Virus record (IMG/VR): IMGVR_UViG_2822641076_000001 | Span: 57,830-121,829 of that record | Length of the DNA stretch: 64,000 nucleotides | Reading direction: 5' to 3' (one strand) | DNA from: a virus | Taxonomy: Duplodnaviria > Heunggongvirae > Uroviricota > Caudoviricetes | Shown here: one piece after another, positions 1 through 64,000 of the stretch | How positions within the stretch are numbered: position 1 is the first letter of the stretch | Layout of the letters: every line of letters starts with the position of its first letter | Notes under the pieces: generated by a model | Seen by the model: only the letters and a program-made list of their open reading frames with translations | What the model was told of the DNA's origin: nothing | Database searches by the model: none | Program-made: the position numbers and the translations under genes

Positions 1-53
1 AAAAGAATTAATGGACAAGGAATACTAATTAAGTATTCTTTATCCATTCAAAA

Positions 54-73
54 TAAATGCAAAAAATAATGAA
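54..73 (+). promoter_or_regulatory. degenerate copy of the 21-bp phage motif (aaatgcaaaaaataatgaa)
   Basis: 16 of 19 positions match the AGTGTAAAAAATAATGAA core. A similar variant recurs at 1014-1036. Confidence 0.3.
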
Positions 74-157
74 AAATGTATTGAATGAAGTCTAATGTGA
101 TGATAGGATTATAGAGTCAATTAAGAATACAAAGAATGTTAATATAGAGGTGGAACA

Positions 158-760
158 ATGAAAGACAACATCATTCCTCTGTTCAAGATACAAGAAGAGG
201 AAATAAGTGAAGTAGAACAAGCACAGAAAGTAATGCAAGAAGAAGCAGTAAAGCATAAATGGGAAACTGAACCCGACTTCAAACTTATCCATGAAGGAAA
301 CGGATTCCACGTTTTTGTTTTCAGAAACATGCAAATGGGTAACTTAAATGGATATGTAGGTGTAGATAGAACACATCCTTGGTTCGCTGAGGCAATGGAT
401 GGTAAAGCATCTAACCTTAGAGTTCATGGCGGTATCACTTTTGCAAGTAAAGGTGGATGGCACGAACATTTCAAAAAGAAATACTGGTACTTCGGATTCG
501 ATACGGCTCACTTCATGGACTTAGTACCTGCAATGGATGCTATGAGAAGAAACGTAACGTTTGCATTTGATAGTTTCATGCAACACGGAGAGTACAGAGA
601 CATGGAATACGTAACGGATGAAGTTAATAGCTTACTAGTACAATTAGAAGCTATTAAAGAGCGAAATAAGGGCTATAAACATAATTTCGTGAGAGAATAT
701 CGTAAGTTGAGCCGAGAGAAGAAGCGAAAACAGAATCTACATTCTAGTTTTGCTAAATAA
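158..760 (+). CDS. hypothetical protein (200 aa)
   Basis: Long ORF with a GAGGTGG SD 7 nt upstream of the ATG. No recognisable catalytic motifs. Confidence 0.55.
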   Translation: MKDNIIPLFKIQEEEISEVEQAQKVMQEEAVKHKWETEPDFKLIHEGNGFHVFVFRNMQMGNLNGYVGVDRTHPWFAEAMDGKASNLRVHGGITFASKGGWHEHFKKKYWYFGFDTAHFMDLVPAMDAMRRNVTFAFDSFMQHGEYRDMEYVTDEVNSLLVQLEAIKERNKGYKHNFVREYRKLSREKKRKQNLHSSFAK

Positions 761-781
761 CTAAAACGGGAGGAATTTAAT

Positions 782-964
782 ATGGATTATATGAAAGCCG
801 ATGAATTAAACAAGAAATGGAAAGAGGAGAACCCTAATAAAGAGTGTCCGCATCCTAGCTTCCAAAAAGAAGTCTTATTCGGTACAAGTACTGGTGACAA
901 GATTTGTAATGAATGCTATGAGGTTTTCAGTCCTAATAGATTAGCCGAACTAAGAGGCAAGTAA
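782..964 (+). CDS. small Cys-containing hypothetical protein (60 aa)
   Basis: ORF with a GGGAGG SD. Contains CPHP...CNEC, possibly a zinc-binding pair. Confidence 0.45.
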   Translation: MDYMKADELNKKWKEENPNKECPHPSFQKEVLFGTSTGDKICNECYEVFSPNRLAELRGK

Positions 965-1013
965 GTTACTAGAGTATCTGATTAATTCAGATGCTCTTTT
1001 CTTTTATATCAAC

Positions 1014-1036
1014 AAATAAATGCAAAAAATATTGAA
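1014..1036 (+). promoter_or_regulatory. degenerate motif copy (aaataaatgcaaaaaatattgaa) placed about 8 bp upstream of a sigma-A -35 box
   Basis: Same variant as at 54-73. Sits in the UP-element position relative to the promoter at 1045-1073. Confidence 0.3.
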
Positions 1037-1044
1037 TAAGTACA

Positions 1045-1073
1045 TTGACAGTGGATTATATTACTGGTATACT
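1045..1073 (+). promoter_or_regulatory. sigma-A-type promoter TTGACA-17-TATACT (early promoter family CATTGACAGTG...TATACT)
   Basis: Perfect -35 box with 17-bp spacer and TATACT -10. An almost identical sequence recurs at 3629-3657 and 6411-6440. Confidence 0.6.
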
Positions 1074-1103
1074 AAGAGTATCCTAAAGAGAGGAGGTAAT
1101 AGA

Positions 1104-1253
1104 GTGACTAAAGTTGCTATAATACTAGGGATTATTGCTACTGCTCTTACGATTATCGAAAAGAGCATGACAATAATCGAAAAAGTAAAAAAGCCCAAAA
1201 TCAATGCTACCGACCGCCAAGACGAGAGCCAAGACGTTAATAAACGTCAGTGA
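1104..1253 (+). CDS. small membrane protein (49 aa, GTG start)
   Basis: AGAGGAGG SD 7 nt before the GTG, in frame with track ORF 1020..1253. The upstream part of that ORF contains the promoter, so the true start is probably here. One predicted TM helix. Confidence 0.5.
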   Translation: MTKVAIILGIIATALTIIEKSMTIIEKVKKPKINATDRQDESQDVNKRQ

Positions 1254-1263
1254 TTTTGAGCCG

Positions 1264-1290
1264 AGGGGAGTTTACCTCCCCTTGTTTATA
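1264..1290 (+). terminator. rho-independent terminator (aggggag/ctcccct stem followed by gtttat)
   Basis: 7-bp GC-rich stem, 5-nt loop and a short T-rich tail immediately after the stop at 1253. Confidence 0.5.
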
Positions 1291-1322
1291 CAAGTATAGC
1301 AACTTATCACTCAAGATACAAT

Positions 1323-1517
1323 ATGAAGACTTTCAAGAGGTATTCAGATGCATTGTTAACATCGTTTATTCTTTCTTACTTCTTGTTTTTCGAGAAGTTC
1401 TTTCAAGATGACTGGTTAAAAACAGTACTCAATATAGGATTAATTATTGTCTTGGTGCTAATCATCATAAATACTCTAATCAGCATTTATAAAGGAACAG
1501 GGAACTTTAAGCGATGA
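1323..1517 (+). CDS. small membrane protein (64 aa)
   Basis: ORF with two hydrophobic segments. Weak SD. Confidence 0.4.
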   Translation: MKTFKRYSDALLTSFILSYFLFFEKFFQDDWLKTVLNIGLIIVLVLIIINTLISIYKGTGNFKR

Positions 1518-1634
1518 GAGTTTTTAATTGGATGTCTCAGGGCATTTCCTGCTCTGAGGTATCCAAATTTCAATCAACCTGTTAAATAAAATGGGGATTT
1601 TAAATCATGGAAGTGGTTAAAAATGGTGAATCTA

Positions 1635-1680
1635 GTATTATATAATATTATATAATGTAATATAATTTTATATTATATAA
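1635..1680 (+). repeat. array of TATAAT-containing decamers with 10-bp periodicity (tattatataa x2, tgtaatataa, ttttatatta, tataa)
   Basis: TATAAT occurs at 1641, 1651 and 1661, exactly one helical turn apart. The array is internally palindromic (ttatataa) and abuts the -35 box of the promoter of the actin-like gene. Candidate centromere or operator. Confidence 0.5.
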
Positions 1681-1687
1681 AAATCTA

Positions 1688-1715
1688 TTGACTATGCACT
1701 CTAGTTTGATATAAT
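1688..1715 (+). promoter_or_regulatory. sigma-A-type promoter TTGACT-16-TATAAT driving the actin-like operon
   Basis: Consensus -35 and -10 boxes 40 bp upstream of the 1757 start. Confidence 0.6.
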
Positions 1716-1756
1716 TGGAGTTGTAGTTAACACATATACATAGGAGATGTTTAAAA

Positions 1757-2968
1757 ATGGTGAAAATGTTATTTAAGGTTTCAAACGACAATGGTAATAG
1801 TGAGCAAGCATTAAAAGTAAATGGTGAGTTATTCACTCAACCAAATATCTATTCTATCGACCGTCCAAAAACAGTAGTTGAAGGAGACCCTTCATTATTC
1901 ATTCCTGCTTTAATGGACAACTTATACGTAACAATCACATCAAGTGCAATTGACCGCAATGGAGATTACTTCATTGGGAAACGTGCTTACAACTCAGATT
2001 ACGCACATTCTTTAACAATCACGAAGAGTGAAAAACATACATCAGATTTACCTATCATCAATACACTGGGCTTCCTAGCAGGCTTAGCAGTTAAGCAACG
2101 ATATGAAGAGAAGCAAGCACTTCCTAAGAGTATTGAACTTAACGTAGACATGGTAACAGCTCTACCTATTAAAGAATACGACGCAACTACGGCAAAAGCC
2201 TTTGAAGAGCGTTTTATGAATAATACACACGAAGTAATGGTTCACGTTGGTACAACATTCGTAAAAGTATCAATCACTTTCGAATTTGTTTATGCATTAC
2301 AAGAGGGTGCATGTGCAAACTACGCACTTATTCTTGATAACAAAGGTGGATGGAGAAACGATGATATTTTCGAAGAGTTAAAATGGGAATATCAATTAGA
2401 AAGCTTCACAGGTGAAGATGTGTTCAATATGAAAATGACTTGTGGAACTGATATCGGAGAGGGAACAACTGACGTTGGAATCCTAAAAGGATATAAACAA
2501 ATTGATGATTTAAGTGGTGGAGATGATTTAGGAGTTGGCTATGCAATCACTAAAGCTCTTCCAGTATTCAAGAAGGCAATGAGATTCCCTGCTTTAACAC
2601 GACATGAATACATGGAAATCGTAAAAGATTCAGATGATGCATTCCATGTAGAAGCAGTTGCTACACTGAAAGACAATTCATCAGACCAAGCAACGCTAAT
2701 TCATAAATTTGTTGAGCAATTAGTTGTTCATGGAGCTAGAAAACAACCTCGATTAATCTCTGTATTCGGTGGTGGTTCTATCACGCTGAAAGACAAGCTA
2801 TATAGCCCACTTAAAGCAGTTGCAGATGATTGCCGTGGTAAAATCTTATGGATTCCTGAGAAGTATGCTACAACAATCAACGTAGAAGGTATGGATGTAT
2901 TCTTAAATGTATTACTTCCACAACTTAAAGAACAACACATGGCTAAGAAAGAGAAGCAGAAGGCGTAA
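1757..2968 (+). CDS. actin-like ATPase of the ParM/Alp family (403 aa)
   Basis: Phosphate-1 motif SNDNGNSEQALK (DxGxxxxK), phosphate-2 motif GTDIGEGTTDVGI (DxGxGTTD) and adenosine motif VFGGGS. Size and motif order match the actin/ParM fold. Confidence 0.7.
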   Translation: MVKMLFKVSNDNGNSEQALKVNGELFTQPNIYSIDRPKTVVEGDPSLFIPALMDNLYVTITSSAIDRNGDYFIGKRAYNSDYAHSLTITKSEKHTSDLPIINTLGFLAGLAVKQRYEEKQALPKSIELNVDMVTALPIKEYDATTAKAFEERFMNNTHEVMVHVGTTFVKVSITFEFVYALQEGACANYALILDNKGGWRNDDIFEELKWEYQLESFTGEDVFNMKMTCGTDIGEGTTDVGILKGYKQIDDLSGGDDLGVGYAITKALPVFKKAMRFPALTRHEYMEIVKDSDDAFHVEAVATLKDNSSDQATLIHKFVEQLVVHGARKQPRLISVFGGGSITLKDKLYSPLKAVADDCRGKILWIPEKYATTINVEGMDVFLNVLLPQLKEQHMAKKEKQKA

Positions 2969-3010
2969 ATTACGTCTTTTGCTTTTGACTAACAGGAGGG
3001 TATTACAATT

Positions 3011-3586
3011 ATGAGTGCAACTAAAAAGGATAAACAAGTCGGTTCAACTATCATCTATAAGTTCGGAGTAGACGACCAAAAATTCGTTGATTGGTACAAT
3101 AACCAAGATAACTTCTCAGATTCATTCCGATTTGTTTTAGATTATTTCATGCAAAAGTTCGGGGATATAGACGTTAAAAAACTTAAACTTATGATAGAGA
3201 TGGGAATGGTCGATTTGGACAATCCTACACCTGTGCAAATACCAACTCCTGTCGCAAAAACACAAGTAACACCAGTACAAACACAATCTGAACCTGCTCA
3301 AGAGGTTGTAGAAGAAATAGCCTCAACAATTGAAGCAAAGACTGTGGAAGTTACAGAACCACCTCAAGAGCCTGTACAAGAGCCTGTACAAGAGGTTGCA
3401 GAGGAAGTTACAGAAGTAGAAGAAGAGAAGGTTAGCAGTTTAGATGTGCCAAAAGTTATTAAAGAGAAGCGTCAAGATGCTCAACCTAAACGAATAATTG
3501 TAGAAGAAAAACCAGTTGAAGTGAAGAAAGAAGCACCAGTAAGTAAGCCTGCTGTAATGCCTTCACTTGGTGATTTGAATAGATAA
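3011..3586 (+). CDS. acidic repeat protein, candidate DNA-binding adaptor of the actin-like system (191 aa)
   Basis: Immediately downstream of the actin-like gene, with a GGAGGG SD. About 70 aa of N-terminal globular sequence, then PVQ/EPVQE acidic repeats. The adaptor role is inference from alp7A/alp7R-type operon organisation. Confidence 0.35.
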   Translation: MSATKKDKQVGSTIIYKFGVDDQKFVDWYNNQDNFSDSFRFVLDYFMQKFGDIDVKKLKLMIEMGMVDLDNPTPVQIPTPVAKTQVTPVQTQSEPAQEVVEEIASTIEAKTVEVTEPPQEPVQEPVQEVAEEVTEVEEEKVSSLDVPKVIKEKRQDAQPKRIIVEEKPVEVKKEAPVSKPAVMPSLGDLNR

Positions 3587-3588
3587 AG

Positions 3589-3618
3589 GGGAGATTATTA
3601 TAATCTCTCTTTTTTTAT
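3589..3618 (+). terminator. rho-independent terminator (gggagatta...taatctct, then 7 T)
   Basis: 8-bp stem followed by a run of seven T immediately after the stop codon. Confidence 0.7.
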
Positions 3619-3628
3619 CCATAATCCA

Positions 3629-3657
3629 TTGACAGTGGATTATGGGATTGCTATACT
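3629..3657 (+). promoter_or_regulatory. sigma-A-type promoter TTGACA-17-TATACT (second copy of the early promoter family)
   Basis: ccattgacagtggattat...tatact is nearly identical to the copy at 1045-1073. Confidence 0.6.
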
Positions 3658-3732
3658 ATGAAAGTGCTAGAGATACGATTTGACAGGTAAAATCAAATGG
3701 TTACAAATTTCATTATGATTCTACAAATCTTC

Positions 3733-3757
3733 TGTTGCACAAATGTAATAAATAATG
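3733..3757 (+). promoter_or_regulatory. degenerate motif copy (acaaatgtaataaataatgtaaa)
   Basis: Matches the 21-bp motif at about 17 of 21 positions. Lies upstream of a weak TTGATT-18-TTATAA promoter. Confidence 0.3.
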
Positions 3758-3826
3758 TAAACTTGATTCAAGGCTTATTTTTTAATTTATAATGTGAACG
3801 ATATGCACATTAGAGGTGGTGAGAAC

Positions 3827-4084
3827 ATGACACATGTAGCGAACAGCATCATGCAAATGAAGGAATTGAACGCTAATGAAAAGCTGATTCTATTAGCTTT
3901 ATGTGTAGAAGGTAATGGTACTAAAGTATCAGTGGCACAAGACATCATAGCTGAAAGGTGTTCATTGACTCGTCGCAGTGTTATTAAATTCATCCAATCA
4001 TTAGAGGACAAGGGGTTCTTAAAGGTTTCACGCTCTGAATATAAGCGTGAGGGAAACATATATGAGCTTCACGTAGCACTATGA
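3827..4084 (+). CDS. winged-helix DNA-binding protein (85 aa)
   Basis: GAGGTGGTGA SD, then ATG at 3827 (internal to track ORF 3794..4084). The pattern LILLALC...VSVAQDIIAERCSLTRRSVIKFIQSLEDKGFLK is typical of MarR/DnaD-like wHTH domains. Confidence 0.5.
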   Translation: MTHVANSIMQMKELNANEKLILLALCVEGNGTKVSVAQDIIAERCSLTRRSVIKFIQSLEDKGFLKVSRSEYKREGNIYELHVAL

Positions 4085-4331
4085 TTGATGTGAGGAGCAA
4101 AAAAGACCATGAAAAAACCCATTCTCAAAGTTGAAATGGCGACCAACCAAAACTTTATGAATGGGTATTGGAGAGAGTTGTTTCTACGAAGCATCCCAAA
4201 AATGGAGCTTCACTCAAATGAGTAGATACAACACTCGTTAGCATTAGATTTGTATGTTTATAATATCATAAACAATGGGATAAGTAAATATGAGTGAAGC
4301 TCCTAGACAGCACATTTAGGAGGAAACACAG

Positions 4332-5339
4332 ATGGAAAATAACAAAGATTTATATGCAGGATATAAAAACGAACGATATCTCCACTACAGAGAGGTTCAT
4401 ACAGGACAATTCACAACTCAAAATACTAGAAATGGCTCAAGACGTGTACCAATTAGAGAGCAACGTATTGTAGAGTTCGAAGAGATTAAAGCATTGAATC
4501 TTAACTCAATTGGTGAATGTGTTCCTACATTAGATGCAGAAGACTTCACTATGATTCAAAACTATCTGTTAGACTTTTGGGGAGCTGTATTAGGTGCAGA
4601 TTGCATTCAAGTGTATATCCATCTAAGACGTCATGCTTACGGCAAAAAAGACTTCTGCTTCCCTGACATAGACACTATTGCATTGAAGATGAAGAAGAGT
4701 AAGAACTTTGTAAAAGGATGTCTAAAGACTCTAGAAGAGCATAACTTCATTGTCATCTTTAACAGACGTGATACAAAGGATAACAATCGCTCTGTGAGTC
4801 CTCTATTCAAGATTAGAAGGTTTGTTCCTTTATTAACCAATGAACTTTATGAAGAATTGCCTGCTAAACTAAAAAAAGACCATGATACATATATGGAAGA
4901 TTATAAGGATATTGACATTGCGACTAATGAGCTAAAAAACAGTAAAGTAATCGAAGGGTTAATTGAAAACGCTGAGTTATTTAGAAGCAAATCTCAGATT
5001 CGTGAAGCCAAAGAAAAGATTGCAGAAGAAAATAAAGCAACATACATAAGAGAAAAAATTGCTCCTGAGTACATCGAAGCAGGAGAGCAGATTCTCACAT
5101 CTCTTCAAAGCAGAATTTCTAAACCATCATTCGATGTTTGGTTTAAGGATGCTGTACTTGCATTAGATTCAGAGAAAAAATCAGTCTACGTGTTATGCGC
5201 CCATGACTTTGCTAAAACACACGTTCAAGATAAGTTTAAGACAATTATCGCTGAAGAAGTTGGAAAGCAAATCGGATTCAACGTAGAAGATACAACATAC
5301 ATATTCAAAACACACGATGAATATATCGTAGAAATTTAA
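4332..5339 (+). CDS. putative replication initiator or replisome organiser (wHTH, DnaD-like N-terminal region; 335 aa)
   Basis: TAGGAGG SD. The central segment YIHLRRHAYGKKDFCFPDIDTIALKMKKSKNFVKGCLKTLEEHNFIVIF resembles the wHTH of DnaD/phage replisome-organiser N-domains. It lies directly upstream of the iteron and DnaA-box array. Confidence 0.4.
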   Translation: MENNKDLYAGYKNERYLHYREVHTGQFTTQNTRNGSRRVPIREQRIVEFEEIKALNLNSIGECVPTLDAEDFTMIQNYLLDFWGAVLGADCIQVYIHLRRHAYGKKDFCFPDIDTIALKMKKSKNFVKGCLKTLEEHNFIVIFNRRDTKDNNRSVSPLFKIRRFVPLLTNELYEELPAKLKKDHDTYMEDYKDIDIATNELKNSKVIEGLIENAELFRSKSQIREAKEKIAEENKATYIREKIAPEYIEAGEQILTSLQSRISKPSFDVWFKDAVLALDSEKKSVYVLCAHDFAKTHVQDKFKTIIAEEVGKQIGFNVEDTTYIFKTHDEYIVEI

Positions 5340-5367
5340 GCAAGGGGATTTTCCTCTTGCTTTTTTA
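5340..5367 (+). terminator. rho-independent terminator (gcaagggg/tcctcttgc, then 6 T)
   Basis: 8-bp stem with one G-U pair, loop attttt and a T-tract, right after the stop at 5339. Confidence 0.65.
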
Positions 5368-5394
5368 TTTTTTCAGAAAAATAATTCTTCCGCA

Positions 5395-5650
5395 TATCAC
5401 AGCATGATACACTGCCTATCACCACATGATACACGAAACGATTTCCGCCTATCACCGTGTGATACACTGCCTATCACAGTATGATAGGCGACGCATATCA
5501 CCACATGATAGGCGACTTATCCACAGATTTTTTAAAATTATCCACGTTTTTCGCCTATCAGGAGATGATACACGAAATTTCCGCCTATCACAGCATGATA
5601 GTACCCACCTATCACCACATGATACACGACCGCCTATCACACGGTGATAG
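5395..5650. repeat. iteron array: nine copies of the 16-bp palindrome TATCAC-N4-(G/A)TGATA
   Basis: Copies at 5395, 5417, 5450, 5472, 5496, 5555, 5586, 5610 and 5635, mostly preceded by gCC. Spacing between copies is irregular (22-59 bp). The repeats generate the spurious His/Arg-rich ORFs 5426..5702. Confidence 0.8.
5517..5546 (+). promoter_or_regulatory. two direct DnaA boxes (TTATCCACA at 5517-5525 and TTATCCACG at 5538-5546) flanking attttttaaaa
   Basis: The first is an exact match to the bacterial DnaA-box 9-mer and the second matches 8 of 9. They sit in the gap between iteron copies 5 and 6. Confidence 0.55.
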
Positions 5651-5794
5651 TATAATAAGACAATATTCTTTTAAAAAAACAAATCTTTTAAAAAGACCTT
5701 AATAATTAATTAATATATAGGCTTCGCCTGCATTTAAAAATCATCTTCAAATCATCCATTCAAAACCAATACATTGAATATACAATTACTCAGA

Positions 5795-5824
5795 TTGACC
5801 ATAGACTTTATTGATTGTTATAAT
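5795..5824 (+). promoter_or_regulatory. sigma-A-type promoter TTGACC-18-TATAAT
   Basis: Good -35 and -10 boxes 40 bp upstream of the 5866 start. Confidence 0.5.
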
Positions 5825-5865
5825 GTATTTAACAAATATTACATTACAGCAGGAGAATTAAATTA

Positions 5866-6201
5866 ATGAAGAGATACTTACACTTTATATTTATAGCAAT
5901 CGGAGTTATTTCATGCCTAATAATGATGAATGTTGGAAATGCCAATTTAAACGTAGCAGATGAGATGAAAGAATCTTATTATGAGTTAGAGTTCTATAAC
6001 GAAGTATATAAAGGAATAGCAAGGTCATATAGCTTATATGGATATACAATGATATTCTCAGGATTGCTTGTAGGAGCATTATTCTTGGCTCTAGGACTTA
6101 TTCTAAAGAAATTAAATGAAATTATAGCCTTTAAAAAAATGGACGCTCAAATAGCCTCTCAGACACCTCAAACAGAAACAGCATCTAACTCTCAAAAATA
6201 G
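5866..6201 (+). CDS. membrane protein (111 aa, 2 TM)
   Basis: AGGAG SD. Two hydrophobic helices and a polar C-terminal tail. Confidence 0.55.
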   Translation: MKRYLHFIFIAIGVISCLIMMNVGNANLNVADEMKESYYELEFYNEVYKGIARSYSLYGYTMIFSGLLVGALFLALGLILKKLNEIIAFKKMDAQIASQTPQTETASNSQK

Positions 6202-6243
6202 GTTAATATTTACTAATATATTTCATATGTAAAGGCAATTATT

Positions 6244-6273
6244 AAGACAGTATTACACTGTCTTATTTTTTTG
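6244..6273 (+). terminator. rho-independent terminator (aagacagt/actgtctt, then 7 T)
   Basis: Perfect 8-bp stem, 5-nt loop and seven T. Confidence 0.75.
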
Positions 6274-6410
6274 TTACTTTAAATTTTTATTACTTGAATG
6301 CGAAGGTCTCATGTGATATATATATCTAAGTCGGTAATATAAAAAATAATTAAAATCAAACATATAGTGTAAATAATAATAAATTAACATCAAAAACCGA
6401 CGATAATGCA

Positions 6411-6440
6411 TTGACAGTGTACATATTATAAATGTATACT
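6411..6440 (+). promoter_or_regulatory. sigma-A-type promoter TTGACA-18-TATACT (third copy of the cattgacagtg family)
   Basis: gcattgacagtgtacat...tatact. A motif variant (agtgtaaataataataaa) lies 25 bp upstream at 6364-6385. Confidence 0.55.
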
Positions 6441-6588
6441 ATTTATAGACGTAAAAACATAGGATGTTAAAGCAACACACACAATCTATATCGCTAAATT
6501 AACATCTATAATATATCTTGAATACACATTCAGTGTATAAATCTACTGTTAATATCTTGACAAATGGAAAAAATAAGGAAACTTGGTA

Positions 6589-6617
6589 TTGGCAATGGAT
6601 TTTAGATATGGTATAAT
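6589..6617 (+). promoter_or_regulatory. sigma-A promoter TTGGCA-17-TGgTATAAT with extended -10
   Basis: 5 of 6 match in the -35 box, 17-bp spacer, TGn extension and a perfect TATAAT. Confidence 0.65.
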
Positions 6618-6625
6618 TTAACTGT

Positions 6626-6637
6626 TGACTAGAGTCA
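6626..6637. promoter_or_regulatory. palindromic operator-like site TGACTAGAGTCA at the predicted transcription start
   Basis: Perfect 5-2-5 inverted repeat 9 bp downstream of the -10 box. Followed by a CA-rich tract (acacacacatacatacat). Confidence 0.35.
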
Positions 6638-6766
6638 GCGAACATACACACACACATACATACATAGACTACGAAGATAGTCAGCTTAGACCAACTCAAA
6701 CAGTTGAGTCACAAGCAAGATAAGGAACATAAAAGTTACAAAGCTATAAAGGAGAAGTGGTACGAA

Positions 6767-7771
6767 ATGGATGAGCTAAAGAATGGTGAAAATGTAAAAG
6801 ACTTATTTTTAACTAATTATAATAACGATACAACTAAATCATACTACAATAGAATCTTCACTAAAGCCGAAATAATGGAAGAAACTTTAAATAAAGATTT
6901 ATATGATTTTACACTAGAAGAAATTGAAGAGCTTTTAATTCAATTACGTGGAAGCGCACAAGCAACAGAAGTTTACGGTCGTGTTATTTCAGCGTATATG
7001 AAGTGGGCAGTAGAAAATAACTACAAACAAACTAAAAATCCTCTATTAGATGTTAGCGCTAAATGGTTTGAAAATATCAGTGAAAATGTAAAGAACTTAT
7101 ATATAACTAAAAAACAATTATTAAAAATCGAATCAGATTGTTATAACTATCAAGACTCAGCAATAATTAGGTTATTATTTGAAGGAATTTGTGGAGAAAA
7201 AGCTATTGAAATTAGAGAACTAAAAAAGTCAGACGTAGAACAGGCTTTAGAGTTTATGCAAGAAAAGGGTCTTAATAGTGATATAGAAGATACAAAAGTA
7301 CCTTTAAATATTGGCGGAGCTTTCACAGAAGTTGATGCTCGTACTATACTCATGTTAGAACAAGCTATGCAAGAGAAGAGATATTGGAAGAAAAACGGAG
7401 ATATGGAACAAAGAGAGAATATCCGTGCTGTTACTGAATTAGTTGATAATGAATATGTATTCCGTCCTTCTATAACAAGAACAGGAAGTTATCATCAAGC
7501 TATTAAAGAATCTGTTATTTATAGACGTGTTAATTTAATTGGTGAAGTTCTAGGATATCCTCAATTAAAAACTAAAAGTATAATAAAAAGTGGTCAATTA
7601 TATATGGCTAAGAAAATTATGGAAGAAAAAGGCGAGTACTACCTAAGCACAGAAGATTATAAAAATATAGCGATTAGATTTGATATTAATAATTTCTATC
7701 CAATGAAAAAATATTGTAATGTTAAAAACATAAAAGAATTATATGGTGACTTTTTAGGACAAGACAAGTAA
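6767..7771 (+). CDS. hypothetical protein (334 aa; the track frame starts at 6704 with TTG)
   Basis: First ATG with an AAGGAG SD (long 12-nt spacing) is at 6767. The TTG at 6704 has no SD. No confident domain call. Confidence 0.45.
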   Translation: MDELKNGENVKDLFLTNYNNDTTKSYYNRIFTKAEIMEETLNKDLYDFTLEEIEELLIQLRGSAQATEVYGRVISAYMKWAVENNYKQTKNPLLDVSAKWFENISENVKNLYITKKQLLKIESDCYNYQDSAIIRLLFEGICGEKAIEIRELKKSDVEQALEFMQEKGLNSDIEDTKVPLNIGGAFTEVDARTILMLEQAMQEKRYWKKNGDMEQRENIRAVTELVDNEYVFRPSITRTGSYHQAIKESVIYRRVNLIGEVLGYPQLKTKSIIKSGQLYMAKKIMEEKGEYYLSTEDYKNIAIRFDINNFYPMKKYCNVKNIKELYGDFLGQDK

Positions 7772-7786
7772 GGAGCGATTCGAATA

Positions 7787-8059
7787 ATGGGTTATAAAGT
7801 TGAACATAAACTCGAAGCAAGGATGAATAAAGATAAATTCAAAATGTATTTAGAAAGAAAAAATATGAATGCAAAGCAATTGTGGGAGAAAATTGTTGAT
7901 GAGTATGGCATTCATATCAAATACAGGGGATTCATTGCTCTAATTAATAAACAAAACCTGTGGAAGTTAACCTATGCATATGTAATCTGCGAAGCCTTAG
8001 AGATAGATATTAAAGATATCTTCGAATTAAAGCCGACAGCGGAGGAAGGTGAAGAATGA
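7787..8059 (+). CDS. putative HTH transcriptional regulator (XRE-like; 90 aa)
   Basis: Segment KNMNAKQLWEKIVDEYGIHIKYRGFIALIN resembles a Cro/C1-type HTH. Confidence 0.35.
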   Translation: MGYKVEHKLEARMNKDKFKMYLERKNMNAKQLWEKIVDEYGIHIKYRGFIALINKQNLWKLTYAYVICEALEIDIKDIFELKPTAEEGEE

Positions 8060-8091
8060 TGGAGCAACCATGTCGAACCGCTGTTATTGCT

Positions 8092-8128
8092 GAGACACCT
8101 TTAGCAAAAGTATAGCTAAAGGTGTCTC
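8092..8128. other. perfect 14-bp stem-loop (gagacacctttagc aaaagtata gctaaaggtgtctc) with no flanking T-tract
   Basis: Seen directly in the sequence, 33 bp after the stop at 8059. No U-run on either strand. Confidence 0.6.
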
Positions 8129-8460
8129 GTCTTACAACAGAAGTTATAAATAATGAAAAAGTATTTAACAAATGGATAAAATATGCATAAAATCGTTGCA
8201 AAATCCTTCATTGAATGTTAATATCATTAAGGTCTATATAAGGTTTTTAACAAATGTTGTTATATTTGGTTGATGTCGGACGTCGCTCATCTCAGTTTCA
8301 AAGGAACGGTGAATGCATCTATATGCCAAATTACATAATTTTGGCTGTTGGGTTACAGCCATGAAAATTGTTATACGTACATATTAGGTAATAATGTTTT
8401 ATTATTCGACTAATTAAACGTAGTGGTCAGAAAATTTAATAATGGAAGGAAGTCGATACA

Positions 8461-8850
8461 ATGCAGGATTTGAAAGAATTTTCGCTCATCTTAGGACTAA
8501 CTCACACAGAGGAGAAAGATTTTTCAGTCTTGTTTGATGACGAAGACGATATAAAATATTTCACCAGTGAAGTATTGGATATCGAAAAACAGAAATGGGA
8601 ACATCTCTTCGACATGCGAATGTATAAACTACGCAACGCAAGCATTTCTTTCGAGGATTTTGAAGTCCTCTATGGTGAAGACCCTCACATCTCTCTAGTA
8701 AAATTATTCCGATTTGACTTGAATGCAGATGATTTCGCTTTGTTCCAAAGTATTGTAAAGAAGAATAACTTATCTCCAAAGGATATCTTCTTATTACATA
8801 AGAAAGACGTTCATGCGAGAGCAATGAAATTGGCAAAAATGTTGCCGTAA
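8461..8850 (+). CDS. hypothetical protein (129 aa)
   Basis: ORF with a weak GGAAGG SD. Acidic protein. Confidence 0.45.
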   Translation: MQDLKEFSLILGLTHTEEKDFSVLFDDEDDIKYFTSEVLDIEKQKWEHLFDMRMYKLRNASISFEDFEVLYGEDPHISLVKLFRFDLNADDFALFQSIVKKNNLSPKDIFLLHKKDVHARAMKLAKMLP

Positions 8851-8972
8851 GATAAAAGCCAATTTGACAATGCTTACAAATGAATGATATAATGAATGCA
8901 GTTGTTAAGGAAAAGCCCTTTAAACGTAATAAATAATGAAAAGTTATTTATTGTGTGGAGGGCTTCTTTCAA

Positions 8973-9003
8973 CCTCTAATATAAATTAGAGGTTTTTGTT
9001 TTC
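8973..9003 (+). terminator. rho-independent terminator (cctctaat/attagagg, then tttttgtttt)
   Basis: 8-bp stem, 4-nt loop and a T-run. Separates the early block from the first canonical motif copy. Confidence 0.7.
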
Positions 9004-9006
9004 TTT

Positions 9007-9027
9007 ACAAGTGTAAAAAATAATGAA
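9007..9027 (+). promoter_or_regulatory. canonical 21-bp phage motif ACAAGTGTAAAAAATAATGAA (putative phage-specific promoter)
   Basis: Exact copy 9 bp upstream of the SD of the SSB-like gene. Confidence 0.5.
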
Positions 9028-9035
9028 TTTAAGGA

Positions 9036-10106
9036 GTGCAGTATATGGCGAAGAAGAAAGAAGAAGTAGTATTAGAACAAACTAAGAGTGCAATCAAATT
9101 ACAAGGGGTTGTATCTCGTATGGATAGCGACCATGCTTTCAAAGAAGGAGAAACAGGCTCAGGAAAGCCTTACAAGAGCTTACGTTTTACAGTAATCACA
9201 AAAGATGCTGAGGGCGAAAAGAATGAAGTACCTGTTGAATTATTCGGTATGGAGCAAGATGAAGTATACGCTTACAATATGAAGAAGAAAGAAGGAAAGC
9301 GCTTCCCATTTGAAAGCCGTGACAACTTACCTGACGGTTATCACTTATTCGGTGTTCGAGTTGGCTTACAACGTGACGAAGATGGAAAGGTTATTGCTGA
9401 AAATCTACATCCTTATGATGCAGTTGAAGAAATCTTCAATGAGCTTCAAGATGGAATGCACATCTACTTGAACGGTGAGATTGAAATCTCTGAGTACGAG
9501 AAAGATGGCGAGAAGAAAGAGCAAAAACGTTTTGTCATGAAATCTCTAGGATTACTAAAGAAAGACATTGATTTCGAGGCAGAAAATTTCGAAGAGACAG
9601 CAGTATTTGAGCAAGAAATGGTATTCGTGGACATGGAAGTTGACCGTGAAACGAAGAAGGCTAAGGTAATTGGTCGTACAATCGGATATGGCGGTAAGTT
9701 TGCTAATGGTTCATTCATCATTGATGGCAATGACAAGGACTTAGAAGGTCTTATCAAAGCGTTTAAGAAGCTTAAATTCGGTGCATTCATGAAAGTTTAC
9801 GGTAAAGTAGTAAACCGAGTGGAGTTCGTAGAGGCTGAGGAAACAGATGCAAAACCAGTAGATAAGAAGAACCCGTTTGCTACAGTAGGTAAAGAGAAGC
9901 ATAAATCTCTTGAGAAACGTACTTCACGAGAGTACACAAACGAACTTCAAATCGAAGGTGTAGAAGCTGAATCATTTGTTACTGCAAAATACAAAGAAGA
10001 AGACTTCGTTCTACCAGTAGAAGAAGAAAAAGCTGAGGAAGCTAACGATGACAATCCATTTGCTGACACTGGCGATGACAAAGAAGACGGAGACGACCTG
10101 TGGTAA
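9036..10106 (+). CDS. putative single-stranded DNA-binding protein with acidic C-terminal tail (356 aa)
   Basis: Two OB-fold-like segments and the C-terminal ...DDNPFADTGDDKEDGDDLW, reminiscent of SSB acidic tails. It precedes a RecA-fold ATPase, as in SSB-Sak4 modules. Confidence 0.35.
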   Translation: MQYMAKKKEEVVLEQTKSAIKLQGVVSRMDSDHAFKEGETGSGKPYKSLRFTVITKDAEGEKNEVPVELFGMEQDEVYAYNMKKKEGKRFPFESRDNLPDGYHLFGVRVGLQRDEDGKVIAENLHPYDAVEEIFNELQDGMHIYLNGEIEISEYEKDGEKKEQKRFVMKSLGLLKKDIDFEAENFEETAVFEQEMVFVDMEVDRETKKAKVIGRTIGYGGKFANGSFIIDGNDKDLEGLIKAFKKLKFGAFMKVYGKVVNRVEFVEAEETDAKPVDKKNPFATVGKEKHKSLEKRTSREYTNELQIEGVEAESFVTAKYKEEDFVLPVEEEKAEEANDDNPFADTGDDKEDGDDLW

Positions 10107-10123
10107 GCCGTTAACTTATACTT

Positions 10124-10144
10124 ACAAGTGTAAAAAATAATGAA
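10124..10144 (+). promoter_or_regulatory. canonical motif copy
   Basis: cttACAAGTGTAAAAAATAATGAA, followed by a 7-bp hairpin (10160-10184) and a second degenerate copy (10185-10206). Confidence 0.5.
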
Positions 10145-10222
10145 TTACATACGTGGAGGGGAGAAGTATGTCCTTTTCTTCTCCACAAATATAAAAAATA
10201 ATTGAAAAGAGAGCGTGATTGA

Positions 10223-11338
10223 ATGTCATTTTTACATGCATTAAACCCGAATAAAGTCAAAGCAGAATTAGAACAATATCTCATGTGTTTGTTTGCACCA
10301 AGTAAGTTTGGTAAAACAACATTTCTATATGATTTAGCTAAGAAGTATTACGGTGGAGATTTAAGTAAGATGTTACTACTTGGTACAGAAGTAGGTTATA
10401 AAGCTTTAAATGGAATCCATGCACTTCCAATCTCTGTTTTCGAGTATGTAGATGAAGTAGATGAAGATGAGGACGAAGAAACAAAAGAAGAGAAGACTGA
10501 CAATGATGCAAGGGGATTCGTTGAGGTTATTGATGAGTTAATTGAGAACCGTAAGACAATTCCGTACAAGCTAATTGTTATTGATACAATTACAGCTCTT
10601 GAGGACTTAGCGGAAAAGCATATCATCAAAAGACAGAAGATTAAGTCTACTGCGAAAATTGAGGATATTTCTGATATCGCATACGGTAAGGGCTACAACT
10701 TAGTTGCAGATGCAATTTATGAGCAAATCGACCGTTTAAAGAAAGCAGGATTCGGAGTATTCATCATCGGTCACAGTAAAACAAAGAAAGTCGAGCAACG
10801 TGATGGTTCTTCTTATGATTTAACTACACTTAACTGTTTAGGTAAAACATCAGACATTATCCTTCGTGAAAGTGACTTAATCATCTATGGTGACTTAGTA
10901 ACAACAGCTAAGAAAGGTATCGCTAAATCAGACCGTTACTTACGATTCCGTTCAGAAGGTAATGTAATCTGTGGTTCACGTTTCCGTCATATGCCTGACA
11001 AAATCAATAACAGCGTTGATGAGTTCTTAGAAGCATTTGAGAATGCAGTTCTAAAGGAATATGATAACGATGAAAAAGCTGTAGAGAAAGCAAAAGTTGA
11101 GCAACAAGCGGAGACTGAGCGCCAAGCTGAGAAGTTCGCTAAAACTCAAAAGGCTGAAATGACAGCAGAAGAAATGCACGCTTGGTTGAAAGAGAGCATT
11201 GGTACTTTGAAACCAGTTCAAAAGCGTAAATTAAAAGGAATCTTTGAGAAGACTCTAGGTACTACTGACTACACAAGTGTAGAAGATGTAGACGTATTAA
11301 AACAAGGTGTGGAAGCTGTTAAGGAATTAATCGGCTGA
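10223..11338 (+). CDS. RecA-fold ATPase, AAA_24/Sak4-like (371 aa)
   Basis: Walker A APSKFGKTTF and Walker B LIVIDTITALED. The size and motif layout fit phage Sak4-type recombination ATPases. Confidence 0.45.
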   Translation: MSFLHALNPNKVKAELEQYLMCLFAPSKFGKTTFLYDLAKKYYGGDLSKMLLLGTEVGYKALNGIHALPISVFEYVDEVDEDEDEETKEEKTDNDARGFVEVIDELIENRKTIPYKLIVIDTITALEDLAEKHIIKRQKIKSTAKIEDISDIAYGKGYNLVADAIYEQIDRLKKAGFGVFIIGHSKTKKVEQRDGSSYDLTTLNCLGKTSDIILRESDLIIYGDLVTTAKKGIAKSDRYLRFRSEGNVICGSRFRHMPDKINNSVDEFLEAFENAVLKEYDNDEKAVEKAKVEQQAETERQAEKFAKTQKAEMTAEEMHAWLKESIGTLKPVQKRKLKGIFEKTLGTTDYTSVEDVDVLKQGVEAVKELIG

Positions 11339-11340
11339 TA

Positions 11341-12150
11341 ATGCCCACCTTTAGCAAGAAAAAGCTCTTTATTATTTTAACTACTCTGCTAGCGGTTGTC
11401 GTAATTGGCACTGCTAGCAAACTTTCATATGATTATTATAATTCCACACAGCAACAGATTCAATCATATCAAGAGAAGTTAACTGAGAGTGATTCCAAAA
11501 TTCAAAAAATCGAGGGAGAACTATCGTCTTCAAAAGAGAAGGTTGAAGGGTTAGAGAAGGAAAAAACAGACTTAGACAACATGAAGAATGACTTAGAACA
11601 GCAAAAGTCTAACCTTGAAGAAGAAATCAAGCAAAGAGATGCTAAGATTTCTGAACTCGAATCGGACAAGCAAAAATTACAGGATAAAGTTAGCTCACTA
11701 GAAAAAGTGAGCTATACTCCTATTCAGAATAAATCCGAAGAGAAACCCAAAGAAGTAAAGAAACAAGAGCCTGCACAAGCTCCCGTAATGCAGTCAGCTC
11801 CAACACCTCAAAAAGAAGAGAGTGAGTCTAGTGGTAATTGGATGAATTTTGTTATCACAGCTTACACAAATCATCCGTCAGAGAACGGTGGGACATATGG
11901 TGGTAAAGTATTGACGAAAAGCGGTCACGACATCACGAATACGATTCATCACAATGGACAACGAATCATTGCTGTAGACCCATCTGTAATTCCGTTAGGT
12001 TCAACTGTAGAAATAGAAGGATATGGACGTTTCATTGCGATTGATACAGGCGGAGCTATTAAAGGGAATAGGATTGATATTCTAGTCGGTAGTGCAAGTG
12101 AAATGAACAGCATCGGTAAACGTGGTGCGAAGGTTCGTATTATTAAATAG
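11341..12150 (+). CDS. membrane-anchored coiled-coil protein with C-terminal 3D (MltA/YocH-like) domain (269 aa)
   Basis: N-terminal TM helix, a long heptad-rich region, and a C-terminal segment ITAYTNHPSENGGTYGGKV...IAVDPSVIPLGSTVEIEGYGRFIAIDTGGAIKGNRIDIL that is typical of the 3D domain. Confidence 0.55.
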   Translation: MPTFSKKKLFIILTTLLAVVVIGTASKLSYDYYNSTQQQIQSYQEKLTESDSKIQKIEGELSSSKEKVEGLEKEKTDLDNMKNDLEQQKSNLEEEIKQRDAKISELESDKQKLQDKVSSLEKVSYTPIQNKSEEKPKEVKKQEPAQAPVMQSAPTPQKEESESSGNWMNFVITAYTNHPSENGGTYGGKVLTKSGHDITNTIHHNGQRIIAVDPSVIPLGSTVEIEGYGRFIAIDTGGAIKGNRIDILVGSASEMNSIGKRGAKVRIIK

Positions 12151-12168
12151 AAGAAAAGGGGAATACAT

Positions 12169-12693
12169 ATGCTTATTATTTTGGAGGGGAATGAGCTAAA
12201 TTTTAAAACAACCATTGCTGAGAAGCTAGCTGAGAGGCTTAAATATGGCGTTGTTAAAGGGAACTCATTCTTAATTGCACAGCTTCCTGCTCAGGATTTA
12301 TTCCAGTATGTAAAAGGAATTGCTGACCACGCTGACAATCTAATTGTTGATAGATATTACATGTCAAATCTCGTATACACAGAGTTGTATGATGGCTACT
12401 CACGATTAGGTGAAAAGGAAGTTAAATACCTTGAAGAACAACTGAAAGAGAAGGCTCTAGTGGTTTACCTTCATGCAAGCCCCGAAACGCTTATTAAGCG
12501 AAAACAGGAGCGTGAAGAGAAGGAAATAGCGGACAATATGTTTGATACGATTAACAAAGGATTTGAGCGTATTATCGTAGGTTCTGAGTTAGATGTATTG
12601 AGTCTAAGCACGGAAGAGCTTACAAGTGATTTTATTGTAGATATCATTATCACAAATATTCGCCACAAAGAGGCGTACCAACTGAATAAATAA
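12169..12693 (+). CDS. thymidylate-kinase-like protein with degenerate P-loop (174 aa)
   Basis: ILEGNELNFKTT stands where TMK has IxxEGxDGxGKTT. The TMK DRY motif DRYYMSNLVY is present, but the P-loop glycines are missing. Confidence 0.4.
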   Translation: MLIILEGNELNFKTTIAEKLAERLKYGVVKGNSFLIAQLPAQDLFQYVKGIADHADNLIVDRYYMSNLVYTELYDGYSRLGEKEVKYLEEQLKEKALVVYLHASPETLIKRKQEREEKEIADNMFDTINKGFERIIVGSELDVLSLSTEELTSDFIVDIIITNIRHKEAYQLNK

Positions 12694-12703
12694 TAAGTAC
12701 CAA

Positions 12704-12744
12704 GGAGATAAGTGTAAAAAATAATGAACTTATCTCCTTTTTCT
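12704..12744 (+). terminator. rho-independent terminator whose 14-nt loop is the core of the phage motif (ggagataagt [gtaaaaaataatga] acttatctcc, then tttttc)
   Basis: Perfect 10-bp stem and a T-tract directly after the stop at 12693. The loop sequence is the motif core. Confidence 0.65.
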
Positions 12745-12756
12745 ATGCATTGGTAG

Positions 12757-12785
12757 TTGACATGCATTTTCCTATTTGATATGAT
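12757..12785 (+). promoter_or_regulatory. sigma-A promoter TTGACA-17-TATGAT upstream of the sigma-factor gene
   Basis: Perfect -35 box and a TATGAT -10 box. It is immediately followed by a canonical motif copy. Confidence 0.55.
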
Positions 12786-12806
12786 ACAAGTGTAAAAAAT
12801 AATGAA
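12786..12806 (+). promoter_or_regulatory. canonical motif copy abutting the sigma-A promoter
   Basis: ACAAGTGTAAAAAATAATGAA, 10 bp before the start of the sigma gene. Confidence 0.5.
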
Positions 12807-12815
12807 TAGAGGAAA

Positions 12816-13550
12816 ATGACAGTGCAAATAGATGAACTACAAGTTATAGAAGAACAAGATTTAACATTACCCGAAAATGGATATAAATTAGTAGCTGAAA
12901 CGATACATAAATATTTTACTTACTATCCTTATTACGAGAAGACACATGGATACACATTCGATGATTTAATGCAATTTGGAATCATTGGGTGGATGAAATC
13001 ATTAGATGCTCATGACGAATCAAAAGGTAAACTTTCAACAATAGCTGTTAGATATATTCGAACTGAAATCTATAATGCAGTGCGAAGTACATATAAAGGT
13101 GTTCGAGTGAGTTACGAGGTTACACGGATTGCGAAATATATGCGTAAGCATCGGGGGAAGAAAACCCTGCAAGAAGTTCAGAAGAAATTTGATGCGTCGG
13201 ATGAAGTTATGAAAAGAGCTTTGTCATTTATGGATATGACAGTGATGAGCCTTGAAATAAAAGTGGGCGAGAGCAATAGAGGAGAGAGTAGAAAGTTAAT
13301 TGACATGATTAGTGATGAGAACGCTCATCATGATATGGAATTAGCAGGTCTCAAAACAGGACTCTCCAAGCGATTAGCTGTCGTATCTGAAACTCAAAGA
13401 ACTTGCATCTTACTTCGGTTACAAGGGTACACCCCAACGGAGATTGGGAAGATGTTGGGAAAGAGTACTGCAACTGTATCAATGCAAATTCATCATGGTA
13501 CAACAAAAATTAATAAAGTGTTCAATCACTCGATTGAAAATGTCGCATAA
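12816..13550 (+). CDS. sigma-70 family sigma factor (244 aa)
   Basis: Region-2-like segment FGIIGWMKSLDAHDESKGKLSTIAVRYIRTEIYNAVRS, and a region-4 HTH in ETQRTCILLRLQGYTPTEIGKMLGKSTATVSMQIHHGTTKI. Confidence 0.75.
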   Translation: MTVQIDELQVIEEQDLTLPENGYKLVAETIHKYFTYYPYYEKTHGYTFDDLMQFGIIGWMKSLDAHDESKGKLSTIAVRYIRTEIYNAVRSTYKGVRVSYEVTRIAKYMRKHRGKKTLQEVQKKFDASDEVMKRALSFMDMTVMSLEIKVGESNRGESRKLIDMISDENAHHDMELAGLKTGLSKRLAVVSETQRTCILLRLQGYTPTEIGKMLGKSTATVSMQIHHGTTKINKVFNHSIENVA

Positions 13551-13563
13551 AGAGGTGAAATAA

Positions 13564-13752
13564 ATGCAAGTAAAAATAGAAATGGAGAACTGTGAACAGT
13601 GTCCCTTTGCTCAGGTATCGAAGGTGTACACACGAGATTCATGGGAGAACGTTAGAAAGGTGCATTGCACAAAACTAAATAAGGATGTACATGAATATCT
13701 AGATTGGTACGATAAATCACCAATTCCAAATGAGTGTCCTATCAAATGTTAG
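13564..13752 (+). CDS. small Cys-rich protein (62 aa)
   Basis: AGAGGTG SD. Contains CEQCPF...HC...ECPIKC, a putative zinc ribbon. Confidence 0.5.
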   Translation: MQVKIEMENCEQCPFAQVSKVYTRDSWENVRKVHCTKLNKDVHEYLDWYDKSPIPNECPIKC

Positions 13753-13937
13753 TCTCGTTAAAGAAGAGCGCTATGGAAGAGAAATTAAAGGATATAAATT
13801 TAGATATAGTCATCCTAGAGTCTGACCTAGCCAATGTGTGTCAGGATGATGTTGTAGAGTTTATAGAATCTAAATTAGCGACACTGTATCTAAAGAAGGC
13901 TGAACTAGAACTAAAATTAAGAACAGACACTAAATGA
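13734..13937 (+). CDS. hypothetical protein (67 aa, GTG start; internal ATGs are possible)
   Basis: Track ORF. The start is uncertain. Confidence 0.35.
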   Translation: MSYQMLVSLKKSAMEEKLKDINLDIVILESDLANVCQDDVVEFIESKLATLYLKKAELELKLRTDTK

Positions 13938-13949
13938 GGAGTGTTAAAA

Positions 13950-14132
13950 ATGAAATTAAAAGTAAATGATGAAGTTGTAATTATAGATGAGAATGGAAAC
14001 AAACTAGCAGAAGGAGTAATTGCGAATATTAATGATTTTCGTGAGCCTAGCATGAAATATGCAGTTGACGTTGATGGATATGAAGATGTGTTATTTTTCG
14101 GAGAATCGCAATTAACACCAATCAATAAATAA
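13950..14132 (+). CDS. hypothetical protein (60 aa)
   Basis: GAGGAG SD 10 nt before the ATG at 13950 (internal to track ORF 13941..14132). Confidence 0.45.
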   Translation: MKLKVNDEVVIIDENGNKLAEGVIANINDFREPSMKYAVDVDGYEDVLFFGESQLTPINK

Positions 14133-14160
14133 AATTACCCTTTATGAAGGAGAAATAACA

Positions 14161-14583
14161 TTGGAACAATTTAAGATTATAGATGAACATGACAAGGTTT
14201 TAGCTGTAGGTATTACGCTGAAATCAAACATCACATTGTTGGAGTGGACTAGCGCCATAAAGACATTATCATTCTATGACAATATCGAACAAGTAAAAGA
14301 ATTTGTTTGCAATAGAGATAAAGGTACAAAGTTAGTGCCATTAAAAGCAAAAGGCAAGGATAGATTGCGAGAATACTATCTGCAAAGAAATGAAGATTTC
14401 AGTGGAGTCAGTGGTACTGGAATTGTAGCGGAAGGTGTTGTTATGCCTAGTGGCAAGTGTATTCATGAGTGGTCACAGTCATATGTCGTCTCTCATAACA
14501 TTTATCCAAATGTGCAGTCAGTACAGCATATTCATGGTCATGAAGGTAGGACAATAGTTAAATTCGTTGGAGAGGAAGAATGA
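14161..14583 (+). CDS. hypothetical protein (140 aa, TTG start)
   Basis: GAAGGAG SD 8 nt before the TTG. Confidence 0.5.
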   Translation: MEQFKIIDEHDKVLAVGITLKSNITLLEWTSAIKTLSFYDNIEQVKEFVCNRDKGTKLVPLKAKGKDRLREYYLQRNEDFSGVSGTGIVAEGVVMPSGKCIHEWSQSYVVSHNIYPNVQSVQHIHGHEGRTIVKFVGEEE

Positions 14584-14587
14584 TTAT

Positions 14588-14743
14588 ATGGAACACTTTA
14601 TTAATCAATGGCACTGTGACGAAGAGGCTTGCAATAGGATTTTCTATACCGATTTAGAGGAGTCTCCTGAGAATTGTCCTTTCTGTCAGAGTTGCGATTT
14701 ATCAGACTCCAAAGTGTTGAAAGCAGAGACTCTAGTTAAATAA
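14588..14743 (+). CDS. small zinc-ribbon protein (51 aa; below the ORF-track cutoff)
   Basis: MEHFINQWHCDEEACN...ENCPFCQSCD has two CxxC pairs. The gene is tightly packed after 14583. Confidence 0.4.
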   Translation: MEHFINQWHCDEEACNRIFYTDLEESPENCPFCQSCDLSDSKVLKAETLVK

Positions 14744-14824
14744 AAGAGATATTTTACTTAATAAATCGGGAAAAATCAGATCCAAAAATAGCAGTAAATC
14801 AAAGGCTTTTGAGGGGTGTCCAAT

Positions 14825-14914
14825 ATGAATATTTTCGGTTTTATCAATTTTTCCTTATTAATCGTCCTTATCGTTTTGATAGTGAAATTATTCAAGGAGA
14901 ATCGAGATGCGTAA
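14825..14914 (+). CDS. tiny hydrophobic peptide (29 aa)
   Basis: GAGGGG SD. Sequence MNIFGFINFSLLIVLIVLIVKLFKENRDA. Confidence 0.35.
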   Translation: MNIFGFINFSLLIVLIVLIVKLFKENRDA

Positions 14915-15047
14915 GAAAGATATTCTATTTAAATTAAAGAAGGAAATCAAAAAGGCTGAGGAAAGACAGTTACCTAATGCCAAGAAGGATAGTGGGCATA
15001 TCAGAGGTTTAAAGAATGCTATCAGGATAATTCAAGAACATAAATAG
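14907..15047 (+). CDS. small basic protein (46 aa)
   Basis: AAGGAG SD 7 nt before the ATG. Overlaps the previous ORF. Confidence 0.4.
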   Translation: MRKKDILFKLKKEIKKAEERQLPNAKKDSGHIRGLKNAIRIIQEHK

Positions 15048-15060
15048 GAGAGATGGATAA

Positions 15061-15210
15061 GTGTTGATACCATATACTCTTGTAGCAATTATAGCAATCT
15101 CAGGCTCTTTATGGTTGGGTATGTTTGCACACCTTATGTACATTGCTTTCAAGGAAACGAAAGAAATGGAGTACAGAATCAGTCAATGGATAAATAAACA
15201 AGCGGAGTGA
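15061..15210 (+). CDS. small membrane protein (49 aa, GTG start)
   Basis: AGGAGAG SD. One TM helix. Confidence 0.35.
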   Translation: MLIPYTLVAIIAISGSLWLGMFAHLMYIAFKETKEMEYRISQWINKQAE

Positions 15211-15216
15211 TTGATA

Positions 15217-15384
15217 ATGTTTGAAAATTTAACAACAAGACAAACTTGGATGTTAATTAATGATAAACAGGCGATAGTACACACCTTTAGTAACTTTAAT
15301 CTATTGGAAATGCTTGAAATAAAAAAGGTTAAAGAATCAGAAAGAAAAGAAAAACTAGAATTATTTATGCGAGTGAAATTATGA
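15217..15384 (+). CDS. small protein (55 aa)
   Basis: ORF ending in an ATGA overlap with 15381. Confidence 0.35.
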   Translation: MFENLTTRQTWMLINDKQAIVHTFSNFNLLEMLEIKKVKESERKEKLELFMRVKL

Positions 15385-15587
15385 ATAGGGAATTGATAGT
15401 TGAGTATGCAGTAAAGATTTTAAATGAACATACAGAAGACATTAACTTCACTGTCAAAGACGCTGTATTTCAATCCCTAACAAAAAATATTCCGAACTAT
15501 AAAATCACAAGTGATAGAGAATTTTTCGAACTTGTAAATGAAGTATGTGCAAAATTTGTGGGTGACAAGGAGAAGAAAAGAACATGA
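15381..15587 (+). CDS. hypothetical protein (68 aa)
   Basis: Track ORF with an ATGA overlap on both sides. Confidence 0.5.
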   Translation: MNRELIVEYAVKILNEHTEDINFTVKDAVFQSLTKNIPNYKITSDREFFELVNEVCAKFVGDKEKKRT

Positions 15588-15883
15588 AACGATTATATGC
15601 AGAAGAGTTTTATACATCAACATCAGAAGATGCAGTAAATCGAATTAAATGGCTACGTGAAAAGCAAGAAGGATTAGATGAAGAAAAGGCTCTTCAACTA
15701 CAGAAGATTGTATATAATGCTATCCGCTTAGAGTTAGGGACTACGAAGTTGATTGGTGCTTTATTACATAAGGATGGAAATGAAATTGGCATTCCAGTGT
15801 ACAATGTAGAAGCTACAGGAGATAATGCATACACTCATCATTTTGATGAAGAACGTCAAGAGTTTTATATCGAAGTAGAATAA
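15584..15883 (+). CDS. hypothetical protein (99 aa)
   Basis: Track ORF with an ATGA overlap with 15381..15587. Confidence 0.5.
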   Translation: MKRLYAEEFYTSTSEDAVNRIKWLREKQEGLDEEKALQLQKIVYNAIRLELGTTKLIGALLHKDGNEIGIPVYNVEATGDNAYTHHFDEERQEFYIEVE

Positions 15884-15908
15884 CAAATAACATAACAAGG
15901 TGGACACT

Positions 15909-16067
15909 ATGACAATTAAAAATAACGAATCATACAAATGTAAAGAATGTGGGAAGGACTTCACGCTTGAAAATTTGGTGAAACATAGTTGCGTACCATT
16001 AAACGAAATGCCTTCATATGAAGATATAAAGGATGATATTAAAATAGAAACATACCGTAAGAAATAG
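15909..16067 (+). CDS. small C2H2-like zinc-finger protein (52 aa)
   Basis: YKCKECGKDFTLENLVKHSC matches the C-x2-C...H-x-C spacing of classical zinc fingers. SD GGTGGA. Confidence 0.4.
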   Translation: MTIKNNESYKCKECGKDFTLENLVKHSCVPLNEMPSYEDIKDDIKIETYRKK

Positions 16068-16075
16068 GTGAGAAT

Positions 16076-16486
16076 ATGGAAATCATAGCAAGCGTCAAGG
16101 TTAAGCTAAGTGAATATTCAAGAGGAAGCTGTGTAAGAGTAACAATACGTTTCATCAATCCATTAAAGAGACGATTCATACCTTTAGAGCTTAAACAAAC
16201 ACTTAGCGAGATATTCTATCCGTCTCTGCCTCCTAGTTTTATATTAGGAGAAGAAGAATTGTTATATGTAATAGGGAGAGAGTTTGGAGAAACCGAAACA
16301 AAGTTTTTTGATAGAGTTGCGGAATGTCTGAAAACAAAACATCTGAACAGGATTGTAGAAAATGAAATTCGTAATTATATGGGTGATTACATGGAGAAGC
16401 ATAAGCTAGAACTGATTATGAAAGAAATTAATCAAGGATGCAAGGTCGTCGTAACCATAAAAGATGAGAAGGAGAAAGTGTCCTAA
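16076..16486 (+). CDS. hypothetical protein (136 aa)
   Basis: AGGTGAG SD. No motifs. Confidence 0.5.
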   Translation: MEIIASVKVKLSEYSRGSCVRVTIRFINPLKRRFIPLELKQTLSEIFYPSLPPSFILGEEELLYVIGREFGETETKFFDRVAECLKTKHLNRIVENEIRNYMGDYMEKHKLELIMKEINQGCKVVVTIKDEKEKVS

Positions 16487-16833
16487 TGAATACAGTCAAA
16501 ATTAAAGTACGAATAAAGCGTATGAAGCTCGATTATGGTACTGAATGGCTTCGTATCAGAATGTGGTTCATCAACCCATTTGAATCCAATATATTTAAAA
16601 GAGTTACTATGTTAGAGACATCATTTAATAGCTATGATTACAGCAGTAATTTTGAGGAGAAAGCCATGATATATCTTAAAGAAAAGATGGTAAATTCGGT
16701 GAAAGTTAAGGTAATGGAGTACTTAAAGAAAAGTCACAAGCAGAACAACCTTGACGGTCTAATTTTAGATTTGAACCGAAGCTTAAAAATTGAAATCACT
16801 TCAAAGGAAATGAAGGAGTATATGGATGCTTAA
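16486..16833 (+). CDS. hypothetical protein (115 aa)
   Basis: ATGA overlap with the upstream gene. Confidence 0.5.
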   Translation: MNTVKIKVRIKRMKLDYGTEWLRIRMWFINPFESNIFKRVTMLETSFNSYDYSSNFEEKAMIYLKEKMVNSVKVKVMEYLKKSHKQNNLDGLILDLNRSLKIEITSKEMKEYMDA

Positions 16834-17089
16834 AACATACGAATATCATTCAAGTATAGATGATACCGTCATAGCAAAGGGGCTATGTCATTTTGAGAAT
16901 CAAGAACAAGCAGAAGAATATGCATTCCAATTAGCTTGCCTAGAGTATGCTGAGAAGGCGAGTGACGGGAAGTATCCTACGATATTTGACTTCTATAAGC
17001 AAGGATATACGCCTAGTGAAGCTATTGATAAATACTATGAGGAACAATTAAATCACATTAAATTTAATGTAAAATTGCTTTCCCTATAA
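16826..17089 (+). CDS. hypothetical protein (87 aa)
   Basis: Overlapping start. Acidic protein. Confidence 0.45.
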   Translation: MLKTYEYHSSIDDTVIAKGLCHFENQEQAEEYAFQLACLEYAEKASDGKYPTIFDFYKQGYTPSEAIDKYYEEQLNHIKFNVKLLSL

Positions 17090-17107
17090 GTGTAAAAAAT
17101 AATGTAA
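17086..17107 (+). promoter_or_regulatory. motif copy (ataAGTGTAAAAAATAATGtaa)
   Basis: Copy with one substitution, overlapping the stop of 16826..17089. Confidence 0.45.
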
Positions 17108-17171
17108 AATACATAAATCAGTGGATGTTTATTATGGTGAGATAGCATCCACTGCAAAGAGGAGGAATAGT

Positions 17172-17768
17172 ATGGCAAGACCGTTGATGTGTCAGATTTG
17201 TAAAGAAAAGTCACCGAGAGAAGAAATGGAAGTGGATGAAAAGATATCTCCAAAGTCGGGTAAGGTTTCCCGAAAGTACTACCACAAAGGAGAGTGTTGG
17301 GAGACGTTCCAAGAACAGAGAGCATTCACCGATAAGGAGAATGAAGAATGGGATTATCTTTGGAATGTATTCGAAGAGGTTTATGGATTCCCAGTACCAT
17401 CGAGATTCGTTCCATTCTTACAAGATTTACGAAACGGCACTATCCGAGTAGGAAAAGTGAGACGTCGTACTAAGCGTGGTTATCCATTCAAATTGATTGC
17501 TGAGACATACAAAGCTTGTGAATCAGATATTGAGTGGGCAAAGAAGACCAAGGATTTCAAAGGAACTCTACAAGAGTGTCAGTATGGATTAGCAATTGTT
17601 GCTAACAACATCGTAAAGGTGAGAAGCAAAGCCGAGCGTGAGAAACGACAAAGAAAAGCAATCCAAGAGCAAGTAAAAGAAGAAATGCAATCTGAGACCT
17701 TCTTTACGAGTGTTAAATACGATAAGAGCAAGCAAACGAAGAGAGTAGATATCTCAGATTTGTTGTAA
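17172..17768 (+). CDS. hypothetical Cys-containing protein (198 aa)
   Basis: AAGAGGAGG SD before the ATG at 17172 (internal to the track ORF from 17121). N-terminal CQICKEK...GECWE. Confidence 0.5.
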   Translation: MARPLMCQICKEKSPREEMEVDEKISPKSGKVSRKYYHKGECWETFQEQRAFTDKENEEWDYLWNVFEEVYGFPVPSRFVPFLQDLRNGTIRVGKVRRRTKRGYPFKLIAETYKACESDIEWAKKTKDFKGTLQECQYGLAIVANNIVKVRSKAEREKRQRKAIQEQVKEEMQSETFFTSVKYDKSKQTKRVDISDLL

Positions 17769-17789
17769 TTAGAAATGGAGTTGTAGCGA

Positions 17790-19334
17790 TTGACGAAAAA
17801 GAGTACCACAGAAGAAGTCATAAAAAAGTTGGCTAAAGAAGCCGAAATTTCCGAAGCTCTGTTGACGGGTTTGTTTTGGCAAAACCCCGAAGAGTATTAC
17901 AATTTATACAGCAAAGAAAAACTGAATCATTCCACATTCAGAAATCCACACTGGGGATTCTTTTTTGAGTTAGGAAGAACAATGTTCGATGCGGATATCC
18001 GTGTATTTGATGATATCGCAACTCAAAAAACATTGAATGATTTAAGTAAAAAGCACGTAAAACTCTACGATAGCTATGGTGGATTCGATACGATGAAACA
18101 GGTCATGGTAGAGGTAAAACAGCGTGCAGAGAACTTTGAAGCCTATTATGAGGAAGTTCAAAAGTACAACACAGTCAAAGAATTATACGACCTATTTGGT
18201 GAGAAAGTCGTTACTAAAGATGGGAACTACGACTACAAATTACTAGACAGTGAGACTATTTGGAATTACTGGGTAGACAAAGTTAGTAACGTACAAACCA
18301 CACAAGGTGAGAAGTTCGATGAATGTAGTTTATTAGAGGGAATGGATGAAGCAATTGATATTTGGGATAAGAATGTCGATGCAGGAATGCCTTTCTATCG
18401 TAGTCCACAATTAACAAAGATATTCAGTGGATTTGCACGAGGAACTACTTACATATTAGCTAACTATTCGGGTGGTGGTAAAACATCTTTCACTATCAGC
18501 AAAGTTATTATGTCTCATATTGAACAGAAAGAGAAACTACTTATCATTGCGAATGAGCAGGATGAAATGGAATGGAAGAAGATGCTACTCATTACGGCGA
18601 TGGGACAGAGTGGTAATATAATTGACCGTCAAAGGTTAAATGAGGGTGAATTTACAGCAGAAGAAAAGCAGAAACTTAAAAATGCTTCTGCATGGTTGAA
18701 GCAATTCACAGAGGGTGACGATAAGCTTATTACTCTTGTATTCTTAGAGAACTACACAACAAAAAATGTTGAACGTGTAATGCGTAGACATGCTCGAAGA
18801 GGGACGGGAAGTGTCATTGTCGATACGGCTAAGCCACCCGATGATGATATGTATTCTTCACGTTGGGAAAGTTTCTACGAATCTATCAAGAAGATGTATC
18901 AGCTTTCTCGTAAAAATGCAGGAGGATTAAATCTGAGATGTTGGATTAACGTACAGCTTGGAGATAACACGATTGGTCGCAGATACCTAGATGAAACGTG
19001 TCTTGGTGAATCTAAGAAAATTAAGAACGAAGCAGGTCAACTTTTATTGGCTCGTTGGGCTTATCAATCTGAGTACAGAGAAGGTAAGAATGAATTGCTG
19101 TGCTACCATTATGTAAAAGATGAAAATAATCCTTTCGCTAAAAATGGATGGGTAAAAGAAGAGTTCACCTTAGACCCTAAGAGGAAATATCAGATTCTAT
19201 TTGTTCCTAAGAACCGACGAGGGAAAGCAAATAACACAGGCTTGAATATGTTGGTATTTGAAGTCAATATGGCAACAAATACATGGATTGAAAGAGGGTT
19301 CACAATGGTAGAAGATGATAGAAACAGTAAGTAG
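17790..19334 (+). CDS. DnaB-family replicative DNA helicase (514 aa, TTG start)
   Basis: RecA-like core with Walker A YSGGGKTSF and Walker B LLIIANEQD. The N-terminal helical domain and 500-aa size fit a phage DnaB or T7 gp4-like helicase. Confidence 0.55.
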   Translation: MTKKSTTEEVIKKLAKEAEISEALLTGLFWQNPEEYYNLYSKEKLNHSTFRNPHWGFFFELGRTMFDADIRVFDDIATQKTLNDLSKKHVKLYDSYGGFDTMKQVMVEVKQRAENFEAYYEEVQKYNTVKELYDLFGEKVVTKDGNYDYKLLDSETIWNYWVDKVSNVQTTQGEKFDECSLLEGMDEAIDIWDKNVDAGMPFYRSPQLTKIFSGFARGTTYILANYSGGGKTSFTISKVIMSHIEQKEKLLIIANEQDEMEWKKMLLITAMGQSGNIIDRQRLNEGEFTAEEKQKLKNASAWLKQFTEGDDKLITLVFLENYTTKNVERVMRRHARRGTGSVIVDTAKPPDDDMYSSRWESFYESIKKMYQLSRKNAGGLNLRCWINVQLGDNTIGRRYLDETCLGESKKIKNEAGQLLLARWAYQSEYREGKNELLCYHYVKDENNPFAKNGWVKEEFTLDPKRKYQILFVPKNRRGKANNTGLNMLVFEVNMATNTWIERGFTMVEDDRNSK

Positions 19335-19349
19335 GAAGTTGGTATTGCG

Positions 19350-20408
19350 GTGTCTGATTTAAAGAAGATTAAACAATTTATCTTAGAAAAAGAAAAGATA
19401 GATTTCGTCCTTGAGGAGCTTGGATGTAGTCATATTGAATTACGAAACAACCGCTATGAGGCTCAATTACCTGATAAGTTTAATAGTAACAATAGGCGTA
19501 GTGTTCAAGTGCGTATCAATGACAATTTATCTGCTCATATACGCTCAAGAGGCATGACAGGAGATATCTATTCACTAGTATCCTACATCAAACACGACTG
19601 TAAAACAGAAGATGAGATGCAAAATGACCTCTACAGAGCAAAAGAATGGTTAGTCGATATTCTTGATTGTCATCACTTGTTGAGCAAAGACAAGAAAAAG
19701 AAGAAAGACTTGTTACATTGGTTGAAACCAATCAAGAAGAAACGTACAAGAGTCGTAGACTTAGCTGAGATAACGCCTAATGATGTATTGGATGAAGAAG
19801 AAACCTATAAATACTATGACATGTGTCCTGCTCAATGGTGGATAGATGAAGGGTTATCATGGGAAACACAATGTGAATTTGAGGTCGGATTCGATATCTT
19901 GAGTGAACGGATTGTGTTTGCTATCAGAGATGTAAGAGGAGAATTGGTTGGAGTCAAAGGAAGAACAGTCGTGAATGACTCAAGGAAATACCTTTATTTA
20001 CATCCATGTAATAAGAGTATTGAGCTGTTCAACCTGTATCGTGCAACACCAATAATCAAAGACATTAAGAGAGTTATCATCTTTGAATCTGAGAAGAGTG
20101 TAATGTTTGCTCATCAATATGGATACGGAGAGTGTATAGCAATCTGTGGTGATGAATTAAGTGATGTACAGGCTCAATTAATTAAGAATCTTGGTCACGA
20201 TGTACAAATAATCTTTGCGATGGATAAAGATAAGGATGCTGAATTTGTATACAGCCAAGCTGAGAAGATTACTAATCGTGAAATACATGCGATTTTTGAT
20301 GTAGAAGGCTTGCTAGAAGGAAAGGAAGCACCAGTAGATAAAGGACAAGAAGTCTTTGAGAAACTACTTGAAGAGAACTGTTTCTTTGTACGTGGAAGAG
20401 AGCTATAG
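19350..20408 (+). CDS. DNA primase (TOPRIM domain; 352 aa, GTG start)
   Basis: TOPRIM signature: Glu in RVIIFESEKS and the DxD motif in FAMDKDKDAE. Confidence 0.55.
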   Translation: MSDLKKIKQFILEKEKIDFVLEELGCSHIELRNNRYEAQLPDKFNSNNRRSVQVRINDNLSAHIRSRGMTGDIYSLVSYIKHDCKTEDEMQNDLYRAKEWLVDILDCHHLLSKDKKKKKDLLHWLKPIKKKRTRVVDLAEITPNDVLDEEETYKYYDMCPAQWWIDEGLSWETQCEFEVGFDILSERIVFAIRDVRGELVGVKGRTVVNDSRKYLYLHPCNKSIELFNLYRATPIIKDIKRVIIFESEKSVMFAHQYGYGECIAICGDELSDVQAQLIKNLGHDVQIIFAMDKDKDAEFVYSQAEKITNREIHAIFDVEGLLEGKEAPVDKGQEVFEKLLEENCFFVRGREL

Positions 20409-20425
20409 GCTCTAATAAATGCGTT

Positions 20426-20446
20426 ACAAGTATAAAAAATAATGAA
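20426..20446 (+). promoter_or_regulatory. motif copy (ACAAGTaTAAAAAATAATGAA) followed by a UUCG-tetraloop hairpin at 20449-20466
   Basis: One substitution. The hairpin gcgagc-ttcg-gctcgt lies between the motif and the SD of recJ. Confidence 0.45.
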
Positions 20447-20487
20447 TAGGCGAGCTTCGGCTCGTCTTTAAATAAGGAGAGTGTTTG

Positions 20488-22104
20488 ATGGATTGGATTA
20501 AAAGAAAACCAACTAAGAGAATCTTGAAAGCGGATTCACTTATGAAGAAGATAGCAAAGATAAGAGGTATTGAGAACATTGAGGAGTTTCTAAACCCACC
20601 AATAAATGTTTTGCATGACCCATATCTGCTGAACAACATTCGTGAAGTTGCTGAGCGAATTAAAGAGGCTGTATTAAAAGGAGAAAGAATTGCGGTCAGT
20701 GCTGACGTAGATGCCGATGGCGTAACATCCACTGCAATCCTCGTCGATTATCTTTCACAGTTCACAGACAATGTATACTACGTTTACCATCAACGTGCAG
20801 AAGGTCACGGTGTTGAGTATCAAGTAGATAAGATTGATGATGAGACAAAGCTAGTTGTCGTATTAGATTCATCTACAAACTCAGTACAAGGATGTAAACA
20901 GCTTGTAGAACGTGGTATGGACGTACTTGTCATTGACCACCATGATTTCGAAGTAGAAAATCCATATGCAACGATTGTAAATCCGCAAATGGATGATTAC
21001 CCAAACAAAGCAATCAGTGGTGCAGGAGTTACATATAAAGTAGTTCAAGTGCTTGATGATAGTTTTGGCACTGGAATGGTTGAAGATTACCTAGATTTAG
21101 TTGCAGTTGGTATTGTAGCCGATGTAATGAATCTATCTGTAATGGAAAATCGTCGATTAATTATGGATGGTATCACAAACATTCAAAATGAAGGACTTAA
21201 AGCTATCTTGGACAATGCCAATGTAAAATTTGATGAAGTATCATCTACTACTATTGGATTCAGCATTGCGCCTCTAATTAACGGTGTAGCTCGAATGGAT
21301 AAGATTGAATTAGCAATTGAACTTCTATTAGAGCGTGACCCATTAGAGTGCAAGAAGATTGTCAAACAGATGGTTAAGCTGAATGATGACCGTAAGAAGA
21401 AAGAAATCGAGCTTATGAAGATGTACGAAGAGCAAGTTAATCCAAATGACAAGATTATCATTGCGATTGGTAATGACCCGTCAAAATCATTTAATGGATT
21501 AGTAGCCAATAAGATTGCTCAGAAATATAAGCGACCTGCTATTGTAGCTCGTGATTTTGGAGATAAGATTGCAGGAAGTTTCCGAAGTATGGGAGATTTC
21601 AACATGAACAGCTACCTAAAACGAACTGGACTTGTAAAGAAATCTGTTGGTCATCCATTTGCAGGCGGTGTGGAAGTTGTAGCTGAGAATGTAGAAGAGC
21701 TACGAGAATACTTCAATGAACACATTAATATGGATATCTTCCTTGACGACATCGAATACGACTTAGAAATCAAAGGTCGAGATGTAACGATGGGATTCGT
21801 AGAGGAATTGCAAGAGATTAACCGTATTGCAGGTAATGGCTTCGAGAAAGTCAAAGTCCGAGTAACTGATTTGATGGTTGATGAGCGCAAAGTAATGGGC
21901 AAAAACAAAGACACAGTTAAGCTTGTTACCAACTGTTTAGATGCGATTCGATTCCGTGAGAACAGTGAGTATGCTAATGATGTAGATACGTTCGACAATA
22001 TTGAGATTGTTGGAGAGCTGAACATCAATGAGTTCTTCCACTGGGGATATCGTAAAAACATCGTTACGATTCAAGTAATCTTAGACGATTACCGACATAT
22101 GTAA
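20488..22104 (+). CDS. recJ: RecJ-like DHH/DHHA1 single-strand-specific exonuclease (538 aa)
   Basis: DHH motifs IAVSADVDADGVTS, VVLDSSTN and LVIDHHD, and DHHA1 motif GHPFAGGVEV. AAGGAGAG SD before the ATG at 20488. Confidence 0.75.
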   Translation: MDWIKRKPTKRILKADSLMKKIAKIRGIENIEEFLNPPINVLHDPYLLNNIREVAERIKEAVLKGERIAVSADVDADGVTSTAILVDYLSQFTDNVYYVYHQRAEGHGVEYQVDKIDDETKLVVVLDSSTNSVQGCKQLVERGMDVLVIDHHDFEVENPYATIVNPQMDDYPNKAISGAGVTYKVVQVLDDSFGTGMVEDYLDLVAVGIVADVMNLSVMENRRLIMDGITNIQNEGLKAILDNANVKFDEVSSTTIGFSIAPLINGVARMDKIELAIELLLERDPLECKKIVKQMVKLNDDRKKKEIELMKMYEEQVNPNDKIIIAIGNDPSKSFNGLVANKIAQKYKRPAIVARDFGDKIAGSFRSMGDFNMNSYLKRTGLVKKSVGHPFAGGVEVVAENVEELREYFNEHINMDIFLDDIEYDLEIKGRDVTMGFVEELQEINRIAGNGFEKVKVRVTDLMVDERKVMGKNKDTVKLVTNCLDAIRFRENSEYANDVDTFDNIEIVGELNINEFFHWGYRKNIVTIQVILDDYRHM

Positions 22105-22133
22105 GATTTGCCGAACAAGGGTTAACAGTAGGC

Positions 22134-22211
22134 GAGCTATAAACCTGTAACCCCGAAAGACCCACAGCCTCATATGAGGTGGTTGAAGCAGTTAGATAGC
22201 TCAGTTTTTTT
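22134..22211 (+). terminator. long structured element (gagctat...atagctc) enclosing a cctcatatgagg hairpin and ending in 7 T
   Basis: Inverted 7-mers about 55 nt apart, an inner palindrome at 22168-22179, and a T7 run at 22205-22211. Probable terminator of the replication operon. Confidence 0.4.
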
Positions 22212-22248
22212 GAAAAGGAAGGCGATTAAAATCGAGGGTTTAGTAGGT

Positions 22249-22464
22249 ATGAATGAATTGTTTTCTAAGATTGATAAGGTTCAAGAAGGTCAAGATTTAA
22301 CTTGCAGTTGTACAGAATGTTATTGGAATTTATATTTTCCTAATCGTTCTGACTCTAAAGTGTGTGTTTCTGAAAGTTTAGCTGATTTTAAAATGACACC
22401 CAGTTCAACAGAGTGTAGAGGCTATTGGAGTTATGAAGAGGCATGTGGTCATCCAAAGAGATAG
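22249..22464 (+). CDS. Cys-rich hypothetical protein (71 aa)
   Basis: The ATG at 22249 lies downstream of the terminator (the track ORF begins at 22174, inside it). Contains CSCTECYW...C. Confidence 0.4.
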   Translation: MNELFSKIDKVQEGQDLTCSCTECYWNLYFPNRSDSKVCVSESLADFKMTPSSTECRGYWSYEEACGHPKR

Positions 22465-22475
22465 GAGGGAATGCT

Positions 22476-22709
22476 TTGCATTGGAATAGTCATACAAACA
22501 TGTTTTGGTTTGGAGCAAATGGCAATGAATATATGGCATGGAAAGGCTCACATCAAATTTTTATTTATCCATGCGATAAGTACCCAAACCCTCCAAGTGG
22601 GGTAATTCAACATAATAAACGAATTGAAACATTAAAAGATTTTGAAGATGCACTGAATACAGGACATGAATTTGATTGTGTCTATGTTAAAAGTGGCATT
22701 CTTGAATAG
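22476..22709 (+). CDS. hypothetical protein (77 aa, TTG start; an ATG at 22500 is an alternative)
   Basis: AGGAGGG SD 6 nt before the TTG. The track ORF starts upstream at 22443. Confidence 0.35.
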   Translation: MHWNSHTNMFWFGANGNEYMAWKGSHQIFIYPCDKYPNPPSGVIQHNKRIETLKDFEDALNTGHEFDCVYVKSGILE

Positions 22710-22725
22710 AGAGGAGATTAATATT

Positions 22726-22929
22726 ATGAAAGAACAATTGAAAAATAACTTTACACATCACCCACCGAAAGAGGGACAAGTAGAGAAGTATGTAGATATT
22801 AGAAATGAAGCTTTACATTTTGCTAACTTAATTGATAGCTTATGTCCTAACAGCCGTGAGAAGTCATTAGCTATCACGAAGATTGAAGAAGCTGTATTTT
22901 GGGCTAACGCATCAATCGCACGTAATTAA
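22726..22929 (+). CDS. hypothetical protein (67 aa)
   Basis: GAGAGGAG SD before the ATG at 22726 (internal to track ORF 22666..22929). Confidence 0.45.
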   Translation: MKEQLKNNFTHHPPKEGQVEKYVDIRNEALHFANLIDSLCPNSREKSLAITKIEEAVFWANASIARN

Positions 22930-22947
22930 TAGAGAGGAGAAAGAGAT

Positions 22948-23262
22948 ATGTATCAATTTTTAACGTATGAAATCTTTGGAATGCAATGGTGGTTATTCCT
23001 GTTATGGATTGTCTATGTGATTTTCACATTAGTAAATGCATTTGGATTATATAGCAAGTACCATTACTACACGAAGCGACAACCGTTCCCAATGACAAAT
23101 GCAATTAGACAGACGTTCTTTGAGCGTGAATACTTTACTTTGTATGATTTACTTCGTACACCGCTTGTATTACCTGCAATTGTATTAGGTGTATTTGTAC
23201 TGTTCTTGCAAGGATGTTTGAAGAAGTTCTTGAAGGTAAAACTATTTAAGTTTAAGAGTTAG
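22948..23262 (+). CDS. membrane protein (104 aa, 3 TM)
   Basis: GAGGAGA SD. Three hydrophobic helices. Confidence 0.5.
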   Translation: MYQFLTYEIFGMQWWLFLLWIVYVIFTLVNAFGLYSKYHYYTKRQPFPMTNAIRQTFFEREYFTLYDLLRTPLVLPAIVLGVFVLFLQGCLKKFLKVKLFKFKS

Positions 23263-23274
23263 GAGAGGGAAAGA

Positions 23275-23490
23275 ATGCTTAGAACTAAGATTGTAACAGC
23301 TAATACAGATTTGCGATTAGAGAGCAACTTAAATGAAGTACTGGAAACATTAGGAGACAAAGTGGTCAAAGTAAGCTATCAAATGTCTTCTAATGGGAAA
23401 TTTAGTGCGATGGTCTTGTACAATCACACGATGACATACGGAGAGGCAATCAGGAAGATGGAGAGAGAGAATTTACTGTACGCTCATTAA
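23275..23490 (+). CDS. hypothetical protein (71 aa)
   Basis: AGGAGAGGG SD. Confidence 0.5.
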   Translation: MLRTKIVTANTDLRLESNLNEVLETLGDKVVKVSYQMSSNGKFSAMVLYNHTMTYGEAIRKMERENLLYAH

Positions 23491-23517
23491 TGTAAAAAAT
23501 AATTAATTTTAGGGTTT

Positions 23518-23540
23518 ACAAGTGTTTAAAATAATGATAA
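23518..23540 (+). promoter_or_regulatory. motif variant (ACAAGTGTttAAAATAATGAtaa); a second, weaker copy lies at 23487-23506
   Basis: Starts the roughly 500-bp noncoding region 23491-23985. Confidence 0.4.
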
Positions 23541-23730
23541 TATATATCTTGTAAGCAAAACAAATCAAAGCTTACACAGAACATAAGTTGAATTACTTTT
23601 TTATACTATTTCCTATTATTTTTTCGAGTTTGGGTTTTTAAAAGTTTGTCTCATGAAGTAAAGAAATTACTACCAACTAACTACAACACACACAACAAAA
23701 CACCTGCTAGTGGCGTTAGCAGATGAGGAA

Positions 23731-23760
23731 GAGGGCTTTGCGAAAGCGAAGCTCTTTTTC
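23731..23760 (+). terminator. terminator with GAAA tetraloop (gctttgc-gaaa-gcgaagc, then tcttttt)
   Basis: 7-bp stem extendable by G-U pairs, a GNRA loop and a T5 run. Confidence 0.55.
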
Positions 23761-23765
23761 GTTAT

Positions 23766-23794
23766 TTGACGTAATATTATATCAAAGGTATAAT
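23766..23794 (+). promoter_or_regulatory. sigma-A promoter TTGACG-17-TATAAT inside the noncoding region
   Basis: Near-consensus. The only thing downstream before the next terminator is about 65 nt of noncoding sequence. Confidence 0.55.
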
Positions 23795-23800
23795 AAGAAA

Positions 23801-23865
23801 TCATAGGCGTGTATTGCAAAATACACAGAAGAAGAACCTTCCAGTCGGAGGGTTCTTTTTTGTTT
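23801..23865 (+). ncRNA. candidate ~65-nt small RNA (promoter, then hairpin gtgtat-tgcaaa-atacac, then terminator)
   Basis: Bounded by the promoter at 23766-23794 and a strong terminator (gaaccttcc agtc ggagggttc, then T6) at 23834-23862. No ORF or SD. Confidence 0.35.
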
Positions 23866-23899
23866 AAAAGATGAGTTTTATACAAATATAATGTTTTAA

Positions 23900-23919
23900 T
23901 AAGTGTAAAAAATAATGAA
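23900..23919 (+). promoter_or_regulatory. motif copy (tAAGTGTAAAAAATAATGAA) 8 bp upstream of a sigma-A -35 box
   Basis: Motif and sigma-A promoter in tandem. Confidence 0.5.
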
Positions 23920-23927
23920 ATTTATTG

Positions 23928-23956
23928 TTGACTTATGCTCATATGTGAAATATAAT
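23928..23956 (+). promoter_or_regulatory. sigma-A promoter TTGACT-17-TATAAT
   Basis: Consensus boxes 30 bp upstream of the 23986 start. Confidence 0.6.
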
Positions 23957-23985
23957 GAACATATACCTTTTAGGAGGGAATAAAT

Positions 23986-24129
23986 ATGTGCTTAGTAATC
24001 GTAGGAATCATACTTACTATGGCTCTTCTACTTGGTATCTTAGGCATGTTCATCGGAAGTGGTTGGGGAGTTATTACTCTCACATTACTAGTCGTATGTG
24101 CATACTATGTATTCTTTAAAAAATACTGA
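23986..24129 (+). CDS. small membrane protein (47 aa)
   Basis: TAGGAGGG SD. Two TM segments. Below the ORF-track cutoff. Confidence 0.5.
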
Positions 24130-24152
24130 GGGATGAGTCATTGTCCTTCATT

Positions 24153-24173
24153 ACAAGTGTAAAAAATAATGAA
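24153..24173 (+). promoter_or_regulatory. canonical motif copy
   Basis: ttACAAGTGTAAAAAATAATGAA, 15 bp before the 24188 start. Confidence 0.5.
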
Positions 24174-24187
24174 ACGAGGGATAAACA

Positions 24188-24769
24188 ATGAACGTAACAA
24201 AACATTTCAAAAGACGATATGCTCAGCGTATCAAGAACATCAAAGGGAAAGAAGAAATCAGCTTATTCGTAACTACGAATCAAGACAAGATTTCCGAGGA
24301 CGCCAAAAAGATGATGGAACATGCCATCTTCATTTGGAAGGGACAGTTGGGTGAATCAAATATCACTCGAAATTTCTATATTAACGGTGACATCATTTTA
24401 GTAGCTGACACAGACAACACAGCGTTAGTTACATTATATAAAACGGATTACGGTTATCCTGACAAAACAAACCGCAAGATTGCAAAAGATTTACTTGAGA
24501 ATATTCAAGGTTTAAATGCAGAACTAGAAGTTGCTGAATTAGCAATGCAAGAGGAATTAAATAAGGTGGATATTGAGATTGATAGTTTAGATGTTCAATT
24601 GAAATCTTTAAAAGCTCAAGCAGAGTTAGTGGAAAGCCGAAAGAAAGCGAAAGTAAGTGAGCGCAAGTCATTATTCACTAAAACTCGTACTGTGAAGGAA
24701 GAGATTGAGAAGTTCGCCAAGATGCTATGCAACTCAATTGAGTACAAAGTTGACGTAAAAGAGATGTAA
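24188..24769 (+). CDS. hypothetical coiled-coil protein (193 aa)
   Basis: GAGGGA SD. The C-terminal half is heptad-rich. Confidence 0.5.
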   Translation: MNVTKHFKRRYAQRIKNIKGKEEISLFVTTNQDKISEDAKKMMEHAIFIWKGQLGESNITRNFYINGDIILVADTDNTALVTLYKTDYGYPDKTNRKIAKDLLENIQGLNAELEVAELAMQEELNKVDIEIDSLDVQLKSLKAQAELVESRKKAKVSERKSLFTKTRTVKEEIEKFAKMLCNSIEYKVDVKEM

Positions 24770-24773
24770 TTGG

Positions 24774-24998
24774 ATGTTTAAGTGGCTTAGATGGCTTAAA
24801 AGCTGTGAACACGATTGGAAGCGTCTCGATGAAGAAAGAGAATTAGTTTGGACAGGATACACTCACAAAAGTGAGATAAAGATTATATGCTTTTGTCCTA
24901 AGTGCAAAGACACTATGAAGGTGAGTACTAGGAAATGGATGCAGTATCTAAGAAAGCGTGAAATTATAGAGGAATATAAAAAACAGAATAAAGAATAG
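24774..24998 (+). CDS. small zinc-ribbon protein (74 aa)
   Basis: CEHDW...CFCPKC cysteine pairs. Confidence 0.45.
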   Translation: MFKWLRWLKSCEHDWKRLDEERELVWTGYTHKSEIKIICFCPKCKDTMKVSTRKWMQYLRKREIIEEYKKQNKE

Positions 24999-25008
24999 AG
25001 GTGTTCGA

Positions 25009-26145
25009 ATGCAGTTCACTTTAGCAGATTATAAGAAGTTTCAACTTGAAAAAGAAGAGGGCTACATTACTGAGAAACGACATCCTTGGTTTAAGAATCT
25101 AGTAATTCTCAATTACACGAACCGAGCAGTTGTTGACCGTCGATGGAACAACGAAACGATGATGGCACGAGGATTAATCCTTGATACGAATACATTAGAG
25201 GTAGTTGCTAAGCCGTTTCCAAAGTTCTTTAATATGGATGAGAATTTAGAGTATCAGCGTGATATTCCACGATGTGACTGTAATCCACCAACGCTAACCG
25301 TGAAGCAGGATGGTTCACTAGGTATCAGTTACATGATGGGTAATGCTTTATTTTGGGCTACTAGAGGTTCTTTTGAATCCAAACAGGCATTTATTGCGAA
25401 TGAGATTTGGGATAGAAAATATGCTACCAAAATCATTAAGGATGAAAAGCTCCGTGAAACGCTACGAGGAATCACTTTATTAGTTGAAATCATTGACCCT
25501 AAGACACGAATTGTCGTGGATTACGAAGGAATGTCTGACTTAATTCTTATTGGAGCTGTTGACATTCGAGGTAAGTTCCCGATTGATTTAACAATGGATT
25601 CGTTAAAAGCTATTGGTCAAATGTTAGATATGCCTGTGACCGAGCAAGTAGATTTAACAATAGATGAAGCAATCAAAATGAAGAGTGAAATTCCTGCTAA
25701 TGAAGAAGGTTGGGTATTGCAGTGGGATAATGGCAAGCGATTGAAAGTAAAGGGCGATGATTATATGGCTGTACACCGTGTAGCTTATGGATTATCACTC
25801 AAGCGAAAACTAGAGGCTTGGCACACTGGCAAAATGAAAGAATTAATCGAGCAAGTTCCCGAAGAGTTCCGTAAAGAAGTAGAAGCATTCCAAGATAATT
25901 GGGACGCACTTGCTATGACAATTACTGAAAACCTTCAATACATATTAGATGAGTGTCTTGCTAATGCAGAGACTCGTAAAGATTTTGCTACAAATGTAAA
26001 AAATAATGAATCTCTAGAGAAAAGATATCAATCTCTAATCTTCACTGGTTATGACACGAAGAAGATTAACATTGATGTAATCAAGATGTATATCTACAAA
26101 AACTACAGAGATTTCATCGAAGAGGGAGAAGAAGAAGATGCTTAA
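25009..26145 (+). CDS. ATP-dependent RNA ligase, T4 Rnl1 (RnlA)-like (378 aa)
   Basis: Motif I [10 protein letters not shown] aligns with T4 Rnl1 KEDGSLVSTY. Upstream ARGLILD...[15 protein letters not shown] matches [43 protein letters not shown] matches KGSIKSEQALMAN. Motif IV/V is [16 protein letters not shown]. Size matches Rnl1. Confidence 0.8.
   Translation: [378 protein letters not shown]
25990..26010 (+). promoter_or_regulatory. intragenic motif copy (ACAAaTGTAAAAAATAATGAA) inside the RNA ligase CDS, 128 bp before the kinase/HD gene
   Basis: The element is encoded within ...[13 protein letters not shown]... A possible internal promoter. Confidence 0.4.
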
Positions 26146-27142
26146 ATTCATGATGATGGTAGGCATCCCTGCAAGCGGAAAATCAACGTTCGCAGAGCTT
26201 CTAGCGGAACAAGATGACGCAATTCTACTTTCCTCTGACGTTGTTGGTAAAGAGTTACATGGTGAAGACAATGAACGCAATAACGAAGAGGTGTTTGCTC
26301 TAATGTTTGAGCGAACCGTAGAAGCTCTAATGCAAGGGAAGAGTGTTGTATATGATGCAACAAATATCAATCGTAACCGTAGAATCGGATTACTTCAACG
26401 ACTTAACCGTACTTTCAAAGCAACTGGTGCTATGAAGTTTGTATACTACATTAATACGGCTGTTGAGGTAGCTCTTTTAGATAATGGATTAAGAGGAAAA
26501 CCAGTACCACCTTTCGTGATTGAGCGCTCGTACAAGAGTTTAAATGTGCCAATCAAAGAGGAAGGTTGGGATGATGTATATATCATTCAGCGCCAAGAAG
26601 GTGTGTTTGATATTGAAGACCGCAAAGACATTATGAAGATTGTTCAAAGTGGCGGAACTCATGAGGAAATCATGACAGGTCTTATGGGGTATTTCCCTGA
26701 GTTCCTAGCCATGTATAACATGCCACAGGACTCGAAATATCATTCATTCTCTGTGAGTCGTCATGTATACCATGTATACAAATATGTCTTTGACAACTTT
26801 GATAATGGGAGTGAATATGACCGATTAGTGATGCTGTGGACTGCACTGCTTCATGATATCGGCAAACCATACTGTAAGAATTTTGAGAGCCGTGACGGTG
26901 AGGAAACACGCTATGCAAACTTCATCTCACATGAGAACGTAGGAGCGCAAATAGCTAGCTCAATTCTTGCTAAAGCAGTACATAATGATGATTTTATCCT
27001 TCAAGTTACTAAGCTGATTCAGTTCCATATGGTTCTGTTGAATGCAGGTGAAAAAGGAAAGAATCGACTAAGACGATTAGTTGGAGATAAAACATATGAG
27101 ATGCTAGAAATCTTGCGAGATGCAGATACTCTAGCACACTAA
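26138..27142 (+). CDS. polynucleotide 5'-kinase (P-loop) fused to an HD-domain phosphohydrolase (334 aa)
   Basis: N-terminal Walker A GIPASGKST (compare T4 Pnk GCPGSGKST). C-terminal HD signature WTALLHDIGKP with downstream His/Asp residues. Confidence 0.6.
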   Translation: MLKFMMMVGIPASGKSTFAELLAEQDDAILLSSDVVGKELHGEDNERNNEEVFALMFERTVEALMQGKSVVYDATNINRNRRIGLLQRLNRTFKATGAMKFVYYINTAVEVALLDNGLRGKPVPPFVIERSYKSLNVPIKEEGWDDVYIIQRQEGVFDIEDRKDIMKIVQSGGTHEEIMTGLMGYFPEFLAMYNMPQDSKYHSFSVSRHVYHVYKYVFDNFDNGSEYDRLVMLWTALLHDIGKPYCKNFESRDGEETRYANFISHENVGAQIASSILAKAVHNDDFILQVTKLIQFHMVLLNAGEKGKNRLRRLVGDKTYEMLEILRDADTLAH

Positions 27143-27154
27143 GGAGCGATTTAG

Positions 27155-27514
27155 ATGGGAAGTATTACATTTAACGGAAACACGTATTACGGTAATAGCA
27201 TCCACATCAGTAACGGAACAGTCATCATTGATGGTGTTGTTCAAGCTCAAGGACTAAAGGGACACTTAGACATTAAGGTTGAAGGAGATATCCGTGACTT
27301 AACAACGGATGCTCCAACAACTATTGATGGAAATGTATTAGGAAACCTACGAAGCAGAGGCTCTGTTACTTGTCGCAATGTACAGGGTTATGTAGATGCA
27401 GGCGGTAGCGTAACAGCTCATGACGTGGGTGGAGATATTGATGCAGGTGGCTCAGTTCGATGTGGTAGAGTCGGAGGTTCTATAGACGCAGGAGGAAGCG
27501 TCAGACACGGTTAG
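27155..27514 (+). CDS. bactofilin-like Gly-rich beta-helical repeat protein (119 aa)
   Basis: Repeats of x-G-x-V/I-x-G-x-I/V-D-A-G-G-S-V (GSVTAHDVGGDIDAGGSVRCGRVGGSIDAGGSVRHG) resemble the bactofilin/DUF583 fold. Confidence 0.4.
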   Translation: MGSITFNGNTYYGNSIHISNGTVIIDGVVQAQGLKGHLDIKVEGDIRDLTTDAPTTIDGNVLGNLRSRGSVTCRNVQGYVDAGGSVTAHDVGGDIDAGGSVRCGRVGGSIDAGGSVRHG

Positions 27515-27525
27515 GAGGAAAAACA

Positions 27526-27636
27526 ATGGGTTTTGTAATGGGATTCATTATAATCACAGGATGGTTAGCTGTTCTTGGATGTGGAATAGGTTATTTCATC
27601 CATTGGATGGAAACTAAGAATAGGAAGAGAAGATAA
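27526..27636 (+). CDS. tiny membrane peptide (36 aa), paralog of 27650..27778
   Basis: TAGGAGG SD. MGFVMGFIIITGWLAVLGCG... differs from the next ORF's MGFVGGFVVITGWLALIG... by only a few residues. Confidence 0.45.
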   Translation: MGFVMGFIIITGWLAVLGCGIGYFIHWMETKNRKRR

Positions 27637-27649
27637 CAGGAGGATTCAA

Positions 27650-27778
27650 ATGGGATTCGTAGGCGGATTTGTTGTAATCACAGGATGGCTAGCTCTCATT
27701 GGAACATCAGTGGTTTGTGCCATTAAATACTTTTGGGAATGGTGCGACGAGCGTTTTTTAGGAGAGTGTACTAAATGA
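27650..27778 (+). CDS. tiny membrane peptide (42 aa), paralog of 27526..27636
   Basis: CAGGAGG SD. Same N-terminal 18 aa pattern. Confidence 0.45.
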   Translation: MGFVGGFVVITGWLALIGTSVVCAIKYFWEWCDERFLGECTK

Positions 27779-27957
27779 AGTTTATCAAGTTTTTAAAAAG
27801 AAATCGCACTTTCATGATTGCTCTATGCGTTTGCAATTTCATGATAGGATTTGTAACGAGTTTTGATATGGTTTACTCCATTTTTTCAACTATATTTTCA
27901 ATGAGTTTTACATTAGCGGTTTTATATTTCATTGATAGAAAGGTTTTTGCGAAATGA
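27775..27957 (+). CDS. small membrane protein (60 aa)
   Basis: ATGA overlap. Two TM helices. Confidence 0.45.
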   Translation: MKFIKFLKRNRTFMIALCVCNFMIGFVTSFDMVYSIFSTIFSMSFTLAVLYFIDRKVFAK

Positions 27958-28151
27958 AGCTTATAAATTATATGGAGAAGAACATCTTCACTATCCTTGC
28001 AGTGGGCATCCTTAGCTTTGGCACAGGTTTAGCAGATAGCGGTGATGTACTTGCTTCAATTGCATCAACTTCTGTCTCATTAGGTGTAACAATACTAATT
28101 ATGTATGCAGTAGAGAATGCGGTTAAATCTTGGATGAGCAAGAAGCAATGA
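27954..28151 (+). CDS. small membrane protein (65 aa)
   Basis: ATGA overlap. Two TM helices. Confidence 0.45.
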   Translation: MKLINYMEKNIFTILAVGILSFGTGLADSGDVLASIASTSVSLGVTILIMYAVENAVKSWMSKKQ

Positions 28152-28291
28152 GGAAGATTGAACCAATGATAATAACCGAGGAGCAAGCAGAGTGGCTTCA
28201 ACGGTATTTAGAGAAGCCTTCTGATAGTCCTAGAGTGAAAGAAGTTAGAAAGAAACTAAAAAATTACTTGAAACAAAAAGAAGGTGAGTAA
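28148..28291 (+). CDS. small hydrophilic protein (47 aa)
   Basis: ATGA overlap. Basic/acidic helical peptide. Confidence 0.35.
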   Translation: MRKIEPMIITEEQAEWLQRYLEKPSDSPRVKEVRKKLKNYLKQKEGE

Positions 28292-29296
28292 GTGTTACTA
28301 CCAAAGAAAGTAACCTTCTATTGTAAATCTGAGAGTACAGATGGTGTTCTTCATGCGTTCCCTGTTGATTCAGAGGCGACTAATCATGATACAGCAGAGA
28401 AGTGGGCTACTGAGAATAAGTTTGATTACAATTATGAAACTCATAAACGAGAAAATGAGCGGACTATTCCACCGACTGTGTTCGAATTAGAAAACAAAGG
28501 TTTTGATAATGTTGTTATCACAGACCTCAAGCAACGTGGAAACGGTGGAAGAGCTTATCAAGTAGTTTTAGACCTTGGAGAACATAAGGTACGTGTAGAT
28601 TTACGTGAGAAGGCGTTAATGGATGTAATTAATAATGCAGGTATTCTAGCAGGTGGAAAACTTAGTGGGACTTTCTGCTTCATTAAAGATGGCGCACAGA
28701 CCAACCTTGTACGAGAAGGTTCGAAAGACCATCAAGAAGCTGTTAAAGATACTAATAAGAAGAAGACCTTCACAAAGAATATCAAGAAGAGTGACTTGAA
28801 GGTCGGCTATGAATATGAAACTTTAAGTGGAAGTAAAAGTGTTTTCTTAGGATTCGTATACACTGCTGACGTGGATATTCATACAGGAGAGTTATCTAAG
28901 CCGTACAAAGCCATGTTATTTGTGAGAAGTGGTCACAACTTCGAAGAGATGAGCAAAGATTTGAGAAGCGATGACAAAGATGCTCTAGCGAGGAAAGAAA
29001 ATCTGTATTTATGGGATTTTAAAATATCGAAAACTCATTCATTTAAAATCGAGAATGAGAGACGCATAGATATCGAGACAAGTGAAGTGCTAGAGAAGAT
29101 AAATGCTTTCGGTGAAGCTAAACGTCAAAGATATCTCAAGACGACATACTTTGGTGACGCTCTTGAAGGTCATAGATTAGGATGTCTCGTCGCTGACAAG
29201 AAAGACATGAATATAGATAATGATGGTCTGTCGGAAGTTGTTAAGGCACAACGAGATTACGAAGATAGACGCAGGCATTATTGGAGTAGATGGTAA
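28292..29296 (+). CDS. hypothetical protein (334 aa, GTG start)
   Basis: GAAGGTGAG SD. No recognisable motif. Confidence 0.5.
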   Translation: MLLPKKVTFYCKSESTDGVLHAFPVDSEATNHDTAEKWATENKFDYNYETHKRENERTIPPTVFELENKGFDNVVITDLKQRGNGGRAYQVVLDLGEHKVRVDLREKALMDVINNAGILAGGKLSGTFCFIKDGAQTNLVREGSKDHQEAVKDTNKKKTFTKNIKKSDLKVGYEYETLSGSKSVFLGFVYTADVDIHTGELSKPYKAMLFVRSGHNFEEMSKDLRSDDKDALARKENLYLWDFKISKTHSFKIENERRIDIETSEVLEKINAFGEAKRQRYLKTTYFGDALEGHRLGCLVADKKDMNIDNDGLSEVVKAQRDYEDRRRHYWSRW

Positions 29297-29481
29297 TGTT
29301 AAAAGAGGAAGAGTCTATTATAAATAAGACAGCAGAGATATGGAATGAGTTTACAGCATTAGAACAGACTCATCCGTCGGATGTAGATGACATGGCTAAA
29401 GCTATTCATCAGATTCAGCATATAATCTCTATTAGAATGGCTCGACGAACTCATCCAAATATCTTCGTAACTATTAAATAA
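29290..29481 (+). CDS. hypothetical protein (63 aa)
   Basis: Overlapping start with GGAG upstream. Confidence 0.45.
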   Translation: MVMLKEEESIINKTAEIWNEFTALEQTHPSDVDDMAKAIHQIQHIISIRMARRTHPNIFVTIK

Positions 29482-29511
29482 AAGGATGTTTTTATTTGAG
29501 GAGTGACAAAT

Positions 29512-29715
29512 ATGGAAAGACCATTATATTTGGAATCTCTAAGCATAAAATGCTTTAGACACGGAGCAGAGAATCCGAGGGTAATTGGGCTTGTAAACTT
29601 TACACCAAAAGGGTATGAAGAAAGACCGTGTTTCAAGGTAATGTATGATAGTGATGGATACATAGATTATATCCCGTATAGCGAAATTGCAGACAATGTT
29701 TGGAGATTGATTTAG
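29512..29715 (+). CDS. hypothetical protein (67 aa)
   Basis: GAGGAG SD 8 nt before the ATG at 29512 (the track starts at the GTG at 29503). Confidence 0.45.
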   Translation: MERPLYLESLSIKCFRHGAENPRVIGLVNFTPKGYEERPCFKVMYDSDGYIDYIPYSEIADNVWRLI

Positions 29716-29751
29716 TAAATCAGCACCTTTCTTGAAGGAGGTGAGTAAGAC

Positions 29752-30030
29752 GTGGAAAAGTTATTACTAGAATTATTGCCGATTATTGCAACAGTATTCT
29801 TATCAATCTGTTATATCCCTCAGATTGTTAAAAACTATAAGACTAAAGATGTTAGTAGCATCTCATTATGGTTTTGGGTATTGTTAAACATTGCATTAAC
29901 TCTTATGTTCACAAATGCATTTATGATTTATAACAAATTTGGAACATATGGCTATCTGATTACAGAGACGTTTAACTTAGGGCTAGCTATGATAGTACTT
30001 ATTCAAGTGTTGATTTATCGAAAGAAATAA
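29752..30030 (+). CDS. membrane protein (92 aa, GTG start)
   Basis: GAAGGAGGTG SD. Three TM helices. Confidence 0.5.
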   Translation: MEKLLLELLPIIATVFLSICYIPQIVKNYKTKDVSSISLWFWVLLNIALTLMFTNAFMIYNKFGTYGYLITETFNLGLAMIVLIQVLIYRKK

Positions 30031-30042
30031 ATCATTTTAATT

Positions 30043-30086
30043 ACAGGTGTAAAAAATATTTTAAATACAAGTGTGAAAAATAATTA
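30043..30086 (+). promoter_or_regulatory. two tandem motif variants (ACAgGTGTAAAAAATAttttaa and ACAAGTGTgAAAAATAATtaaa)
   Basis: Two copies 24 bp apart, immediately upstream of the sigma-A promoter at 30095. Confidence 0.45.
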
Positions 30087-30094
30087 AAAAGGTA

Positions 30095-30123
30095 TTGCTA
30101 AAGTCGTTTTTCTAGTGTACAAT
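30095..30123 (+). promoter_or_regulatory. sigma-A promoter TTGCTA-17-TACAAT
   Basis: aaaaaggtattgcta...tacaat, almost identical to the promoter at 41271-41299. Confidence 0.5.
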
Positions 30124-30230
30124 AACTATTGTAAGTGAGTTAAGACATGACAGACAAAGGTTACAAGTGAGAAAAATAATAACAACACAACTTACTTATA
30201 ACATTACGAACATAGGGATGGTATCACAAA

Positions 30231-31307
30231 ATGGAAAAACAAATTATAGAATCAGCAAAACAAAACATTATAAAAATAGTAGACTCTTTAGAAGTTTCAA
30301 ATATAGACCAAGTTTACAGTGATGTTGTGAAATACTTAGACTTTGCAAAGGCTTATAGCCAACTACCTCATATCATCAATGGGTTAAATGAAGTGAGTGA
30401 AGAAGCGAATGAGCCTAATCAATCAAATGTCGTTAATTTAAGTGGAGATACAATTCAGCTACATACGGAGAACAAAATTGAGGGTTACGAGTTTAAGAGA
30501 AACATCAAAGGTGGCTATTTAGATGGAACGGATATATATGTTCCCGAAAAGTTCATCAGAGAACTTGGACTACAGCATGGAGACATTGTTAAAGCCGATA
30601 AGATTGGTGAAAAGCGATATAAATATACTGTGTTAGATGATTGTGGTTGTGATAGTTTATCCGATGTAATTTCGATTAAGATGGCTGTCGTAGAATACGA
30701 CCCTTCAAGTAATCGCTATACAGCTAGTAAGGATTGGATGGATAATCCTATTATGATTAACGGTCATAAAGCAGAGATTATTATCTCAGACAATGACTTT
30801 AGAAACTTTAGCATCATGACAGGGGATATTATTGATATCAGCGTAGATAAAAATGACCTTGATTTCAGTCGTGTTGTTTGGAAACATGCAACAACGGATG
30901 AATACAATAGACAGTATACATCAAGTATTAAAAGAGAACCTAAGAAGCCTATCATAGAGAAGAAGAAGCATGAGCAATTCTTCGCAGGTAAAAAGATTGT
31001 TATGGTTGGATTTGATGTAGAGAAAGCTAGTTTCAGAGATGCAGTTGAAAGACATGGTGGACAATTTGAATGTCTTCACGGAATGGAAGATGAATCAAGA
31101 TTTGAGGCAACTATGAAGGATGCAGATGCAGTTGTGCTAATGCTGAGCTTCGTTAAACATAGAGCTACTATCTTAGCAAATCAACTATGTAAAGATAATG
31201 GTATTCCATGTGATTCTTTACACACCAAGGGTAAAAGTGGATTTGTAAGAATGGCAAAAGAACTAATAGATAAGAAAGCAAAAGAGGTACATGTTACCTT
31301 AAAATAA
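30231..31307 (+). CDS. hypothetical protein (358 aa)
   Basis: Long ORF. The C-terminal region (KKIVMVGFDVEKASFRDAVERHGG...) is possibly Rossmann-like, but no confident call. Confidence 0.5.
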   Translation: MEKQIIESAKQNIIKIVDSLEVSNIDQVYSDVVKYLDFAKAYSQLPHIINGLNEVSEEANEPNQSNVVNLSGDTIQLHTENKIEGYEFKRNIKGGYLDGTDIYVPEKFIRELGLQHGDIVKADKIGEKRYKYTVLDDCGCDSLSDVISIKMAVVEYDPSSNRYTASKDWMDNPIMINGHKAEIIISDNDFRNFSIMTGDIIDISVDKNDLDFSRVVWKHATTDEYNRQYTSSIKREPKKPIIEKKKHEQFFAGKKIVMVGFDVEKASFRDAVERHGGQFECLHGMEDESRFEATMKDADAVVLMLSFVKHRATILANQLCKDNGIPCDSLHTKGKSGFVRMAKELIDKKAKEVHVTLK

Positions 31308-31312
31308 TTATC

Positions 31313-31354
31313 ACAAGTGTAAATAATAATAAATAATGCAATAAATAATGAAAA
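31313..31354 (+). promoter_or_regulatory. expanded motif copy (ACAAGTGTAAATAATAATAAATAATGCAATAAATAATGAAAA)
   Basis: The motif with its AATAAT unit reiterated, followed by a 16-bp hairpin at 31361-31425 and another variant at 31423-31442. Confidence 0.4.
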
Positions 31355-31360
31355 CTTGTA

Positions 31361-31425
31361 GTGTTGGTGGTTAGAAGATGCTTTGCTTCTATCGTAAGGA
31401 AGGTGTCTTCTAATCACCAACCACA
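31361..31425. other. long hairpin: 18-nt arms (gtgttggtggttagaaga / tcttctaatcaccaaccaca) with a 27-nt loop containing aaggaaggtg
   Basis: 16 Watson-Crick pairs and one mismatch. No T-tract. Sits between two motif copies. Confidence 0.55.
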
Positions 31426-31461
31426 GGTGTTAAAAATAATGGTTTGAGGTAGGTGTTTAAA

Positions 31462-31614
31462 TTGCCTGTAGTTGCAGGTTTCATCTTAATTGGCGTTGCT
31501 CTTATATCTATTGCAATGGTTCTTGGAAAGTTAGGAATCTTAGACAAGATTGAGAAGACGTCAGGAAAAGCAAAGAACACATTAAAAAAAGAAGAGAAAA
31601 AGGAGAGTATTTAA
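31462..31614 (+). CDS. small membrane protein (50 aa, TTG start), candidate partner of the SPFH protein
   Basis: GGTAGGTG SD. One TM helix then a K/E-rich tail. Ends 2 nt before the SPFH gene. Confidence 0.35.
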   Translation: MPVVAGFILIGVALISIAMVLGKLGILDKIEKTSGKAKNTLKKEEKKESI

Positions 31615-31616
31615 CA

Positions 31617-32450
31617 ATGGCAATGAAAAAAGGTGCAGTAATTTTCTTAGCAGGTAGTATTTTTGTAGGCGGTATTGTGGGTATGTGTACAACTAAAATT
31701 TCGCAAGGTCAAGCAGGTGTTGTTTACAGTGCAAGCGGTGGAGTTAAAGGTGAAACATTATCTCAAGGTTGGCAAACAGTATCTCCATTTAGCCGAGTTA
31801 CAGAGTATCCGATTTCTACATCTACAGTTAACTACAAGGATTTAGCAATCGCTACGAAAGACGGTAAGCCGTTAACAATGGAGATTACATACGACTACTT
31901 CAATGATGTAGAGAAATTACCTCATATCTTCAACAAGTTCAAAGGTGCAAAGCCTGAGGCAATTGAAGATTCATGGTTAAAATCACGTCTAAAAGAGAGT
32001 GCTTTATCTGTAACATCTAAGTACACGATTCTAGAAGTATTCCAAAACCGTGAAAATATCCGTACTGAAATCCAAAAGAGATTCCAAGAGGATGTTAAGA
32101 AGCATGGATTCATTGTTGAGAATGTAACTTTAGGTAATCCAAAAGCTGACGGTCAAACTGAGCAAGCATTACAGAAAGTAATTGACCGACAACAAGAATT
32201 AGAAGCTTTAGAGATTGAGAAGAAGCAAGCTGTTGTTAAAGCTGAGAAGAAGATTGAAGAAGCAAAAGGTGAAGCTGAGTCTAAGCGTATTCAATCAGAA
32301 GCAGAAGCAAAAGCCAATGAAACTGTTAAGCAATCATTATCTCCTGAGATTGTGAACTACGAATCAATCAAGAAGTGGGATGGTAAATTACCAAGCGTTA
32401 CAGGCGGAGCAACACCAATGGTAACAATTCCTCAAGGTGAAAATAAGTAA
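31617..32450 (+). CDS. SPFH/band-7 (stomatin/HflC-like) membrane protein (277 aa)
   Basis: N-terminal TM helix AVIFLAGSIFVGGIVGMC followed by an SPFH core (QGQAGVVYS...GWQTVSPFSRVTEYPISTSTVNYKDLAIATKDGKPLTMEITYDY) and a C-terminal coiled coil. Confidence 0.6.
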   Translation: MAMKKGAVIFLAGSIFVGGIVGMCTTKISQGQAGVVYSASGGVKGETLSQGWQTVSPFSRVTEYPISTSTVNYKDLAIATKDGKPLTMEITYDYFNDVEKLPHIFNKFKGAKPEAIEDSWLKSRLKESALSVTSKYTILEVFQNRENIRTEIQKRFQEDVKKHGFIVENVTLGNPKADGQTEQALQKVIDRQQELEALEIEKKQAVVKAEKKIEEAKGEAESKRIQSEAEAKANETVKQSLSPEIVNYESIKKWDGKLPSVTGGATPMVTIPQGENK

Positions 32451-32512
32451 TTAACCTACTATGGAGCGGAATCTTCTGCTCCATAGTTTAATGAATAAAA
32501 AGGAGTGTTGAA

Positions 32513-33337
32513 ATGAAGAAGAAGTTAATCAGCGCAACTTTAGCAGGCTTAATTATTGGCGGTGGTATCAGTGGAGCTGTAGTTCATCAAGCTTTCCCAA
32601 AGGAAGTTGTGAAGACTGAGGTTAAAACTGAACAGGTTGGTTCATTGGCTAAGCAAAATGCTATGGCTACCCTATGGACTCAATCATCTGCTGAGGCAAA
32701 CGCATTGCGTTTACAAGCGTATAACGTTGCTAAAGAGCGTGTAGATGAAGCTGTGAAAAATGGAATCGTTCATAAGGCTGTAGTACTCGATATTGATGAA
32801 ACAATTATCAACAATATGGACTACATGGCGTGGGCTGTAAAGAATGAGAAGAAATTCCCTGACCAATGGTCTGAGTGGATTAAATCTGCTCAAGGTGAAG
32901 AGATTGCAGGAGCAGTTGATTTCATTAAACATGCACAAGCAAATGGTGTAGAAGTATTCTTAGTTTCTAACCGAGACAAGAGCGAGATGGAAGGTACTCT
33001 AGAGAATCTGAAAAAGATTGGTTTAGGAGATATCGACCGTGAGCATATCATGCTAAAAGACAAGAGCTCTAGTAAGCAAGAACGCATGGATATGGTAGAA
33101 GTCAATCACAATGTATTACTGTACATTGGAGACAATCTAGCTGACCATAGCGATGATTTTTACAAGAAGAATGTCTCAGAGCGTGCAGAAGCACTGAAAG
33201 CTCATAAGGATGACTTCGGTACTAAATATATCATTCTTCCAAACTCTGCATATGGCGAGTGGGAAGGAACTATCTATAATCATGATTACAGCAAAGACCA
33301 AAATAAAGCACGAATGGATGCTTTAAAAGGATTCTAA
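32513..33337 (+). CDS. secreted or membrane-anchored HAD-IIIB acid phosphatase, 5'-nucleotidase e(P4)/class-B family (274 aa)
   Basis: Signal/TM segment, then motif I VVLDIDETIINN (DxDET), motif III FLVSNRD and motif IV IGDNLADHSDDF. Confidence 0.6.
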   Translation: MKKKLISATLAGLIIGGGISGAVVHQAFPKEVVKTEVKTEQVGSLAKQNAMATLWTQSSAEANALRLQAYNVAKERVDEAVKNGIVHKAVVLDIDETIINNMDYMAWAVKNEKKFPDQWSEWIKSAQGEEIAGAVDFIKHAQANGVEVFLVSNRDKSEMEGTLENLKKIGLGDIDREHIMLKDKSSSKQERMDMVEVNHNVLLYIGDNLADHSDDFYKKNVSERAEALKAHKDDFGTKYIILPNSAYGEWEGTIYNHDYSKDQNKARMDALKGF

Positions 33338-33357
33338 CAAGTGTAAAAAATAATGAA
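33337..33357 (+). promoter_or_regulatory. canonical motif copy directly upstream of nrdI
   Basis: ACAAGTGTAAAAAATAATGAA ends 16 nt before the nrdI start. Head of the nucleotide-metabolism operon. Confidence 0.5.
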
Positions 33358-33372
33358 TTGGAGTTGGCTGAA

Positions 33373-33750
33373 TTGCTTATTGTGTATGACTCAAAGACGA
33401 AGAACGTTGAGAGATTTGTGCAAAAGCTAGACATGCCCAACACAAAGATTCATAGAGACTTAGTGGTTAGTGAGAAGTTCGTCCTGATTACATATACGAC
33501 GGGCTTCGGAGCTGTCCCTAAGTCTACTATTGATTTTTTGAGAAATAACCCCAAGCACGCTGAAAACATCGTAGGTGTTTGTGCTAGTGGCAACAAAAAT
33601 TGGGGCATGAGATTCGCTTTTAGTGCCGACAGAATCTCAGAGGAGTTTGAAGTAAATATATTGCACAAATTCGAGATGTCGGGGCTAGACAGCGACGTTG
33701 AAAAAGTTAAATCAGAGGTGAAGCGAATTTGGCAAAATATTACGAACTGA
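33373..33750 (+). CDS. nrdI: NrdI flavodoxin-like protein (125 aa, TTG start)
   Basis: MLIVYDSKTKNVERFVQKL... is typical of the NrdI N-terminus. GGAG SD 8 nt before the TTG at 33373 (the track starts at the TTG at 33358). The 3' end overlaps nrdE. Confidence 0.7.
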   Translation: MLIVYDSKTKNVERFVQKLDMPNTKIHRDLVVSEKFVLITYTTGFGAVPKSTIDFLRNNPKHAENIVGVCASGNKNWGMRFAFSADRISEEFEVNILHKFEMSGLDSDVEKVKSEVKRIWQNITN

Positions 33751-35837
33751 ATAATGAAGTAAAAATTGAGAAAGATGGAAGATTCCAATTCGAGAAAGAC
33801 TTGGAAGCAGTAAAGAGTTACTTTGTAGACCATGTTAACCAAAACATGCAATACTTCCATACTCTCAATGAACAATTAGAGTACATGTTTGGTGATAATT
33901 CAACCGAATCAATCTACTATGACAAGAAAATCTTTGACATGTATAAATTCGAAGAGGTAGAAGAAATCTTCAAATATGTATACGATAAGGAATTTAGATT
34001 TGCATCATTCATGTCGGCATTTAAATTCTACAACAATTACTCGTTGAAGACAGATGATGGTACACGATACCTAGAGCGATATGAAGACCGAGTAGCTGTA
34101 AATGCATTGTTCTTTGGTAAAGGTGATGTGGAGAAGGCTAAGAGGTTTGCAACTGTATTAATCCAACAAGATTATCAGCCTGCAACGCCCACGTTCTTGA
34201 ATGTAGGAAGATATCGTGGTGGTAAATATGTATCATGTTTCCTTTTAGATACACAGGATACAACAGAAAGTATCTTCTATGCTCTGCAATCAGCAGGTCA
34301 CTTGTCACGTATGGGTGGAGGAGTTGCAATCAACTTATCTAAATTACGTAGTGCAGGAGAAGATATTAGTGGAACTGAGAATGCCTCTAAGAGTGTTGTT
34401 GGCGTAGCTAAATTATTTGAAGGTGTATTCAATCAGTTCGACCAAAAAGGTCAACGTAAAGGTGCAGGAGCGGTTTACTTAAACATCTTCCATCCTGATA
34501 TTATCGAGTTCTTGTCTACGAAAAAGATTAATGCCGATGAGAATATTCGATTAAAAACACTTTCTCTTGGTCTTATTATTCCAAACAAGTTCTATGAGCT
34601 TGCTGAGAAGAATGAACCGTACTTTACATTCTATCCTAATAGTGTCCGTAAAGAGTATGGAATTTATTTAGATGACATGGACATGGATGAATGGTATGAG
34701 AAGTTGCTTAATAACCCACGAGTACGTAAGAAGCAAATGCTTCCTGCTCGTAAGATGCTTACAGATATCGCTAAAACTCAAATTGAGAGTGGTTATCCAT
34801 ACCTAATCAATATTGATAATGCGAATGAGCAACACACGCTTAAAGGGTTGGGAAAAGTCAAAATGTCTAATTTGTGTGTGGAAATTTTCCAACTGCAAAC
34901 TGAGTCTGATATCCAAGGATACAAGGGTGAAGATAAGTTTGGATACGATGTTAACTGTAATCTAGGTTCTATCAACATCGTAAATGTTATGGAAAATAAG
35001 AATATTAAAGAAGCTGTACGATTAGCAGTTAACGCTTTGACGACAGTATCTATTGAATCTGCAATTGATGAAGTACCAACTGTTAAGAAAGCAAATGAAG
35101 CACTTCATTCTGTTGGTCTTGGAGCTATGAACCTACATGGATATTTAGCTAAGAATAAAATCCTGTACAGTAGCGAATATGCACGAGACTTTGCGAACAC
35201 ATTCTTTATGATGATGCGTTTCTATGCATTAGAAGAGAGTAATGACATAGCTAAAGAACTGGGCGAAACATTTACAGGATTTGAGAAGAGTGAGTACGCA
35301 AACGGAAATGCTCTCAAGAAATACTTGGAAAAGAGTTTTGCTCCGAAGACTGAGAAAGTACAGAAATTGTTTGAGGGAATTTATATTCCAACTCAAGAGG
35401 ACTGGGCTGAATTAAATGAAAAGATTTTGAAGCACGGACTGTTTAATGCTTATAACATGGCAATCGCTCCGACTCAATCCATCTCATATGTTCAGAACGC
35501 TACTCAAAGTGTACTTCCTGTCATCGAACCAATCGAGACTCGTACATACGAAGATAGTACAACGCATTATCCAATGCCGTACATCTCAAATGAGAATTTC
35601 TTCTTCTACCAATCAGCATATGACGTTGATATGTATAAGCTGATTGACTTAATGGCGGTAATTCAAGGTCACGTTGACCAAGGAATTTCAACAACATTAT
35701 ATGTAGATGGAATGACAACGACGACACGAGATTTAGCTAGATACTTTATCTATGCACAGAAAAAAGGACTGAAATCTCTGTACTATACACGTACAAAGAA
35801 ATCAGATATCAGCGAATGTAGTTCATGTTCAGTTTAA
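33729..35837 (+). CDS. nrdE: ribonucleotide reductase class Ib large subunit (702 aa, TTG start)
   Basis: Active-site NLCVEI, C-terminal CSSCSV thiol pair and overall NrdE length. Continuous ORF with no intein or intron gap. Confidence 0.9.
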   Translation: MAKYYELNNEVKIEKDGRFQFEKDLEAVKSYFVDHVNQNMQYFHTLNEQLEYMFGDNSTESIYYDKKIFDMYKFEEVEEIFKYVYDKEFRFASFMSAFKFYNNYSLKTDDGTRYLERYEDRVAVNALFFGKGDVEKAKRFATVLIQQDYQPATPTFLNVGRYRGGKYVSCFLLDTQDTTESIFYALQSAGHLSRMGGGVAINLSKLRSAGEDISGTENASKSVVGVAKLFEGVFNQFDQKGQRKGAGAVYLNIFHPDIIEFLSTKKINADENIRLKTLSLGLIIPNKFYELAEKNEPYFTFYPNSVRKEYGIYLDDMDMDEWYEKLLNNPRVRKKQMLPARKMLTDIAKTQIESGYPYLINIDNANEQHTLKGLGKVKMSNLCVEIFQLQTESDIQGYKGEDKFGYDVNCNLGSINIVNVMENKNIKEAVRLAVNALTTVSIESAIDEVPTVKKANEALHSVGLGAMNLHGYLAKNKILYSSEYARDFANTFFMMMRFYALEESNDIAKELGETFTGFEKSEYANGNALKKYLEKSFAPKTEKVQKLFEGIYIPTQEDWAELNEKILKHGLFNAYNMAIAPTQSISYVQNATQSVLPVIEPIETRTYEDSTTHYPMPYISNENFFFYQSAYDVDMYKLIDLMAVIQGHVDQGISTTLYVDGMTTTTRDLARYFIYAQKKGLKSLYYTRTKKSDISECSSCSV

Positions 35838-35881
35838 CGGGTTTCCGTTAGGCTGAACTTATATTAAACAGAGGTGAATTT

Positions 35882-36856
35882 ATGCATAAAGCAGTTAACT
35901 GGAACATTGAAGAAGATAGTTTTACACAGATGTTTTGGCAACAAAACGTTGCTCAATTTTGGCTAGATACGGAAATTCCTATTTCCAATGATTCAAAGTC
36001 TTGGAGATTACTATCTCCCGAACAACAAGAGACTTATAAGAAAGTATTAGGTGGTTTAACACTACTAGATACCAAGCAATCTATCGCAGGGATGCCTAAG
36101 ATTTCTGAACATATTCCCGATTTACAGCGTAAAGCAGTTCTATCATTCATGGGAACTATGGAAGCAGTACATGCAAAATCTTATTCTACTATTTTTACAA
36201 CACTTATCAGTCCACAAGAAATCGACGAAGTGTTTGAGTGGGTAAACGAACATCCACGACTGCAACAAAAAGCAGACCGCATTGATAGTTTATATCAGAA
36301 TATCAATGATGAGTTAAGCCTTTATATGGCTATGGTAGCAAGTGTATTCCTAGAAAGTTACTTATTCTATAGTGGATTCTTCTATCCTCTGTATCTTGCA
36401 GGTCAAGGAAAGATGGTTGCTAGTGGTGAGATTATCAATCTAATTTTACGTGATGAAAGTATTCACGGGGTTTATGTTGGTCTTCTAGCTCAGGAAGTAT
36501 TCGAAGAGCTAACAGAAGAAGAGAAACAACATGCACACAATATGGTAATCGAGTTATTAGAAGAATTGATGGAAATTGAGTTCCGCTACACTGAGGAAAT
36601 CTATGCTCCAATTGGTTTAGACCACGAAGTAAAGAATTTCTTACAGTACAACGCTAATAAAGCGATGATGAATCTAGGTCTTGAGCCAATTTATGAAGAG
36701 AAGAAGATTAATCCTATCGTTGAGAATGGGTTGAAGACTGATACGAAGAACCATGATTTCTTCTCAACTAAAGGTAATGGCTATTTAAAAGCTATTTACG
36801 AAGATTTAAATGATGATGATTTCCACTTCCCACAATTGGAAGCTGAAAATAAATAA
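35882..36856 (+). CDS. nrdF: ribonucleotide reductase class Ib small subunit (324 aa)
   Basis: Di-metal ligand motifs EAVHAKSYS and DESIHG. Correct size. Confidence 0.9.
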   Translation: MHKAVNWNIEEDSFTQMFWQQNVAQFWLDTEIPISNDSKSWRLLSPEQQETYKKVLGGLTLLDTKQSIAGMPKISEHIPDLQRKAVLSFMGTMEAVHAKSYSTIFTTLISPQEIDEVFEWVNEHPRLQQKADRIDSLYQNINDELSLYMAMVASVFLESYLFYSGFFYPLYLAGQGKMVASGEIINLILRDESIHGVYVGLLAQEVFEELTEEEKQHAHNMVIELLEELMEIEFRYTEEIYAPIGLDHEVKNFLQYNANKAMMNLGLEPIYEEKKINPIVENGLKTDTKNHDFFSTKGNGYLKAIYEDLNDDDFHFPQLEAENK

Positions 36857-36879
36857 ACAAAACGAAAGGAAGTATAGCA

Positions 36880-37137
36880 ATGAAAGTAATTAAGTTTTAC
36901 CAAACACCATGTACACCATGTAACATGCTTGTTGACACTATGGGACGTTTAGGTGTGAAAGCAGATGAGGAGTACAACGTAAAAGAAGAAAAAGGTATGG
37001 AAATGGCAGGAGAGTTTGGAGTTGTAAAAACACCAGTACTAATTCTGTTAGATGATACTGGCGCAGAAGTACAGCGTTATCAAGGCGTAGGTCAATCAAA
37101 AGTGACTGAAATCTTTACAAAACGTGGATTGCTGTAA
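36880..37137 (+). CDS. nrdH: NrdH/glutaredoxin-like thioredoxin-fold protein (85 aa)
   Basis: CTPC redox motif near the N-terminus (KFYQTPCTPCNML). Positioned after nrdF. Confidence 0.55.
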   Translation: MKVIKFYQTPCTPCNMLVDTMGRLGVKADEEYNVKEEKGMEMAGEFGVVKTPVLILLDDTGAEVQRYQGVGQSKVTEIFTKRGLL

Positions 37138-37304
37138 GTAGTGATTGATGTACGAGAGAATGAAGAACTCAAGAAGTTGATAGAGAACAATCCTGACTGT
37201 GAGATTGTACCGTTCAGTGAAGATACAGTACTTATTCTTCCACGTCAAGAGAAGATGATAAAGGTTGTTTTTGAACCACCTGACATTAGCGATTGGAGGA
37301 TATT

Positions 37305-37493
37305 ATGATTAGCGAATTTGGTTTTAATTGGCGTGAAATTAGTGTTGATTACGTTAAGAAGTGTGTAGGCAAAGAGGATTTGATGTGTAAGCACGGCAAA
37401 GAGTTCTTTTTCATTGAAAAGACAGATGTTCCACCCGATTATATCAGATTCGACTTTCTAATCAGGGGTTCTTGGTTCATCCGAGTGCAGTAA
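37305..37493 (+). CDS. hypothetical protein (62 aa)
   Basis: GGAGG SD 7 nt before the ATG at 37305 (the track starts at the TTG at 37293). Confidence 0.4.
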   Translation: MISEFGFNWREISVDYVKKCVGKEDLMCKHGKEFFFIEKTDVPPDYIRFDFLIRGSWFIRVQ

Positions 37494-37524
37494 AATGACA
37501 ATTTTATTTAAGGGAGGGAGCATC

Positions 37525-37683
37525 ATGAACATCAAAAAAGAGCTTAAAAAGACTCTACAAGAGCTTGATGTTAGATTGCAAAACTATTGGTCACGAGAAG
37601 AACGTGCGATGCTGTATATTGCCAAAAGCAATACCTTAATGGCTCTACAAAAATACGAAACTAGCGAGGAGAAAGCAGAATGA
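37525..37683 (+). CDS. hypothetical protein (52 aa)
   Basis: GGAGGGAG SD before the ATG at 37525 (internal to track ORF 37495..37683). Confidence 0.4.
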   Translation: MNIKKELKKTLQELDVRLQNYWSREERAMLYIAKSNTLMALQKYETSEEKAE

Positions 37684-37985
37684 GCAAATACAGTTTAACT
37701 AAGAGACCTGCTGTTGAAGGGTTTAAAGTGACAATTGTCGCAGATTCAAATGATGCGGACTACATCACAACAATCAATACATACACAAAGAGTGAATTTG
37801 AAGATGGTATTATTGATGAACTAATTGATTTACAAGAAAACCATAGTGGTCACTATGAGCTTGAGAAATTCCATTATGACCACCTACAAATTCCATATGG
37901 TGACATGGACATCTGTCACACACTATCGAGTATTGATGTAGAGTACACGGACGCAGAAGGAAATGTGTGGGACGTAGTATTTTAA
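37680..37985 (+). CDS. hypothetical acidic protein (101 aa)
   Basis: ATGA overlap. GAGGAG SD. Confidence 0.5.
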   Translation: MSKYSLTKRPAVEGFKVTIVADSNDADYITTINTYTKSEFEDGIIDELIDLQENHSGHYELEKFHYDHLQIPYGDMDICHTLSSIDVEYTDAEGNVWDVVF

Positions 37986-37993
37986 AAAACACC

Positions 37994-38014
37994 ACAAGTG
38001 TAAAAAATAATGAA
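37994..38014 (+). promoter_or_regulatory. canonical motif copy followed by a cccctc-gtaat-gagggg hairpin (38020-38036)
   Basis: Same motif-then-hairpin-then-SD arrangement as at recJ. Confidence 0.5.
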
Positions 38015-38054
38015 TTTATCCCCTCGTAATGAGGGGAAGCGGAGGGAAAACACA

Positions 38055-38777
38055 ATGACAAAATTAAAGAAAAAGAAAAACTATTACAAAGCAGGCGAGT
38101 TAGTAACTCTAAAGGAAACTAAGGAGACTGTGAAAGTTAAAGATGTAAATCTTACTAGCTATGAAGCTACTGTTACATTCAAGGATGGCAAAGAGAAAGT
38201 TGTTAAGTTATGGGACATCCGTAAGTTGCCAATTCGCAAAGATTCTCACAAGGACACTGTGTTATTTGCACGAGTTCGTGAGGATGCAATTATCCCAACT
38301 AAGCGTGATGAAGATGCAGGATTTGATTTATATGCGAACCTAGAGACTGCACGAGTGGTTCAAGAAGGGGAAGAGCAAGTTCATGTACGTGAGCTATTGC
38401 TTCCAAAAGGTAGACCGACGTTAGTACCAACAGGTATTGCAACATCTATGCTTCCTAAGTACTACATGAATCTTAAACACGAACGTGGTTCTACTGGGAA
38501 AGTAGGCATGAACATTTTAAGTGGTGTCGTGGATAGTGGATACCGTGGAGAAATCTTCATCAATATCGTTCCTCTTTACAAGGATATCGTTCTTACATCT
38601 GCCGTAACAGAAGTTGAAGAGCATGAGAATATGATTCTTTACCCATACAACAAGGCTATTGCTCAAGCAACAATTGAGTATGTGCCACCAGTACGAGTGA
38701 AGGAAATTTCATTTGAAGAATTAAAAGCAATTCCGTCTGAACGTGGTGAAGGCAAGTTAGGTTCAAGCGGTAAATAA
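38055..38777 (+). CDS. dut: dUTPase with about 60 aa of N-terminal extension (240 aa)
   Basis: All five dUTPase motifs: AGFDLYA, ERGSTGKVG, GVVDSGYRGE, AIAQATIE and ERGEGKLGSSGK. GGAGGGAAAA SD before the ATG at 38055. Confidence 0.85.
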   Translation: MTKLKKKKNYYKAGELVTLKETKETVKVKDVNLTSYEATVTFKDGKEKVVKLWDIRKLPIRKDSHKDTVLFARVREDAIIPTKRDEDAGFDLYANLETARVVQEGEEQVHVRELLLPKGRPTLVPTGIATSMLPKYYMNLKHERGSTGKVGMNILSGVVDSGYRGEIFINIVPLYKDIVLTSAVTEVEEHENMILYPYNKAIAQATIEYVPPVRVKEISFEELKAIPSERGEGKLGSSGK

Positions 38778-38797
38778 AACTAGAGGAGCAATTACAT

Positions 38798-39253
38798 ATG
38801 GCATACGAAAATACAGGCGCAAAGAAGATTTATTTAGCATCACCTTTCTTCTGTGAGGAAGAAATTGAAAGAGTAGCATTCATGGAGAAGTTGTTACGTG
38901 AACAAGGATTCGATGTATTCTCTCCACGAGAAAATCAATTCGACCAGTACGAACTTTTCTCAAAAGAGTGGCGTGAAGCAGTTTACTTAAATGATATGAA
39001 ACACCTAATGGAAGCTGATATGGTAGTAGCTATTTATGATGGTGAAGGCGAAGGTTCTGACCAAGGAACAATCTTTGAAGTTGGAGCAGGTATCGTAGCA
39101 GGTAAATTTGTGATTGTATTCACAGAGAAGCATGATGGCATCAACTTAATGCTTACTGACTCTTGTCACGCATTCCTAAAAGGTCGTCAAGAAGCTCTAG
39201 ATTATGACTGGAAGAACCTACCGACTAACTACTGGCATGGCGGAGTTCGCTAA
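38798..39253 (+). CDS. nucleoside 2-deoxyribosyltransferase (151 aa)
   Basis: KIYLASPFF (NDT N-terminal motif) and the catalytic-Glu region DQGTIFEVGAG. Confidence 0.65.
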   Translation: MAYENTGAKKIYLASPFFCEEEIERVAFMEKLLREQGFDVFSPRENQFDQYELFSKEWREAVYLNDMKHLMEADMVVAIYDGEGEGSDQGTIFEVGAGIVAGKFVIVFTEKHDGINLMLTDSCHAFLKGRQEALDYDWKNLPTNYWHGGVR

Positions 39254-39321
39254 TTACTGTTAATTGCTGTGGGGCTTTATGCTCCACGGCTAATAAATAA
39301 CTAACATTAAGGAAGTGGGCG

Positions 39322-39993
39322 ATGGCTATTATCTGTGTAGGTGGAATGATTTCTTTAGGGAAATCTAGCATGGCTAAATTATTAGGTGAAACATTAGAAA
39401 GTGAAGTGTTCTACGAATCAGTAGACAACAACCCTGTATTGGAGCGATTCTATACAGCAAGCAAAGAGGAAGCAGAAGCAGAGCGCTTAACATTCCTATT
39501 ACAACTATGGTTCTTGAATACGAGATTTGATTCTATCAAGAAAGCCTTGATACATTCTCATAACGTATTAGACCGCAGTATCTATGAAGATATCTATTTC
39601 ATGAAGCGTAATCAGCAATATGGACGATTAATTGGAGAAAACCGCATTACTGATTTAGAGGAAACAATCTACATGGGACTCTTTGAGAACATGATGGAAG
39701 AGCTTGAGGAGTTACCAAAGAAATCTCCTGACCTTATGGTCTACCTAAAAGGAAGCTTTGAAACAGTATTATATAGAATCAAGCAACGTGGACGTGAGTT
39801 TGAATTAGATGAAAAGCTAATCGAGTACTACAGATTCCTATGGGAAGAATACGACGAGTGGGTAATGAAACACTACAAAGCTAGCGAAGTCTTAATCATT
39901 GATGTAGACAATCTAGATTATGTTCACAACGAAAAGGACAAAGAGTATGTAGTGAAGCTTGTAAAAGAGAAATTAGAAGAATTAGGTATCTAG
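39322..39993 (+). CDS. deoxynucleoside kinase (dAK/dGK family; 223 aa)
   Basis: P-loop ICVGGMISLGKSS, the DRS motif LDRSIYEDIYF, and the lid region RIKQRGRE. Confidence 0.7.
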   Translation: MAIICVGGMISLGKSSMAKLLGETLESEVFYESVDNNPVLERFYTASKEEAEAERLTFLLQLWFLNTRFDSIKKALIHSHNVLDRSIYEDIYFMKRNQQYGRLIGENRITDLEETIYMGLFENMMEELEELPKKSPDLMVYLKGSFETVLYRIKQRGREFELDEKLIEYYRFLWEEYDEWVMKHYKASEVLIIDVDNLDYVHNEKDKEYVVKLVKEKLEELGI

Positions 39994-40006
39994 GAGGAAA
40001 ATAGAA

Positions 40007-41197
40007 GTGCAGATTTTAATGTCAGTATTAGGTCTTATTGGTCTAATAGGATTAGCATTCTTGCTATCTGAAAATAAGAAGAAAATTAAGTGGCGAACAA
40101 TTGGAACGGCTTTAGCTATGCAATTCCTATTAGCCTACCTGCTAGTAACAAGTGCAGGTCAACAAGCAATGAAATGGTTATCGGATGGCTATACAAAAAT
40201 CTCAAGCTATGCAACAGATGGAATCATGTTTGTATTTGGCGGATTCTTTAATGAGCATACAACATTTGTATTTGCAATCAATGTATTGATGGTAATCGTA
40301 TTCTTTGGAGCGTTATTCGCTGTGTTATTCTATCTGAATGTCATTCAGTTCTTTGTTAAATATGTGGGCGGTGCATTATCTAAACTACTTGGTACTACAC
40401 GAGTAGAAACATTTAGTGCAGTTATGAATATCTTTGCCTCACAAAACGAAGTTCCGACATTCATTAAACCATATCTGAAACATCTGACGAAAGCAGAACT
40501 GTTCGCAGTAATGGTTGCAGGAACAGGCTCTATGGCAGGTTCAATCTTAATTGGATACAGCTTAATGGGTATCCCGTTAGAATGGTTGCTTGTAGCATGT
40601 TTCATGGTTACAGGTTCTAGTTTATTAGTGGCAAAACTAATTGTTCCCGAAACAGAGGAGAGCCAAACGAACGGCAAGATTGAGCTTGACCGTAAGCAAG
40701 GTTCAGCTAATATTTTTGAAGCAATTTCAAATGGTGCAATGAGCGGTATGCAAATTGCTTGTGCTACAGCTACAATGCTAATTGCTTTCGTAGCATTAAT
40801 TGCATTAGTAAATGGTATCTTAGGAAACTTTGGCGTATCACTTGAGCAGTTGCTTGGATACTTATTCTATCCACTTGCATTCCTAATGAATGTAAGCCAT
40901 GACCAAGTAATGACAGCAAGTCAATTATTAGGTCAGAAGTTCGCAACGAATGAGTTTATTGCTTATTCTGCAATGGCAAAAGAGATGTCACAGATGGATA
41001 CTCGTACAATTGCTATGTTAACTATTGGTATCGGTGGCTTCGCTAACTTCTCATCTATTGGTATTTTACTGGGAAGCATTGGTGTTCTTGTTCCTGAGAA
41101 ACGAGGTATTGTTGCTAAGTACGGACTTCGTGCGATTGTAGCAGGACTTTTAGCAAATTTAATCAGTGCAACTATCGTTGGTATTTGGTTGCTGTAA
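40007..41197 (+). CDS. nupC: concentrative nucleoside transporter, NupC family (396 aa, GTG start)
   Basis: At least nine predicted TM helices. CNT signature GQKFATNEFIAYSAMA (NEF[IV]AY). AGGAGG SD. Confidence 0.75.
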   Translation: MQILMSVLGLIGLIGLAFLLSENKKKIKWRTIGTALAMQFLLAYLLVTSAGQQAMKWLSDGYTKISSYATDGIMFVFGGFFNEHTTFVFAINVLMVIVFFGALFAVLFYLNVIQFFVKYVGGALSKLLGTTRVETFSAVMNIFASQNEVPTFIKPYLKHLTKAELFAVMVAGTGSMAGSILIGYSLMGIPLEWLLVACFMVTGSSLLVAKLIVPETEESQTNGKIELDRKQGSANIFEAISNGAMSGMQIACATATMLIAFVALIALVNGILGNFGVSLEQLLGYLFYPLAFLMNVSHDQVMTASQLLGQKFATNEFIAYSAMAKEMSQMDTRTIAMLTIGIGGFANFSSIGILLGSIGVLVPEKRGIVAKYGLRAIVAGLLANLISATIVGIWLL

Positions 41198-41201
41198 CAT
41201 G

Positions 41202-41235
41202 GAGAGAGGGGAGAAATCCTCTCTCTTTTTATTTG
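41202..41235 (+). terminator. rho-independent terminator (gagagagg/cctctctc, then ttttt a tttg)
   Basis: 8-bp stem and T-run directly after the nupC stop. End of the nucleotide operon. Confidence 0.7.
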
Positions 41236-41242
41236 TTTAAAT

Positions 41243-41264
41243 ACAGATGTAAAAAATAATAAAA
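41243..41264 (+). promoter_or_regulatory. motif variant (ACAgaTGTAAAAAATAATaaaa) 6 bp upstream of a sigma-A -35 box
   Basis: Tandem arrangement identical to 30067-30123. Confidence 0.45.
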
Positions 41265-41270
41265 AAGGTA

Positions 41271-41299
41271 TTGCAAGTGCATAAAATAGATGATACAAT
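41271..41299 (+). promoter_or_regulatory. sigma-A promoter TTGCAA-17-TACAAT
   Basis: aaaaaggtattgcaa...tacaat. Paralog of the promoter at 30095. Confidence 0.5.
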
Positions 41300-41332
41300 G
41301 TGTATACAAGGTTGAGGGAAGGAGTGAAATGG

Positions 41333-41863
41333 TTGAATCAAAAGCTCTTAAAGCTTTACAAGTATGGTTGGAGCTTGAGAGATATATCAGACGAGTTCGG
41401 TATTACCGAATCGGAGATTAAAGCAGAATTGTTACGTTACAAAAGTTCTAGTAGGGTTATCGGGAAGAAGTTAAGTGATGACTTCAAGATGTTCTTGATG
41501 GAGCGTTTTAACAACACGAATGAAACTTTATCGGCAATCGCAAAGTTGTTTGATATGTCGAACTCAACGATGACCAAGATTAATCGGGAATTTGGTACTG
41601 CTGAATCCAAGAAGGTCGAAGAGAATGAAGATGATGCATTCAAGCCGATTGACTGGGACAGTTGGGATACATGCCCGACATGTAAAGGTTCAAATGTAAA
41701 TCAACTAAACAACACATACATAGAAGAAGATATTGTGGAAGATAACAATATCTATAATTCCTATTGCCTTGACTGTCACACTGAGTGGTTATTGCATGAT
41801 GGAATAGTAAAACAAGTTGTTTGGGAATTGTTAGAGAGTGTAGAAGCTCTCGATGAAAATTAA
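41333..41863 (+). CDS. putative HTH plus C4 zinc-ribbon regulator (176 aa, TTG start)
   Basis: GAAGGAG SD 8 nt before the TTG at 41333. The track GTG at 41300 abuts the -10 box and cannot be the start. HTH-like SLRDISDEFGITESEIKAEL, and C-terminal CPTCKG...CLDCH. Confidence 0.4.
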   Translation: MNQKLLKLYKYGWSLRDISDEFGITESEIKAELLRYKSSSRVIGKKLSDDFKMFLMERFNNTNETLSAIAKLFDMSNSTMTKINREFGTAESKKVEENEDDAFKPIDWDSWDTCPTCKGSNVNQLNNTYIEEDIVEDNNIYNSYCLDCHTEWLLHDGIVKQVVWELLESVEALDEN

Positions 41864-41865
41864 TT

Positions 41866-41886
41866 ATAAGTGTTAAAAATAATGAA
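41866..41886 (+). promoter_or_regulatory. motif copy (AtAAGTGTtAAAAATAATGAA); a second copy lies at 41950-41970 (ACAgaTGTAAAAAATAAcGAA)
   Basis: Two copies in the 120-bp gap before 41984. Confidence 0.45.
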
Positions 41887-41983
41887 TATAAATACACTGA
41901 TTGTCGTTTTATAAATAGTACTCTTAACCAAAGAGTCATTTAAAACTCAACAGATGTAAAAAATAACGAAAGGGATGCTGTGA

Positions 41984-42307
41984 ATGTCACGTGCAACAAC
42001 TACAATGGAAACACGAAAATCTTCATACGATGAAATCAAAGAATCTTTGTCAGAACGTCAGAAAAATGTTTTCAACGAATTGACCAAATACAAAGACGGT
42101 GCAACAGCTAGTGAGTTAGCTATGAATATGTGGAAGAAAGATGTTATTAAAACACCTGACCGCAACAATGTCCATCCTCGTTTAAATGAATTGGTTGAGA
42201 AGGGTGTAGTTACTGTAGAAGGGAAACGTGAATGTTCTGTGACTGGTAAAACGGTTGCTATTTATACAGCTCCTAAGAATGGAGTGTTGGATGAAGGATT
42301 ACATTGA
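41984..42307 (+). CDS. winged-helix DNA-binding protein (107 aa)
   Basis: ATASELAMNMWKKDVIKTPDRNNVHPRLNELVEKGVV resembles a MarR/ArsR-type wHTH. Confidence 0.4.
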   Translation: MSRATTTMETRKSSYDEIKESLSERQKNVFNELTKYKDGATASELAMNMWKKDVIKTPDRNNVHPRLNELVEKGVVTVEGKRECSVTGKTVAIYTAPKNGVLDEGLH

Positions 42308-42770
42308 CGTATGGACTGACGGCTCATGTGACAACAAGAACAACGAGTTTGGTGGCGTTGGCATTGTCATGAATTATAAGAGCCATAATAGAGAAATTTC
42401 TAAAGCGTTTGGTGGAGGACAAACCAATAACACGATGGAAATGATGGCTGTCGTAGTAGCTCTAGAAAATATCGCAACAACAAACATTCCTATAAAAATC
42501 CACAGCGACAGCGCTTATGTTGTCAACTGCTTCTTGCAAAAGTGGTATGTGAACTGGCGTAAGAACGGTTGGAAAAACAGCAAAAAGAAAGCTGTCGAGA
42601 ACAAGGACATATGGGAACGGATGATTGAATTGGTTGAGAAGCAGAAAGATGTAGAGTTCGTAAAGGTTAAAGGACATATAGGTATTCCTCTGAACGAACG
42701 CTGTGACCAATTGGCGAAATCAGCAGTAAAGAAAGCGAGAGAAAAGAAATATGGCAAAGAAGCGAGTTAA
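42291..42770 (+). CDS. rnhA: ribonuclease HI (159 aa)
   Basis: DEDD residues in VWTDGSC, EMMAV, HSDS and HIGIPLNERCDQLA. The ATG at 42291 overlaps the upstream gene (the track ORF starts at 42255). Confidence 0.85.
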   Translation: MKDYIDVWTDGSCDNKNNEFGGVGIVMNYKSHNREISKAFGGGQTNNTMEMMAVVVALENIATTNIPIKIHSDSAYVVNCFLQKWYVNWRKNGWKNSKKKAVENKDIWERMIELVEKQKDVEFVKVKGHIGIPLNERCDQLAKSAVKKAREKKYGKEAS

Positions 42771-43164
42771 CAAACAAATAGAGAGCAAACCACCTTTAAA
42801 ACGACCAGTAGAAGATAACCTACTGACAGTTGCAGAAAATAAGATGATTGAAATGTTGGACAGCAAGAAATACAAAGAGGTGGATGAGTTCTACAAGTTT
42901 GAAGCTTCGTTTATAGATACACGAACAGGTACAGCAAGACCATCACATGCCAAGATGGATAAAACACGAACTGAGGTTGTGGAGATTAGTAGGATTGCGA
43001 GTAAAGGAGAATTTTATGGTTGTAAAATTTCATATACCGTATTGAAAAAACGTCATAAAGAACCAACAACCGTAACTATGCTAGTAGCATTCCGCACCGA
43101 AGACATGGAAGTGTTAGATGAACCTGTGAAAGAACCGATAGAAGAACAACTAAGCATGTTTTAA
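42751..43164 (+). CDS. hypothetical protein (137 aa)
   Basis: Track ORF overlapping the rnhA end. Basic N-terminus. Confidence 0.45.
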   Translation: MAKKRVNKQIESKPPLKRPVEDNLLTVAENKMIEMLDSKKYKEVDEFYKFEASFIDTRTGTARPSHAKMDKTRTEVVEISRIASKGEFYGCKISYTVLKKRHKEPTTVTMLVAFRTEDMEVLDEPVKEPIEEQLSMF

Positions 43165-43178
43165 AGGAGAAAGCAACG

Positions 43179-43559
43179 ATGAGTGAAGCAATTAAAATGA
43201 TTCCGATTGAGATAATGGCTCAAGGAGAACAAGAGGTTGAAGATTTCAAACGTATCTTTGGTGCATTTCTTTCAAAAGGGAAAGAGCGAGAAGGGCTTAT
43301 AGCTCAATTCAAGAGTAAGCAAATGTTTATCGTTAAGAAAATGTTTGACTACAACCAATTAAAGTCATTGAAAAAAGATACTACATTCGATATTTATATT
43401 CACGATTTCACTAAGGATTGTGACGTGAAAGATATTTGGACAATGCAGGAAACAATGAAATCTCTTATGGATACAAAGCTTGATATGAAGCGCTTAGAGA
43501 CAGAGATTAAAGAATTGCAAGACGAAATCATTAAGCGTGGTTGGATGCGTTATTGGTAG
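43179..43559 (+). CDS. hypothetical protein (126 aa)
   Basis: AAGGAGAAAG SD. Confidence 0.5.
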   Translation: MSEAIKMIPIEIMAQGEQEVEDFKRIFGAFLSKGKEREGLIAQFKSKQMFIVKKMFDYNQLKSLKKDTTFDIYIHDFTKDCDVKDIWTMQETMKSLMDTKLDMKRLETEIKELQDEIIKRGWMRYW

Positions 43560-43568
43560 GAGGTTTAC

Positions 43569-43748
43569 ATGCAAGCTTTAACATACGGAGCAATCATTAT
43601 GGGCTTCATGTTCACCTTCGGATTTGTTGACATAGCGTTAATAGTTAAGAAATCAAAATTTATTGACTTCCTAGTGGTGATGGTGTTCGCAATTATTTAT
43701 GCCATCATCATGATTGGATGTATCAAAGAATATTGGGTGTTGTATTGA
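43569..43748 (+). CDS. small membrane protein (59 aa)
   Basis: Strong AGGAGG SD 7 nt before the ATG. Two TM helices. Below the track cutoff. Confidence 0.5.
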   Translation: MQALTYGAIIMGFMFTFGFVDIALIVKKSKFIDFLVVMVFAIIYAIIMIGCIKEYWVLY

Positions 43749-43749
43749 T

Positions 43750-43908
43750 ATGGAGCAATTACAAGGATGTATATTCGGATTAATTATATTTATCTGTTCC
43801 TTCATTCTCATAGTTGGAATACTCATTGGTAAGTATGGATTTGTAGGTGTTATTTACGCATTAGCCATAACAGGATTCTTATGGTTAATTTCAAAAATCT
43901 TTATCTAG
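43750..43908 (+). CDS. small membrane protein (52 aa)
   Basis: The ATG at 43750 follows the previous stop (the track ORF starts at 43714, overlapping). Two TM helices. Confidence 0.4.
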   Translation: MEQLQGCIFGLIIFICSFILIVGILIGKYGFVGVIYALAITGFLWLISKIFI

Positions 43909-43921
43909 GATGGTGTAAACG

Positions 43922-44173
43922 ATGTGTTGTTTTGGAGCAGGTCATATCAGAACTCATAGAGCAAGTAAGACAGGCGAGAAATCTCTTTCTAAGATGCAAG
44001 GTGAGTTATGTGCTGAGATTAGTAAAACGATTGCTAGATTCTGTGAAGAGAATGGTGTTCATGCTCGTGAGGGCGCTAGCTACACTCACTGGGGCAAAGG
44101 TGATGAAGAAAAGATTAGTGTTAATGTCACATTGTCTACAAATGAATTTCAAGTAATGAAAATAGGAGAGTAA
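43922..44173 (+). CDS. hypothetical protein (83 aa; start uncertain, possibly the ATG at 43994)
   Basis: Preferred over the overlapping frame 43881..44156, whose product is low-complexity and basic. Confidence 0.3.
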   Translation: MCCFGAGHIRTHRASKTGEKSLSKMQGELCAEISKTIARFCEENGVHAREGASYTHWGKGDEEKISVNVTLSTNEFQVMKIGE

Positions 44174-44179
44174 TTCACT

Positions 44180-44368
44180 ATGAAATCTAGAGAACGTTTA
44201 GAGGTTGTAGGAAATTTTCAAAAGAAGACAACATGGTCTCATAGCAATGGATTTAAACAGAAATTATTCTTGAATGGTTTAGAGGTTGAGAACTACTTTA
44301 ACGGATTCGCAGGAAAAACGGTTAAGGTGACAGTCGAAGTCATAGATAGCCTTTCAAAGAATGATTGA
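44180..44368 (+). CDS. hypothetical protein (62 aa)
   Basis: TAGGAGAG SD. Confidence 0.45.
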   Translation: MKSRERLEVVGNFQKKTTWSHSNGFKQKLFLNGLEVENYFNGFAGKTVKVTVEVIDSLSKND

Positions 44369-44408
44369 AGAAAAGTACGATTTTATCCAACAAAGGAGCG
44401 AAACATCA

Positions 44409-45131
44409 ATGGTGAGTTTAATTGATTTAAGCAAGAAAGCACAGATAGTTTTAGAGAAAAAGGAAATCTTCGGTGAAAAGGCTCAAGTTGCAGTAGTCGA
44501 TGATATCTCTATTTCTATGGAAACACTCTACATGAACGGCACAATGCAAGAGCTAAACGATAGATTGCTAAGTATCGGTATGAATCTAGACGTCGATAAG
44601 AGCATTGATGTATTTGCGTTCGGTAAGCATTCACATGAGATTGGCACTGTAACAGAAGGGAATTATCAAGGGTTCATTAACAATGTTCTGCTACGAAAAG
44701 TGTCACTTGAAAGCTATACATACTACGCAGGAGTCATGGATAGAATCGTGAAGAAGTATGGTCAACCTGTGCAGAAACAAGGATTCCTTTCACGGCTAAT
44801 TGGAAGTAAACCTGCTGAAAAACCAACTGTGCCTACATTAGTATTCTTTGTAACAGACGGTGATAACTTTGACAAAGATGAAGCTGAAAAAATTATCCGT
44901 GAATCATCAAATCAAGCAATCTTTTGGCAGTTTATCGGAATTGGAAGAGCGAAATTTGAGTTCTTGGATAAGCTTAATAAAATGTCAGGAAGATTTCTAG
45001 ATAATGCAAACTTCTTCCACGTTAATGACTTACGTCAAATCAGTGATGAAGAGTTTATGAATAGAGTGCTAAATGAATTTCCACAGTGGATTAAAGAGGC
45101 ACGAAATAAAGGTGTGCTACAGGAGGGCTAA
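44409..45131 (+). CDS. von Willebrand factor A (vWA)-like protein (240 aa)
   Basis: MIDAS-like DxSxS in AVVDDISISMETL, plus a downstream TDGD motif. AAGGAG SD before the ATG at 44409 (the track starts at 44361). Confidence 0.4.
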   Translation: MVSLIDLSKKAQIVLEKKEIFGEKAQVAVVDDISISMETLYMNGTMQELNDRLLSIGMNLDVDKSIDVFAFGKHSHEIGTVTEGNYQGFINNVLLRKVSLESYTYYAGVMDRIVKKYGQPVQKQGFLSRLIGSKPAEKPTVPTLVFFVTDGDNFDKDEAEKIIRESSNQAIFWQFIGIGRAKFEFLDKLNKMSGRFLDNANFFHVNDLRQISDEEFMNRVLNEFPQWIKEARNKGVLQEG

Positions 45132-45133
45132 AA

Positions 45134-45349
45134 GTGAACGAGCTACTAGCTGAATACAAGCATCTTATTGATTTCAAAGATAAGATGCAGAAAAACAATT
45201 TCAAGTTTGTTGAGAAATATCTGAGTTATGAAAAGCGAAAGAATCGTGACGGATGGGAAGAGGGTTGCATTGCGTTTCTGAAAGGTGCAATTTCTGTCCA
45301 AAAGGAATTAATCAAGGTCATTCAACAGAACAGAGTGTTGTTCGGCTAA
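45134..45349 (+). CDS. hypothetical protein (71 aa, GTG start)
   Basis: AGGAGGG SD. Confidence 0.45.
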   Translation: MNELLAEYKHLIDFKDKMQKNNFKFVEKYLSYEKRKNRDGWEEGCIAFLKGAISVQKELIKVIQQNRVLFG

Positions 45350-45366
45350 AACGGGAGGTTGATGAT

Positions 45367-45543
45367 ATGAAGCAAGAGAAGTTTGATATATGCGTGGATG
45401 ACGATAAAGTGGAGATTTTAGATTGGATTCAATCACACTTCTACAATGGAAATTCACATAAACTTTTTGAAGCTACTGTCACATTACGTGAGGTTGATTA
45501 TGTGGAAGAAAACGATGATTTAAAGCGTGTGTACATTGATTAG
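45367..45543 (+). CDS. hypothetical protein (58 aa)
   Basis: GGAGG SD 9 nt before the ATG at 45367 (internal to track ORF 45253..45543). Confidence 0.4.
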   Translation: MKQEKFDICVDDDKVEILDWIQSHFYNGNSHKLFEATVTLREVDYVEENDDLKRVYID

Positions 45544-45566
45544 AAGTTAAACAGGAGGCTTAAACA

Positions 45567-45833
45567 ATGAACGTAGTAGTAGATGGTCAAACAAAGAGAA
45601 AAGTAGTAGCAGGAGATGTTATTGAATACGAACATACGAGTCACAGAAATCATGGATTCTATATGATTTGCGAGTCTAAGATGGACGGATTCTTCATTAT
45701 CAGTCTCACAGGTCAGAAGAGTAAATTGAAATTCTATGACTCTGCTGAGGAATTACTAGAGGCTCAAAGAGGTATCGCACGTATTTATCCAAAGAAAGAA
45801 TGGGAAATGCGTCTAACGAAACTTCCACAGTAA
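45567..45833 (+). CDS. hypothetical protein (88 aa)
   Basis: CAGGAGG SD. Confidence 0.5.
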   Translation: MNVVVDGQTKRKVVAGDVIEYEHTSHRNHGFYMICESKMDGFFIISLTGQKSKLKFYDSAEELLEAQRGIARIYPKKEWEMRLTKLPQ

Positions 45834-45879
45834 GTAAAACTTATCTCAAACAAAACAAACAACAAGGAGCGAATTAATC

Positions 45880-47937
45880 ATGACAAACTACCAACAAATT
45901 ATCAATAATCCTTTTGGAGCATACGACGACAGAAAAGATAAATATCCTGAGTTTGAAGACAGCTTGAAAGTATCTTTCGAGGAAGCAATTCATGGAGGAC
46001 AGAAGCTATTCACTACTAATGTAGAGGATTTATACGAAGTGTATTTAAACCATCTTCCACAGGAATCTCGTCAGAATTATAGCTGTAACGAGTGCCGACG
46101 ATTTATCAATCGCTTTGGCGGTCTAGTGACAATTGACGTAGAAGGCAATGCTCATTCTGTAATGTGGGATGTAGAAGCTGTACCACCATTCTTCAAGAAA
46201 GCAGTTCAAGCTATGCAGAATGCAGTATTAGATGCAAAAGTAACTGGCGTGTTCTTAACTGAGGAGCGACGATTAGGGACTCCAAAGACTGGGAAATGGA
46301 CTCATCTTTCCGTAGACCTTCCAAGTCATATGCAATTCCATGACATGCTGAAAACAGCAGGACAAGCTATGGCTCAGAAGCGTGAAGAGTACAACATGTT
46401 AATTAATGCACTATCAAGCTACACTCTTGAGAATGTTGAGCAAGCACTAGCATTAATTCAATCAGAAACACTATATCGTTCAGATAAAGTCTATGACACT
46501 GCTAGATGGTTCAAGAAGGTAATCGAGAAACGTGAAAGCCGTTTAACTTCTGAGCAAAAGCGAAATATCGTGTGGCAAGCTGTTGCGACTGCACCTACAG
46601 GATTTACTCATATCCGAAGCGGTATGCTTGGAACATTACTTGACGATATCCAAGATGGATTATCAGCACGAGTTATTTCGGCTCGATTCGCTGAAAAGAT
46701 GAACCCTGAGAATCACATGCGTTCACAATCTGCTCCAACTGCAAACGCAATTCTTGAAGCAGAAAAGATTGTTGCAAAGTTAGGTATTGAAAGTTCTCTA
46801 CAGAGACGATATGCAATGTTTGGAGAGTTACCACACTTCCTATGGAAGAACAAGGCAACGAAAGCAATTCAAACGACAGCAGTTGGTGGAGTGTTTGGTC
46901 ACTTGACACCACGAGGTAAAACGCAATCAAATGTAATGACATTGCCAACATCAGTGATGACATGGGAGAAATTCCAACGCACTGTGATGCCAACAGCCGA
47001 TAAGATGGAAGTCCTCGTGGACAATCCAAATCGTTTAATGGCATTAGTTACAGCAATGGATGCGACAGCTCCAAATATCTTACGATGGGATAACACATTT
47101 AGTTGGTACTATCACGGTGGTATCGACGGAGAAATGAAGCGTCGTGTAGAAGAAGCAGGCGGACGATATGAGAACAATGAAATCCGATGCTCACTATTAT
47201 GGGAAGGTTTAACTGACCTTGACTTGCATTGCATTACTCCATCGGGAGAGCATATCAAATACAATCATAAACGAGGTCGTTGTGGTGGTTATTTAGACCT
47301 AGATATGAATGGTTTAGATGAGAGCAGTGAGAAACCAGTTGAAAACCTGAGATGGTCTCAAAATGCACCTGAGGGTAGATACCGCATCTATGTTCACAAT
47401 TTCACTGAGAGAGTGAATCATCGTCAAGGTACTCCATTCAAATTAGAATTAGAGATTAACGGTCAAGTTTATCGTCATGAAGGAGAACCGTTAAAAGAGA
47501 AGCAAAGTGTCACAGTGTTTGAGTTTGATTATGTACGAGGACAACAACCAACTATCCGAGGAAACTCTCATTCTACTGAAAGTGCATGGTCTATTGGAAC
47601 AGGTGAATTTGTGAAAGTAAATGGTATCACGACTTCTCCTAACCTATGGGAAGAGAAGAAAGTTATCGGAGCAGGGACACATGTATTCTTCCTACTAGAT
47701 GGAATGAAGGATATGTCAGAAGGTAAAGGTCGAGGCTTCTTTAACGAGATGTTGAAATCTGATTTACGACAAATCCGTAAGACATTAGAAGCATTCACTG
47801 CTAACACTCCAATCGAGGGTGGCGATAAAGCTGACGCATGTGGAGTTGGTTATTCTAAAGACACTGAGTGGAACTTGACTGTGAAAGTAACTACAGGTAA
47901 TTCTACTCGAATCATCAAGATTGATAGATGGGATTGA
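45880..47937 (+). CDS. large hypothetical protein (685 aa)
   Basis: AAGGAG SD. No motif I can name. Follows the vWA gene. Confidence 0.55.
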   Translation: MTNYQQIINNPFGAYDDRKDKYPEFEDSLKVSFEEAIHGGQKLFTTNVEDLYEVYLNHLPQESRQNYSCNECRRFINRFGGLVTIDVEGNAHSVMWDVEAVPPFFKKAVQAMQNAVLDAKVTGVFLTEERRLGTPKTGKWTHLSVDLPSHMQFHDMLKTAGQAMAQKREEYNMLINALSSYTLENVEQALALIQSETLYRSDKVYDTARWFKKVIEKRESRLTSEQKRNIVWQAVATAPTGFTHIRSGMLGTLLDDIQDGLSARVISARFAEKMNPENHMRSQSAPTANAILEAEKIVAKLGIESSLQRRYAMFGELPHFLWKNKATKAIQTTAVGGVFGHLTPRGKTQSNVMTLPTSVMTWEKFQRTVMPTADKMEVLVDNPNRLMALVTAMDATAPNILRWDNTFSWYYHGGIDGEMKRRVEEAGGRYENNEIRCSLLWEGLTDLDLHCITPSGEHIKYNHKRGRCGGYLDLDMNGLDESSEKPVENLRWSQNAPEGRYRIYVHNFTERVNHRQGTPFKLELEINGQVYRHEGEPLKEKQSVTVFEFDYVRGQQPTIRGNSHSTESAWSIGTGEFVKVNGITTSPNLWEEKKVIGAGTHVFFLLDGMKDMSEGKGRGFFNEMLKSDLRQIRKTLEAFTANTPIEGGDKADACGVGYSKDTEWNLTVKVTTGNSTRIIKIDRWD

Positions 47938-48010
47938 TGATATAAAGTTAAAGGCTTTGTGTTCCTGCTTATCAGAGTGGGAACACAGTCCTTAATAATG
48001 AGGTGAAAAA

Positions 48011-48289
48011 GTGAAGATTGTACAGTTAAAAGAAGCAATTCAAATTTTTGGTAATTTCAAATTAAGCGAAATTATTAAAATGCAAGACAGACCTTATGAA
48101 TGTCCAAAGTGCAAAGGAGAGGGTAGTTTACAGGCTAAATACGATGCTTATCCAAAGGGTCTTCCTGATAGCGGTTGGGCGCAGGATATAAAAACCAAAA
48201 TTGTAGAATGCGAGATTTGTCAAGGTCATGGATATACAAAGAAACAAATGAGACCAATAGTTAAAACTGAAATACTAGGGTATGAGTAA
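48011..48289 (+). CDS. small zinc-finger protein with DnaJ-type CxxCxGxG repeats (92 aa, GTG start)
   Basis: CPKCKGEGS and CEICQGHGY, each matching CxxCxGxG. Confidence 0.45.
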   Translation: MKIVQLKEAIQIFGNFKLSEIIKMQDRPYECPKCKGEGSLQAKYDAYPKGLPDSGWAQDIKTKIVECEICQGHGYTKKQMRPIVKTEILGYE

Positions 48290-48292
48290 GTT

Positions 48293-48457
48293 ATGTTGTT
48301 ACTTTGGAAAAAATGCGACTTGTGTACTAAGTATTTTAGTAAGAGAGACATGATTCACAACATAAGAATTGGAATGCATTACCCTTGGTCATTTTGCCAA
48401 AAGTGCAATAAAGAGTTTTTCGAGGAGTGGTACGATGCAATGGGGCAATACAAATAA
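48293..48457 (+). CDS. small zinc-ribbon protein (54 aa)
   Basis: CDLC...CQKC. Overlaps the next ORF by 23 nt. Below the track cutoff. Confidence 0.3.
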   Translation: MLLLWKKCDLCTKYFSKRDMIHNIRIGMHYPWSFCQKCNKEFFEEWYDAMGQYK

Positions 48458-48620
48458 ACCAAAATATCTCAGTTTCGTATTTGGAAGGGAATGGGATAAA
48501 GAAGATTTCAAGTTTTTCTCATTCAGAAAAACTCCTCTAGGTTGGGCAATGAATATTTGGCGGTTTGCAATTGACTATGATAATTATGCAAATGTGAAGC
48601 CACGTCGATATAGAGGATGA
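48435..48620 (+). CDS. hypothetical protein (61 aa)
   Basis: GAGGAG SD 7 nt before the ATG at 48435 (internal to track ORF 48369..48620). Confidence 0.4.
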   Translation: MQWGNTNKPKYLSFVFGREWDKEDFKFFSFRKTPLGWAMNIWRFAIDYDNYANVKPRRYRG

Positions 48621-48628
48621 TTATTGAC

Positions 48629-48850
48629 ATGACAGTAAAAATAGAAGAGATTATGAAGAAAATTAATTATGAACTTGAGAAGTTAAGGGTATCTCATTAC
48701 CGTGCAGTAGAGCCTAGTCCACATTTGAGTGAAGAATCAGGCTTGAGTGTATGTTTGACGGTTTTAAGACATCATAAAAATCAGGTGATAATTGAAATGG
48801 AGAAACTAGAGGATGATTTGATAGAGAGAATTAATCGAATATCTAAATAA
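48629..48850 (+). CDS. hypothetical protein (73 aa; alternative start 48617)
   Basis: Track ORF. Two candidate ATGs. Confidence 0.4.
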   Translation: MTVKIEEIMKKINYELEKLRVSHYRAVEPSPHLSEESGLSVCLTVLRHHKNQVIIEMEKLEDDLIERINRISK

Positions 48851-48875
48851 AATCATTCTTTGATTTAAGGAGAAT

Positions 48876-49121
48876 ATGAAGATGAAAGCTTATTTTGTAC
48901 GATTTGACACAGCAGGAACGTCAGGGTTTGCAGAAGTGTTACTTGTAAACGATGAGAAAGATTTAGAGACAGCTTTAGAAGCGAAGTCGTCAAAGGACTT
49001 TAAAGCGACATGTAGTTATTCAAAAATCACTTATAAGAAAGAGATTCCTCTTAGCCGAGTGAAGATTCAAGACTTGTCTGTTGTTGAGTTTCTTCAAATA
49101 CAGAATATGACAAATGAATAA
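48876..49121 (+). CDS. hypothetical protein (81 aa)
   Basis: AAGGAGAA SD. Confidence 0.5.
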   Translation: MKMKAYFVRFDTAGTSGFAEVLLVNDEKDLETALEAKSSKDFKATCSYSKITYKKEIPLSRVKIQDLSVVEFLQIQNMTNE

Positions 49122-49287
49122 AGCAATGTTGAAGGAAGCAATATACCAAGAATATCAACGCTGTTATAGTCATCTGTGCGAAAAGCTAGGTAAAGAAAGA
49201 GTTGATACAGTATTTGCATTATTTGATGAAGCACTAGAAGAAGCTTTAAAACACCAGTTTGATAATTTTGCAAAACATAAAGAGTGA
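49114..49287 (+). CDS. small protein (57 aa)
   Basis: Overlapping start. Below the track cutoff. Confidence 0.35.
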   Translation: MNKAMLKEAIYQEYQRCYSHLCEKLGKERVDTVFALFDEALEEALKHQFDNFAKHKE

Positions 49288-49321
49288 ATAGAAAGATGAT
49301 TTGATTTAAGGAGCGAAACGA

Positions 49322-49606
49322 ATGACGAAAAGAGTATTTTTATTAGTCAGTGGTGATGGAGATTTTGATGCTATGAATTTTGAAAAGAAATTCGATAAGC
49401 AAGAAGTCTATGAAAACATGCTGAAAGATGGTGTGACAAGAACGGTTGTCTTTAATGAAGAAGAGTGGGGCGTTGATAACATATATGTATCTATTCATGA
49501 GTTTGATGTAATAGATTCAGAGTTTATCGGATTCATGGTAACGGAGTTCCTAGATTACGATTATCTAAAAGCAAAGAACTTCTATGAAGTTGAAGTAAGG
49601 AGTTAA
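49322..49606 (+). CDS. hypothetical protein (94 aa)
   Basis: AAGGAG SD. Confidence 0.5.
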   Translation: MTKRVFLLVSGDGDFDAMNFEKKFDKQEVYENMLKDGVTRTVVFNEEEWGVDNIYVSIHEFDVIDSEFIGFMVTEFLDYDYLKAKNFYEVEVRS

Positions 49607-49610
49607 TAGA

Positions 49611-49802
49611 ATGAAAGTTATCGGCACAGCTACAGTTAGATTTTGTGTTGAAATTGATGCAGAAGATATCTCAACTAATTCAATGAGTATAGCGGAGTCG
49701 GACGAGCTTATTGCAGAAGCCGTATTTTTAAAGTATGGACTCCACGTAAATTTAAATAGAGATATAACCGTTGAAAAAGTAGTGAGAGGAAATGAAGATT
49801 AG
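49611..49802 (+). CDS. hypothetical protein (63 aa)
   Basis: AAGGAG SD. Confidence 0.5.
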   Translation: MKVIGTATVRFCVEIDAEDISTNSMSIAESDELIAEAVFLKYGLHVNLNRDITVEKVVRGNED

Positions 49803-50026
49803 TGTTTTATGAAGAGCAGTTAATGATTGAAAAAGTAATTAATTCTTTTGCCAAGGTAGATAAAGTTAAGGGTGAAAGATGTCAGATTAAAGTTAGTAAT
49901 TTTGAAAGTATGAAGGATGATTTCGACTACGGATTTCTCGTTGTCGGTTTACATAGAGAGGGATATATCGTCAGCCTACTAAGGGAAGGCGGAGAGCTGG
50001 CATTAACAGTAACTTTAATAGCATAG
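49802..50026 (+). CDS. hypothetical protein (74 aa, GTG start)
   Basis: GAGGAAA SD. Confidence 0.4.
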   Translation: MFYEEQLMIEKVINSFAKVDKVKGERCQIKVSNFESMKDDFDYGFLVVGLHREGYIVSLLREGGELALTVTLIA

Positions 50027-50037
50027 GAGGATTAACA

Positions 50038-50268
50038 ATGGTTTGGATTGCATTAATTATGGTTGTATTACTTTTAGCGCTTATTGCAATGGCATCATCA
50101 GTATCAAGTGGCTCATCAAGTAAAAAACGTCGAAATGGTTCAAGTGGTGGAAGCAGTTATCACGATAATTCTTCATTCTTTGCTTTTAGCGATGGAGATG
50201 GTGGAGGTTCAACTTGTGGAGACGGTGGAAGTTTCTCAGGTGGCGGAGGCTCAGCCTCTTGTGACTAA
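50038..50268 (+). CDS. membrane-anchored Gly/Ser-rich protein (76 aa)
   Basis: TAGGAGG SD. One TM helix, then SSGSSSKKRRNGSSGGSS...GDGGGSTCGDGGSFSGGGGSASCD. Confidence 0.5.
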   Translation: MVWIALIMVVLLLALIAMASSVSSGSSSKKRRNGSSGGSSYHDNSSFFAFSDGDGGGSTCGDGGSFSGGGGSASCD

Positions 50269-50287
50269 GCGAAAGGCTTTGATATAG

Positions 50288-50434
50288 ATGTTAGTATTTG
50301 GGATTATTATGTTATGTTTATCCGTGCTGTTTGCACTTTATTATATATGGGATAAATCTACTGGGAAGGATTTCTTTATCCTAGAGATTATCTGTGAAAT
50401 TATTGTAGCTATTTTGGAAGGGATGATAGGGTGA
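50288..50434 (+). CDS. small membrane protein (48 aa)
   Basis: Below the track cutoff. Two hydrophobic segments. Confidence 0.35.
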   Translation: MLVFGIIMLCLSVLFALYYIWDKSTGKDFFILEIICEIIVAILEGMIG

Positions 50435-50766
50435 TGTATGATAAGCTTCTTATTACTGTAATCACAGATGGCGAAGAAGAACATCAAAAGTATTTTAAGT
50501 TACTCACTCATCTGTTAAAAGGTAAAATTCTCAAGATGAAATACATCAGTCGAGCATGTTCGGCATTGATTGAAGGAGAAGATTTTATCATTAGATTCGT
50601 CAAGAAAGATGGTAGTATCCGTGGTATGAGACATCATTTTGTTTTTAATATGACTCAAGATAAAGAATTTGACGATTTATGTGTAAAACCACAATCACAT
50701 ATTTATAGTTATTTAAAAGACGACCCGAAATGGTCAAAACTATTCGGAGGCGAAAAGGATGAATAA
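50431..50766 (+). CDS. hypothetical protein (111 aa; GTG at 50431 or ATG at 50434)
   Basis: GGAAGGG SD. Confidence 0.5.
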   Translation: MMYDKLLITVITDGEEEHQKYFKLLTHLLKGKILKMKYISRACSALIEGEDFIIRFVKKDGSIRGMRHHFVFNMTQDKEFDDLCVKPQSHIYSYLKDDPKWSKLFGGEKDE

Positions 50767-51019
50767 AAGACAGAAGAAAAAGCAAGCAAAAAAGCAAGAG
50801 ATGAAAGCGTACAAAGAGTTTGTGGGAAATTTAGGTGACAATCAAGGGGTTATCACAGGCAATGATTCAGACAGCCTTCATCATTACTACCCAATGGATA
50901 CAATCGTAAATGTTAGTGGTAAAGATAAGACAGGGAATTACGAATGTGTGAGTGTAGATGATGGACTTCTACAGTTTGTGAATCCAAGTGATATCACACT
51001 AAAAAGCCAAATGGGGTGA
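50759..51019 (+). CDS. hypothetical protein (86 aa)
   Basis: GGAGG SD. Basic N-terminus. Confidence 0.5.
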   Translation: MNKRQKKKQAKKQEMKAYKEFVGNLGDNQGVITGNDSDSLHHYYPMDTIVNVSGKDKTGNYECVSVDDGLLQFVNPSDITLKSQMG

Positions 51020-51023
51020 GTAA

Positions 51024-51443
51024 ATGATTTACCAACATTATAAAGGTGGCTATTACAATGTACTGCAAAAGCCCGTAAGTGTCCGTGAAACATATCTAGG
51101 AGAACAATTCGGGAGAGAGCAAGTTTTCGTTGCTAAGCACACTGAGACAGAAGAAGAGATTCCCGTTTATCTAACCAAATGGTCAGAAGGATACGGACTA
51201 AATTTCTACTCAGTAGACAAGCAGTATGTCATGGAAAAGCCGTTGATTCTATATGAAGGTATCAAAGGTGAAAAATGGTTACGACCATTAAGCATGTTCC
51301 TTGAGCATGTGGAATTTGAAGGCAGATATGTTGAAAGATTTAAAAGGCTTAAAGATGAAGAAGTCTATGACATCATCCGAGAGCTTCAAAAAAATAATAC
51401 AAGTATAAAAAATAATGAAAATGAGAACGTAGAAAATGACTAA
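51024..51443 (+). CDS. hypothetical protein (139 aa)
   Basis: Track ORF. Its 3' end encodes a motif copy at 51399-51419. Confidence 0.5.
   Translation: MIYQHYKGGYYNVLQKPVSVRETYLGEQFGREQVFVAKHTETEEEIPVYLTKWSEGYGLNFYSVDKQYVMEKPLILYEGIKGEKWLRPLSMFLEHVEFEGRYVERFKRLKDEEVYDIIRELQKNNTSIKNNENENVEND
51399..51419 (+). promoter_or_regulatory. intragenic motif copy (ACAAGTaTAAAAAATAATGAA) inside the 3' end of 51024..51443
   Basis: Encodes ...NNTSIKNNENE... 17 bp before the 51436 start. Confidence 0.4.
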
Positions 51444-51618
51444 ACCAACAGTGTTTCTGTTTGGAATTTTAATAGGGATGGCATTAACAATTGCTATCCC
51501 AGTTCTCATCATCGGAGGTTCACCAGTGTTAGGTTTCGCATGTGTAATTGCACTTGTTGGTTCTATTATAGTTCCAATATTGATGTCTAGCACAGCCAAT
51601 AGTAGCAGGAGGGGTTAA
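51436..51618 (+). CDS. small membrane protein (60 aa)
   Basis: Two TM helices. Confidence 0.45.
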   Translation: MTKPTVFLFGILIGMALTIAIPVLIIGGSPVLGFACVIALVGSIIVPILMSSTANSSRRG

Positions 51619-52920
51619 ATGGAAAATGTAATTGAAATTCTAGAGCGAATCAAAGCGGACTCTAGTAGAACTGTTAAGGAAACAATCTTGAAGCAACATA
51701 AGGATAATGAGGAGTTACGATATGTATTGGACTTCCTTTACAATCCATATGTTATTACAGGATTAAGCAAAAAGAAGGTTAATAAGAAGTTAAGCACAGA
51801 ACGATTTCTAGAGTTGCCTACTGAGCATAAATTTGAAAATGGATTAGATGTACTTGAATATTTAAAAGCTCACAATAGCGGTCGTGATAGCGACATTGCT
51901 GTAGTTCAATATTTCTTAGGTACATTAATGATTCCAAGTGAAATTGTATTCTTCAAGGAGCTGTTCACGAAGTCATTCAAGAGCGGTATCACTGCAAAGA
52001 CTATTAATAAAGCATTTGGAGAGAAATTCATTCCTGAGTTCAATGTACAGCTAGCTAAAGCTTACTCAGATGAGGCACGCAAGTTAACTGGTGAATTTGC
52101 TGTTACAGAGAAATTAGATGGAAACCGAGTGGTATGTGTTAAGGAGAATGGAACGATTAAATTCTTCACACGACAAGGGCAACCAGTACTAGATTTAGTT
52201 GAAATTACAGCAGAGATTGCACTGCTACCCGAAGGTTTTGTGTATGATGGAGAACTACTTCTTAAAAATGAAGAGGGATTATCAAGCGATGACCTATTCC
52301 GAGCTACGCAAAAGGTTGTTAGAAAAGACGGAGAGAAACTTGGTTTAACGTTCCATATCTTTGATATCTTAACAGCAGGTGAGTTCCATGAGGGACGTTC
52401 AAAGGTAATTTACAAGAAGCGTCGTAAGAAACTAATGGAAATCTTCAAATCTACATTTGTGCAGTTTAAGCATCTAGAACTAGTTCCACTGCTTTATGTT
52501 GGCTCAGATAAAGAGATGATTGCTCATTACCTCGACCAAATGATTGCAGAAAACAAAGAAGGTGTCATGGTAAACCGAGTAGATGGAGTTTACGAATGTA
52601 AGCGTACAAGTAATCTATTGAAAGTTAAGAAGATGCACACAGTTGACCTTACAATTCTTCGTATAGAAGAAGGAGATGGTAAGAACAAGGGTAAGCTAGG
52701 TGCAATGGTTGTTGATTATAAAGGATTTGAAGTCGGTGTAGGCTCAGGATTTACAGATGCAGAGCGAGTAGATTTTTGGTTCAATCAAGAAGACTATATC
52801 GGGAAAATTGCAGAGGTTCAGTTCTTTGAGGAGAGTACAAATCAGGATGGTGGAATTTCATTACGATTCCCAGTGTTCCGCACGATTCGTACAGACAAAG
52901 ACGAGCCAAGTTATATTTGA
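51619..52920 (+). CDS. ATP-dependent DNA ligase (433 aa)
   Basis: Motif I TEKLDGNRV (KxDG), motif III FVYDGELL, and motifs IV/V EGVMVNRVDGVYECKRTSNLLKVKK. A C-terminal OB-like region follows. Confidence 0.85.
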   Translation: MENVIEILERIKADSSRTVKETILKQHKDNEELRYVLDFLYNPYVITGLSKKKVNKKLSTERFLELPTEHKFENGLDVLEYLKAHNSGRDSDIAVVQYFLGTLMIPSEIVFFKELFTKSFKSGITAKTINKAFGEKFIPEFNVQLAKAYSDEARKLTGEFAVTEKLDGNRVVCVKENGTIKFFTRQGQPVLDLVEITAEIALLPEGFVYDGELLLKNEEGLSSDDLFRATQKVVRKDGEKLGLTFHIFDILTAGEFHEGRSKVIYKKRRKKLMEIFKSTFVQFKHLELVPLLYVGSDKEMIAHYLDQMIAENKEGVMVNRVDGVYECKRTSNLLKVKKMHTVDLTILRIEEGDGKNKGKLGAMVVDYKGFEVGVGSGFTDAERVDFWFNQEDYIGKIAEVQFFEESTNQDGGISLRFPVFRTIRTDKDEPSYI

Positions 52921-52941
52921 ACAAGTGTAAAAAATAATGAA
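52921..52941 (+). promoter_or_regulatory. canonical motif copy starting right after the ligase stop codon
   Basis: Exact 21-mer. Confidence 0.5.
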
Positions 52942-52959
52942 TTAAGGGAGAGGGAAACA

Positions 52960-53298
52960 ATGCGAGTATTAGAACCACAAACACAACAAGAAGAGTCATT
53001 TCCACGAATTGAACTAGGAGACATGTTAGTAACAAACAAAGACACATATCTTTGTATTGAGACAACAGGACTTTTCCGCTTTCATTCTATGTCAGGAAAG
53101 GGCGCTTATAACGGTGCTTACAAGTCATTAGAGAATTTAACACAGTCTGTCAAAGTAAATATTCTTCGTGGAGCGCAGAAGCTTTACCGTGCAAGCGAAT
53201 ATGATATGCAACTTATTCCACGACCAAAGCAATTCAATGGAGTGGTTGGAGTAGTAACAGTGAAGCAAGTACAAGAAGCAGGCGATTTGTGGGATTAA
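52960..53298 (+). CDS. hypothetical protein (112 aa)
   Basis: AAGGGAGAGGG SD. Confidence 0.5.
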   Translation: MRVLEPQTQQEESFPRIELGDMLVTNKDTYLCIETTGLFRFHSMSGKGAYNGAYKSLENLTQSVKVNILRGAQKLYRASEYDMQLIPRPKQFNGVVGVVTVKQVQEAGDLWD

Positions 53299-53329
53299 TT
53301 CTCACAAATCAATTACAGGAGGGGAAACA

Positions 53330-53569
53330 ATGACATACACATTAGTAAACTTTAAATCAAATAACAACTCAAGCAATTGGCAACAAGATTATATTGGACA
53401 GAAATTCACTGTACAAGGAGCAGAAATTGGACTATATGGAGTCTTTGCATTGGTGGATGGTAGCGGATATCTTCGTACTTCTATGGTTGTGGACGTAGCA
53501 AGAAATCAAGAAGGTGGAATGATTGTGGCTACACGTAATTCTACATATGAATTTGAGGCTGTGAAGTAA
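53330..53569 (+). CDS. hypothetical protein (79 aa)
   Basis: CAGGAGGGG SD. Confidence 0.5.
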   Translation: MTYTLVNFKSNNNSSNWQQDYIGQKFTVQGAEIGLYGVFALVDGSGYLRTSMVVDVARNQEGGMIVATRNSTYEFEAVK

Positions 53570-53862
53570 TGAAATTCTTATTAGAAGACTTGCAAGATAC
53601 AGTTCTAAGTGGATGGAGTCATGGTGCGAGTGATTTATATGAAATTGAATCACCTAAATGGACTCAAGGTGAACACGATAGCCATCAAGAGCGAACAGTA
53701 ATCTTTATGCATGGTGGTAAGCATTATGCATGTAAAGGAAAGCGTATTGAGCGTTCTTACGGATGGGAAGAGCAATATGTAACCGATTCAGATGGATACA
53801 TTGAATGTGAGGAAGTAGAGAAAGTTGAAGTAGTATCTCATATATGGAAGGCTGTGAAATAA
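53569..53862 (+). CDS. hypothetical protein (97 aa)
   Basis: Overlapping start. Confidence 0.45.
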   Translation: MKFLLEDLQDTVLSGWSHGASDLYEIESPKWTQGEHDSHQERTVIFMHGGKHYACKGKRIERSYGWEEQYVTDSDGYIECEEVEKVEVVSHIWKAVK

Positions 53863-54227
53863 TGGTTAGAAAAGGCGAAGAGTTAATCCATGCTGTATTC
53901 GGTCGTGCCGTATTTGAAGGAGAATTTGGTGGAGATATTCAATCTCTTCTTGAGTGTCACGAGGATGTCGAATATCACCAAGAAACGGATTCGGTTGACG
54001 AATGGTATGAACACGGTCGCTATGTAATCGAGTATAAAGGACGAAAGTTTGAAATGGATTACCGTGACCATACATCGGACAATGTTTGTGATTTTACGCT
54101 AAACGTTGACTCATTCCGTGAGAAGGAAGCAGATGATACAGAGCTTCTAGAACATGCTTTAAGATTATTAGATATGACAAAAGAGGAAATTAAAGTTTCA
54201 CTATTTAATCGAACGATTTCAGAGTGA
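53862..54227 (+). CDS. hypothetical acidic protein (121 aa; the track starts at 53844)
   Basis: The ATG at 53862 gives a TAATG overlap with the previous stop. Confidence 0.4.
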   Translation: MVRKGEELIHAVFGRAVFEGEFGGDIQSLLECHEDVEYHQETDSVDEWYEHGRYVIEYKGRKFEMDYRDHTSDNVCDFTLNVDSFREKEADDTELLEHALRLLDMTKEEIKVSLFNRTISE

Positions 54228-54234
54228 TAGTTTG

Positions 54235-54262
54235 AAGGCAGTGATTAATTTTACTGCCTTTT
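54235..54262 (+). terminator. terminator-like hairpin (aaggcagt/actgcctt) with a short T-tail
   Basis: 8-bp stem and 10-nt loop. The tail is only ttt(t)a. Confidence 0.45.
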
Positions 54263-54291
54263 AGCATGATTAATAATGAATCAAACACTTT

Positions 54292-54314
54292 ACAAGTGTA
54301 ATAAATAATGATAA
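54292..54314 (+). promoter_or_regulatory. motif variant (ACAAGTGTAAtAAATAATGAtaa)
   Basis: 22 bp before the thymidine kinase start. Confidence 0.45.
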
Positions 54315-54335
54315 TATAATGAGGAGAGATTTAGA

Positions 54336-54917
54336 ATGGCTGAATTGCAGTATATTCACACAACAATGAACGGTCGAAAATCAGCAGAGCTTATCATGCG
54401 AGTTTTCAGCTTACAAGGACAACAGAAAGAGGTTCTTGTATTCAAGCCAAAGTTAGATACACGAGATGGAGATGCAGTTAAATCACGAGCATTGGACACT
54501 GAAATTCCTGCAACATTAGTTGGTGGAGAAGAAAAAGGCAAGATGTTTGAATTAGCGAAGAAGCATCGTCCGCTTTACATCTTTGTTGATGAAGCTCAGT
54601 TCTTAACAACAGAGCAAGTACTAGAATTAGTAAGCATTGTTGATGAATTGAAGATTGATGTGTACAGTTATGGACTGCTAGTTGATTTCAGAGGAGTTCT
54701 ATTTGAAGGCTCTAAAGCATTAATTGAGAATGCTGATACAATCTCCGATATGCCTAACGTGTGCATCTATTGTACAAATAAAGCAATCCGCAACATGCGA
54801 TTACTTAATAGTAGACCAGTGTTCCACGGAGAAGTGGTTCAAGTCGGTTTCGAAGAGAGTTATCGTAGCATTTGTCGTGAATGCTATAACTCTTTCCAAG
54901 CTACCTCTCAAATGTAA
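54336..54917 (+). CDS. tdk: thymidine kinase with atypical P-loop and C-terminal zinc ribbon (193 aa)
   Basis: TK framework: LVFKPKLDTRDG, FVDEAQFL, GLLVDFRG and CxxC...CRECYNSF. The P-loop reads TTMNGRKSAELI where TK has GPMFSGKSTELI. Confidence 0.65.
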   Translation: MAELQYIHTTMNGRKSAELIMRVFSLQGQQKEVLVFKPKLDTRDGDAVKSRALDTEIPATLVGGEEKGKMFELAKKHRPLYIFVDEAQFLTTEQVLELVSIVDELKIDVYSYGLLVDFRGVLFEGSKALIENADTISDMPNVCIYCTNKAIRNMRLLNSRPVFHGEVVQVGFEESYRSICRECYNSFQATSQM

Positions 54918-54928
54918 AAAATAATGAA
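54909..54928 (+). promoter_or_regulatory. motif copy whose TAA (54915-54917) is the stop codon of the thymidine kinase gene
   Basis: caaATGTAAAAAATAATGAA. Confidence 0.45.
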
Positions 54929-54945
54929 ACTAGAGGTGTTTAAAA

Positions 54946-55143
54946 ATGTTAAAGTTTCAAAAAGGTGATAAGGTAAATTTAATCGGTGATACTTTTAAGA
55001 TTCCTTATGAAATTGAAAGTATCACGATTAAAGGCGAGGCAACATTTTATTTGAAATCTACTCAAAAGCATTCATTTGCTAACGGGCTATTTGATTATAT
55101 TAGGATTACTGCTTTATCGGGAGAGATTAGTCACGCCTCTTAA
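54946..55143 (+). CDS. hypothetical protein (65 aa)
   Basis: AGAGGTG SD. Confidence 0.5.
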   Translation: MLKFQKGDKVNLIGDTFKIPYEIESITIKGEATFYLKSTQKHSFANGLFDYIRITALSGEISHAS

Positions 55144-55174
55144 TCACCTACACAAGTAGGAGAGGTTAACAGCA

Positions 55175-55378
55175 ATGATTACAAAGCAACAATATGAGGA
55201 ATTACGTGGTTTAAAAGGATATTCAATTAAGAATATTCTTAAAGACCCAAATATAAATATTAGCAAAGAAGAATTACGATACTTGAGATGCATGTGGTAT
55301 GGAGATTTAAGCAGAGACCCGTTCTTTGTTCCGTATTACATGCGACAGGTCGTTAGTTACGTTGCTAAACAAGTGTAA
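55175..55378 (+). CDS. hypothetical protein (67 aa)
   Basis: AGGAGAGG SD. Its stop codon lies inside the next motif copy. Confidence 0.5.
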   Translation: MITKQQYEELRGLKGYSIKNILKDPNINISKEELRYLRCMWYGDLSRDPFFVPYYMRQVVSYVAKQV

Positions 55379-55389
55379 AAAATAATGAA
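55369..55389 (+). promoter_or_regulatory. canonical motif copy ending 3 nt before the GTG/ATG start of the DNA polymerase gene
   Basis: Exact 21-mer. Contains the TAA stop of 55175..55378. Confidence 0.5.
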
Positions 55390-55392
55390 AGA

Positions 55393-58300
55393 GTGATGCT
55401 AGTGAGACTTGTGGAACATAGAAATGTCCTTACAAATTTCGATATTAGATATGAGAACTGGCACAAACACACTCACTACAGCAACATCTTTACGGTTGAT
55501 TGTATTATCAAGCCCGAAGATATTGCTAAGCGTGCAGTGGAGCTAGGACACAAAACACTATCTACTGTTGAACATGGATATGCAGGAAATATTTTTGAGT
55601 ACTATGATGTAGCTAAGAAATACGGATTAAAATACATCTTTGGAATCGAGTTCTATTACGTTAAGAACCGCTTCGAGAAAGATAAAACGAATACCCATCT
55701 ATTAGTTATGGCTCGTAATGAACGAGGTATGAAGCAGTTGATAAGTATTATGTCAGAAGCAAATAAGACAGGCTATTACTACAAGCCACGTATTGATGAG
55801 GAGTTATTATTCTCATTGAATCCGAAAGATGTAGTTGTCACGTCAACATGTGTGGCGAGTCCAGTTAATAAGTACGACAGTGAATATGCTGACTGTTTCA
55901 TTTGCAAATGTCATAAGTACTTCGGTGATAATTTCTATCTGGAGATTCAACCTCACGTTCACCCAGTACAGAAAGCATATAACCAAAAGATTCTAGCATT
56001 CCACGAGAAATATAATATCCCATTAGTTCATGCTAATGATACACATTATATCTATCCCGAAGATGCTCAGTATCGTGATTTACTCCTACAGGGTAAAGGA
56101 ATCTTCTATGATGATGAAGATGGATTCATTTTAGATTATCCAAGCTCAGAGACGTTGTATGAGCGTTATGATGCACAAGGTGTATTCACACAGGAACAAG
56201 TCACACAAGCATTGCAGAATACATGTATTGTAGATGACTTTGAAGAGATTGTACTGAATAAGGACATTAAGATGCCTACGATTTACCCTCACTTATCACA
56301 TAAGGAGAAGGTAAATAAGCTCAAGAAGATTGTTCAGAAAGAGTGGAATAAGGATAAGCAACACATCCCAGTTAGTCGTCATGCAGAATACATTGAAGCG
56401 ATTAAGTTTGAGATGGATATCATTGAAACTACGAAAATGGAAGATTACTTCCTACTGAACTATAAAGGAATCAAACGAGCAAAAGAAAAAGGTGGAGTCT
56501 TAACACGTACAGGTCGTGGTTCTGCTCCAAGTTTCTACATAAATAAGTTGCTTGGATTCACAGAGATTGATAGAGTGGATGCCCCTGTTACATTGTATCC
56601 AACACGATTCATGTCTAAATCACGTATTCTTGAGACGAAATCTTTGCCCGATGTGGATTTCAATACTGCTGACGCAACACCATTCGCAGAGGCATGTAGA
56701 GAATTTCTTGGAGAAGATAATGTTTATTACATGACTGCATTCGGAACAATGAAGCGTCCATCTGCATTCCGTAACTTATGTCGTTCAAGAGGAATGAAAA
56801 TGAGTGAATACAACGATGTAGCGAAGAATCTTGAGGACTACGAGAATCATCCACAATGGAGGAGCTTAATTGAAGAAGCTAACCGATTCGTTGGAGTAAT
56901 TGACTCTGTATCACCTCATCCATGTGCATTCTTGTTACTAGATAAGCCAATTTCAGAAGAGGTTGGAGTTATCAAAGTTGGAGATGAGATGTGTGCAGTC
57001 ATAGATTCATACACGTCAGATGTATGGAAATTTCTTAAAAATGATTTTCTTGTAGTTACGGTTTGGCGGATTATTGCAGAAACATTTGAATTAATTGGTG
57101 CGCCAATTCCCGATATCCGTGAACTAACTAAATTAGTAGAAAATAACCCCAAAGTATGGGAGTTATATGAGCAAGGATTAACCGCCACACTGAACCAAGC
57201 AGGAACAGATAGTGGAACACCTCAAGTTAAGCGATATATGCCGAAGAGTATCCGAGAATTATCTGCATGGGTATCAGCGATTCGACCATCGTTTGCATCT
57301 ATGAAAGATGTGTTCTTAAATCGACAGCCGTTCTCATATGGGATACCTGCTTTTGATGAAATCCTTAAAGAGAGTGATAACTTTGTACTCTATCAGGAGA
57401 ACATCATGTCAGCACTGGTATTCGCAGGCTTTAGTGAGGACGTCACCTATGGACTCCTAAAAGCCATTTCCAAGAAGGTAGAAGGCGTAATTGAGCCTAT
57501 CCATGACAAGTTCATCAATGGATTCGTTGAGAAAACAGGTAGCCATGAACAAGCTCTAAAGGTGTGGAAAATCATTGAGGATGCAGTTGGATATGGATTT
57601 AATGCATCACATGCCTTATCAGTAGCACTAGACTCAATCTATGGAGCTTACTTGAAAGCAGAATATCCGCTTGAATATTACACGGTTGTACTGAATCTAT
57701 ATCAAGATAATACAGAGATGACAGCTAAGATTATGAAAGAGCTTGACTGTTTTGGAATCAAGGTTGCACCGATTCATTTCGGTAAGTCTTTAAGTTCTTA
57801 TTCACCTGATAAGGATACGAACACAATCTATAAAGGATTAAAATCTATTAAATACTTGAATGAGCGAGTTGCAAATGAATTATATGACATCGCTCACCAA
57901 GAAGATACAAAGACTATTCTAGTAGGCGATGAGGTATTAACAGTTGATGAGCCAATTCTAAAGCTATTCATCGACATCATGGAGAGAACATCTGTTAACT
58001 CAAAACAGCTCAACATCCTGATTCGATTGAACTTCTTTAGTGATTATGGAACACCTGAAGAGTTATTAAAGATTGCGGAATTAATCCATAAAGGAAAGAA
58101 CCGATACAGCAAGACTCACAAGGCTAATACGAAGATGAAACGTATTGGATTGCTAACCGAAGAGATTCAAATCATTAAATCTCAAGAGTTACCACCTTTA
58201 GATTTATTCGAACAGATTAGTTTTGAGAAAGAGTACTTAGGATACTCAACATTTAAGAAGCCGAATGTGAAGCCTTCATTCTATGTTGTAGTAGAGGTTA

Positions 58301-58542
58301 ATACGAAATACACACCAGTTATTACTTTATACCAAGTGAAAACTGGACAAGAAGTACCTATGAAGATGAAGAAGGTTCACTACTTCGATTCTATGGGTAA
58401 TCCTGCTCTAGAAGTAGGAGATACTATTAAACTTTTAGACACAGAGATGCGTCAGAAGAGCCGTAAAGTAGATGGCAAATGGGTGAAGATTGATGAGTAC
58501 GACTCATACATCACTCACTGTAAGAAACTTGTAAGGGATTAA
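55393..58542 (+). CDS. dnaE: DNA polymerase III alpha subunit (DnaE-like, PHP + polymerase core; 1049 aa)
   Basis: N-terminal PHP motifs (HTHYSNIFTVDC, STVEHGYAG). Polymerase-core signatures LPDVDFNTAD and YGFNASHALSVAL (compare DnaE PDxDxDF and YGFNKSHA). The size fits. Confidence 0.85.
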   Translation: MMLVRLVEHRNVLTNFDIRYENWHKHTHYSNIFTVDCIIKPEDIAKRAVELGHKTLSTVEHGYAGNIFEYYDVAKKYGLKYIFGIEFYYVKNRFEKDKTNTHLLVMARNERGMKQLISIMSEANKTGYYYKPRIDEELLFSLNPKDVVVTSTCVASPVNKYDSEYADCFICKCHKYFGDNFYLEIQPHVHPVQKAYNQKILAFHEKYNIPLVHANDTHYIYPEDAQYRDLLLQGKGIFYDDEDGFILDYPSSETLYERYDAQGVFTQEQVTQALQNTCIVDDFEEIVLNKDIKMPTIYPHLSHKEKVNKLKKIVQKEWNKDKQHIPVSRHAEYIEAIKFEMDIIETTKMEDYFLLNYKGIKRAKEKGGVLTRTGRGSAPSFYINKLLGFTEIDRVDAPVTLYPTRFMSKSRILETKSLPDVDFNTADATPFAEACREFLGEDNVYYMTAFGTMKRPSAFRNLCRSRGMKMSEYNDVAKNLEDYENHPQWRSLIEEANRFVGVIDSVSPHPCAFLLLDKPISEEVGVIKVGDEMCAVIDSYTSDVWKFLKNDFLVVTVWRIIAETFELIGAPIPDIRELTKLVENNPKVWELYEQGLTATLNQAGTDSGTPQVKRYMPKSIRELSAWVSAIRPSFASMKDVFLNRQPFSYGIPAFDEILKESDNFVLYQENIMSALVFAGFSEDVTYGLLKAISKKVEGVIEPIHDKFINGFVEKTGSHEQALKVWKIIEDAVGYGFNASHALSVALDSIYGAYLKAEYPLEYYTVVLNLYQDNTEMTAKIMKELDCFGIKVAPIHFGKSLSSYSPDKDTNTIYKGLKSIKYLNERVANELYDIAHQEDTKTILVGDEVLTVDEPILKLFIDIMERTSVNSKQLNILIRLNFFSDYGTPEELLKIAELIHKGKNRYSKTHKANTKMKRIGLLTEEIQIIKSQELPPLDLFEQISFEKEYLGYSTFKKPNVKPSFYVVVEVNTKYTPVITLYQVKTGQEVPMKMKKVHYFDSMGNPALEVGDTIKLLDTEMRQKSRKVDGKWVKIDEYDSYITHCKKLVRD

Positions 58543-58558
58543 TCTAATTCCTTACAAG
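58528..58558 (+). other. 9-bp inverted repeat (cttgtaagg ... ccttacaag) spanning the polymerase stop and the 5' edge of the next motif copy
   Basis: Perfect stem with a 13-nt loop. Confidence 0.4.
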
Positions 58559-58574
58559 TGTAAAAAATAATGAA
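58554..58574 (+). promoter_or_regulatory. canonical motif copy
   Basis: Exact 21-mer, 17 bp before the 58592 start. Confidence 0.5.
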
Positions 58575-58591
58575 TTGAAAGGAAGAGATTT

Positions 58592-59026
58592 ATGGGAGTA
58601 GATTATTATGTTTGTAAGAGTTGCGAGGACACATTCTCTGATTGCGGATACTTTGTAAGTTGTATTTGCGGATATCGTTGGTGTTGTGACGAATGTGCAG
58701 AGAATGATGGAGTTGTAGCCGAGTTTGATGAGAAGACTGGGGAGAAGCTTGATGAAAGTGAGACTTGTAAATTCTGTAGAAATGAAGATTTCACTGACTG
58801 GGAACTGTTCAAGTTTGCACGAGCATTACTAGGCAAGAGTCGTGAGGAGGTAGTCGAGCTTTATAAAGAGATGGGTAAAACTGAGCCTAAGACAGTAACC
58901 ATCTCAAAAGGAGAATATGAAGGATTACTAGAGAGCCAACACTTCTTAAATTGTCTAGAAGCAATGGGAGTAGACAATTGGGGCGGTTATGGTGATGCTT
59001 GCGAGATGTCTGAAAGGGAGGAATAA
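58592..59026 (+). CDS. Cys-rich hypothetical protein (144 aa)
   Basis: GGAAGAG SD. Many CxxC pairs (CKSCED...CICGYRWCCDECAEND...CKFC). Confidence 0.5.
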   Translation: MGVDYYVCKSCEDTFSDCGYFVSCICGYRWCCDECAENDGVVAEFDEKTGEKLDESETCKFCRNEDFTDWELFKFARALLGKSREEVVELYKEMGKTEPKTVTISKGEYEGLLESQHFLNCLEAMGVDNWGGYGDACEMSEREE

Positions 59027-59029
59027 GTA

Positions 59030-59329
59030 ATGAGTGAGACTCATAACTTAGAAGATTATAAGAATGATATCCTTCTCTTTGCTAAAGAGTTATGTGGTGC
59101 AGAAGTGAAAGGTTATCAGAAAGATATTTTACGAGGATTCATGATTAATAAAGCAAGTGAGAGTAAGAGCCTTGTATTATTCCCTAATTTAAAAGCCCCT
59201 AATAAACGGTATGAGGATGTTCTATGCATCATTGTATTCTATGGATATTTTATGAAATGCTATGATGAGTATGTGAAGGATATGAATCTATTTAAAAAAC
59301 AAGTAGAAGATGAGTTATATAAACTCTAA
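59030..59329 (+). CDS. hypothetical protein (99 aa)
   Basis: GGGAGGAA SD. Confidence 0.5.
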   Translation: MSETHNLEDYKNDILLFAKELCGAEVKGYQKDILRGFMINKASESKSLVLFPNLKAPNKRYEDVLCIIVFYGYFMKCYDEYVKDMNLFKKQVEDELYKL

Positions 59330-59525
59330 TCATTACGATGACTACAAGACAGATACGCCCGATAATGCATTGAGGCGTTTTTGTCGTTGTGCTTCATGCG
59401 ATGAAGACATCAGTTATGGTGAGTACTGCATCCTCGTGTTGGACGAGGCATACGTGCATGAGGACTGTCTCATGGATTATTTAAAAGGGGAATTTTATTT
59501 AAGATATCTATATGCAGGAGAGTGA
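59310..59525 (+). CDS. Cys-rich hypothetical protein (71 aa)
   Basis: Track ORF overlapping the previous gene. CRCASCDED...CILV...HEDC. Confidence 0.4.
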   Translation: MSYINSNHYDDYKTDTPDNALRRFCRCASCDEDISYGEYCILVLDEAYVHEDCLMDYLKGEFYLRYLYAGE

Positions 59526-59560
59526 GATAAGCCTAGTGTTTATCTCACTTTTTTTGTTTT
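59521..59560 (+). terminator. rho-independent terminator (agtgagataa/ttatctcact, then ttttttg)
   Basis: Perfect 10-bp stem, 9-nt loop and T6. The 5' arm overlaps the stop codon. Confidence 0.8.
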
Positions 59561-59580
59561 AAAAACTTTCAACTAAAGCA

Positions 59581-59613
59581 TTGACAGTTGATACAAGTGT
59601 AATATATAATGAA
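59581..59613 (+). promoter_or_regulatory. composite element: sigma-A -35 box TTGACA (59581-59586) 18 bp from TATAAT (59605-59610), the -10 lying inside a motif variant ACAAGTGTAAtAtATAATGAA (59593-59613)
   Basis: The motif's AATAAT is replaced by a perfect TATAAT with a proper -35 box upstream. Confidence 0.45.
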
Positions 59614-59666
59614 TATATCAGATGAGGGAAGGGGAGCGAAATGCTTAATTCTCTCAGAAGATGTTG

Positions 59667-59689
59667 ACAAGTGTAAAAATTAATGATAA
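59667..59689 (+). promoter_or_regulatory. motif variant (ACAAGTGTAAAAAtTAATGAtaa) preceded by TTGACA
   Basis: Second of three copies in the 200-bp gap 59560-59755. Confidence 0.4.
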
Positions 59690-59730
59690 TATAAAGGAGT
59701 TCACAAGCGAGTGGACTTTGAAATTTACTT

Positions 59731-59752
59731 ACAAGTGTAAAAAATAATAAAA
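59731..59752 (+). promoter_or_regulatory. motif copy (ACAAGTGTAAAAAATAATaaaa)
   Basis: Third copy, 3 bp before the SD of the 59755 gene. Confidence 0.45.
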
Positions 59753-59754
59753 GG

Positions 59755-60042
59755 ATGTATGAAATGGCGACCAACCATAAGGATAAAGACCAACCTTTTA
59801 GAATCACCGTCACTGGTGGAGATAAGCTTGAGTGTGTTAAACGTGTTATTGAGCTAGAAGGAAGAGGATATGAATGCATTAGACCAATCTTCGAAGTAGC
59901 CAATAGCGGTAAGATATACAGTTTTAAAGAAGATGGACTCAAACCAACTAGACTCAAGATGAGGAGCGGAGAAGGTGCGATGTTCAATCAAAAATGGATT
60001 GCAGTGATGCAAAAAGTTGAAGAGGTAAGTGAGGCAAGCTAA
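59755..60042 (+). CDS. hypothetical protein (95 aa; alternative ATG at 59764)
   Basis: AAAGGA SD. Confidence 0.5.
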   Translation: MYEMATNHKDKDQPFRITVTGGDKLECVKRVIELEGRGYECIRPIFEVANSGKIYSFKEDGLKPTRLKMRSGEGAMFNQKWIAVMQKVEEVSEAS

Positions 60043-60185
60043 TGACTGAATGTGATGATTTGAAGCGGAAATTAATAGAAGCTCTAGAGAGTTTAGACAC
60101 AAATAACCCGTTTCACCAAATGACAATCGGTTCACTAGCAGATGCTTTTAAATTATATGGATTGATAGATAGAAAGGATGACTAA
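60042..60185 (+). CDS. small protein (47 aa)
   Basis: TAATG overlap. Below the track cutoff. Confidence 0.35.
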   Translation: MTECDDLKRKLIEALESLDTNNPFHQMTIGSLADAFKLYGLIDRKDD

Positions 60186-60624
60186 CACAATGGATGCATT
60201 AAGTATTTGCAATGAGACAGTAAATCATCAAGTAGCAACTGAGGTTCTTGGATGGGAATTTAATTCAGAAGAAGGTTGTTATTATGAGGTTACATGTGGA
60301 GCTAAGTCACGAGTTATGGAAAAGCATGACTGGAATCCTATGATGAATATGAGTCAAGCTTGGAAAGTTATCGAGCGCCTTACAGCAAACGGCTTTGATT
60401 ACAGTATGGCTAGTGTCACAGAGGAAATGGCTGAGTTTCTTGAACTCGAAATGGCACAAGTAGGAGATACAATCTGTCGCATATACAAAGACACGAACTC
60501 CTTCTTTGTCACTGATTTGCAGGAAATCATAGCAAAGACTCCAATGGAATCCATTTGTGTAATGGGAATCAAATTAGCAAAAGGAGAGTCTTCTTGTGAA
60601 ACCATATGTAGACAAGGCTCTTGA
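60178..60624 (+). CDS. hypothetical protein (148 aa; alternative ATG at 60190)
   Basis: Track ORF. Confidence 0.45.
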   Translation: MTNTMDALSICNETVNHQVATEVLGWEFNSEEGCYYEVTCGAKSRVMEKHDWNPMMNMSQAWKVIERLTANGFDYSMASVTEEMAEFLELEMAQVGDTICRIYKDTNSFFVTDLQEIIAKTPMESICVMGIKLAKGESSCETICRQGS

Positions 60625-60826
60625 AATATTAGAGAACAAATTACAGGTAATCGAATACTCTCTTATTAGAGTCGAAACTGTGTATAATGCGTTTAAGGAT
60701 AACGAAGAAATTGAGAAGCAGGATTTTGAAGAAATTGAAAGACGCTATTTGTCTCTCAAGAACTCAAAAGGTGATTTACAAAATGCTCTTCGAATCTTAT
60801 ATGAGCAAGGAGTAACAAGGGTTTAA
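60596..60826 (+). CDS. hypothetical protein (76 aa, GTG start)
   Basis: AAGGAG SD 9 nt before the GTG. Confidence 0.45.
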   Translation: MKPYVDKALEILENKLQVIEYSLIRVETVYNAFKDNEEIEKQDFEEIERRYLSLKNSKGDLQNALRILYEQGVTRV

Positions 60827-60835
60827 TTTTTTACA

Positions 60836-60856
60836 ACAAGTGTAAAAAATAATGAA
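60836..60856 (+). promoter_or_regulatory. canonical motif copy upstream of the Prs-like gene
   Basis: Exact 21-mer abutting the SD (GAAGGAGAGGG). Confidence 0.5.
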
Positions 60857-60870
60857 GGAGAGGGAATGAA

Positions 60871-61680
60871 ATGATTAAGATTAATGGTGCAAGACTTGAT
60901 TTCTCAGAGTTTCCAAATGGTGAAACTAAAGTGGATGCAAAACTTATTAAAGCCAATGCTCATCCTACTAAGAATACCATCATGTTCAAATATGAAACAG
61001 ATGGAGATTTAATCAAATTAATGTTTGTTAAGAACTACCTAGACAATATGGGCTTAGATGCAGAATTGAAGATTATGTACATGCCTTACAGTCGTATGGA
61101 CAGAGTTGAAGGTGTTTCTGCATTTACTCTAAAGGATGTTGCAAACTTCATTAACAAGATGAAATTCAAGAAGGTCTATGTTTATGAAGCTCATTCAGAT
61201 GTAACACCTGCTCTATTAGACCGATGCGAGGTCATTGATTACTCTGAGCAAATTTTAGAGGATGTAATTGAAATCGTTGGGTTTGATGAGAAAAGAGATT
61301 ATGTTTTCTTCCCCGATGCAGGTGCATCTAAACGTTACAAGTCCGCTAAAAAGTATCGCCACCTTGTAGGTCACAAACAACGTGATTTCGATAGCGGAAA
61401 TATCGAAAGTCTTGAAGTGATGGGTGAAGTTGATGGCGCAGGATTCACAGCAATTATTGTGGACGACCTTTGCTCATTTGGTGGCACATTCTTTCGAAGC
61501 GCTACAGAGTTAAAGAAATTAGGAGCTTCTAGAATCTATCTAGTAGTCACTCACTGTGAAAACTCTATTTACAAAGGTGAGTTATTAAAGACTGATTTGA
61601 TTGATGGAATTTTTACAACTGACAGCATCTTGAATGAAGAAGAGTATGACGACAGATTGTGGGTGCGTCCATTACTATGA
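60871..61680 (+). CDS. prs: ribose-phosphate pyrophosphokinase (PRPP synthetase) family protein (269 aa)
   Basis: PRPP/PRTase-binding loop AIIVDDLCSFGGTF (VDDxxxTGGT type). N-terminal Prs-like fold (FSEFPNGETKVD..., KIMYMPYSRMDR resembling PYfgYaRQDR). Somewhat shorter than canonical Prs. Confidence 0.65.
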   Translation: MIKINGARLDFSEFPNGETKVDAKLIKANAHPTKNTIMFKYETDGDLIKLMFVKNYLDNMGLDAELKIMYMPYSRMDRVEGVSAFTLKDVANFINKMKFKKVYVYEAHSDVTPALLDRCEVIDYSEQILEDVIEIVGFDEKRDYVFFPDAGASKRYKSAKKYRHLVGHKQRDFDSGNIESLEVMGEVDGAGFTAIIVDDLCSFGGTFFRSATELKKLGASRIYLVVTHCENSIYKGELLKTDLIDGIFTTDSILNEEEYDDRLWVRPLL

Positions 61681-62159
61681 TTGAAATTGTAGAAGGCAAC
61701 TTATTAGATGCAACAGAGGATGCTATCGTACAGCAAGTGAATTGCCAAGGTGTGATGGGGAGTGGATTAGCTAAGCAGATTAGAGCTAAACATCCCGAAG
61801 TATACAAAATGTATCAAGCACATTGTGATGGTAAGAATCCACAGGCATTACTGGGAGATATTCAAGCTATATATCTTCGAGACGAAAACAGCAAACCTCA
61901 AGATGAGTATGAGTTCGTTGTGAATATCTTTGGTCAATTAAACTATGGACGAGAAAATGTTTTATATACAAATTATGATGCATTGCGTAAAGGCTTAGTG
62001 ACGCTCAGAGATGATGCTAGCGAATTAGGAGTATCAATTGCTATTCCATATAATCTAGGATGCGGTCTAGCTAACGGTGACTGGGATAATGTTGTTTATC
62101 CAATGATTCAAGAGATTTTCAAAGATTATGGTGTAACAATCTATAAATATAAAGGTTAA
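61677..62159 (+). CDS. macro-domain (ADP-ribose-binding) protein (160 aa)
   Basis: MIEIVEGNLLDATEDAIVQQVNCQGVMGSGLAKQI matches the macro-domain N-terminal consensus (G-D-I-T...IVNAAN...GGGV). ATGA overlap with the Prs-like gene. Confidence 0.7.
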   Translation: MIEIVEGNLLDATEDAIVQQVNCQGVMGSGLAKQIRAKHPEVYKMYQAHCDGKNPQALLGDIQAIYLRDENSKPQDEYEFVVNIFGQLNYGRENVLYTNYDALRKGLVTLRDDASELGVSIAIPYNLGCGLANGDWDNVVYPMIQEIFKDYGVTIYKYKG

Positions 62160-62174
62160 AAGGGGCTAATAATT

Positions 62175-63923
62175 ATGACAGACTTTATTCATTCAACTGA
62201 AATGGAAAACTTTCTTCCACCAACTTTACTGTGCGATTTCTACAAACTATCTCATCGCCCACAGTATCCGAAAGGTACAGAGGTAATCTATTCAACTATG
62301 ACACCACGTTCAAACAAACATATGCCTACGATTGATAAGGTAGTAGTATTTGAGATTCAATCATTCATCAAGGAGTTCTTAATTGGTTACTTTAACAAAT
62401 ACTTCTTTGCACGTAAGAAAGAAGTTGTCTTAGCAGAGTACGCACGAGTTATCAAATTCTGCTTAGGTGAAGAGAATCCTGACACAACTCATATTGCTGA
62501 GCTTCATGATTTAGGATATTTACCAGTACGAATCAAAGCTTTAAAAGAAGGTACGCTAGCACCAATGAAAGTTCCAGTGATGACTATCGAAAATACGATG
62601 CCAAAGTTCTTTTGGATTACTAATTACTTAGAAACATTACTTAGCACTGAGATTTGGCAAGGGATGACTTCTGCTTCAATTGCGTTGCAGTACCGTAAGA
62701 TTTTAAATGAGTACGCTATGAAGACAACTGGAAGCACTGACGGTGTTGTATTCCAAGGACACGATTTCTCAATGCGTGGAATGAGTTCTCTGCAATCAGC
62801 ACAGAAAAGTGGAGCAGGTCACCTATTATCATTCGTAGGAACGGATACTGTCCCTGCAATCTTATACTTAGAGCAGTTCTACAATGCAAACATCGAGAAA
62901 GAGCTTGTAGGAACGAGTATTCCTGCTACAGAGCATTCGGTAATGTGTGCGAATGGTCAAAATGAGTATGAAGTATTCAAGCGTATGATTACAGAGGTTT
63001 ACCCAAAAGGCTTTGTATCTATTGTTTCTGACACATGGGACTTTTGGAACATTGTCGGTGAGATTATTCCACGACTGAAAGAAGTAATTGAAAACCGTGA
63101 TGGTAAAGTTGTTATCCGTCCTGACAGTGGTATTCCTGAGGATATTCTTTGTGGCACTCATATCCCTGACCTTACAGGATTGAAATATGTAGATAACTTA
63201 GAAGATGCTAAAGAGTACTTCTATGAATATCTAATGGAAGAATTACGTGAAGATACTCCGCATGGTGAACATGGAGATACTGAAACGTCAGGGCAATTTA
63301 AGTTTGAAGGCAAATACTATGAATTAGACATCGAAGTTGAGTATGACCGTCATGACAAGCGATTCTACTACATTTGTGACGACAGAGTAAAACGTTTTGA
63401 AGAGTTCACTCCAAGTGTTGCAGATTTAGGATTAATTGAGGCACTTTGGAACATTTTCGGTGGAACTATCACAGAGCAAGGATACAAAGTATTAGCACCT
63501 TGTATCGGAGCAATTTATGGAGATGCAATCACATTAGAGCGTTGTAAAACAATTTGTCATCGTCTTGCAGAAAAAGGTTTCGCATCTACTAACGTAGTGT
63601 TCGGTATTGGTTCATACACATACCAGTTCAACACACGAGATACGTTCGGATTTGCTATGAAAGCTACATATGCAGTGATTAATGGCGAAGAAAAATTAAT
63701 CTACAAAGACCCGAAAACAGATGATGGTACGAAAAAATCTCAAAAAGGTCGAGTAGTAGTAATTGAAGAAGATGGCGAACTGAAATTAATTGATGGATTA
63801 AATAAAGAAGAGCAAGTAAGTTACTTTGGCAAAGACCAATTAGAGCAAGTATTCTTCAATGGTCAACTGCACCGTGACGAAAGCCTACAAGAGATTCGTG
63901 AACGAGTTGCAATGAACTTTTAA
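62175..63923 (+). CDS. nadV: nicotinamide phosphoribosyltransferase (Nampt/NadV family) (582 aa)
   Basis: Nampt signature GHDFSMRGMSS (DFGxRG type). The size and N-terminal FLPPTLLCDFYKLSH fit Nampt. Confidence 0.7.
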   Translation: MTDFIHSTEMENFLPPTLLCDFYKLSHRPQYPKGTEVIYSTMTPRSNKHMPTIDKVVVFEIQSFIKEFLIGYFNKYFFARKKEVVLAEYARVIKFCLGEENPDTTHIAELHDLGYLPVRIKALKEGTLAPMKVPVMTIENTMPKFFWITNYLETLLSTEIWQGMTSASIALQYRKILNEYAMKTTGSTDGVVFQGHDFSMRGMSSLQSAQKSGAGHLLSFVGTDTVPAILYLEQFYNANIEKELVGTSIPATEHSVMCANGQNEYEVFKRMITEVYPKGFVSIVSDTWDFWNIVGEIIPRLKEVIENRDGKVVIRPDSGIPEDILCGTHIPDLTGLKYVDNLEDAKEYFYEYLMEELREDTPHGEHGDTETSGQFKFEGKYYELDIEVEYDRHDKRFYYICDDRVKRFEEFTPSVADLGLIEALWNIFGGTITEQGYKVLAPCIGAIYGDAITLERCKTICHRLAEKGFASTNVVFGIGSYTYQFNTRDTFGFAMKATYAVINGEEKLIYKDPKTDDGTKKSQKGRVVVIEEDGELKLIDGLNKEEQVSYFGKDQLEQVFFNGQLHRDESLQEIRERVAMNF

Positions 63924-63932
63924 TTTTTAATA

Positions 63933-63953
63933 ACAAGTGTAAAAAATAATGAA
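63933..63953 (+). promoter_or_regulatory. canonical motif copy after the nadV stop
   Basis: Exact 21-mer at the window's 3' edge. Confidence 0.5.
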
Positions 63954-64000
63954 TTTACAGAGGTGTCCAAGTGATGCTTCTGTAAATAATAACAGAATGG

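Follow-up and report, generated by a model that had tools for sequence, protein, structure and literature searches.

Why would a phage encode a phosphatase that appears to be destined for the outside of its host's membrane? The question is posed by a locus in 64,000 nucleotides of viral DNA (positions 57,830 to 121,829 of IMG/VR record IMGVR_UViG_2822641076_000001), a stretch we call the window. Three open reading frames follow one another there on the + strand, encoding a micro-protein of 50 aa (31462-31614), an SPFH-domain protein of 277 aa (31617-32450) and a phosphatase of 274 aa (32513-33337). The original prediction, made from the letters and their translations, had placed the three at these coordinates and taken them to be encoded together. 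The open reading frames are where they were said to be, and both of the profile searches proposed as checks, with PF01145 and PF03767, were run and gave matches above the cut-off. The togetherness did not survive. The micro-protein and SPFH genes on one side and the phosphatase gene on the other are two separate things lying side by side, not one unit, and it is the phosphatase that probably leads out of the cell.

The source of the DNA is a large temperate-type Bacillus phage. Its phage origin is upheld by PHROG matches to a DnaE-type polymerase, a RecJ-like exonuclease, DnaB and others, and by polymerase its nearest relatives, at 62-64% amino acid identity, are Geobacillus virus E3 and the Tsamsa-like Bacillus siphoviruses. 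Megablast of positions 31000-34000 against the phage collection found no match. One IMG/VR viral genome, of 152.9 kb, matches the window at 91-94% nucleotide identity, and contigs of ~153 kb that carry the phosphatase stand alone in several bacterial isolate assemblies. Two relatives recur in what follows, L007 and a more distant phage, L002. The phage encodes sigma-like factors of its own; a sigma-70 promoter scan returned 39 sites against 45 expected.

The identity of the 274-aa protein as a bona fide e(P4)/class C 5'-nucleotidase is solid. Membership of this family had been read from the sequence, and it is borne out by the TIGR01533 equivalog model (278 bits against a cut-off of 216, over residues 1-274 of 274), by PF03767, Acid_phosphat_B (E=4e-42, ~145 bits against a cut-off of 27), and by the fold. 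The chain begins with MKKK and a hydrophobic segment (residues 1-27), runs through a linker (28-45) and ends in a HAD-IIIB catalytic domain (45-274), in which the predicted motifs DIDET (D93-T97), SNRD (S152-D155) and GDNLADH (G206-H212) are all present. D93, D95, S152, K188, D207 and D211 occupy invariant columns in an alignment of 25 sequences and align to the P4 and Bacillus anthracis structures, the four catalytic aspartates (D93, D95, D207 and D211) all being kept, along with the Ser of HAD motif II and the Lys of motif III. In the alignment to the P4 structure 3et4, F115, W119 and Y247 lie opposite P4 F86, W91 and Y221, which we take to be the base-binding aromatic clamp; among the 25 sequences Y247 is invariant and W119 nearly so. 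By sequence the best PDB counterparts are 2i33, the B. anthracis class C acid phosphatase (E=1.4e-56), and P4 3et4 (E=1.6e-42), and the structure matches include P4 with NMN, 5'-AMP and 2'-AMP. An AF2 model with core pLDDT mostly above 90 finds 2i33 in Foldseek with E=1.9e-22 and a target-normalised TM of 0.82, the structural alignment giving ~37% identity; class B AphA enzymes are far more distant (E about 3e-3). The model thus has the HAD core and helical cap known from solved class C structures.

The phage protein is therefore best seen against its cellular counterparts in B. anthracis (2I33/2I34) and Haemophilus influenzae, whose e(P4)/Hel is represented by 3ET4 and 3OCU-3OCY. With these it shares TIGR01533, PF03767, a fold at TM about 0.8, the four catalytic aspartates in a bipartite DxDET...GDNLxD arrangement, and an expected extracytoplasmic location. 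It differs in being encoded by a phage, in having only ~36-45% identity to any cellular homolog, and in its partners, which are NrdIEF, dNK, Ndt and NupC rather than NAD-uptake genes. Its predicted activity is that of a Mg-dependent class C nucleotidase, which would hydrolyze nucleoside monophosphates or NMN at acidic to neutral pH. The gene is evidently under purifying selection, judging by a dN/dS of 0.15 against L002 and by four further contigs in which it has 17-26 nucleotide changes but only 2-5 amino acid changes.

A signal- or anchor-type N-terminus had also been predicted, and the protein has one: MKKKLISATLAGLIIGGGISGAVVHQAF, or MKKK followed by a 20-residue hydrophobic, Gly-rich segment. 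It is the sole hydrophobic segment in the protein (KD19 maximum 1.85), and the AF2 model leaves residues 1-43 outside the folded domain. Residues 1-60 contain no Cys. Most aligned homologs read ...SC or ...TC where this N-terminus has none, so the lipobox Cys that is a trait of e(P4) is missing, and the protein is therefore an e(P4)-family enzyme but not a lipoprotein. Cys-less N-termini are also found in the clostridial homologs P0003 and P0004 and in phage homologs. Given a signal or anchor of this Cys-less kind, the protein is most likely exported, with its catalytic domain facing outside.

What separates the phosphatase from the genes to its left is comparison with relatives. In L007, 91-94% identical to the window, the phosphatase is cleanly absent: blastn aligns L007 3146|3147 with window 32491|33334, and the junctions align. 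The difference is an 842-bp accessory cassette (32492..33333, + strand) consisting of a ribosome-binding site, AAGGAG, and the phosphatase ORF, present in the window and in L002. Its core (32612-33211) has 93-95% nucleotide identity to L002, against ~80% for SPFH and 55-75% for Nrd in the flanks; no other genes are as well conserved between window and L002 as SPFH and the phosphatase. The cassette's composition (GC 0.40, GC3 0.35) is like that of its neighbors and gives no signal of foreign origin. In other phages the slot is filled by NrdH or Ndt, and PJN02 and FADO have the SPFH-Nrd-dut backbone without the phosphatase. The claim that the three genes are encoded together thus gives way to an independent single-gene cassette, which the close relative L007 lacks although its small ORF, SPFH, Nrd, Ndt, dNK and NupC are all in place. 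On these alignments the phosphatase appears to be a mobile cassette heading the phage's nucleotide-metabolism block.

The left edge of the cassette is marked in the RNA. A strong hairpin with a 13-bp stem (32458..32487, + strand; centroid -20.8 kcal/mol, z=-5.4 against shuffles) lies in the gap that runs from the SPFH stop codon to the ribosome-binding site of the phosphatase. It is kept in L007 and in L002, where a T-run after it makes it terminator-like. Riley and Sundance also have hairpins or terminators 3' of SPFH, and in PJN02, FADO and BcoS-136 the gap after SPFH holds a consensus promoter and a hairpin. The hairpin marks a module boundary as well as the cassette's edge. No recognizable promoter was found between it and the phosphatase.

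On the far side of that boundary sits a module of a different kind. The SPFH call stood up well, with PF01145 Band_7 matching residues 27-205 at E=2.1e-28 and 100 bits against a cut-off of 23.6, and with phrog_200 matching at E=1.5e-70. The protein (+ strand) has the profile, N-terminal anchor and C-terminal helical region of the SPFH/Band 7 superfamily: a single hydrophobic segment at residues 3-26 (KD19 maximum 2.1) and an E/K/A-rich stretch at ~190-240. The epithet "stomatin-like" fared less well. Sequence matches in the PDB are to prohibitins 1 and 2 only, and weak (E=1e-4 to 1e-3), no NCBIfam subfamily model matches, and the annotations of its homologs among deposited phages read prohibitin, HflK or band 7, so that prohibitin/HflK-like is the closer description. 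Such genes are common; tblastn finds them in 601 deposited phage records. Identity to the L002 protein is 80%, with dN/dS of 0.14.

The micro-protein (+ strand) has a TTG start at 31462. An alternative GTG at 31453 would give 53 aa, and we prefer the TTG because GAGGTAGGTG (31446-31455) is at the proper spacing from it. The 2-nt gap that had been noted is real, the stop TAA at 31612-31614 being followed by 2 nt and then the SPFH ATG, and the SPFH ribosome-binding site, AAAGGAGAG, lies inside the small ORF. The peptide has an N-terminal TM helix, its single hydrophobic segment (KD19 maximum 2.9), then GKLGILDKIEK and a basic K/E-rich tail. Pfam, NCBIfam, PHROG and PADLOC gave no match to it. 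Homologous ORFs of 44-51 aa lie directly 5' of SPFH in L002, L007, Riley (gp140), B13_44 and Sundance_100, and an HMM built from four other phages and run on the 535 ORFs of the window had one significant match, the ORF at 31462 (E=2.9e-6; next best 0.17). We define the family by a length of 44-51 aa, an N-terminal TM segment, a G-K-x-G-[IV]-[FL]-[ED] motif, a basic tail and an ORF end 0-30 nt before the SPFH gene. By profile and position the 31462 ORF is a member of a conserved phage micro-protein family that sits directly 5' of SPFH in unrelated Bacillales phages.

The pair had been likened to the NfeD-SPFH operons of bacteria, examples being YuaF-FloT and YqeZ-FloA of Bacillus subtilis. The idea of a partner was right; homology to NfeD was not. 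As in those operons, a gene for a membrane protein stands immediately 5' of the SPFH gene, and the two are probably translationally coupled. The peptide differs in having no match to PF01957, or to any other Pfam model, whether taken as 50 or 53 aa. Only ~27 residues are left after the TM segment, and a peptide of 50 aa presumably has no room for the OB-fold domain of NfeD. At best the peptide is an analogue and not a family member. The architecture of the pair recurs in MbpV-MbpS of the Kayvirus Staphylococcus phage K, in which a small protein with an N-terminal TM segment and a positively charged C-terminal part adjoins an SPFH-domain membrane protein (PMC7150955). MbpV is longer, at 102 aa, and lies near lysis genes, whereas the pair described here lies between replication and nucleotide genes. 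Micro-protein and SPFH form a conserved two-gene membrane module, common in Bacillales phages, for which we presume a membrane-scaffold function. The module, conserved in many Bacillales phages, deserves a name. In PADLOC, neither the small ORF nor SPFH, the phosphatase or NupC matched a defense system.

To the right of the cassette the company is entirely different, and here the prediction of a phosphatase immediately upstream of an nrd/dut/ndt/dnk/nupC series was borne out, gene order included. Only 20 nt separate the cassette from nrdI. On the + strand, Pfam identifies NrdI (33358-33750), NrdE (33729-35837) and NrdF (35882-36856), which make up a class Ib ribonucleotide reductase in a backbone operon syntenic in PJN02, FADO, L002 and L007. 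Then come, on the same strand and by Pfam/NCBIfam, a dUTPase-like protein of 255 aa (38010-38777), the nucleoside 2-deoxyribosyltransferase Ndt, 151 aa (38798-39253), and a deoxynucleoside kinase, dNK, of 223 aa (39322-39993). The series ends with a NupC/CNT-family nucleoside transporter of 396 aa (40007-41197, + strand; Nucleos_tra2_C E=1.6e-62, ~9 hydrophobic segments), after which there is a terminator-like hairpin at 41201-41228. Farther along lies a thymidine kinase, TK (54336..54917, + strand; PF00265 E=2.5e-34). A TMK-like protein is also encoded in the window. A gene for NupC is shared by the window, L007 and L002, the three related phages.

What, then, might the enzyme be for? We lean, without great confidence, toward a role in salvage, in which an extracytoplasmic nucleotidase would turn external (d)NMPs into nucleosides on which the phage's own NupC, dNK, TK and Ndt could act. 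Directed by its N-terminal signal or anchor, the phosphatase would pass through Sec, placing the catalytic domain outside the cytoplasmic membrane, tethered there or released into the wall. Phosphate would be removed from extracellular 5'- (possibly 3'-) NMPs and dNMPs, supplied for example by lysed neighbors or eDNA, and the resulting nucleosides would be imported by NupC, rephosphorylated by dNK and TK and, where Ndt acts, given a different base. If the gene is expressed at a suitable time, the products would join the output of NrdIEF and Dut as dNTPs, with a flux into phage DNA that would increase the precursors available to a ~153 kb genome. Arguing for such a role are the enzyme's family, its intact set of catalytic and base-binding residues, the selection acting on it, the behavior of the cassette and the co-residence of NupC with the kinases. 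The chemistry has precedent. The e(P4)/Hel, NadN and AphA enzymes convert external nucleotides into nucleosides that cross the membrane (PMC10694654), and class C enzymes are 5' or 5'/3' nucleotidases or NMN nucleotidases, 5'-nucleotidases being participants in nucleotide salvage (PMC11729948).

Phage salvage genes as a group (TK, dNK, dNMP kinase, Ndt, Dut, RNR) share with this one the supply of (d)NTP precursors and the same operon neighborhood. They differ in encoding cytoplasmic enzymes, while the nucleotidase here is predicted to act beyond the membrane and has the importer NupC as its partner. The 5'-deoxyribonucleotidase of T5 (Dmp) is one such cytoplasmic phage enzyme of nucleotide salvage. 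The parts do not depend on one another: L007 lacks the phosphatase yet has NupC, dNK and Ndt, and L002 lacks Ndt and dNK yet has the phosphatase and NupC. A B. cereus-group host, to judge by the B. anthracis enzyme 2i33, probably has a class C enzyme of its own, and the phage copy would therefore be dispensable and its benefit perhaps marginal or conditional.

Several other accounts of the cassette deserve a hearing, and one, implied by the original prediction for three adjacent genes on one strand, is a single membrane complex in which an SPFH scaffold, with the small TM peptide, organizes or regulates the exported phosphatase. That SPFH and phosphatase are the best-conserved genes between window and L002 would fit. 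The comparative data largely refute it: L007 keeps the small ORF and SPFH intact while precisely lacking the phosphatase, hundreds of phages have the micro-protein-SPFH pair without a phosphatase, a strong hairpin stands between the two, and identities to L002 of ~80% for SPFH and ~94% for the phosphatase indicate separate histories. We give this account next to no credence. Phosphate scavenging, in which the useful product would be inorganic phosphate from external organic phosphates, has an analogy in the pstS/phoA-type auxiliary genes of phages. A large phage genome has a high demand for phosphorus, and class C enzymes are broad-spectrum phosphomonoesterases (PMC11729948). We nevertheless consider it highly improbable. 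No phosphate transporter or Pho-regulon match was found among the window ORFs scanned, the hydropathy scan of the window has NupC and a 3-TM semiSWEET-like protein as its only multi-TM proteins, the co-resident NupC, dNK, TK and Ndt all act on nucleosides, and conservation extends to the residues opposite the base-binding aromatics of P4.

Processing of NAD precursors is scarcely more convincing, and we think it very unlikely. External NADP or NMN would here become nicotinamide riboside (NR) for NAD pools during infection, complementing NAD-reconstitution genes of the phage. NADP and NMN are indeed dephosphorylated by e(P4) (PMC10694654), the P4-NMN complex is among the PDB matches, and an Adps-like, Macro and Namat-like trio at 60871-63923 matches NARP1-AP, whose operon this phage seems to carry. 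Yet hydropathy and profile scans of the window found no PnuC or other candidate NR importer, nor was NadR or NMNAT found there; the only multi-TM proteins being the two just named, the NMN side of the original prediction is weak. NARP1-AP acts on intracellular ADPR and nicotinamide, and the cassette lies 27 kb from the NAD genes and 20 nt from nrdI. The NARP1-AP protein Adpp does share the label "phage phosphatase"; it is a Macro-domain, anti-defense enzyme with ADPR-1''-phosphate as substrate (bioRxiv 10.64898/2026.01.28.702374). As an account of 32513-33337 we rejected the aRES/NARP1-AP "phage phosphatases", which have an unrelated fold (Macro against HAD-IIIB) and are cytoplasmic. The account we regard as unlikely rather than far-fetched keeps the biochemistry of salvage and changes its timing and beneficiary: nucleotidase and NupC would be expressed in a plasmid-like prophage carrier state, a lysogenic-conversion gene scavenging for the host. 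The stand-alone ~153 kb cassette contigs in isolate assemblies suit it, as do the window's actin-like segregation protein (a weak match) and MrpR-type resolvase, the moron-like, single-gene form of the cassette, and the temperate lifestyle of Tsamsa, the nearest named relative (PMC3903500). Against it, the cassette has no recognizable promoter of its own, it lies in the replication and nucleotide arm beside NrdIEF, a setting typical of lytic early or middle genes, and it has partners, dNK, TK, Ndt and Dut, whose work is for DNA replication.

How unusual is all this? The phosphatase belongs to a known family and has an unusual carrier. That a phage-encoded e(P4) enzyme would be out of the ordinary had been anticipated, and tblastn against 50,697 phage records agrees, returning 3 matches, none in a verified phage. 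Two, both with phosphatase and NupC, are "Staphylococcus phage SA ... Kay" records, which we set aside as host chromosome: they are flagged UNVERIFIED_ORG and unannotated, comprise several contigs of 95-214 kb per "phage", and have host-type phosphatase and NupC. For NupC, too, the only deposited phage records with a match are unverified and contaminated by host DNA. Since neither gene was found in a verified deposited phage, the conjunction of phosphatase and NupC in one genome is notable. No class C-type protein is present in the viral structure library, a search for the exact phosphatase sequence returned no record, a GTDB genome scan found no relatives, and a literature search on phage class C phosphatases or phage NupC turned up nothing relevant. 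A scan of JGI metagenomes gave only a weak 39-residue fragment (L016). Scans of IMG/VR were pattern-based and of limited sensitivity; with a single-protein pattern there was no match, and the alignment-based scan found L005 and L006 only. L005 is a phage that also encodes a TET-associated glycosyltransferase (TAGT) and a T4-type dNMP kinase (DNMK); its class C enzyme is 46% identical to ours and has a signal-like N-terminus. L006 is a high-GC contig of 9.8 kb with 28% identity. A second phage lineage with TK, dNK and NupC is represented by L017, a PolA-type phage, and we count L005 and L017 as independent recurrences in favor of the salvage reading.

The salvage role can be drawn on a larger canvas. 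Exported nucleotidase, NupC, dNK and TK, and Ndt would together make a complete outside-in harvest of nucleosides, its extracytoplasmic step a cassette traded between phages, feeding an infected cell or a lysogen from lysed neighbors or biofilm eDNA. We offer this wider picture tentatively, as a possibility that falls somewhat short of even. Auxiliary nucleotide genes of phages are normally thought of as cytoplasmic. Were the picture true, this would be the first phage, in the collections and literature searched here, to extend the reprogramming of nucleotide metabolism beyond the cytoplasmic membrane. Some large temperate Bacillus phages would then tap the extracellular nucleotide pool left by lysed kin or eDNA, with effects on nucleotide turnover in soil and on burst size where populations are dense or form biofilms. 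Nature has supplied the control that makes the idea directly testable: near-isogenic phages with the cassette (the window and L012-L015) and without it (L007).

The three open reading frames of the original prediction are present at 31462-33337. The first, a small ORF at 31462-31614, encodes 50 residues from a TTG codon (53 if translation begins at the GTG at 31453); TTG is the likelier start, given a Shine-Dalgarno-like GAGGTAGGTG at 31446-31455. Two nucleotides separate its TAA from the ATG of a 277-aa SPFH ORF (31617-32450; Pfam Band_7, E=2.1e-28), the ribosome-binding site of which lies within the small ORF. The phosphatase ORF starts 62 nt past the SPFH ORF (32513-33337, 274 aa; Pfam Acid_phosphat_B, E=4e-42), and its product contains the DIDET, SNRD and GDNLADH motifs ascribed to it; both profile families proposed for these proteins were thus recovered. 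Downstream, as had also been foreseen, come NrdI, NrdE, NrdF, a dUTPase-like protein, the nucleoside 2-deoxyribosyltransferase Ndt, a deoxynucleoside kinase (dNK) and NupC, with a terminator-like hairpin 3' of NupC. The dUTPase-like protein (38010-38777, 255 aa) matches the dUTPase profile only from about residue 81, leaving an unexplained N-terminal extension of ~80 residues; versions of similar length (252 and 240 aa) occur in two relatives introduced below, L002 and L007, respectively. Immediately 5' of the small ORF, a 358-aa protein without a PHROG family (30231-31307) combines a Rho RNA-binding-domain-like segment with a C-terminal DUF2325. Two genes 5' of the locus is a 92-aa, three-TM PQ-loop protein (29752-30030; phrog_25992, function unknown), SemiSWEET-like but under the NCBIfam cut-off, which is kept in L007 and in L012-L014, contigs near-identical to the window. 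Apart from NupC, no other protein encoded close to the salvage genes is a candidate membrane transporter.

The novelty here is the carrier and the context, not the enzyme family. Membership of the e(P4) family, as originally proposed, is borne out by a full-length match to the NCBIfam equivalog model for e(P4) 5'-nucleotidases (278 bits against a cut-off of 216). The closest solved structure is the Bacillus anthracis class C acid phosphatase 2I33 (E=1.4e-56), followed by the Pasteurella and Haemophilus P4 enzymes, and the structural matches include P4 complexes with NMN, 5'-AMP and 2'-AMP. An AlphaFold model built from a 25-sequence alignment is confident across the catalytic domain and superposes on 2I33, 3PCT and 3ET4 with a target-normalised TM of ~0.8; it fits class B AphA enzymes much less well. 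The catalytic aspartates D93, D95, D207 and D211 are invariant in that alignment, as are the HAD-motif Ser and Lys. F115, W119 and Y247 align with F86, W91 and Y221 of P4, which we take to be the aromatics that grip the base of bound nucleotides. Within its well-known family the phosphatase is unexceptional, lacking nothing but the lipid anchor. Its N terminus runs from MKKK through 20 hydrophobic, Gly-rich residues to a charged linker; this is the protein's sole hydrophobic stretch and lies outside the folded domain. Since the segment has no Cys, the lipoprotein trait of e(P4) is absent, and in this the protein resembles clostridial homologs and a second phage homolog, unlike lipoprotein e(P4). 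The positive-inside rule predicts an outward-facing catalytic domain, behind either a cleaved signal or a retained anchor.

Although they are neighbours in the window, the three genes do not form a single unit. L007, a 152.9-kb IMG/VR viral genome collinear with the window (~88-96% nucleotide identity over aligned blocks, 91-94% around the locus), lacks the phosphatase but keeps the small ORF, SPFH, NrdIEF, the Dut-like protein, Ndt, dNK and NupC. Its alignment to the window runs to 32491 and picks up again at 33334, so that only the phosphatase ribosome-binding site and ORF are missing. The left junction falls just past a conserved hairpin 3' of the SPFH stop (13-bp stem, -21 kcal/mol, z=-5.4) and the right junction is the NrdI leader. 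L002, a phage less closely related to the window (a 151-kb contig of a Bacillus cereus assembly, NCBI naming), carries a phosphatase in the same slot. Between window and L002, nucleotide identity is 93-95% in the phosphatase core, ~80% in SPFH and ~55-75% in NrdI/E/F; protein identity is ~89-90% for the phosphatase against 80%, 54%, 73% and 71% for SPFH, NrdI, NrdE and NrdF; and dS is 0.44 for the phosphatase against ~1.5-2 for NrdF and NrdE. The cassette was therefore exchanged between lineages later than its flanks diverged. Both ends of the gene are much more diverged from L002 than its core, at 68% nucleotide identity for the signal- or anchor-coding 5' end (32513-32611) and 61% for the last ~40 codons (33212-33337), which suggests recombination breakpoints within the gene. 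The phosphatase is a mobile single-gene cassette, and it is under purifying selection: dN/dS against L002 is 0.15, and in four near-identical contigs 17-26 nucleotide changes bring just 2-5 amino acid changes. The composition of the cassette is that of its neighbours. All cellular homologs found are at most 44% identical, so the gene was not recently captured from the host.

The slot behind SPFH is itself variable. It holds the phosphatase in the window and L002, NrdH in phages PJN02 and FADO (7977-8222; gene order gyrase, SPFH, NrdH, NrdI, NrdE, NrdF, dUTPase) and Ndt in Bacillus phage vB_BcoS-136 (3484-3978), and is empty in L007; these differences mark it as a variable site for accessory nucleotide-metabolism genes. 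In PJN02, FADO and BcoS-136 the gap after SPFH contains a consensus promoter and a hairpin, and in Riley, Sundance, L002, L007 and the window SPFH is followed by a hairpin or terminator, so the end of SPFH is a module boundary.

An SPFH gene in a phage is commonplace: genes of the window's type occur in 601 deposited phage records, with hosts including Staphylococcus, Bacillus, Enterococcus and Pseudomonas. The SPFH assignment stands on its Band_7 match; the stomatin label does not, the sequence being nearer, weakly, to prohibitins. Nor is the small ORF an NfeD, as its pairing had suggested, for it has no Pfam match and is too short for an OB-fold domain. It is nevertheless a genuine gene, and a conserved one. 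ORFs of 44-51 aa with a shared plan (N-terminal TM, G-K-x-G-[IV]-[FL]-[ED], basic tail) lie 0-30 nt 5' of SPFH in L002, L007, the myovirus Riley, the 37-kb temperate phage B13 and the Brevibacillus phage Sundance. A profile made solely from other phages' versions matches the window's small ORF (E=2.9e-6) and no other among the numerous small hydrophobic ORFs there. PJN02 and BcoS-136 have no small ORF, and their SPFH proteins carry a ~20-residue N-terminal extension. The pair resembles MbpV and MbpS of Staphylococcus phage K, reported without a function (PMC7150955).

The enzyme is as unusual in phages as had been supposed, with three tblastn matches among 50,697 phage records. Two come from multi-contig assemblies flagged UNVERIFIED_ORG, which are evidently pieces of the S. 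aureus chromosome, and the third is a 27%-identical fragment on a 4.8-kb faecal contig; NupC matches in deposited phage records are confined to UNVERIFIED_ORG-type records of the same kind. A viral structure library held no class C-type match, its best being distant HAD/PNKP phosphatase domains and Pandoravirus acid phosphatases. In IMG/VR we found one further genuine phage context, the 91-kb contig L005 (GC 0.30), whose enzyme (2691-3506 of IMGVR_UViG_3300045988_160303) is 46% identical, has a Cys-less signal-like N terminus, adjoins a TET-associated glycosyltransferase and lies ~6 kb upstream of a T4-type dNMP kinase. On L017, an unrelated PolA-type phage contig, genes for TK, dNK, a 194-aa protein that weakly matches methylases, and NupC follow one another (7721-11170 of IMGVR_UViG_3300045988_158547); this dNK shares 65% identity with that of the window, and the 21 kb covered contain no phosphatase. 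A literature search found no paper on a phage class C phosphatase or phage NupC.

The window belongs to a phage. Every substantial ORF is on the same strand, and PHROG profiles match, among others, a DnaE-type polymerase, a RecJ-like exonuclease and DnaB; the first of these shares 62-64% identity with its counterparts in Geobacillus virus E3 and Tsamsa-like giant Bacillus siphoviruses. An SPFH protein identical to the window's is found on ~153-kb contigs from two more isolate assemblies at NCBI and from a JGI metagenome, and on a 39-kb Logan contig. A plasmid-prophage lifestyle is hinted at by these stand-alone contigs in isolate assemblies, by an actin-like protein (1757-2968; ALP_N, weak match), by an MrpR-type tyrosine recombinase or resolvase (6704-7771) and by Tsamsa, which is temperate (PMC3903500).

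The evidence best supports a nucleotidase that acts outside the cytoplasm and supplies nucleosides to the phage's NupC. The exported enzyme would convert external (d)NMPs to nucleosides, NupC would import them, and the phage dNK and TK would phosphorylate them; Ndt would exchange bases, the products joining the dNTP pool alongside those of NrdIEF and Dut. The route would have parallels in Haemophilus, where e(P4)/Hel, NadN and AphA turn external nucleotides into nucleosides (PMC10694654), and in mycoplasmas, where 5'-nucleotidases take part in salvage (PMC11729948). Its members are combinatorial, without obligate linkage: all of phosphatase, Ndt, dNK and NupC are present in the window, L007 lacks the phosphatase alone, and L002 has phosphatase and NupC without Ndt and dNK. 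Each salvage gene is thus individually useful and dispensable. A class C enzyme of its own is probably present in the host group.

Four rivals, given here from the most to the least likely, were weighed against this nucleoside-supply role. The same chemistry could serve the host while the phage persists as a plasmid-prophage, for which the isolate contigs, the weak actin-like match with the resolvase, and the temperate relatives all speak. Processing of NMN or NADP is a weak candidate, because the window has no PnuC. Phosphate scavenging is another conceivable use, and a three-part complex of phosphatase, small peptide and SPFH is contradicted by the independent distribution of the cassette. 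What is new, then, is that a phage with its own nucleoside importer and three salvage enzymes working at the nucleoside level carries a nucleotidase that is rare, laterally exchanged and probably exported. Phages with and without the cassette offer a natural experiment.

Elsewhere in the window, a T4 Rnl1-type RNA ligase gene is followed, with slight overlap, by that of a protein with AAA_33 kinase and HD phosphohydrolase domains (25009-27142), which is weakly similar to Pnkp and CCA-enzyme; together the two resemble the tRNA-repair pairs with which anticodon nucleases are countered. The replication arm also encodes a vWA-TerF-like protein (44361-45131; PF10138, E=1.4e-55). Three neighbouring genes at 60871-63923 encode a Prs-like protein (TIGR01251, 90 bits, where the cut-off is 113), a protein whose Macro domain resembles the N-terminal domain of DarG, and one similar to NAMPT, in the same gene order as Adps-Adpp-Namat of the 'NARP1-AP' NAD-reconstitution and anti-aRES operon (bioRxiv 10.64898/2026.01.28.702374).

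Follow-up and report, generated by a model that had tools for sequence, protein, structure and literature searches.

Capture of deoxynucleosides by import and kinase trapping is the function that we favour, with a probability of roughly 60%, for the second of two gene units that form a nucleotide-supply region in the phage contig IMGVR_UViG_2822641076_000001. The window, that is, the whole stretch of DNA analysed, spans 64,000 nucleotides, and its source is a ~150-kb Bacillus cereus-group siphovirus, probably of temperate lifestyle, a distant relative of Tsamsa and Geobacillus virus E3. The Tyroviruses are also related to this phage; like Tsamsa, they are temperate, and both have been proposed to pass through a plasmid stage (PMC3903500, PMC9703825). 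The block at 33337-41228 reads as two tandem co-directional units, one beginning with nrdIEF and the other comprising dut-NDT-dNK-nupC, which share one terminator, and its best explanation is that it belongs to the phage's arm for replication and nucleotide supply. All of its genes lie on the + strand, with intergenic distances of -22 to +69 nt, and those named in the initial annotation were all found where it had placed them, with strong family matches.

The division into two units follows the distribution of a recurrent motif, the 13-mer core of which (TGTAAAAAATAAT) occurs in 34 copies in the window with at most one mismatch, all on the + strand, where 0.68 would be expected. The copy at 33337..33357 (+ strand; ACAAGTGTAAAAAATAATGAA), which had been noted before and is confirmed here, heads the nrdI unit and occupies the same position in L001, the closest relative, with 90-94% DNA identity. 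A further copy lies inside the block at 37994..38014 (+ strand), with a perfect core at 37999-38011, where it heads the dut-NDT-dNK-nupC unit and is followed by a 7-bp leader hairpin at 38019-38037; it is conserved in L001 (at 7995), in the same place before dut. Copies of the motif also stand ahead of the genes for DNA polymerase, ligase and helicase, and the copy at 54297 heads a separate unit containing a thymidine kinase gene. From this pattern we infer that the motif is promoter-like, and the two-unit reading assumes a promoter role. The strong terminator previously placed at the end of the block was likewise confirmed at 41201..41228 (+ strand), as an intrinsic terminator with a 12-bp stem followed by TTTTTATTTGTTT (-17.8 kcal/mol, z -3.45, with the T-run behind the stem). 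A 14-bp hairpin without a T-run spans the nrdE stop codon (35827..35858, + strand; -20.5 kcal/mol, z -5.95) and is possibly an RNA-stability or attenuation element. The earlier view of the block as a single operon thus agrees with the one strand, the short gaps and the one end terminator, but not with the second, internal motif copy that L001 retains.

The first unit encodes a NrdI flavodoxin (33358..33750; TIGR00333 122.2 bits against a cutoff of 74.65; PF07972 4.6e-32), with an alternative TTG start at 33373 that has GGAG ahead of it, and the alpha and beta subunits of a ribonucleotide reductase, NrdE (33729..35837; TIGR04170 954.9 bits, cutoff 750) and NrdF (35882..36856; TIGR04171 472.7 bits, cutoff 355). 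All three exceed their class-specific NCBIfam cutoffs, which assigns the enzyme to class Ib. An 85-aa thioredoxin-fold redoxin follows (36880..37137), which had been called nrdH-like but passes the generic thioredoxin model only, with a score equal to the cutoff (PF00085 23.5 bits; phrog_22, thioredoxin domain), and carries CTPC at residue 11 where the NrdH signature is C-V/M-Q-C. This CxxC protein is the probable reductant for the reductase and a putative NrdH. The unit ends with four small ORFs of unknown function (55, 66, 62 and 101 aa; 37141..37985), none of which has a match in a Pfam search, while the 101-aa product matches phrog_29711, likewise of unknown function; the assertion that every gene of the block is nucleotide-related consequently does not hold. 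These ORFs are kept in L001 (59-91% amino acid identity); L002, the next relative, lacks them.

The second unit opens with a trimeric-type dUTPase (38055..38777; PF00692 25.5 bits, cutoff 22; phrog_135 1.2e-39), the start of which was placed at 38055, although the ORF is open from 38010, because GGAGGG precedes 38055 and the motif overlaps the ATG at 38010. The protein has an N-terminal extension of ~75 aa, contains the motifs AGFDL, RGS and GVVDSGYRGE with a variant C-terminal motif (RGEGKLGSSG), and falls under the NCBIfam dut cutoff (47.8 vs 103). Next is a nucleoside 2-deoxyribosyltransferase (NDT; 38798..39253; PF05014 1.7e-19, 70.5 bits, cutoff 28.8) that matches the characterised Bacillus psychrosaccharolyticus NDT (6EVS, 2.9e-31) and has YLASPFF at residue 12 and DQGTIFEVG, including the catalytic Glu, at residue 88, with a predicted base-swapping transferase activity. 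The deoxynucleoside kinase (dNK; 39322..39993; PF01712 8.2e-34, 117.6 bits, cutoff 27), which aligns with structure 2JAQ (3.8e-16), keeps the P-loop GGMISLGKS, the DRS motif and the Arg-rich lid RIKQRGR. Two kinase genes outside the block, both on the + strand, were overlooked by the initial annotation. The thymidine kinase (54336..54917; PF00265 2.5e-34), in its separate motif-headed unit, completes the deoxynucleoside kinase set of the phage, while the thymidylate-kinase-like (d)NMP kinase (12169..12693; PF02223 38.2 bits, cutoff 27) possibly performs the step after dNK and thymidine kinase. Among the other genes of the window are one for ParM-like partition and one for an MrpR-type (MrpR-like) resolvase, as well as the NAD+ reconstitution genes, a NARP1-AP-like trio made up of PRPS-like, Macro and NAMPT-like.

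The last gene of the block encodes a NupC-type concentrative nucleoside transporter of the CNT family (40007..41197), read from a GTG start with AGGAGG upstream of it. The Nucleos_tra2_N, Gate and Nucleos_tra2_C domains (PF01773, PF07670 and PF07662) occur in order and above cutoff (79.7, 39.8 and 211.4 bits vs 27, 29.6 and 32.3), while the score against the NCBIfam subfamily model TIGR00804 lies under its cutoff (395.3 vs 442 bits), which marks the protein as a divergent member. It aligns over its full length with vcCNT (3TIJ, 1.8e-95), the nucleoside- and cation-site residues of which we take to be the HP1 Q/E, the HP2 E (NEF) and the TM7 F-A-N-x-S-S. At these binding positions the phage protein keeps SQNE, NEF and GFANFSS, and one residue differs, as HP1 reads SQNE rather than GQTE (T to N). 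The phage lineage shares 55-58% amino acid identity internally and at most 48% with any cellular NupC. Its predicted activity, as regards both direction and substrates, is nucleoside import.

Support for coupling of this transporter to the kinase comes from gene neighbourhoods. A dNK gene is located directly upstream of nupC, or one small ORF away, in 12 of 14 IMG/VR NupC loci representing seven of nine lineages, in contrast to none of 80 cellular NupC loci with a dNK within 4 kb of nupC (Fisher p = 1.9e-13 by locus, 5e-9 by lineage); the IMG/VR scan used two peptide patterns, so that the numbers of viral loci are minimum values that may carry a bias. The cellular transporters share the family (TC 2.A.41), the three domains and the binding motifs of the phage proteins, but are found beside catabolic genes such as DeoC and phosphorylases, TatD or uridine kinase (DeoC in 16, TatD in 12 and uridine kinase in 12 of the 80 loci), whereas the phage copies, at most 48% identical to them, are paired with dNK inside replication modules. 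In Bacillus subtilis, for instance, the locus is dra-nupC-pdp. The viral pair is found among replication genes in three or more types of phage: PolA-RuvC-dNK-NupC-TK-DNMK, sigma-dNK-NupC-RecJ-DnaE and dNK-NupC-primase...baseplate. As the phage NupCs are monophyletic in none of 300 bootstrap trees, the pairing appears to have been assembled or re-assembled more than once. No NupC was found in a cultured phage, or in any verified record, of the GenBank phage collection, in which the sole matches are UNVERIFIED_ORG records, and all of the comparative support therefore comes from uncultured or assembly-derived contigs. The conserved core of the putative capture route is the dNK-nupC pair, and its recurrence suggests that phages carrying it make infected cells take up outside deoxynucleosides for viral DNA synthesis.

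The genes of the second unit are also maintained. In comparison with L001, the dN/dS ratios are 0.028 for NupC, 0.032 for NDT, 0.051 for dNK and 0.020 for Dut, alongside 0.045 for NrdE and 0.035 for NrdF; purifying selection acts on NupC, NDT and dNK (0.03-0.05) no less strongly than on NrdE/F. The low ratio for NupC, its full-length alignment and its intact binding motifs argue against a decaying host-derived passenger, and its repeated pairing with dNK favours a nucleoside as the substrate. A transporter with another job, be it a non-canonical substrate, export or superinfection exclusion, is, like the decaying passenger, highly improbable, even with one binding-site residue unlike that of vcCNT and a substrate specificity that is unreadable from sequence.

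The genes might instead benefit the bacterium during carriage, with a plasmid-like prophage expressing NupC, the e(P4)-family phosphatase described below and perhaps dNK and NDT, so that the host scavenges nucleosides. Twenty-two sequence variants of the transporter were found in isolates of B. cereus, B. thuringiensis, B. wiedmannii and B. toyonensis, mostly on ~150-kb contigs where the assembly was long enough; these contigs in many isolates, together with the ParM-like and MrpR-like genes, make expression in a carried, non-lytic state possible. The temperate nature of the related Tsamsa and Tyroviruses, with their proposed plasmid stage (PMC3903500; PMC9703825), and the moron-like e(P4) gene, a clean indel without a motif of its own, point in the same direction. 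The dut-NDT-dNK-nupC unit, however, shares its motif with the polymerase, ligase and helicase genes, dNK-nupC is flanked by replication genes in other phage lineages, the hosts already possess NupC paralogues, and the partner of nupC is a deoxynucleoside kinase, unlike the catabolic genes or uridine kinase of bacteria. A carriage benefit as the main function is therefore considered unlikely.

Upstream of the block, the e(P4)-family class C acid phosphatase/5'-nucleotidase (32513..33337, + strand; TIGR01533 278 bits, cutoff 216) matches the Bacillus anthracis class C phosphatase (2I33, 1.4e-56) and has intact DDDD motifs, with DIDET (residue 93) and GDNLAD (residue 206). Its MKKK start and the single hydrophobic segment at residues 5-24 fit a signal peptide or anchor, and the enzyme is predicted to be exported or membrane-anchored. 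A lipoprotein was ruled out, as the lipobox needs an invariant Cys and the protein contains none. It resembles the Haemophilus influenzae e(P4) and the B. anthracis enzyme in passing the family model and in its DDDD motifs, but differs in lacking the lipobox Cys, in being phage-borne and in varying between close relatives. The gene is missing from L001 by a clean indel, is 92% identical at the amino acid level to the L002 copy where neighbouring genes are 56-79% identical, and has at most 42% identity to anything beyond its phage family in a large protein search. On its upstream side the cassette, which has no motif copy of its own, is delimited by a 13-bp hairpin after the SPFH/Band_7 gene (32458..32487, + strand; folding energy -20.8 kcal/mol, z -5.27) that both L001 and L002 retain. 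Readthrough at this hairpin is plausible because the T-tract after the stem is only weak. The phosphatase gene sits in the preceding unit rather than in the one headed by nrdI, and judging from its distribution it is an optional cassette.

L002 retains e(P4), dut, NupC and thymidine kinase, and lacks NDT and dNK. The initial annotation had proposed one obligate 8-kb operon with a fixed linear route from e(P4) through NupC and NDT to dNK. The present phage does carry intact members of all four families, and the divergent L002 retains both e(P4) and NupC, but the internal motif copy at 37994-38014, the position of e(P4) outside the unit and its loss from L001, the lack of NDT and dNK in L002 and the four block genes of unknown function all speak against a fixed chain. 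This version, which the comparative data contradict in part, is distinctly improbable. The underlying idea of import followed by phosphorylation fares better, as it is strongly supported by the comparative data on dNK-nupC adjacency (seven of nine viral lineages, none of 80 cellular loci), along with the intact catalytic and binding residues and the strong purifying selection, even if the chain is not one fixed unit.

Under the favoured capture reading, the nrdI-nrdE-nrdF products and the CxxC redoxin of the first unit would generate dNDPs by oxygen-dependent reduction. NupC in the membrane of the infected cell would concentrate external (deoxy)nucleosides, and dNK, aided by the thymidine kinase at 54336, would phosphorylate them and so trap them as dNMPs. 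NDT could exchange bases among deoxynucleosides, such that any arriving deoxyribose donor might supply all four, while dUTPase would clear the dUTP arising from salvaged dU and dC, and the thymidylate-kinase-like enzyme (12169) would, with host kinases, finish the route to dNTPs. Where present, e(P4) may form an optional exported front end that converts extracellular (d)NMPs, such as those of lysed neighbours, to transportable nucleosides. Enzyme specificities, expression in lytic growth and a burst-size benefit of the module are predicted from the sequence data.

The salvage set might alternatively serve mainly to refill dNTP pools drained by host defences, by analogy with the NAD+ reconstitution genes. 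Two reports describe dNTP-depleting defences (PMC12871103, PMC12265719), and the NARP1-AP-like trio of PRPS-like, Macro and NAMPT-like genes implies that this phage invests in rebuilding depleted metabolite pools. A literature search, however, gave no link of dNK or NupC to any defence system, import of external nucleosides would be a slow reply to acute intracellular depletion, and the module sits among general nucleotide-supply genes. Counter-defence as its main purpose is accordingly rated as a rather improbable explanation.

That phages carry auxiliary genes for nucleotide supply is well established; these genes act on pools within the cell. Lactobacilli that lack ribonucleotide reduction have a salvage route of NDT and deoxynucleoside kinase, and NDT and dNK genes are annotated in Lactobacillus and Enterococcus phages. 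The same two families would here redistribute deoxyribose among bases ahead of phosphorylation, but they are joined to an importer and stand alongside a complete class Ib reductase. Class Ib reductase, dUTPase and thymidine kinase genes are frequent among the auxiliary genes of large phages and appear in the Tyrovirus gene list (PMC9703825); the nrdIEF, dut, NDT and thymidine kinase complement is ordinary for large Bacillus phages and only the added dNK-NupC, and sometimes e(P4), is unusual. Within the literature searched there is no prior description of a phage nucleoside importer with salvage, and the claim that such a chain has not been described stands for nucleoside importers, while pairs for other substrates are on record. 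Tyroviruses pair a transporter for nicotinamide mononucleotide with an NMN adenylyltransferase (PMC9703825) and some phages encode homologues of the YhhQ preQ0 transporter (PMC6884629); in both, the phage supplies an uptake protein and an enzyme that uses the imported precursor, but the transporters belong to other families and the precursors are for NAD or deazaguanine rather than DNA building blocks. The herpesvirus proteins UL43/BMRF2, with an equilibrative nucleoside transporter-like fold and a proposed metabolic role (PMC11410667), are likewise virus-encoded relatives of nucleoside transporters, but they occur in eukaryotic viruses, belong to the ENT rather than the CNT family, are similar mainly at the fold level and have putative substrates.

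At somewhat less than even odds, we tentatively extend the capture reading to Firmicute phages, which may have repeatedly built a phage-specific dNK and NupC module from at least three transporter origins, with some B. cereus-group phages adding an exported 5'-nucleotidase. Infected cells would then harvest deoxynucleosides, and nucleotides too where the phosphatase is present, from the DNA debris of neighbours lysed earlier, providing an oxygen-independent dNTP route beside the class Ib reductase and a yield tied to extracellular nucleosides. The dNK-nupC pair is a compact, testable two-gene module, which predicts a dependence of burst size on nucleosides from outside or on debris from lysis, and an altered sensitivity to nucleoside analogues upon infection. 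The differing neighbours of cellular and phage nupC would make a clear case of one transporter rewired for a different end. If the capture reading is true, some phages would also draw DNA precursors from the environment, and the few nutrient importers known to be encoded by viruses would gain a new class.

The block at 33337-41228 (+ strand) comprises nrdI, nrdE, nrdF, a redoxin gene, four small ORFs, dut and the genes for a nucleoside 2-deoxyribosyltransferase (NDT), a deoxynucleoside kinase (dNK) and a CNT-type nucleoside transporter (NupC), followed by a terminator. The genes named in the initial annotation exist and were correctly identified, with family models matched and the expected motifs present in every enzyme on inspection. 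NrdI, NrdE and NrdF pass class Ib-specific NCBIfam cutoffs, Pfam cutoffs are passed by NDT, dNK and all three CNT domains of NupC, and matches were obtained to the sequence of the transporter structure vcCNT (NupC; 1.8e-95), a characterised Bacillus NDT (2.9e-31) and the solved structure 2JAQ (dNK; 3.8e-16). The description of every gene in the block as nucleotide-related does not hold, as four ORFs (37141-37985) have no recognisable function, and the 85-aa product described as NrdH-like can be assigned no further than to generic CxxC proteins of the thioredoxin fold (motif CTPC). The dUTPase carries a Lys/Val/Thr-rich N-terminal extension of ~75 aa ahead of motif 1 (38055-38300, + strand), which falls inside the phage dUTPase profile phrog_135 and outside the Pfam dUTPase domain, and the PHROGs entry for the NupC family (phrog_25571) is annotated as 'unknown function'. 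A very stable 14-bp hairpin without a T-run (35827-35858, + strand; -20.5 kcal/mol, z -5.95) extends across the stop codon of nrdE, where it may tune the relative amounts of NrdE and NrdF transcript or shield a 3' end of the RNA. Neither a riboswitch nor any other known RNA was detected with Rfam at gathering thresholds across the whole window, which also contains no tRNAs.

The motif ACAAGTGTAAAAAATAATGAA is strongly over-represented in the window, its 13-mer core occurring in 34 copies with up to one mismatch where chance predicts 0.68. Every copy is on the + strand, examples being those at 9012, 17091, 24158, 33342, 37999, 41248, 55374 and 60841. Nearly all copies are located just upstream of a ribosome-binding site, usually 5-40 nt before it, and the motif also precedes the genes for the helicase, ligase, polymerase and thymidine kinase (TK). 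The phage encodes a sigma factor of its own (12816-13550), and this distribution suggests a phage promoter or similar regulatory signal, probably of the class used by that factor. The copy at 12791 directly follows a sigma-A-like TTGACA-17-TATGAT, and those at 30072 and 41248 precede TTGC(T/A)A-17-TACAAT. The block had been thought to extend from a single motif copy to a strong terminator; the latter is present (41201-41228), but, in addition to the copies before nrdI (33337) and after the terminator (41243), a further copy occurs inside the block, before dut (37994). If the motif is a promoter, the block would thus fall into two tandem units that no terminator separates. The same three positions are occupied in L001, the closest relative.

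All large ORFs of the window are on the + strand, and the GC content is 34-39% over most of its length. PHROG and Pfam matches identify a DnaB-like helicase, a primase, a RecJ-like exonuclease, a DnaE-type DNA polymerase and RNase H, as well as RNA ligase, DNA ligase, sigma factor and NAMPT-like genes. The polymerase is 62-64% identical to its counterparts in Geobacillus virus E3 and in the giant Bacillus siphoviruses of the Tsamsa/Thrax group. Phages of this group have been described as temperate (PMC3903500; PMC9703825). The element is not among deposited phages or plasmids, as DNA searches of the region yielded only a 390-bp nrdF match (74%) among GenBank phages and nrdF matches alone (~74%) in the PLSDB plasmids. 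A 149,886-bp contig of Bacillus cereus encodes a protein identical to the window NupC, and 22 sequence variants, from its own cluster and cluster P0002 (~58% identical), occur in B. cereus-group isolates, mostly on contigs of ~150 kb wherever the assembly is long enough. L001, an IMG/VR record from B. cereus HuA3-9 (152,852 bp), has retained all the genes from nrdI to nupC, with 88-96% (mostly 90-94%) DNA identity to the window. L002, the next relative, is a 151-kb B. thuringiensis contig that encodes Band_7, e(P4) phosphatase, NrdIEF, redoxin, Dut and NupC (58% identical to the window NupC), with TK further on, and lacks NDT, dNK and all four small ORFs.

Other genes lie elsewhere in the window. 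Genes for a PRPS-like (60871-61680), a Macro-domain (61659-62159) and a NAMPT-like protein (62175-63923; all + strand) are consecutive, with a copy of ACAAGTGTAAAAAATAATGAA at 60841, and their order is that of the NARP1-AP (Adps-Adpp-Namat) architecture, an extended phage NAD+ reconstitution pathway (bioRxiv 10.64898/2026.01.28.702374). An RNA ligase (phrog_562) followed by a kinase-plus-HD-domain protein (AAA_33 + HD; 25009-27142, + strand) looks like a tRNA/RNA repair pair of the T4 Rnl/Pnk type. A 92-aa PQ-loop protein of bacterial SemiSWEET size (29752-30030, + strand; Pfam 3.3e-10) may be a second phage-encoded small transporter, a few kb upstream of the nucleotide block, and a 358-aa protein (30231-31307, + strand) combines a Rho RNA-binding-like domain with DUF2325, an unusual pairing for a phage early region. 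The presence of a vWA-TerF-like protein in the window (44361-45131, + strand) and of two TerD genes and a TerC gene in L002 (16710-18808) indicates that the phage family carries tellurite-resistance-type genes.

A ParM/ALP-like partition protein (phrog_691; 1757-2968) and an MrpR-type tyrosine recombinase (6704-7771; both + strand), together with the recurrent ~150-kb isolate contigs, suggest a plasmid-like prophage stage, as has been proposed for the Tyroviruses (PMC9703825), and we infer a source phage of ~150 kb that its host can carry, perhaps in this form. The nucleotide genes of the element go unmentioned in a survey of plasmid-prophages (PMC8026635). The nucleotide genes may benefit the bacterium that carries the element instead of supporting lytic growth. 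The occurrence of the element in many isolates, its genes for partition and resolution and an e(P4) that resembles a moron favour such a role, and the sharing of ACAAGTGTAAAAAATAATGAA between the nucleotide genes and the replication genes argues against it.

The e(P4) gene (32513-33337), just upstream of the block, encodes a class C acid phosphatase/5'-nucleotidase that scores 278 bits with the e(P4) equivalog model (cutoff 216) and matches the B. anthracis class C enzyme structure (1.4e-56). A lipoprotein is ruled out because the protein contains no cysteine, and its single N-terminal hydrophobic segment fits either export or anchoring. The gene has no copy of ACAAGTGTAAAAAATAATGAA of its own and is preceded by a 13-bp hairpin, which ends a unit coding for a hydrophobic peptide of 53 aa and for an SPFH/Band_7 protein with an N-terminal anchor (31453-32450, + strand; Pfam 2.1e-28; phrog_200 'lipoprotein'). 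The cassette is inserted in this unit, and a membrane location or export is predicted for each of the three products; the order Band_7 then e(P4) recurs in L002. The phosphatase had been proposed as the first step of the salvage route, but it is missing from L001 through a clean indel exactly between the 13-bp hairpin and ACAAGTGTAAAAAATAATGAA, and is hence an optional accessory. Between the window and L002 e(P4) is 92% identical, compared with 56-79% for the flanking genes, and its synonymous divergence is 0.38, compared with 0.9-2.1 for its neighbours, which indicates a recent transfer of the cassette between phages. Relatives with >42% identity were confined to this phage family in a large protein search (two clusters, 25 sequences), and an e(P4) pattern scan of IMG/VR gave no matches. 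In Haemophilus, e(P4) is the NMN nucleotidase of NAD salvage. The NAD reconstitution genes in the window (60871-63923) lend a similar role some plausibility, but these use ADP-ribose and nicotinamide and no PnuC is annotated in the window, making this a minor possibility.

Viral NupC loci were collected from IMG/VR, whose contigs are uncultured or assembly-derived, with two peptide patterns built on a NupC protein alignment, and their genes were called as greedy ORF picks. A dNK homologue immediately precedes nupC, or is separated from it by one small ORF, in 12 of the 14 loci; the two without an adjoining dNK are at 62% GC, with genes arranged as in cells. The pair occurs within phage replication modules of differing kinds. 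The L011 group, L006 and the metagenomic L003, which additionally carries NDT, encode PolA, exonuclease, RuvC, dNK, NupC, a ligase-like domain, TK and dNMP kinase, while the L008 group (30% GC, contigs of 132-242 kb) encodes DUF1064, sigma, dNK, NupC, RecJ-like and DnaE-type polymerase proteins, and L005 has dNK, NupC, primase and then a baseplate protein. Such placement in other phages likewise speaks against a benefit confined to the carrier. GTDB species genomes gave at least 597 confirmed NupC matches, and the best 80, mostly from Bacillaceae and Gammaproteobacteria, served as the cellular control. None of these 80 has a dNK within 4 kb of nupC and one has a nearby TK, and the difference in dNK-nupC linkage between phages and these best 80 cellular loci is significant by locus (Fisher test, p=1.9e-13) and by lineage (5e-9). 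The commonest immediate neighbours in the same 80 loci are DeoC (16), TatD (12) and uridine kinase (12, of 148 neighbour ORFs), with nucleoside phosphorylases and Tsx also represented; the three cellular NupCs nearest the phage protein, among those examined, have unrelated neighbours. Cells would follow the same import-plus-kinase logic with uridine kinase beside nupC, for which phages substitute a deoxy-specific kinase.

A single capture was rejected, with monophyletic phage NupCs in 0 of 300 bootstrap trees by neighbour-joining, the only method applied; in the same analysis L010-13 form a clade with 100% support, and the clade of the window NupC joins L005, L008 and a single cellular clade from Bacillaceae, also with 100% support. 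The dNK-nupC pairing therefore appears, provisionally given this simple tree method, to have been built more than once, which favours a functional reason over inheritance alone. Nei-Gojobori dN/dS estimates between the window and L001 are 0.028 for NupC, 0.032 for NDT, 0.051 for dNK and 0.020 for Dut, compared with 0.045 for NrdE and 0.035 for NrdF; constraint is equally strong on the salvage and the reductase genes. The phage NupC, at most 48% identical to any cellular copy and 55-58% to other phage copies, has long been maintained in phages and is no recent passenger. The selective constraint and the recurrent dNK partner make it unlikely that NupC is decaying or has an unrelated function.

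The nrdIEF, dut, NDT and TK portion is ordinary for large Bacillus phages, and dUTPase, reductase subunits and NDT are listed for the Tyroviruses (PMC9703825). These relatives also link an importer to salvage enzymes for NAD precursors (PMC9703825), a phage-encoded importer linked to salvage is on record for preQ0 (PMC6884629), and herpesviruses encode ENT-like proteins (PMC11410667). The searchable literature yielded no report of a phage CNT/NupC, nucleoside permease or dNK-nupC pairing, and no cultured phage genome with NupC was found by tblastn of the GenBank phage collection, where NupC and e(P4) matched only unannotated 'Kay'-type records at low identity. One of these, on inspection, was labelled UNVERIFIED_ORG, and they were set aside as presumed host contamination. 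The enzyme and transporter families, and the strategy of auxiliary metabolic genes and virus-encoded importers, are thus already known, and the substrate class and the recurrent, phage-specific dNK-nupC pairing are new.

As predicted from the gene products, NupC would concentrate nucleosides across the membrane, and dNK and TK (54336-54917) would turn deoxynucleosides into dNMPs, trapping them in the cell. NDT would shuffle deoxyribose among bases and the dUTPase would clear dUTP, with a thymidylate-kinase-like protein (12169-12693) and host kinases finishing the route; where present, the putatively exported phosphatase would release from nucleotides outside the cell the nucleosides that can be transported. 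The genes might also counter defences that deplete dNTPs, a possible but unsupported role for which a literature search tying dNK to anti-defence gave nothing direct. Class Ib reductases require oxygen, and nucleoside salvage by the phage could therefore work where its reductase fails.
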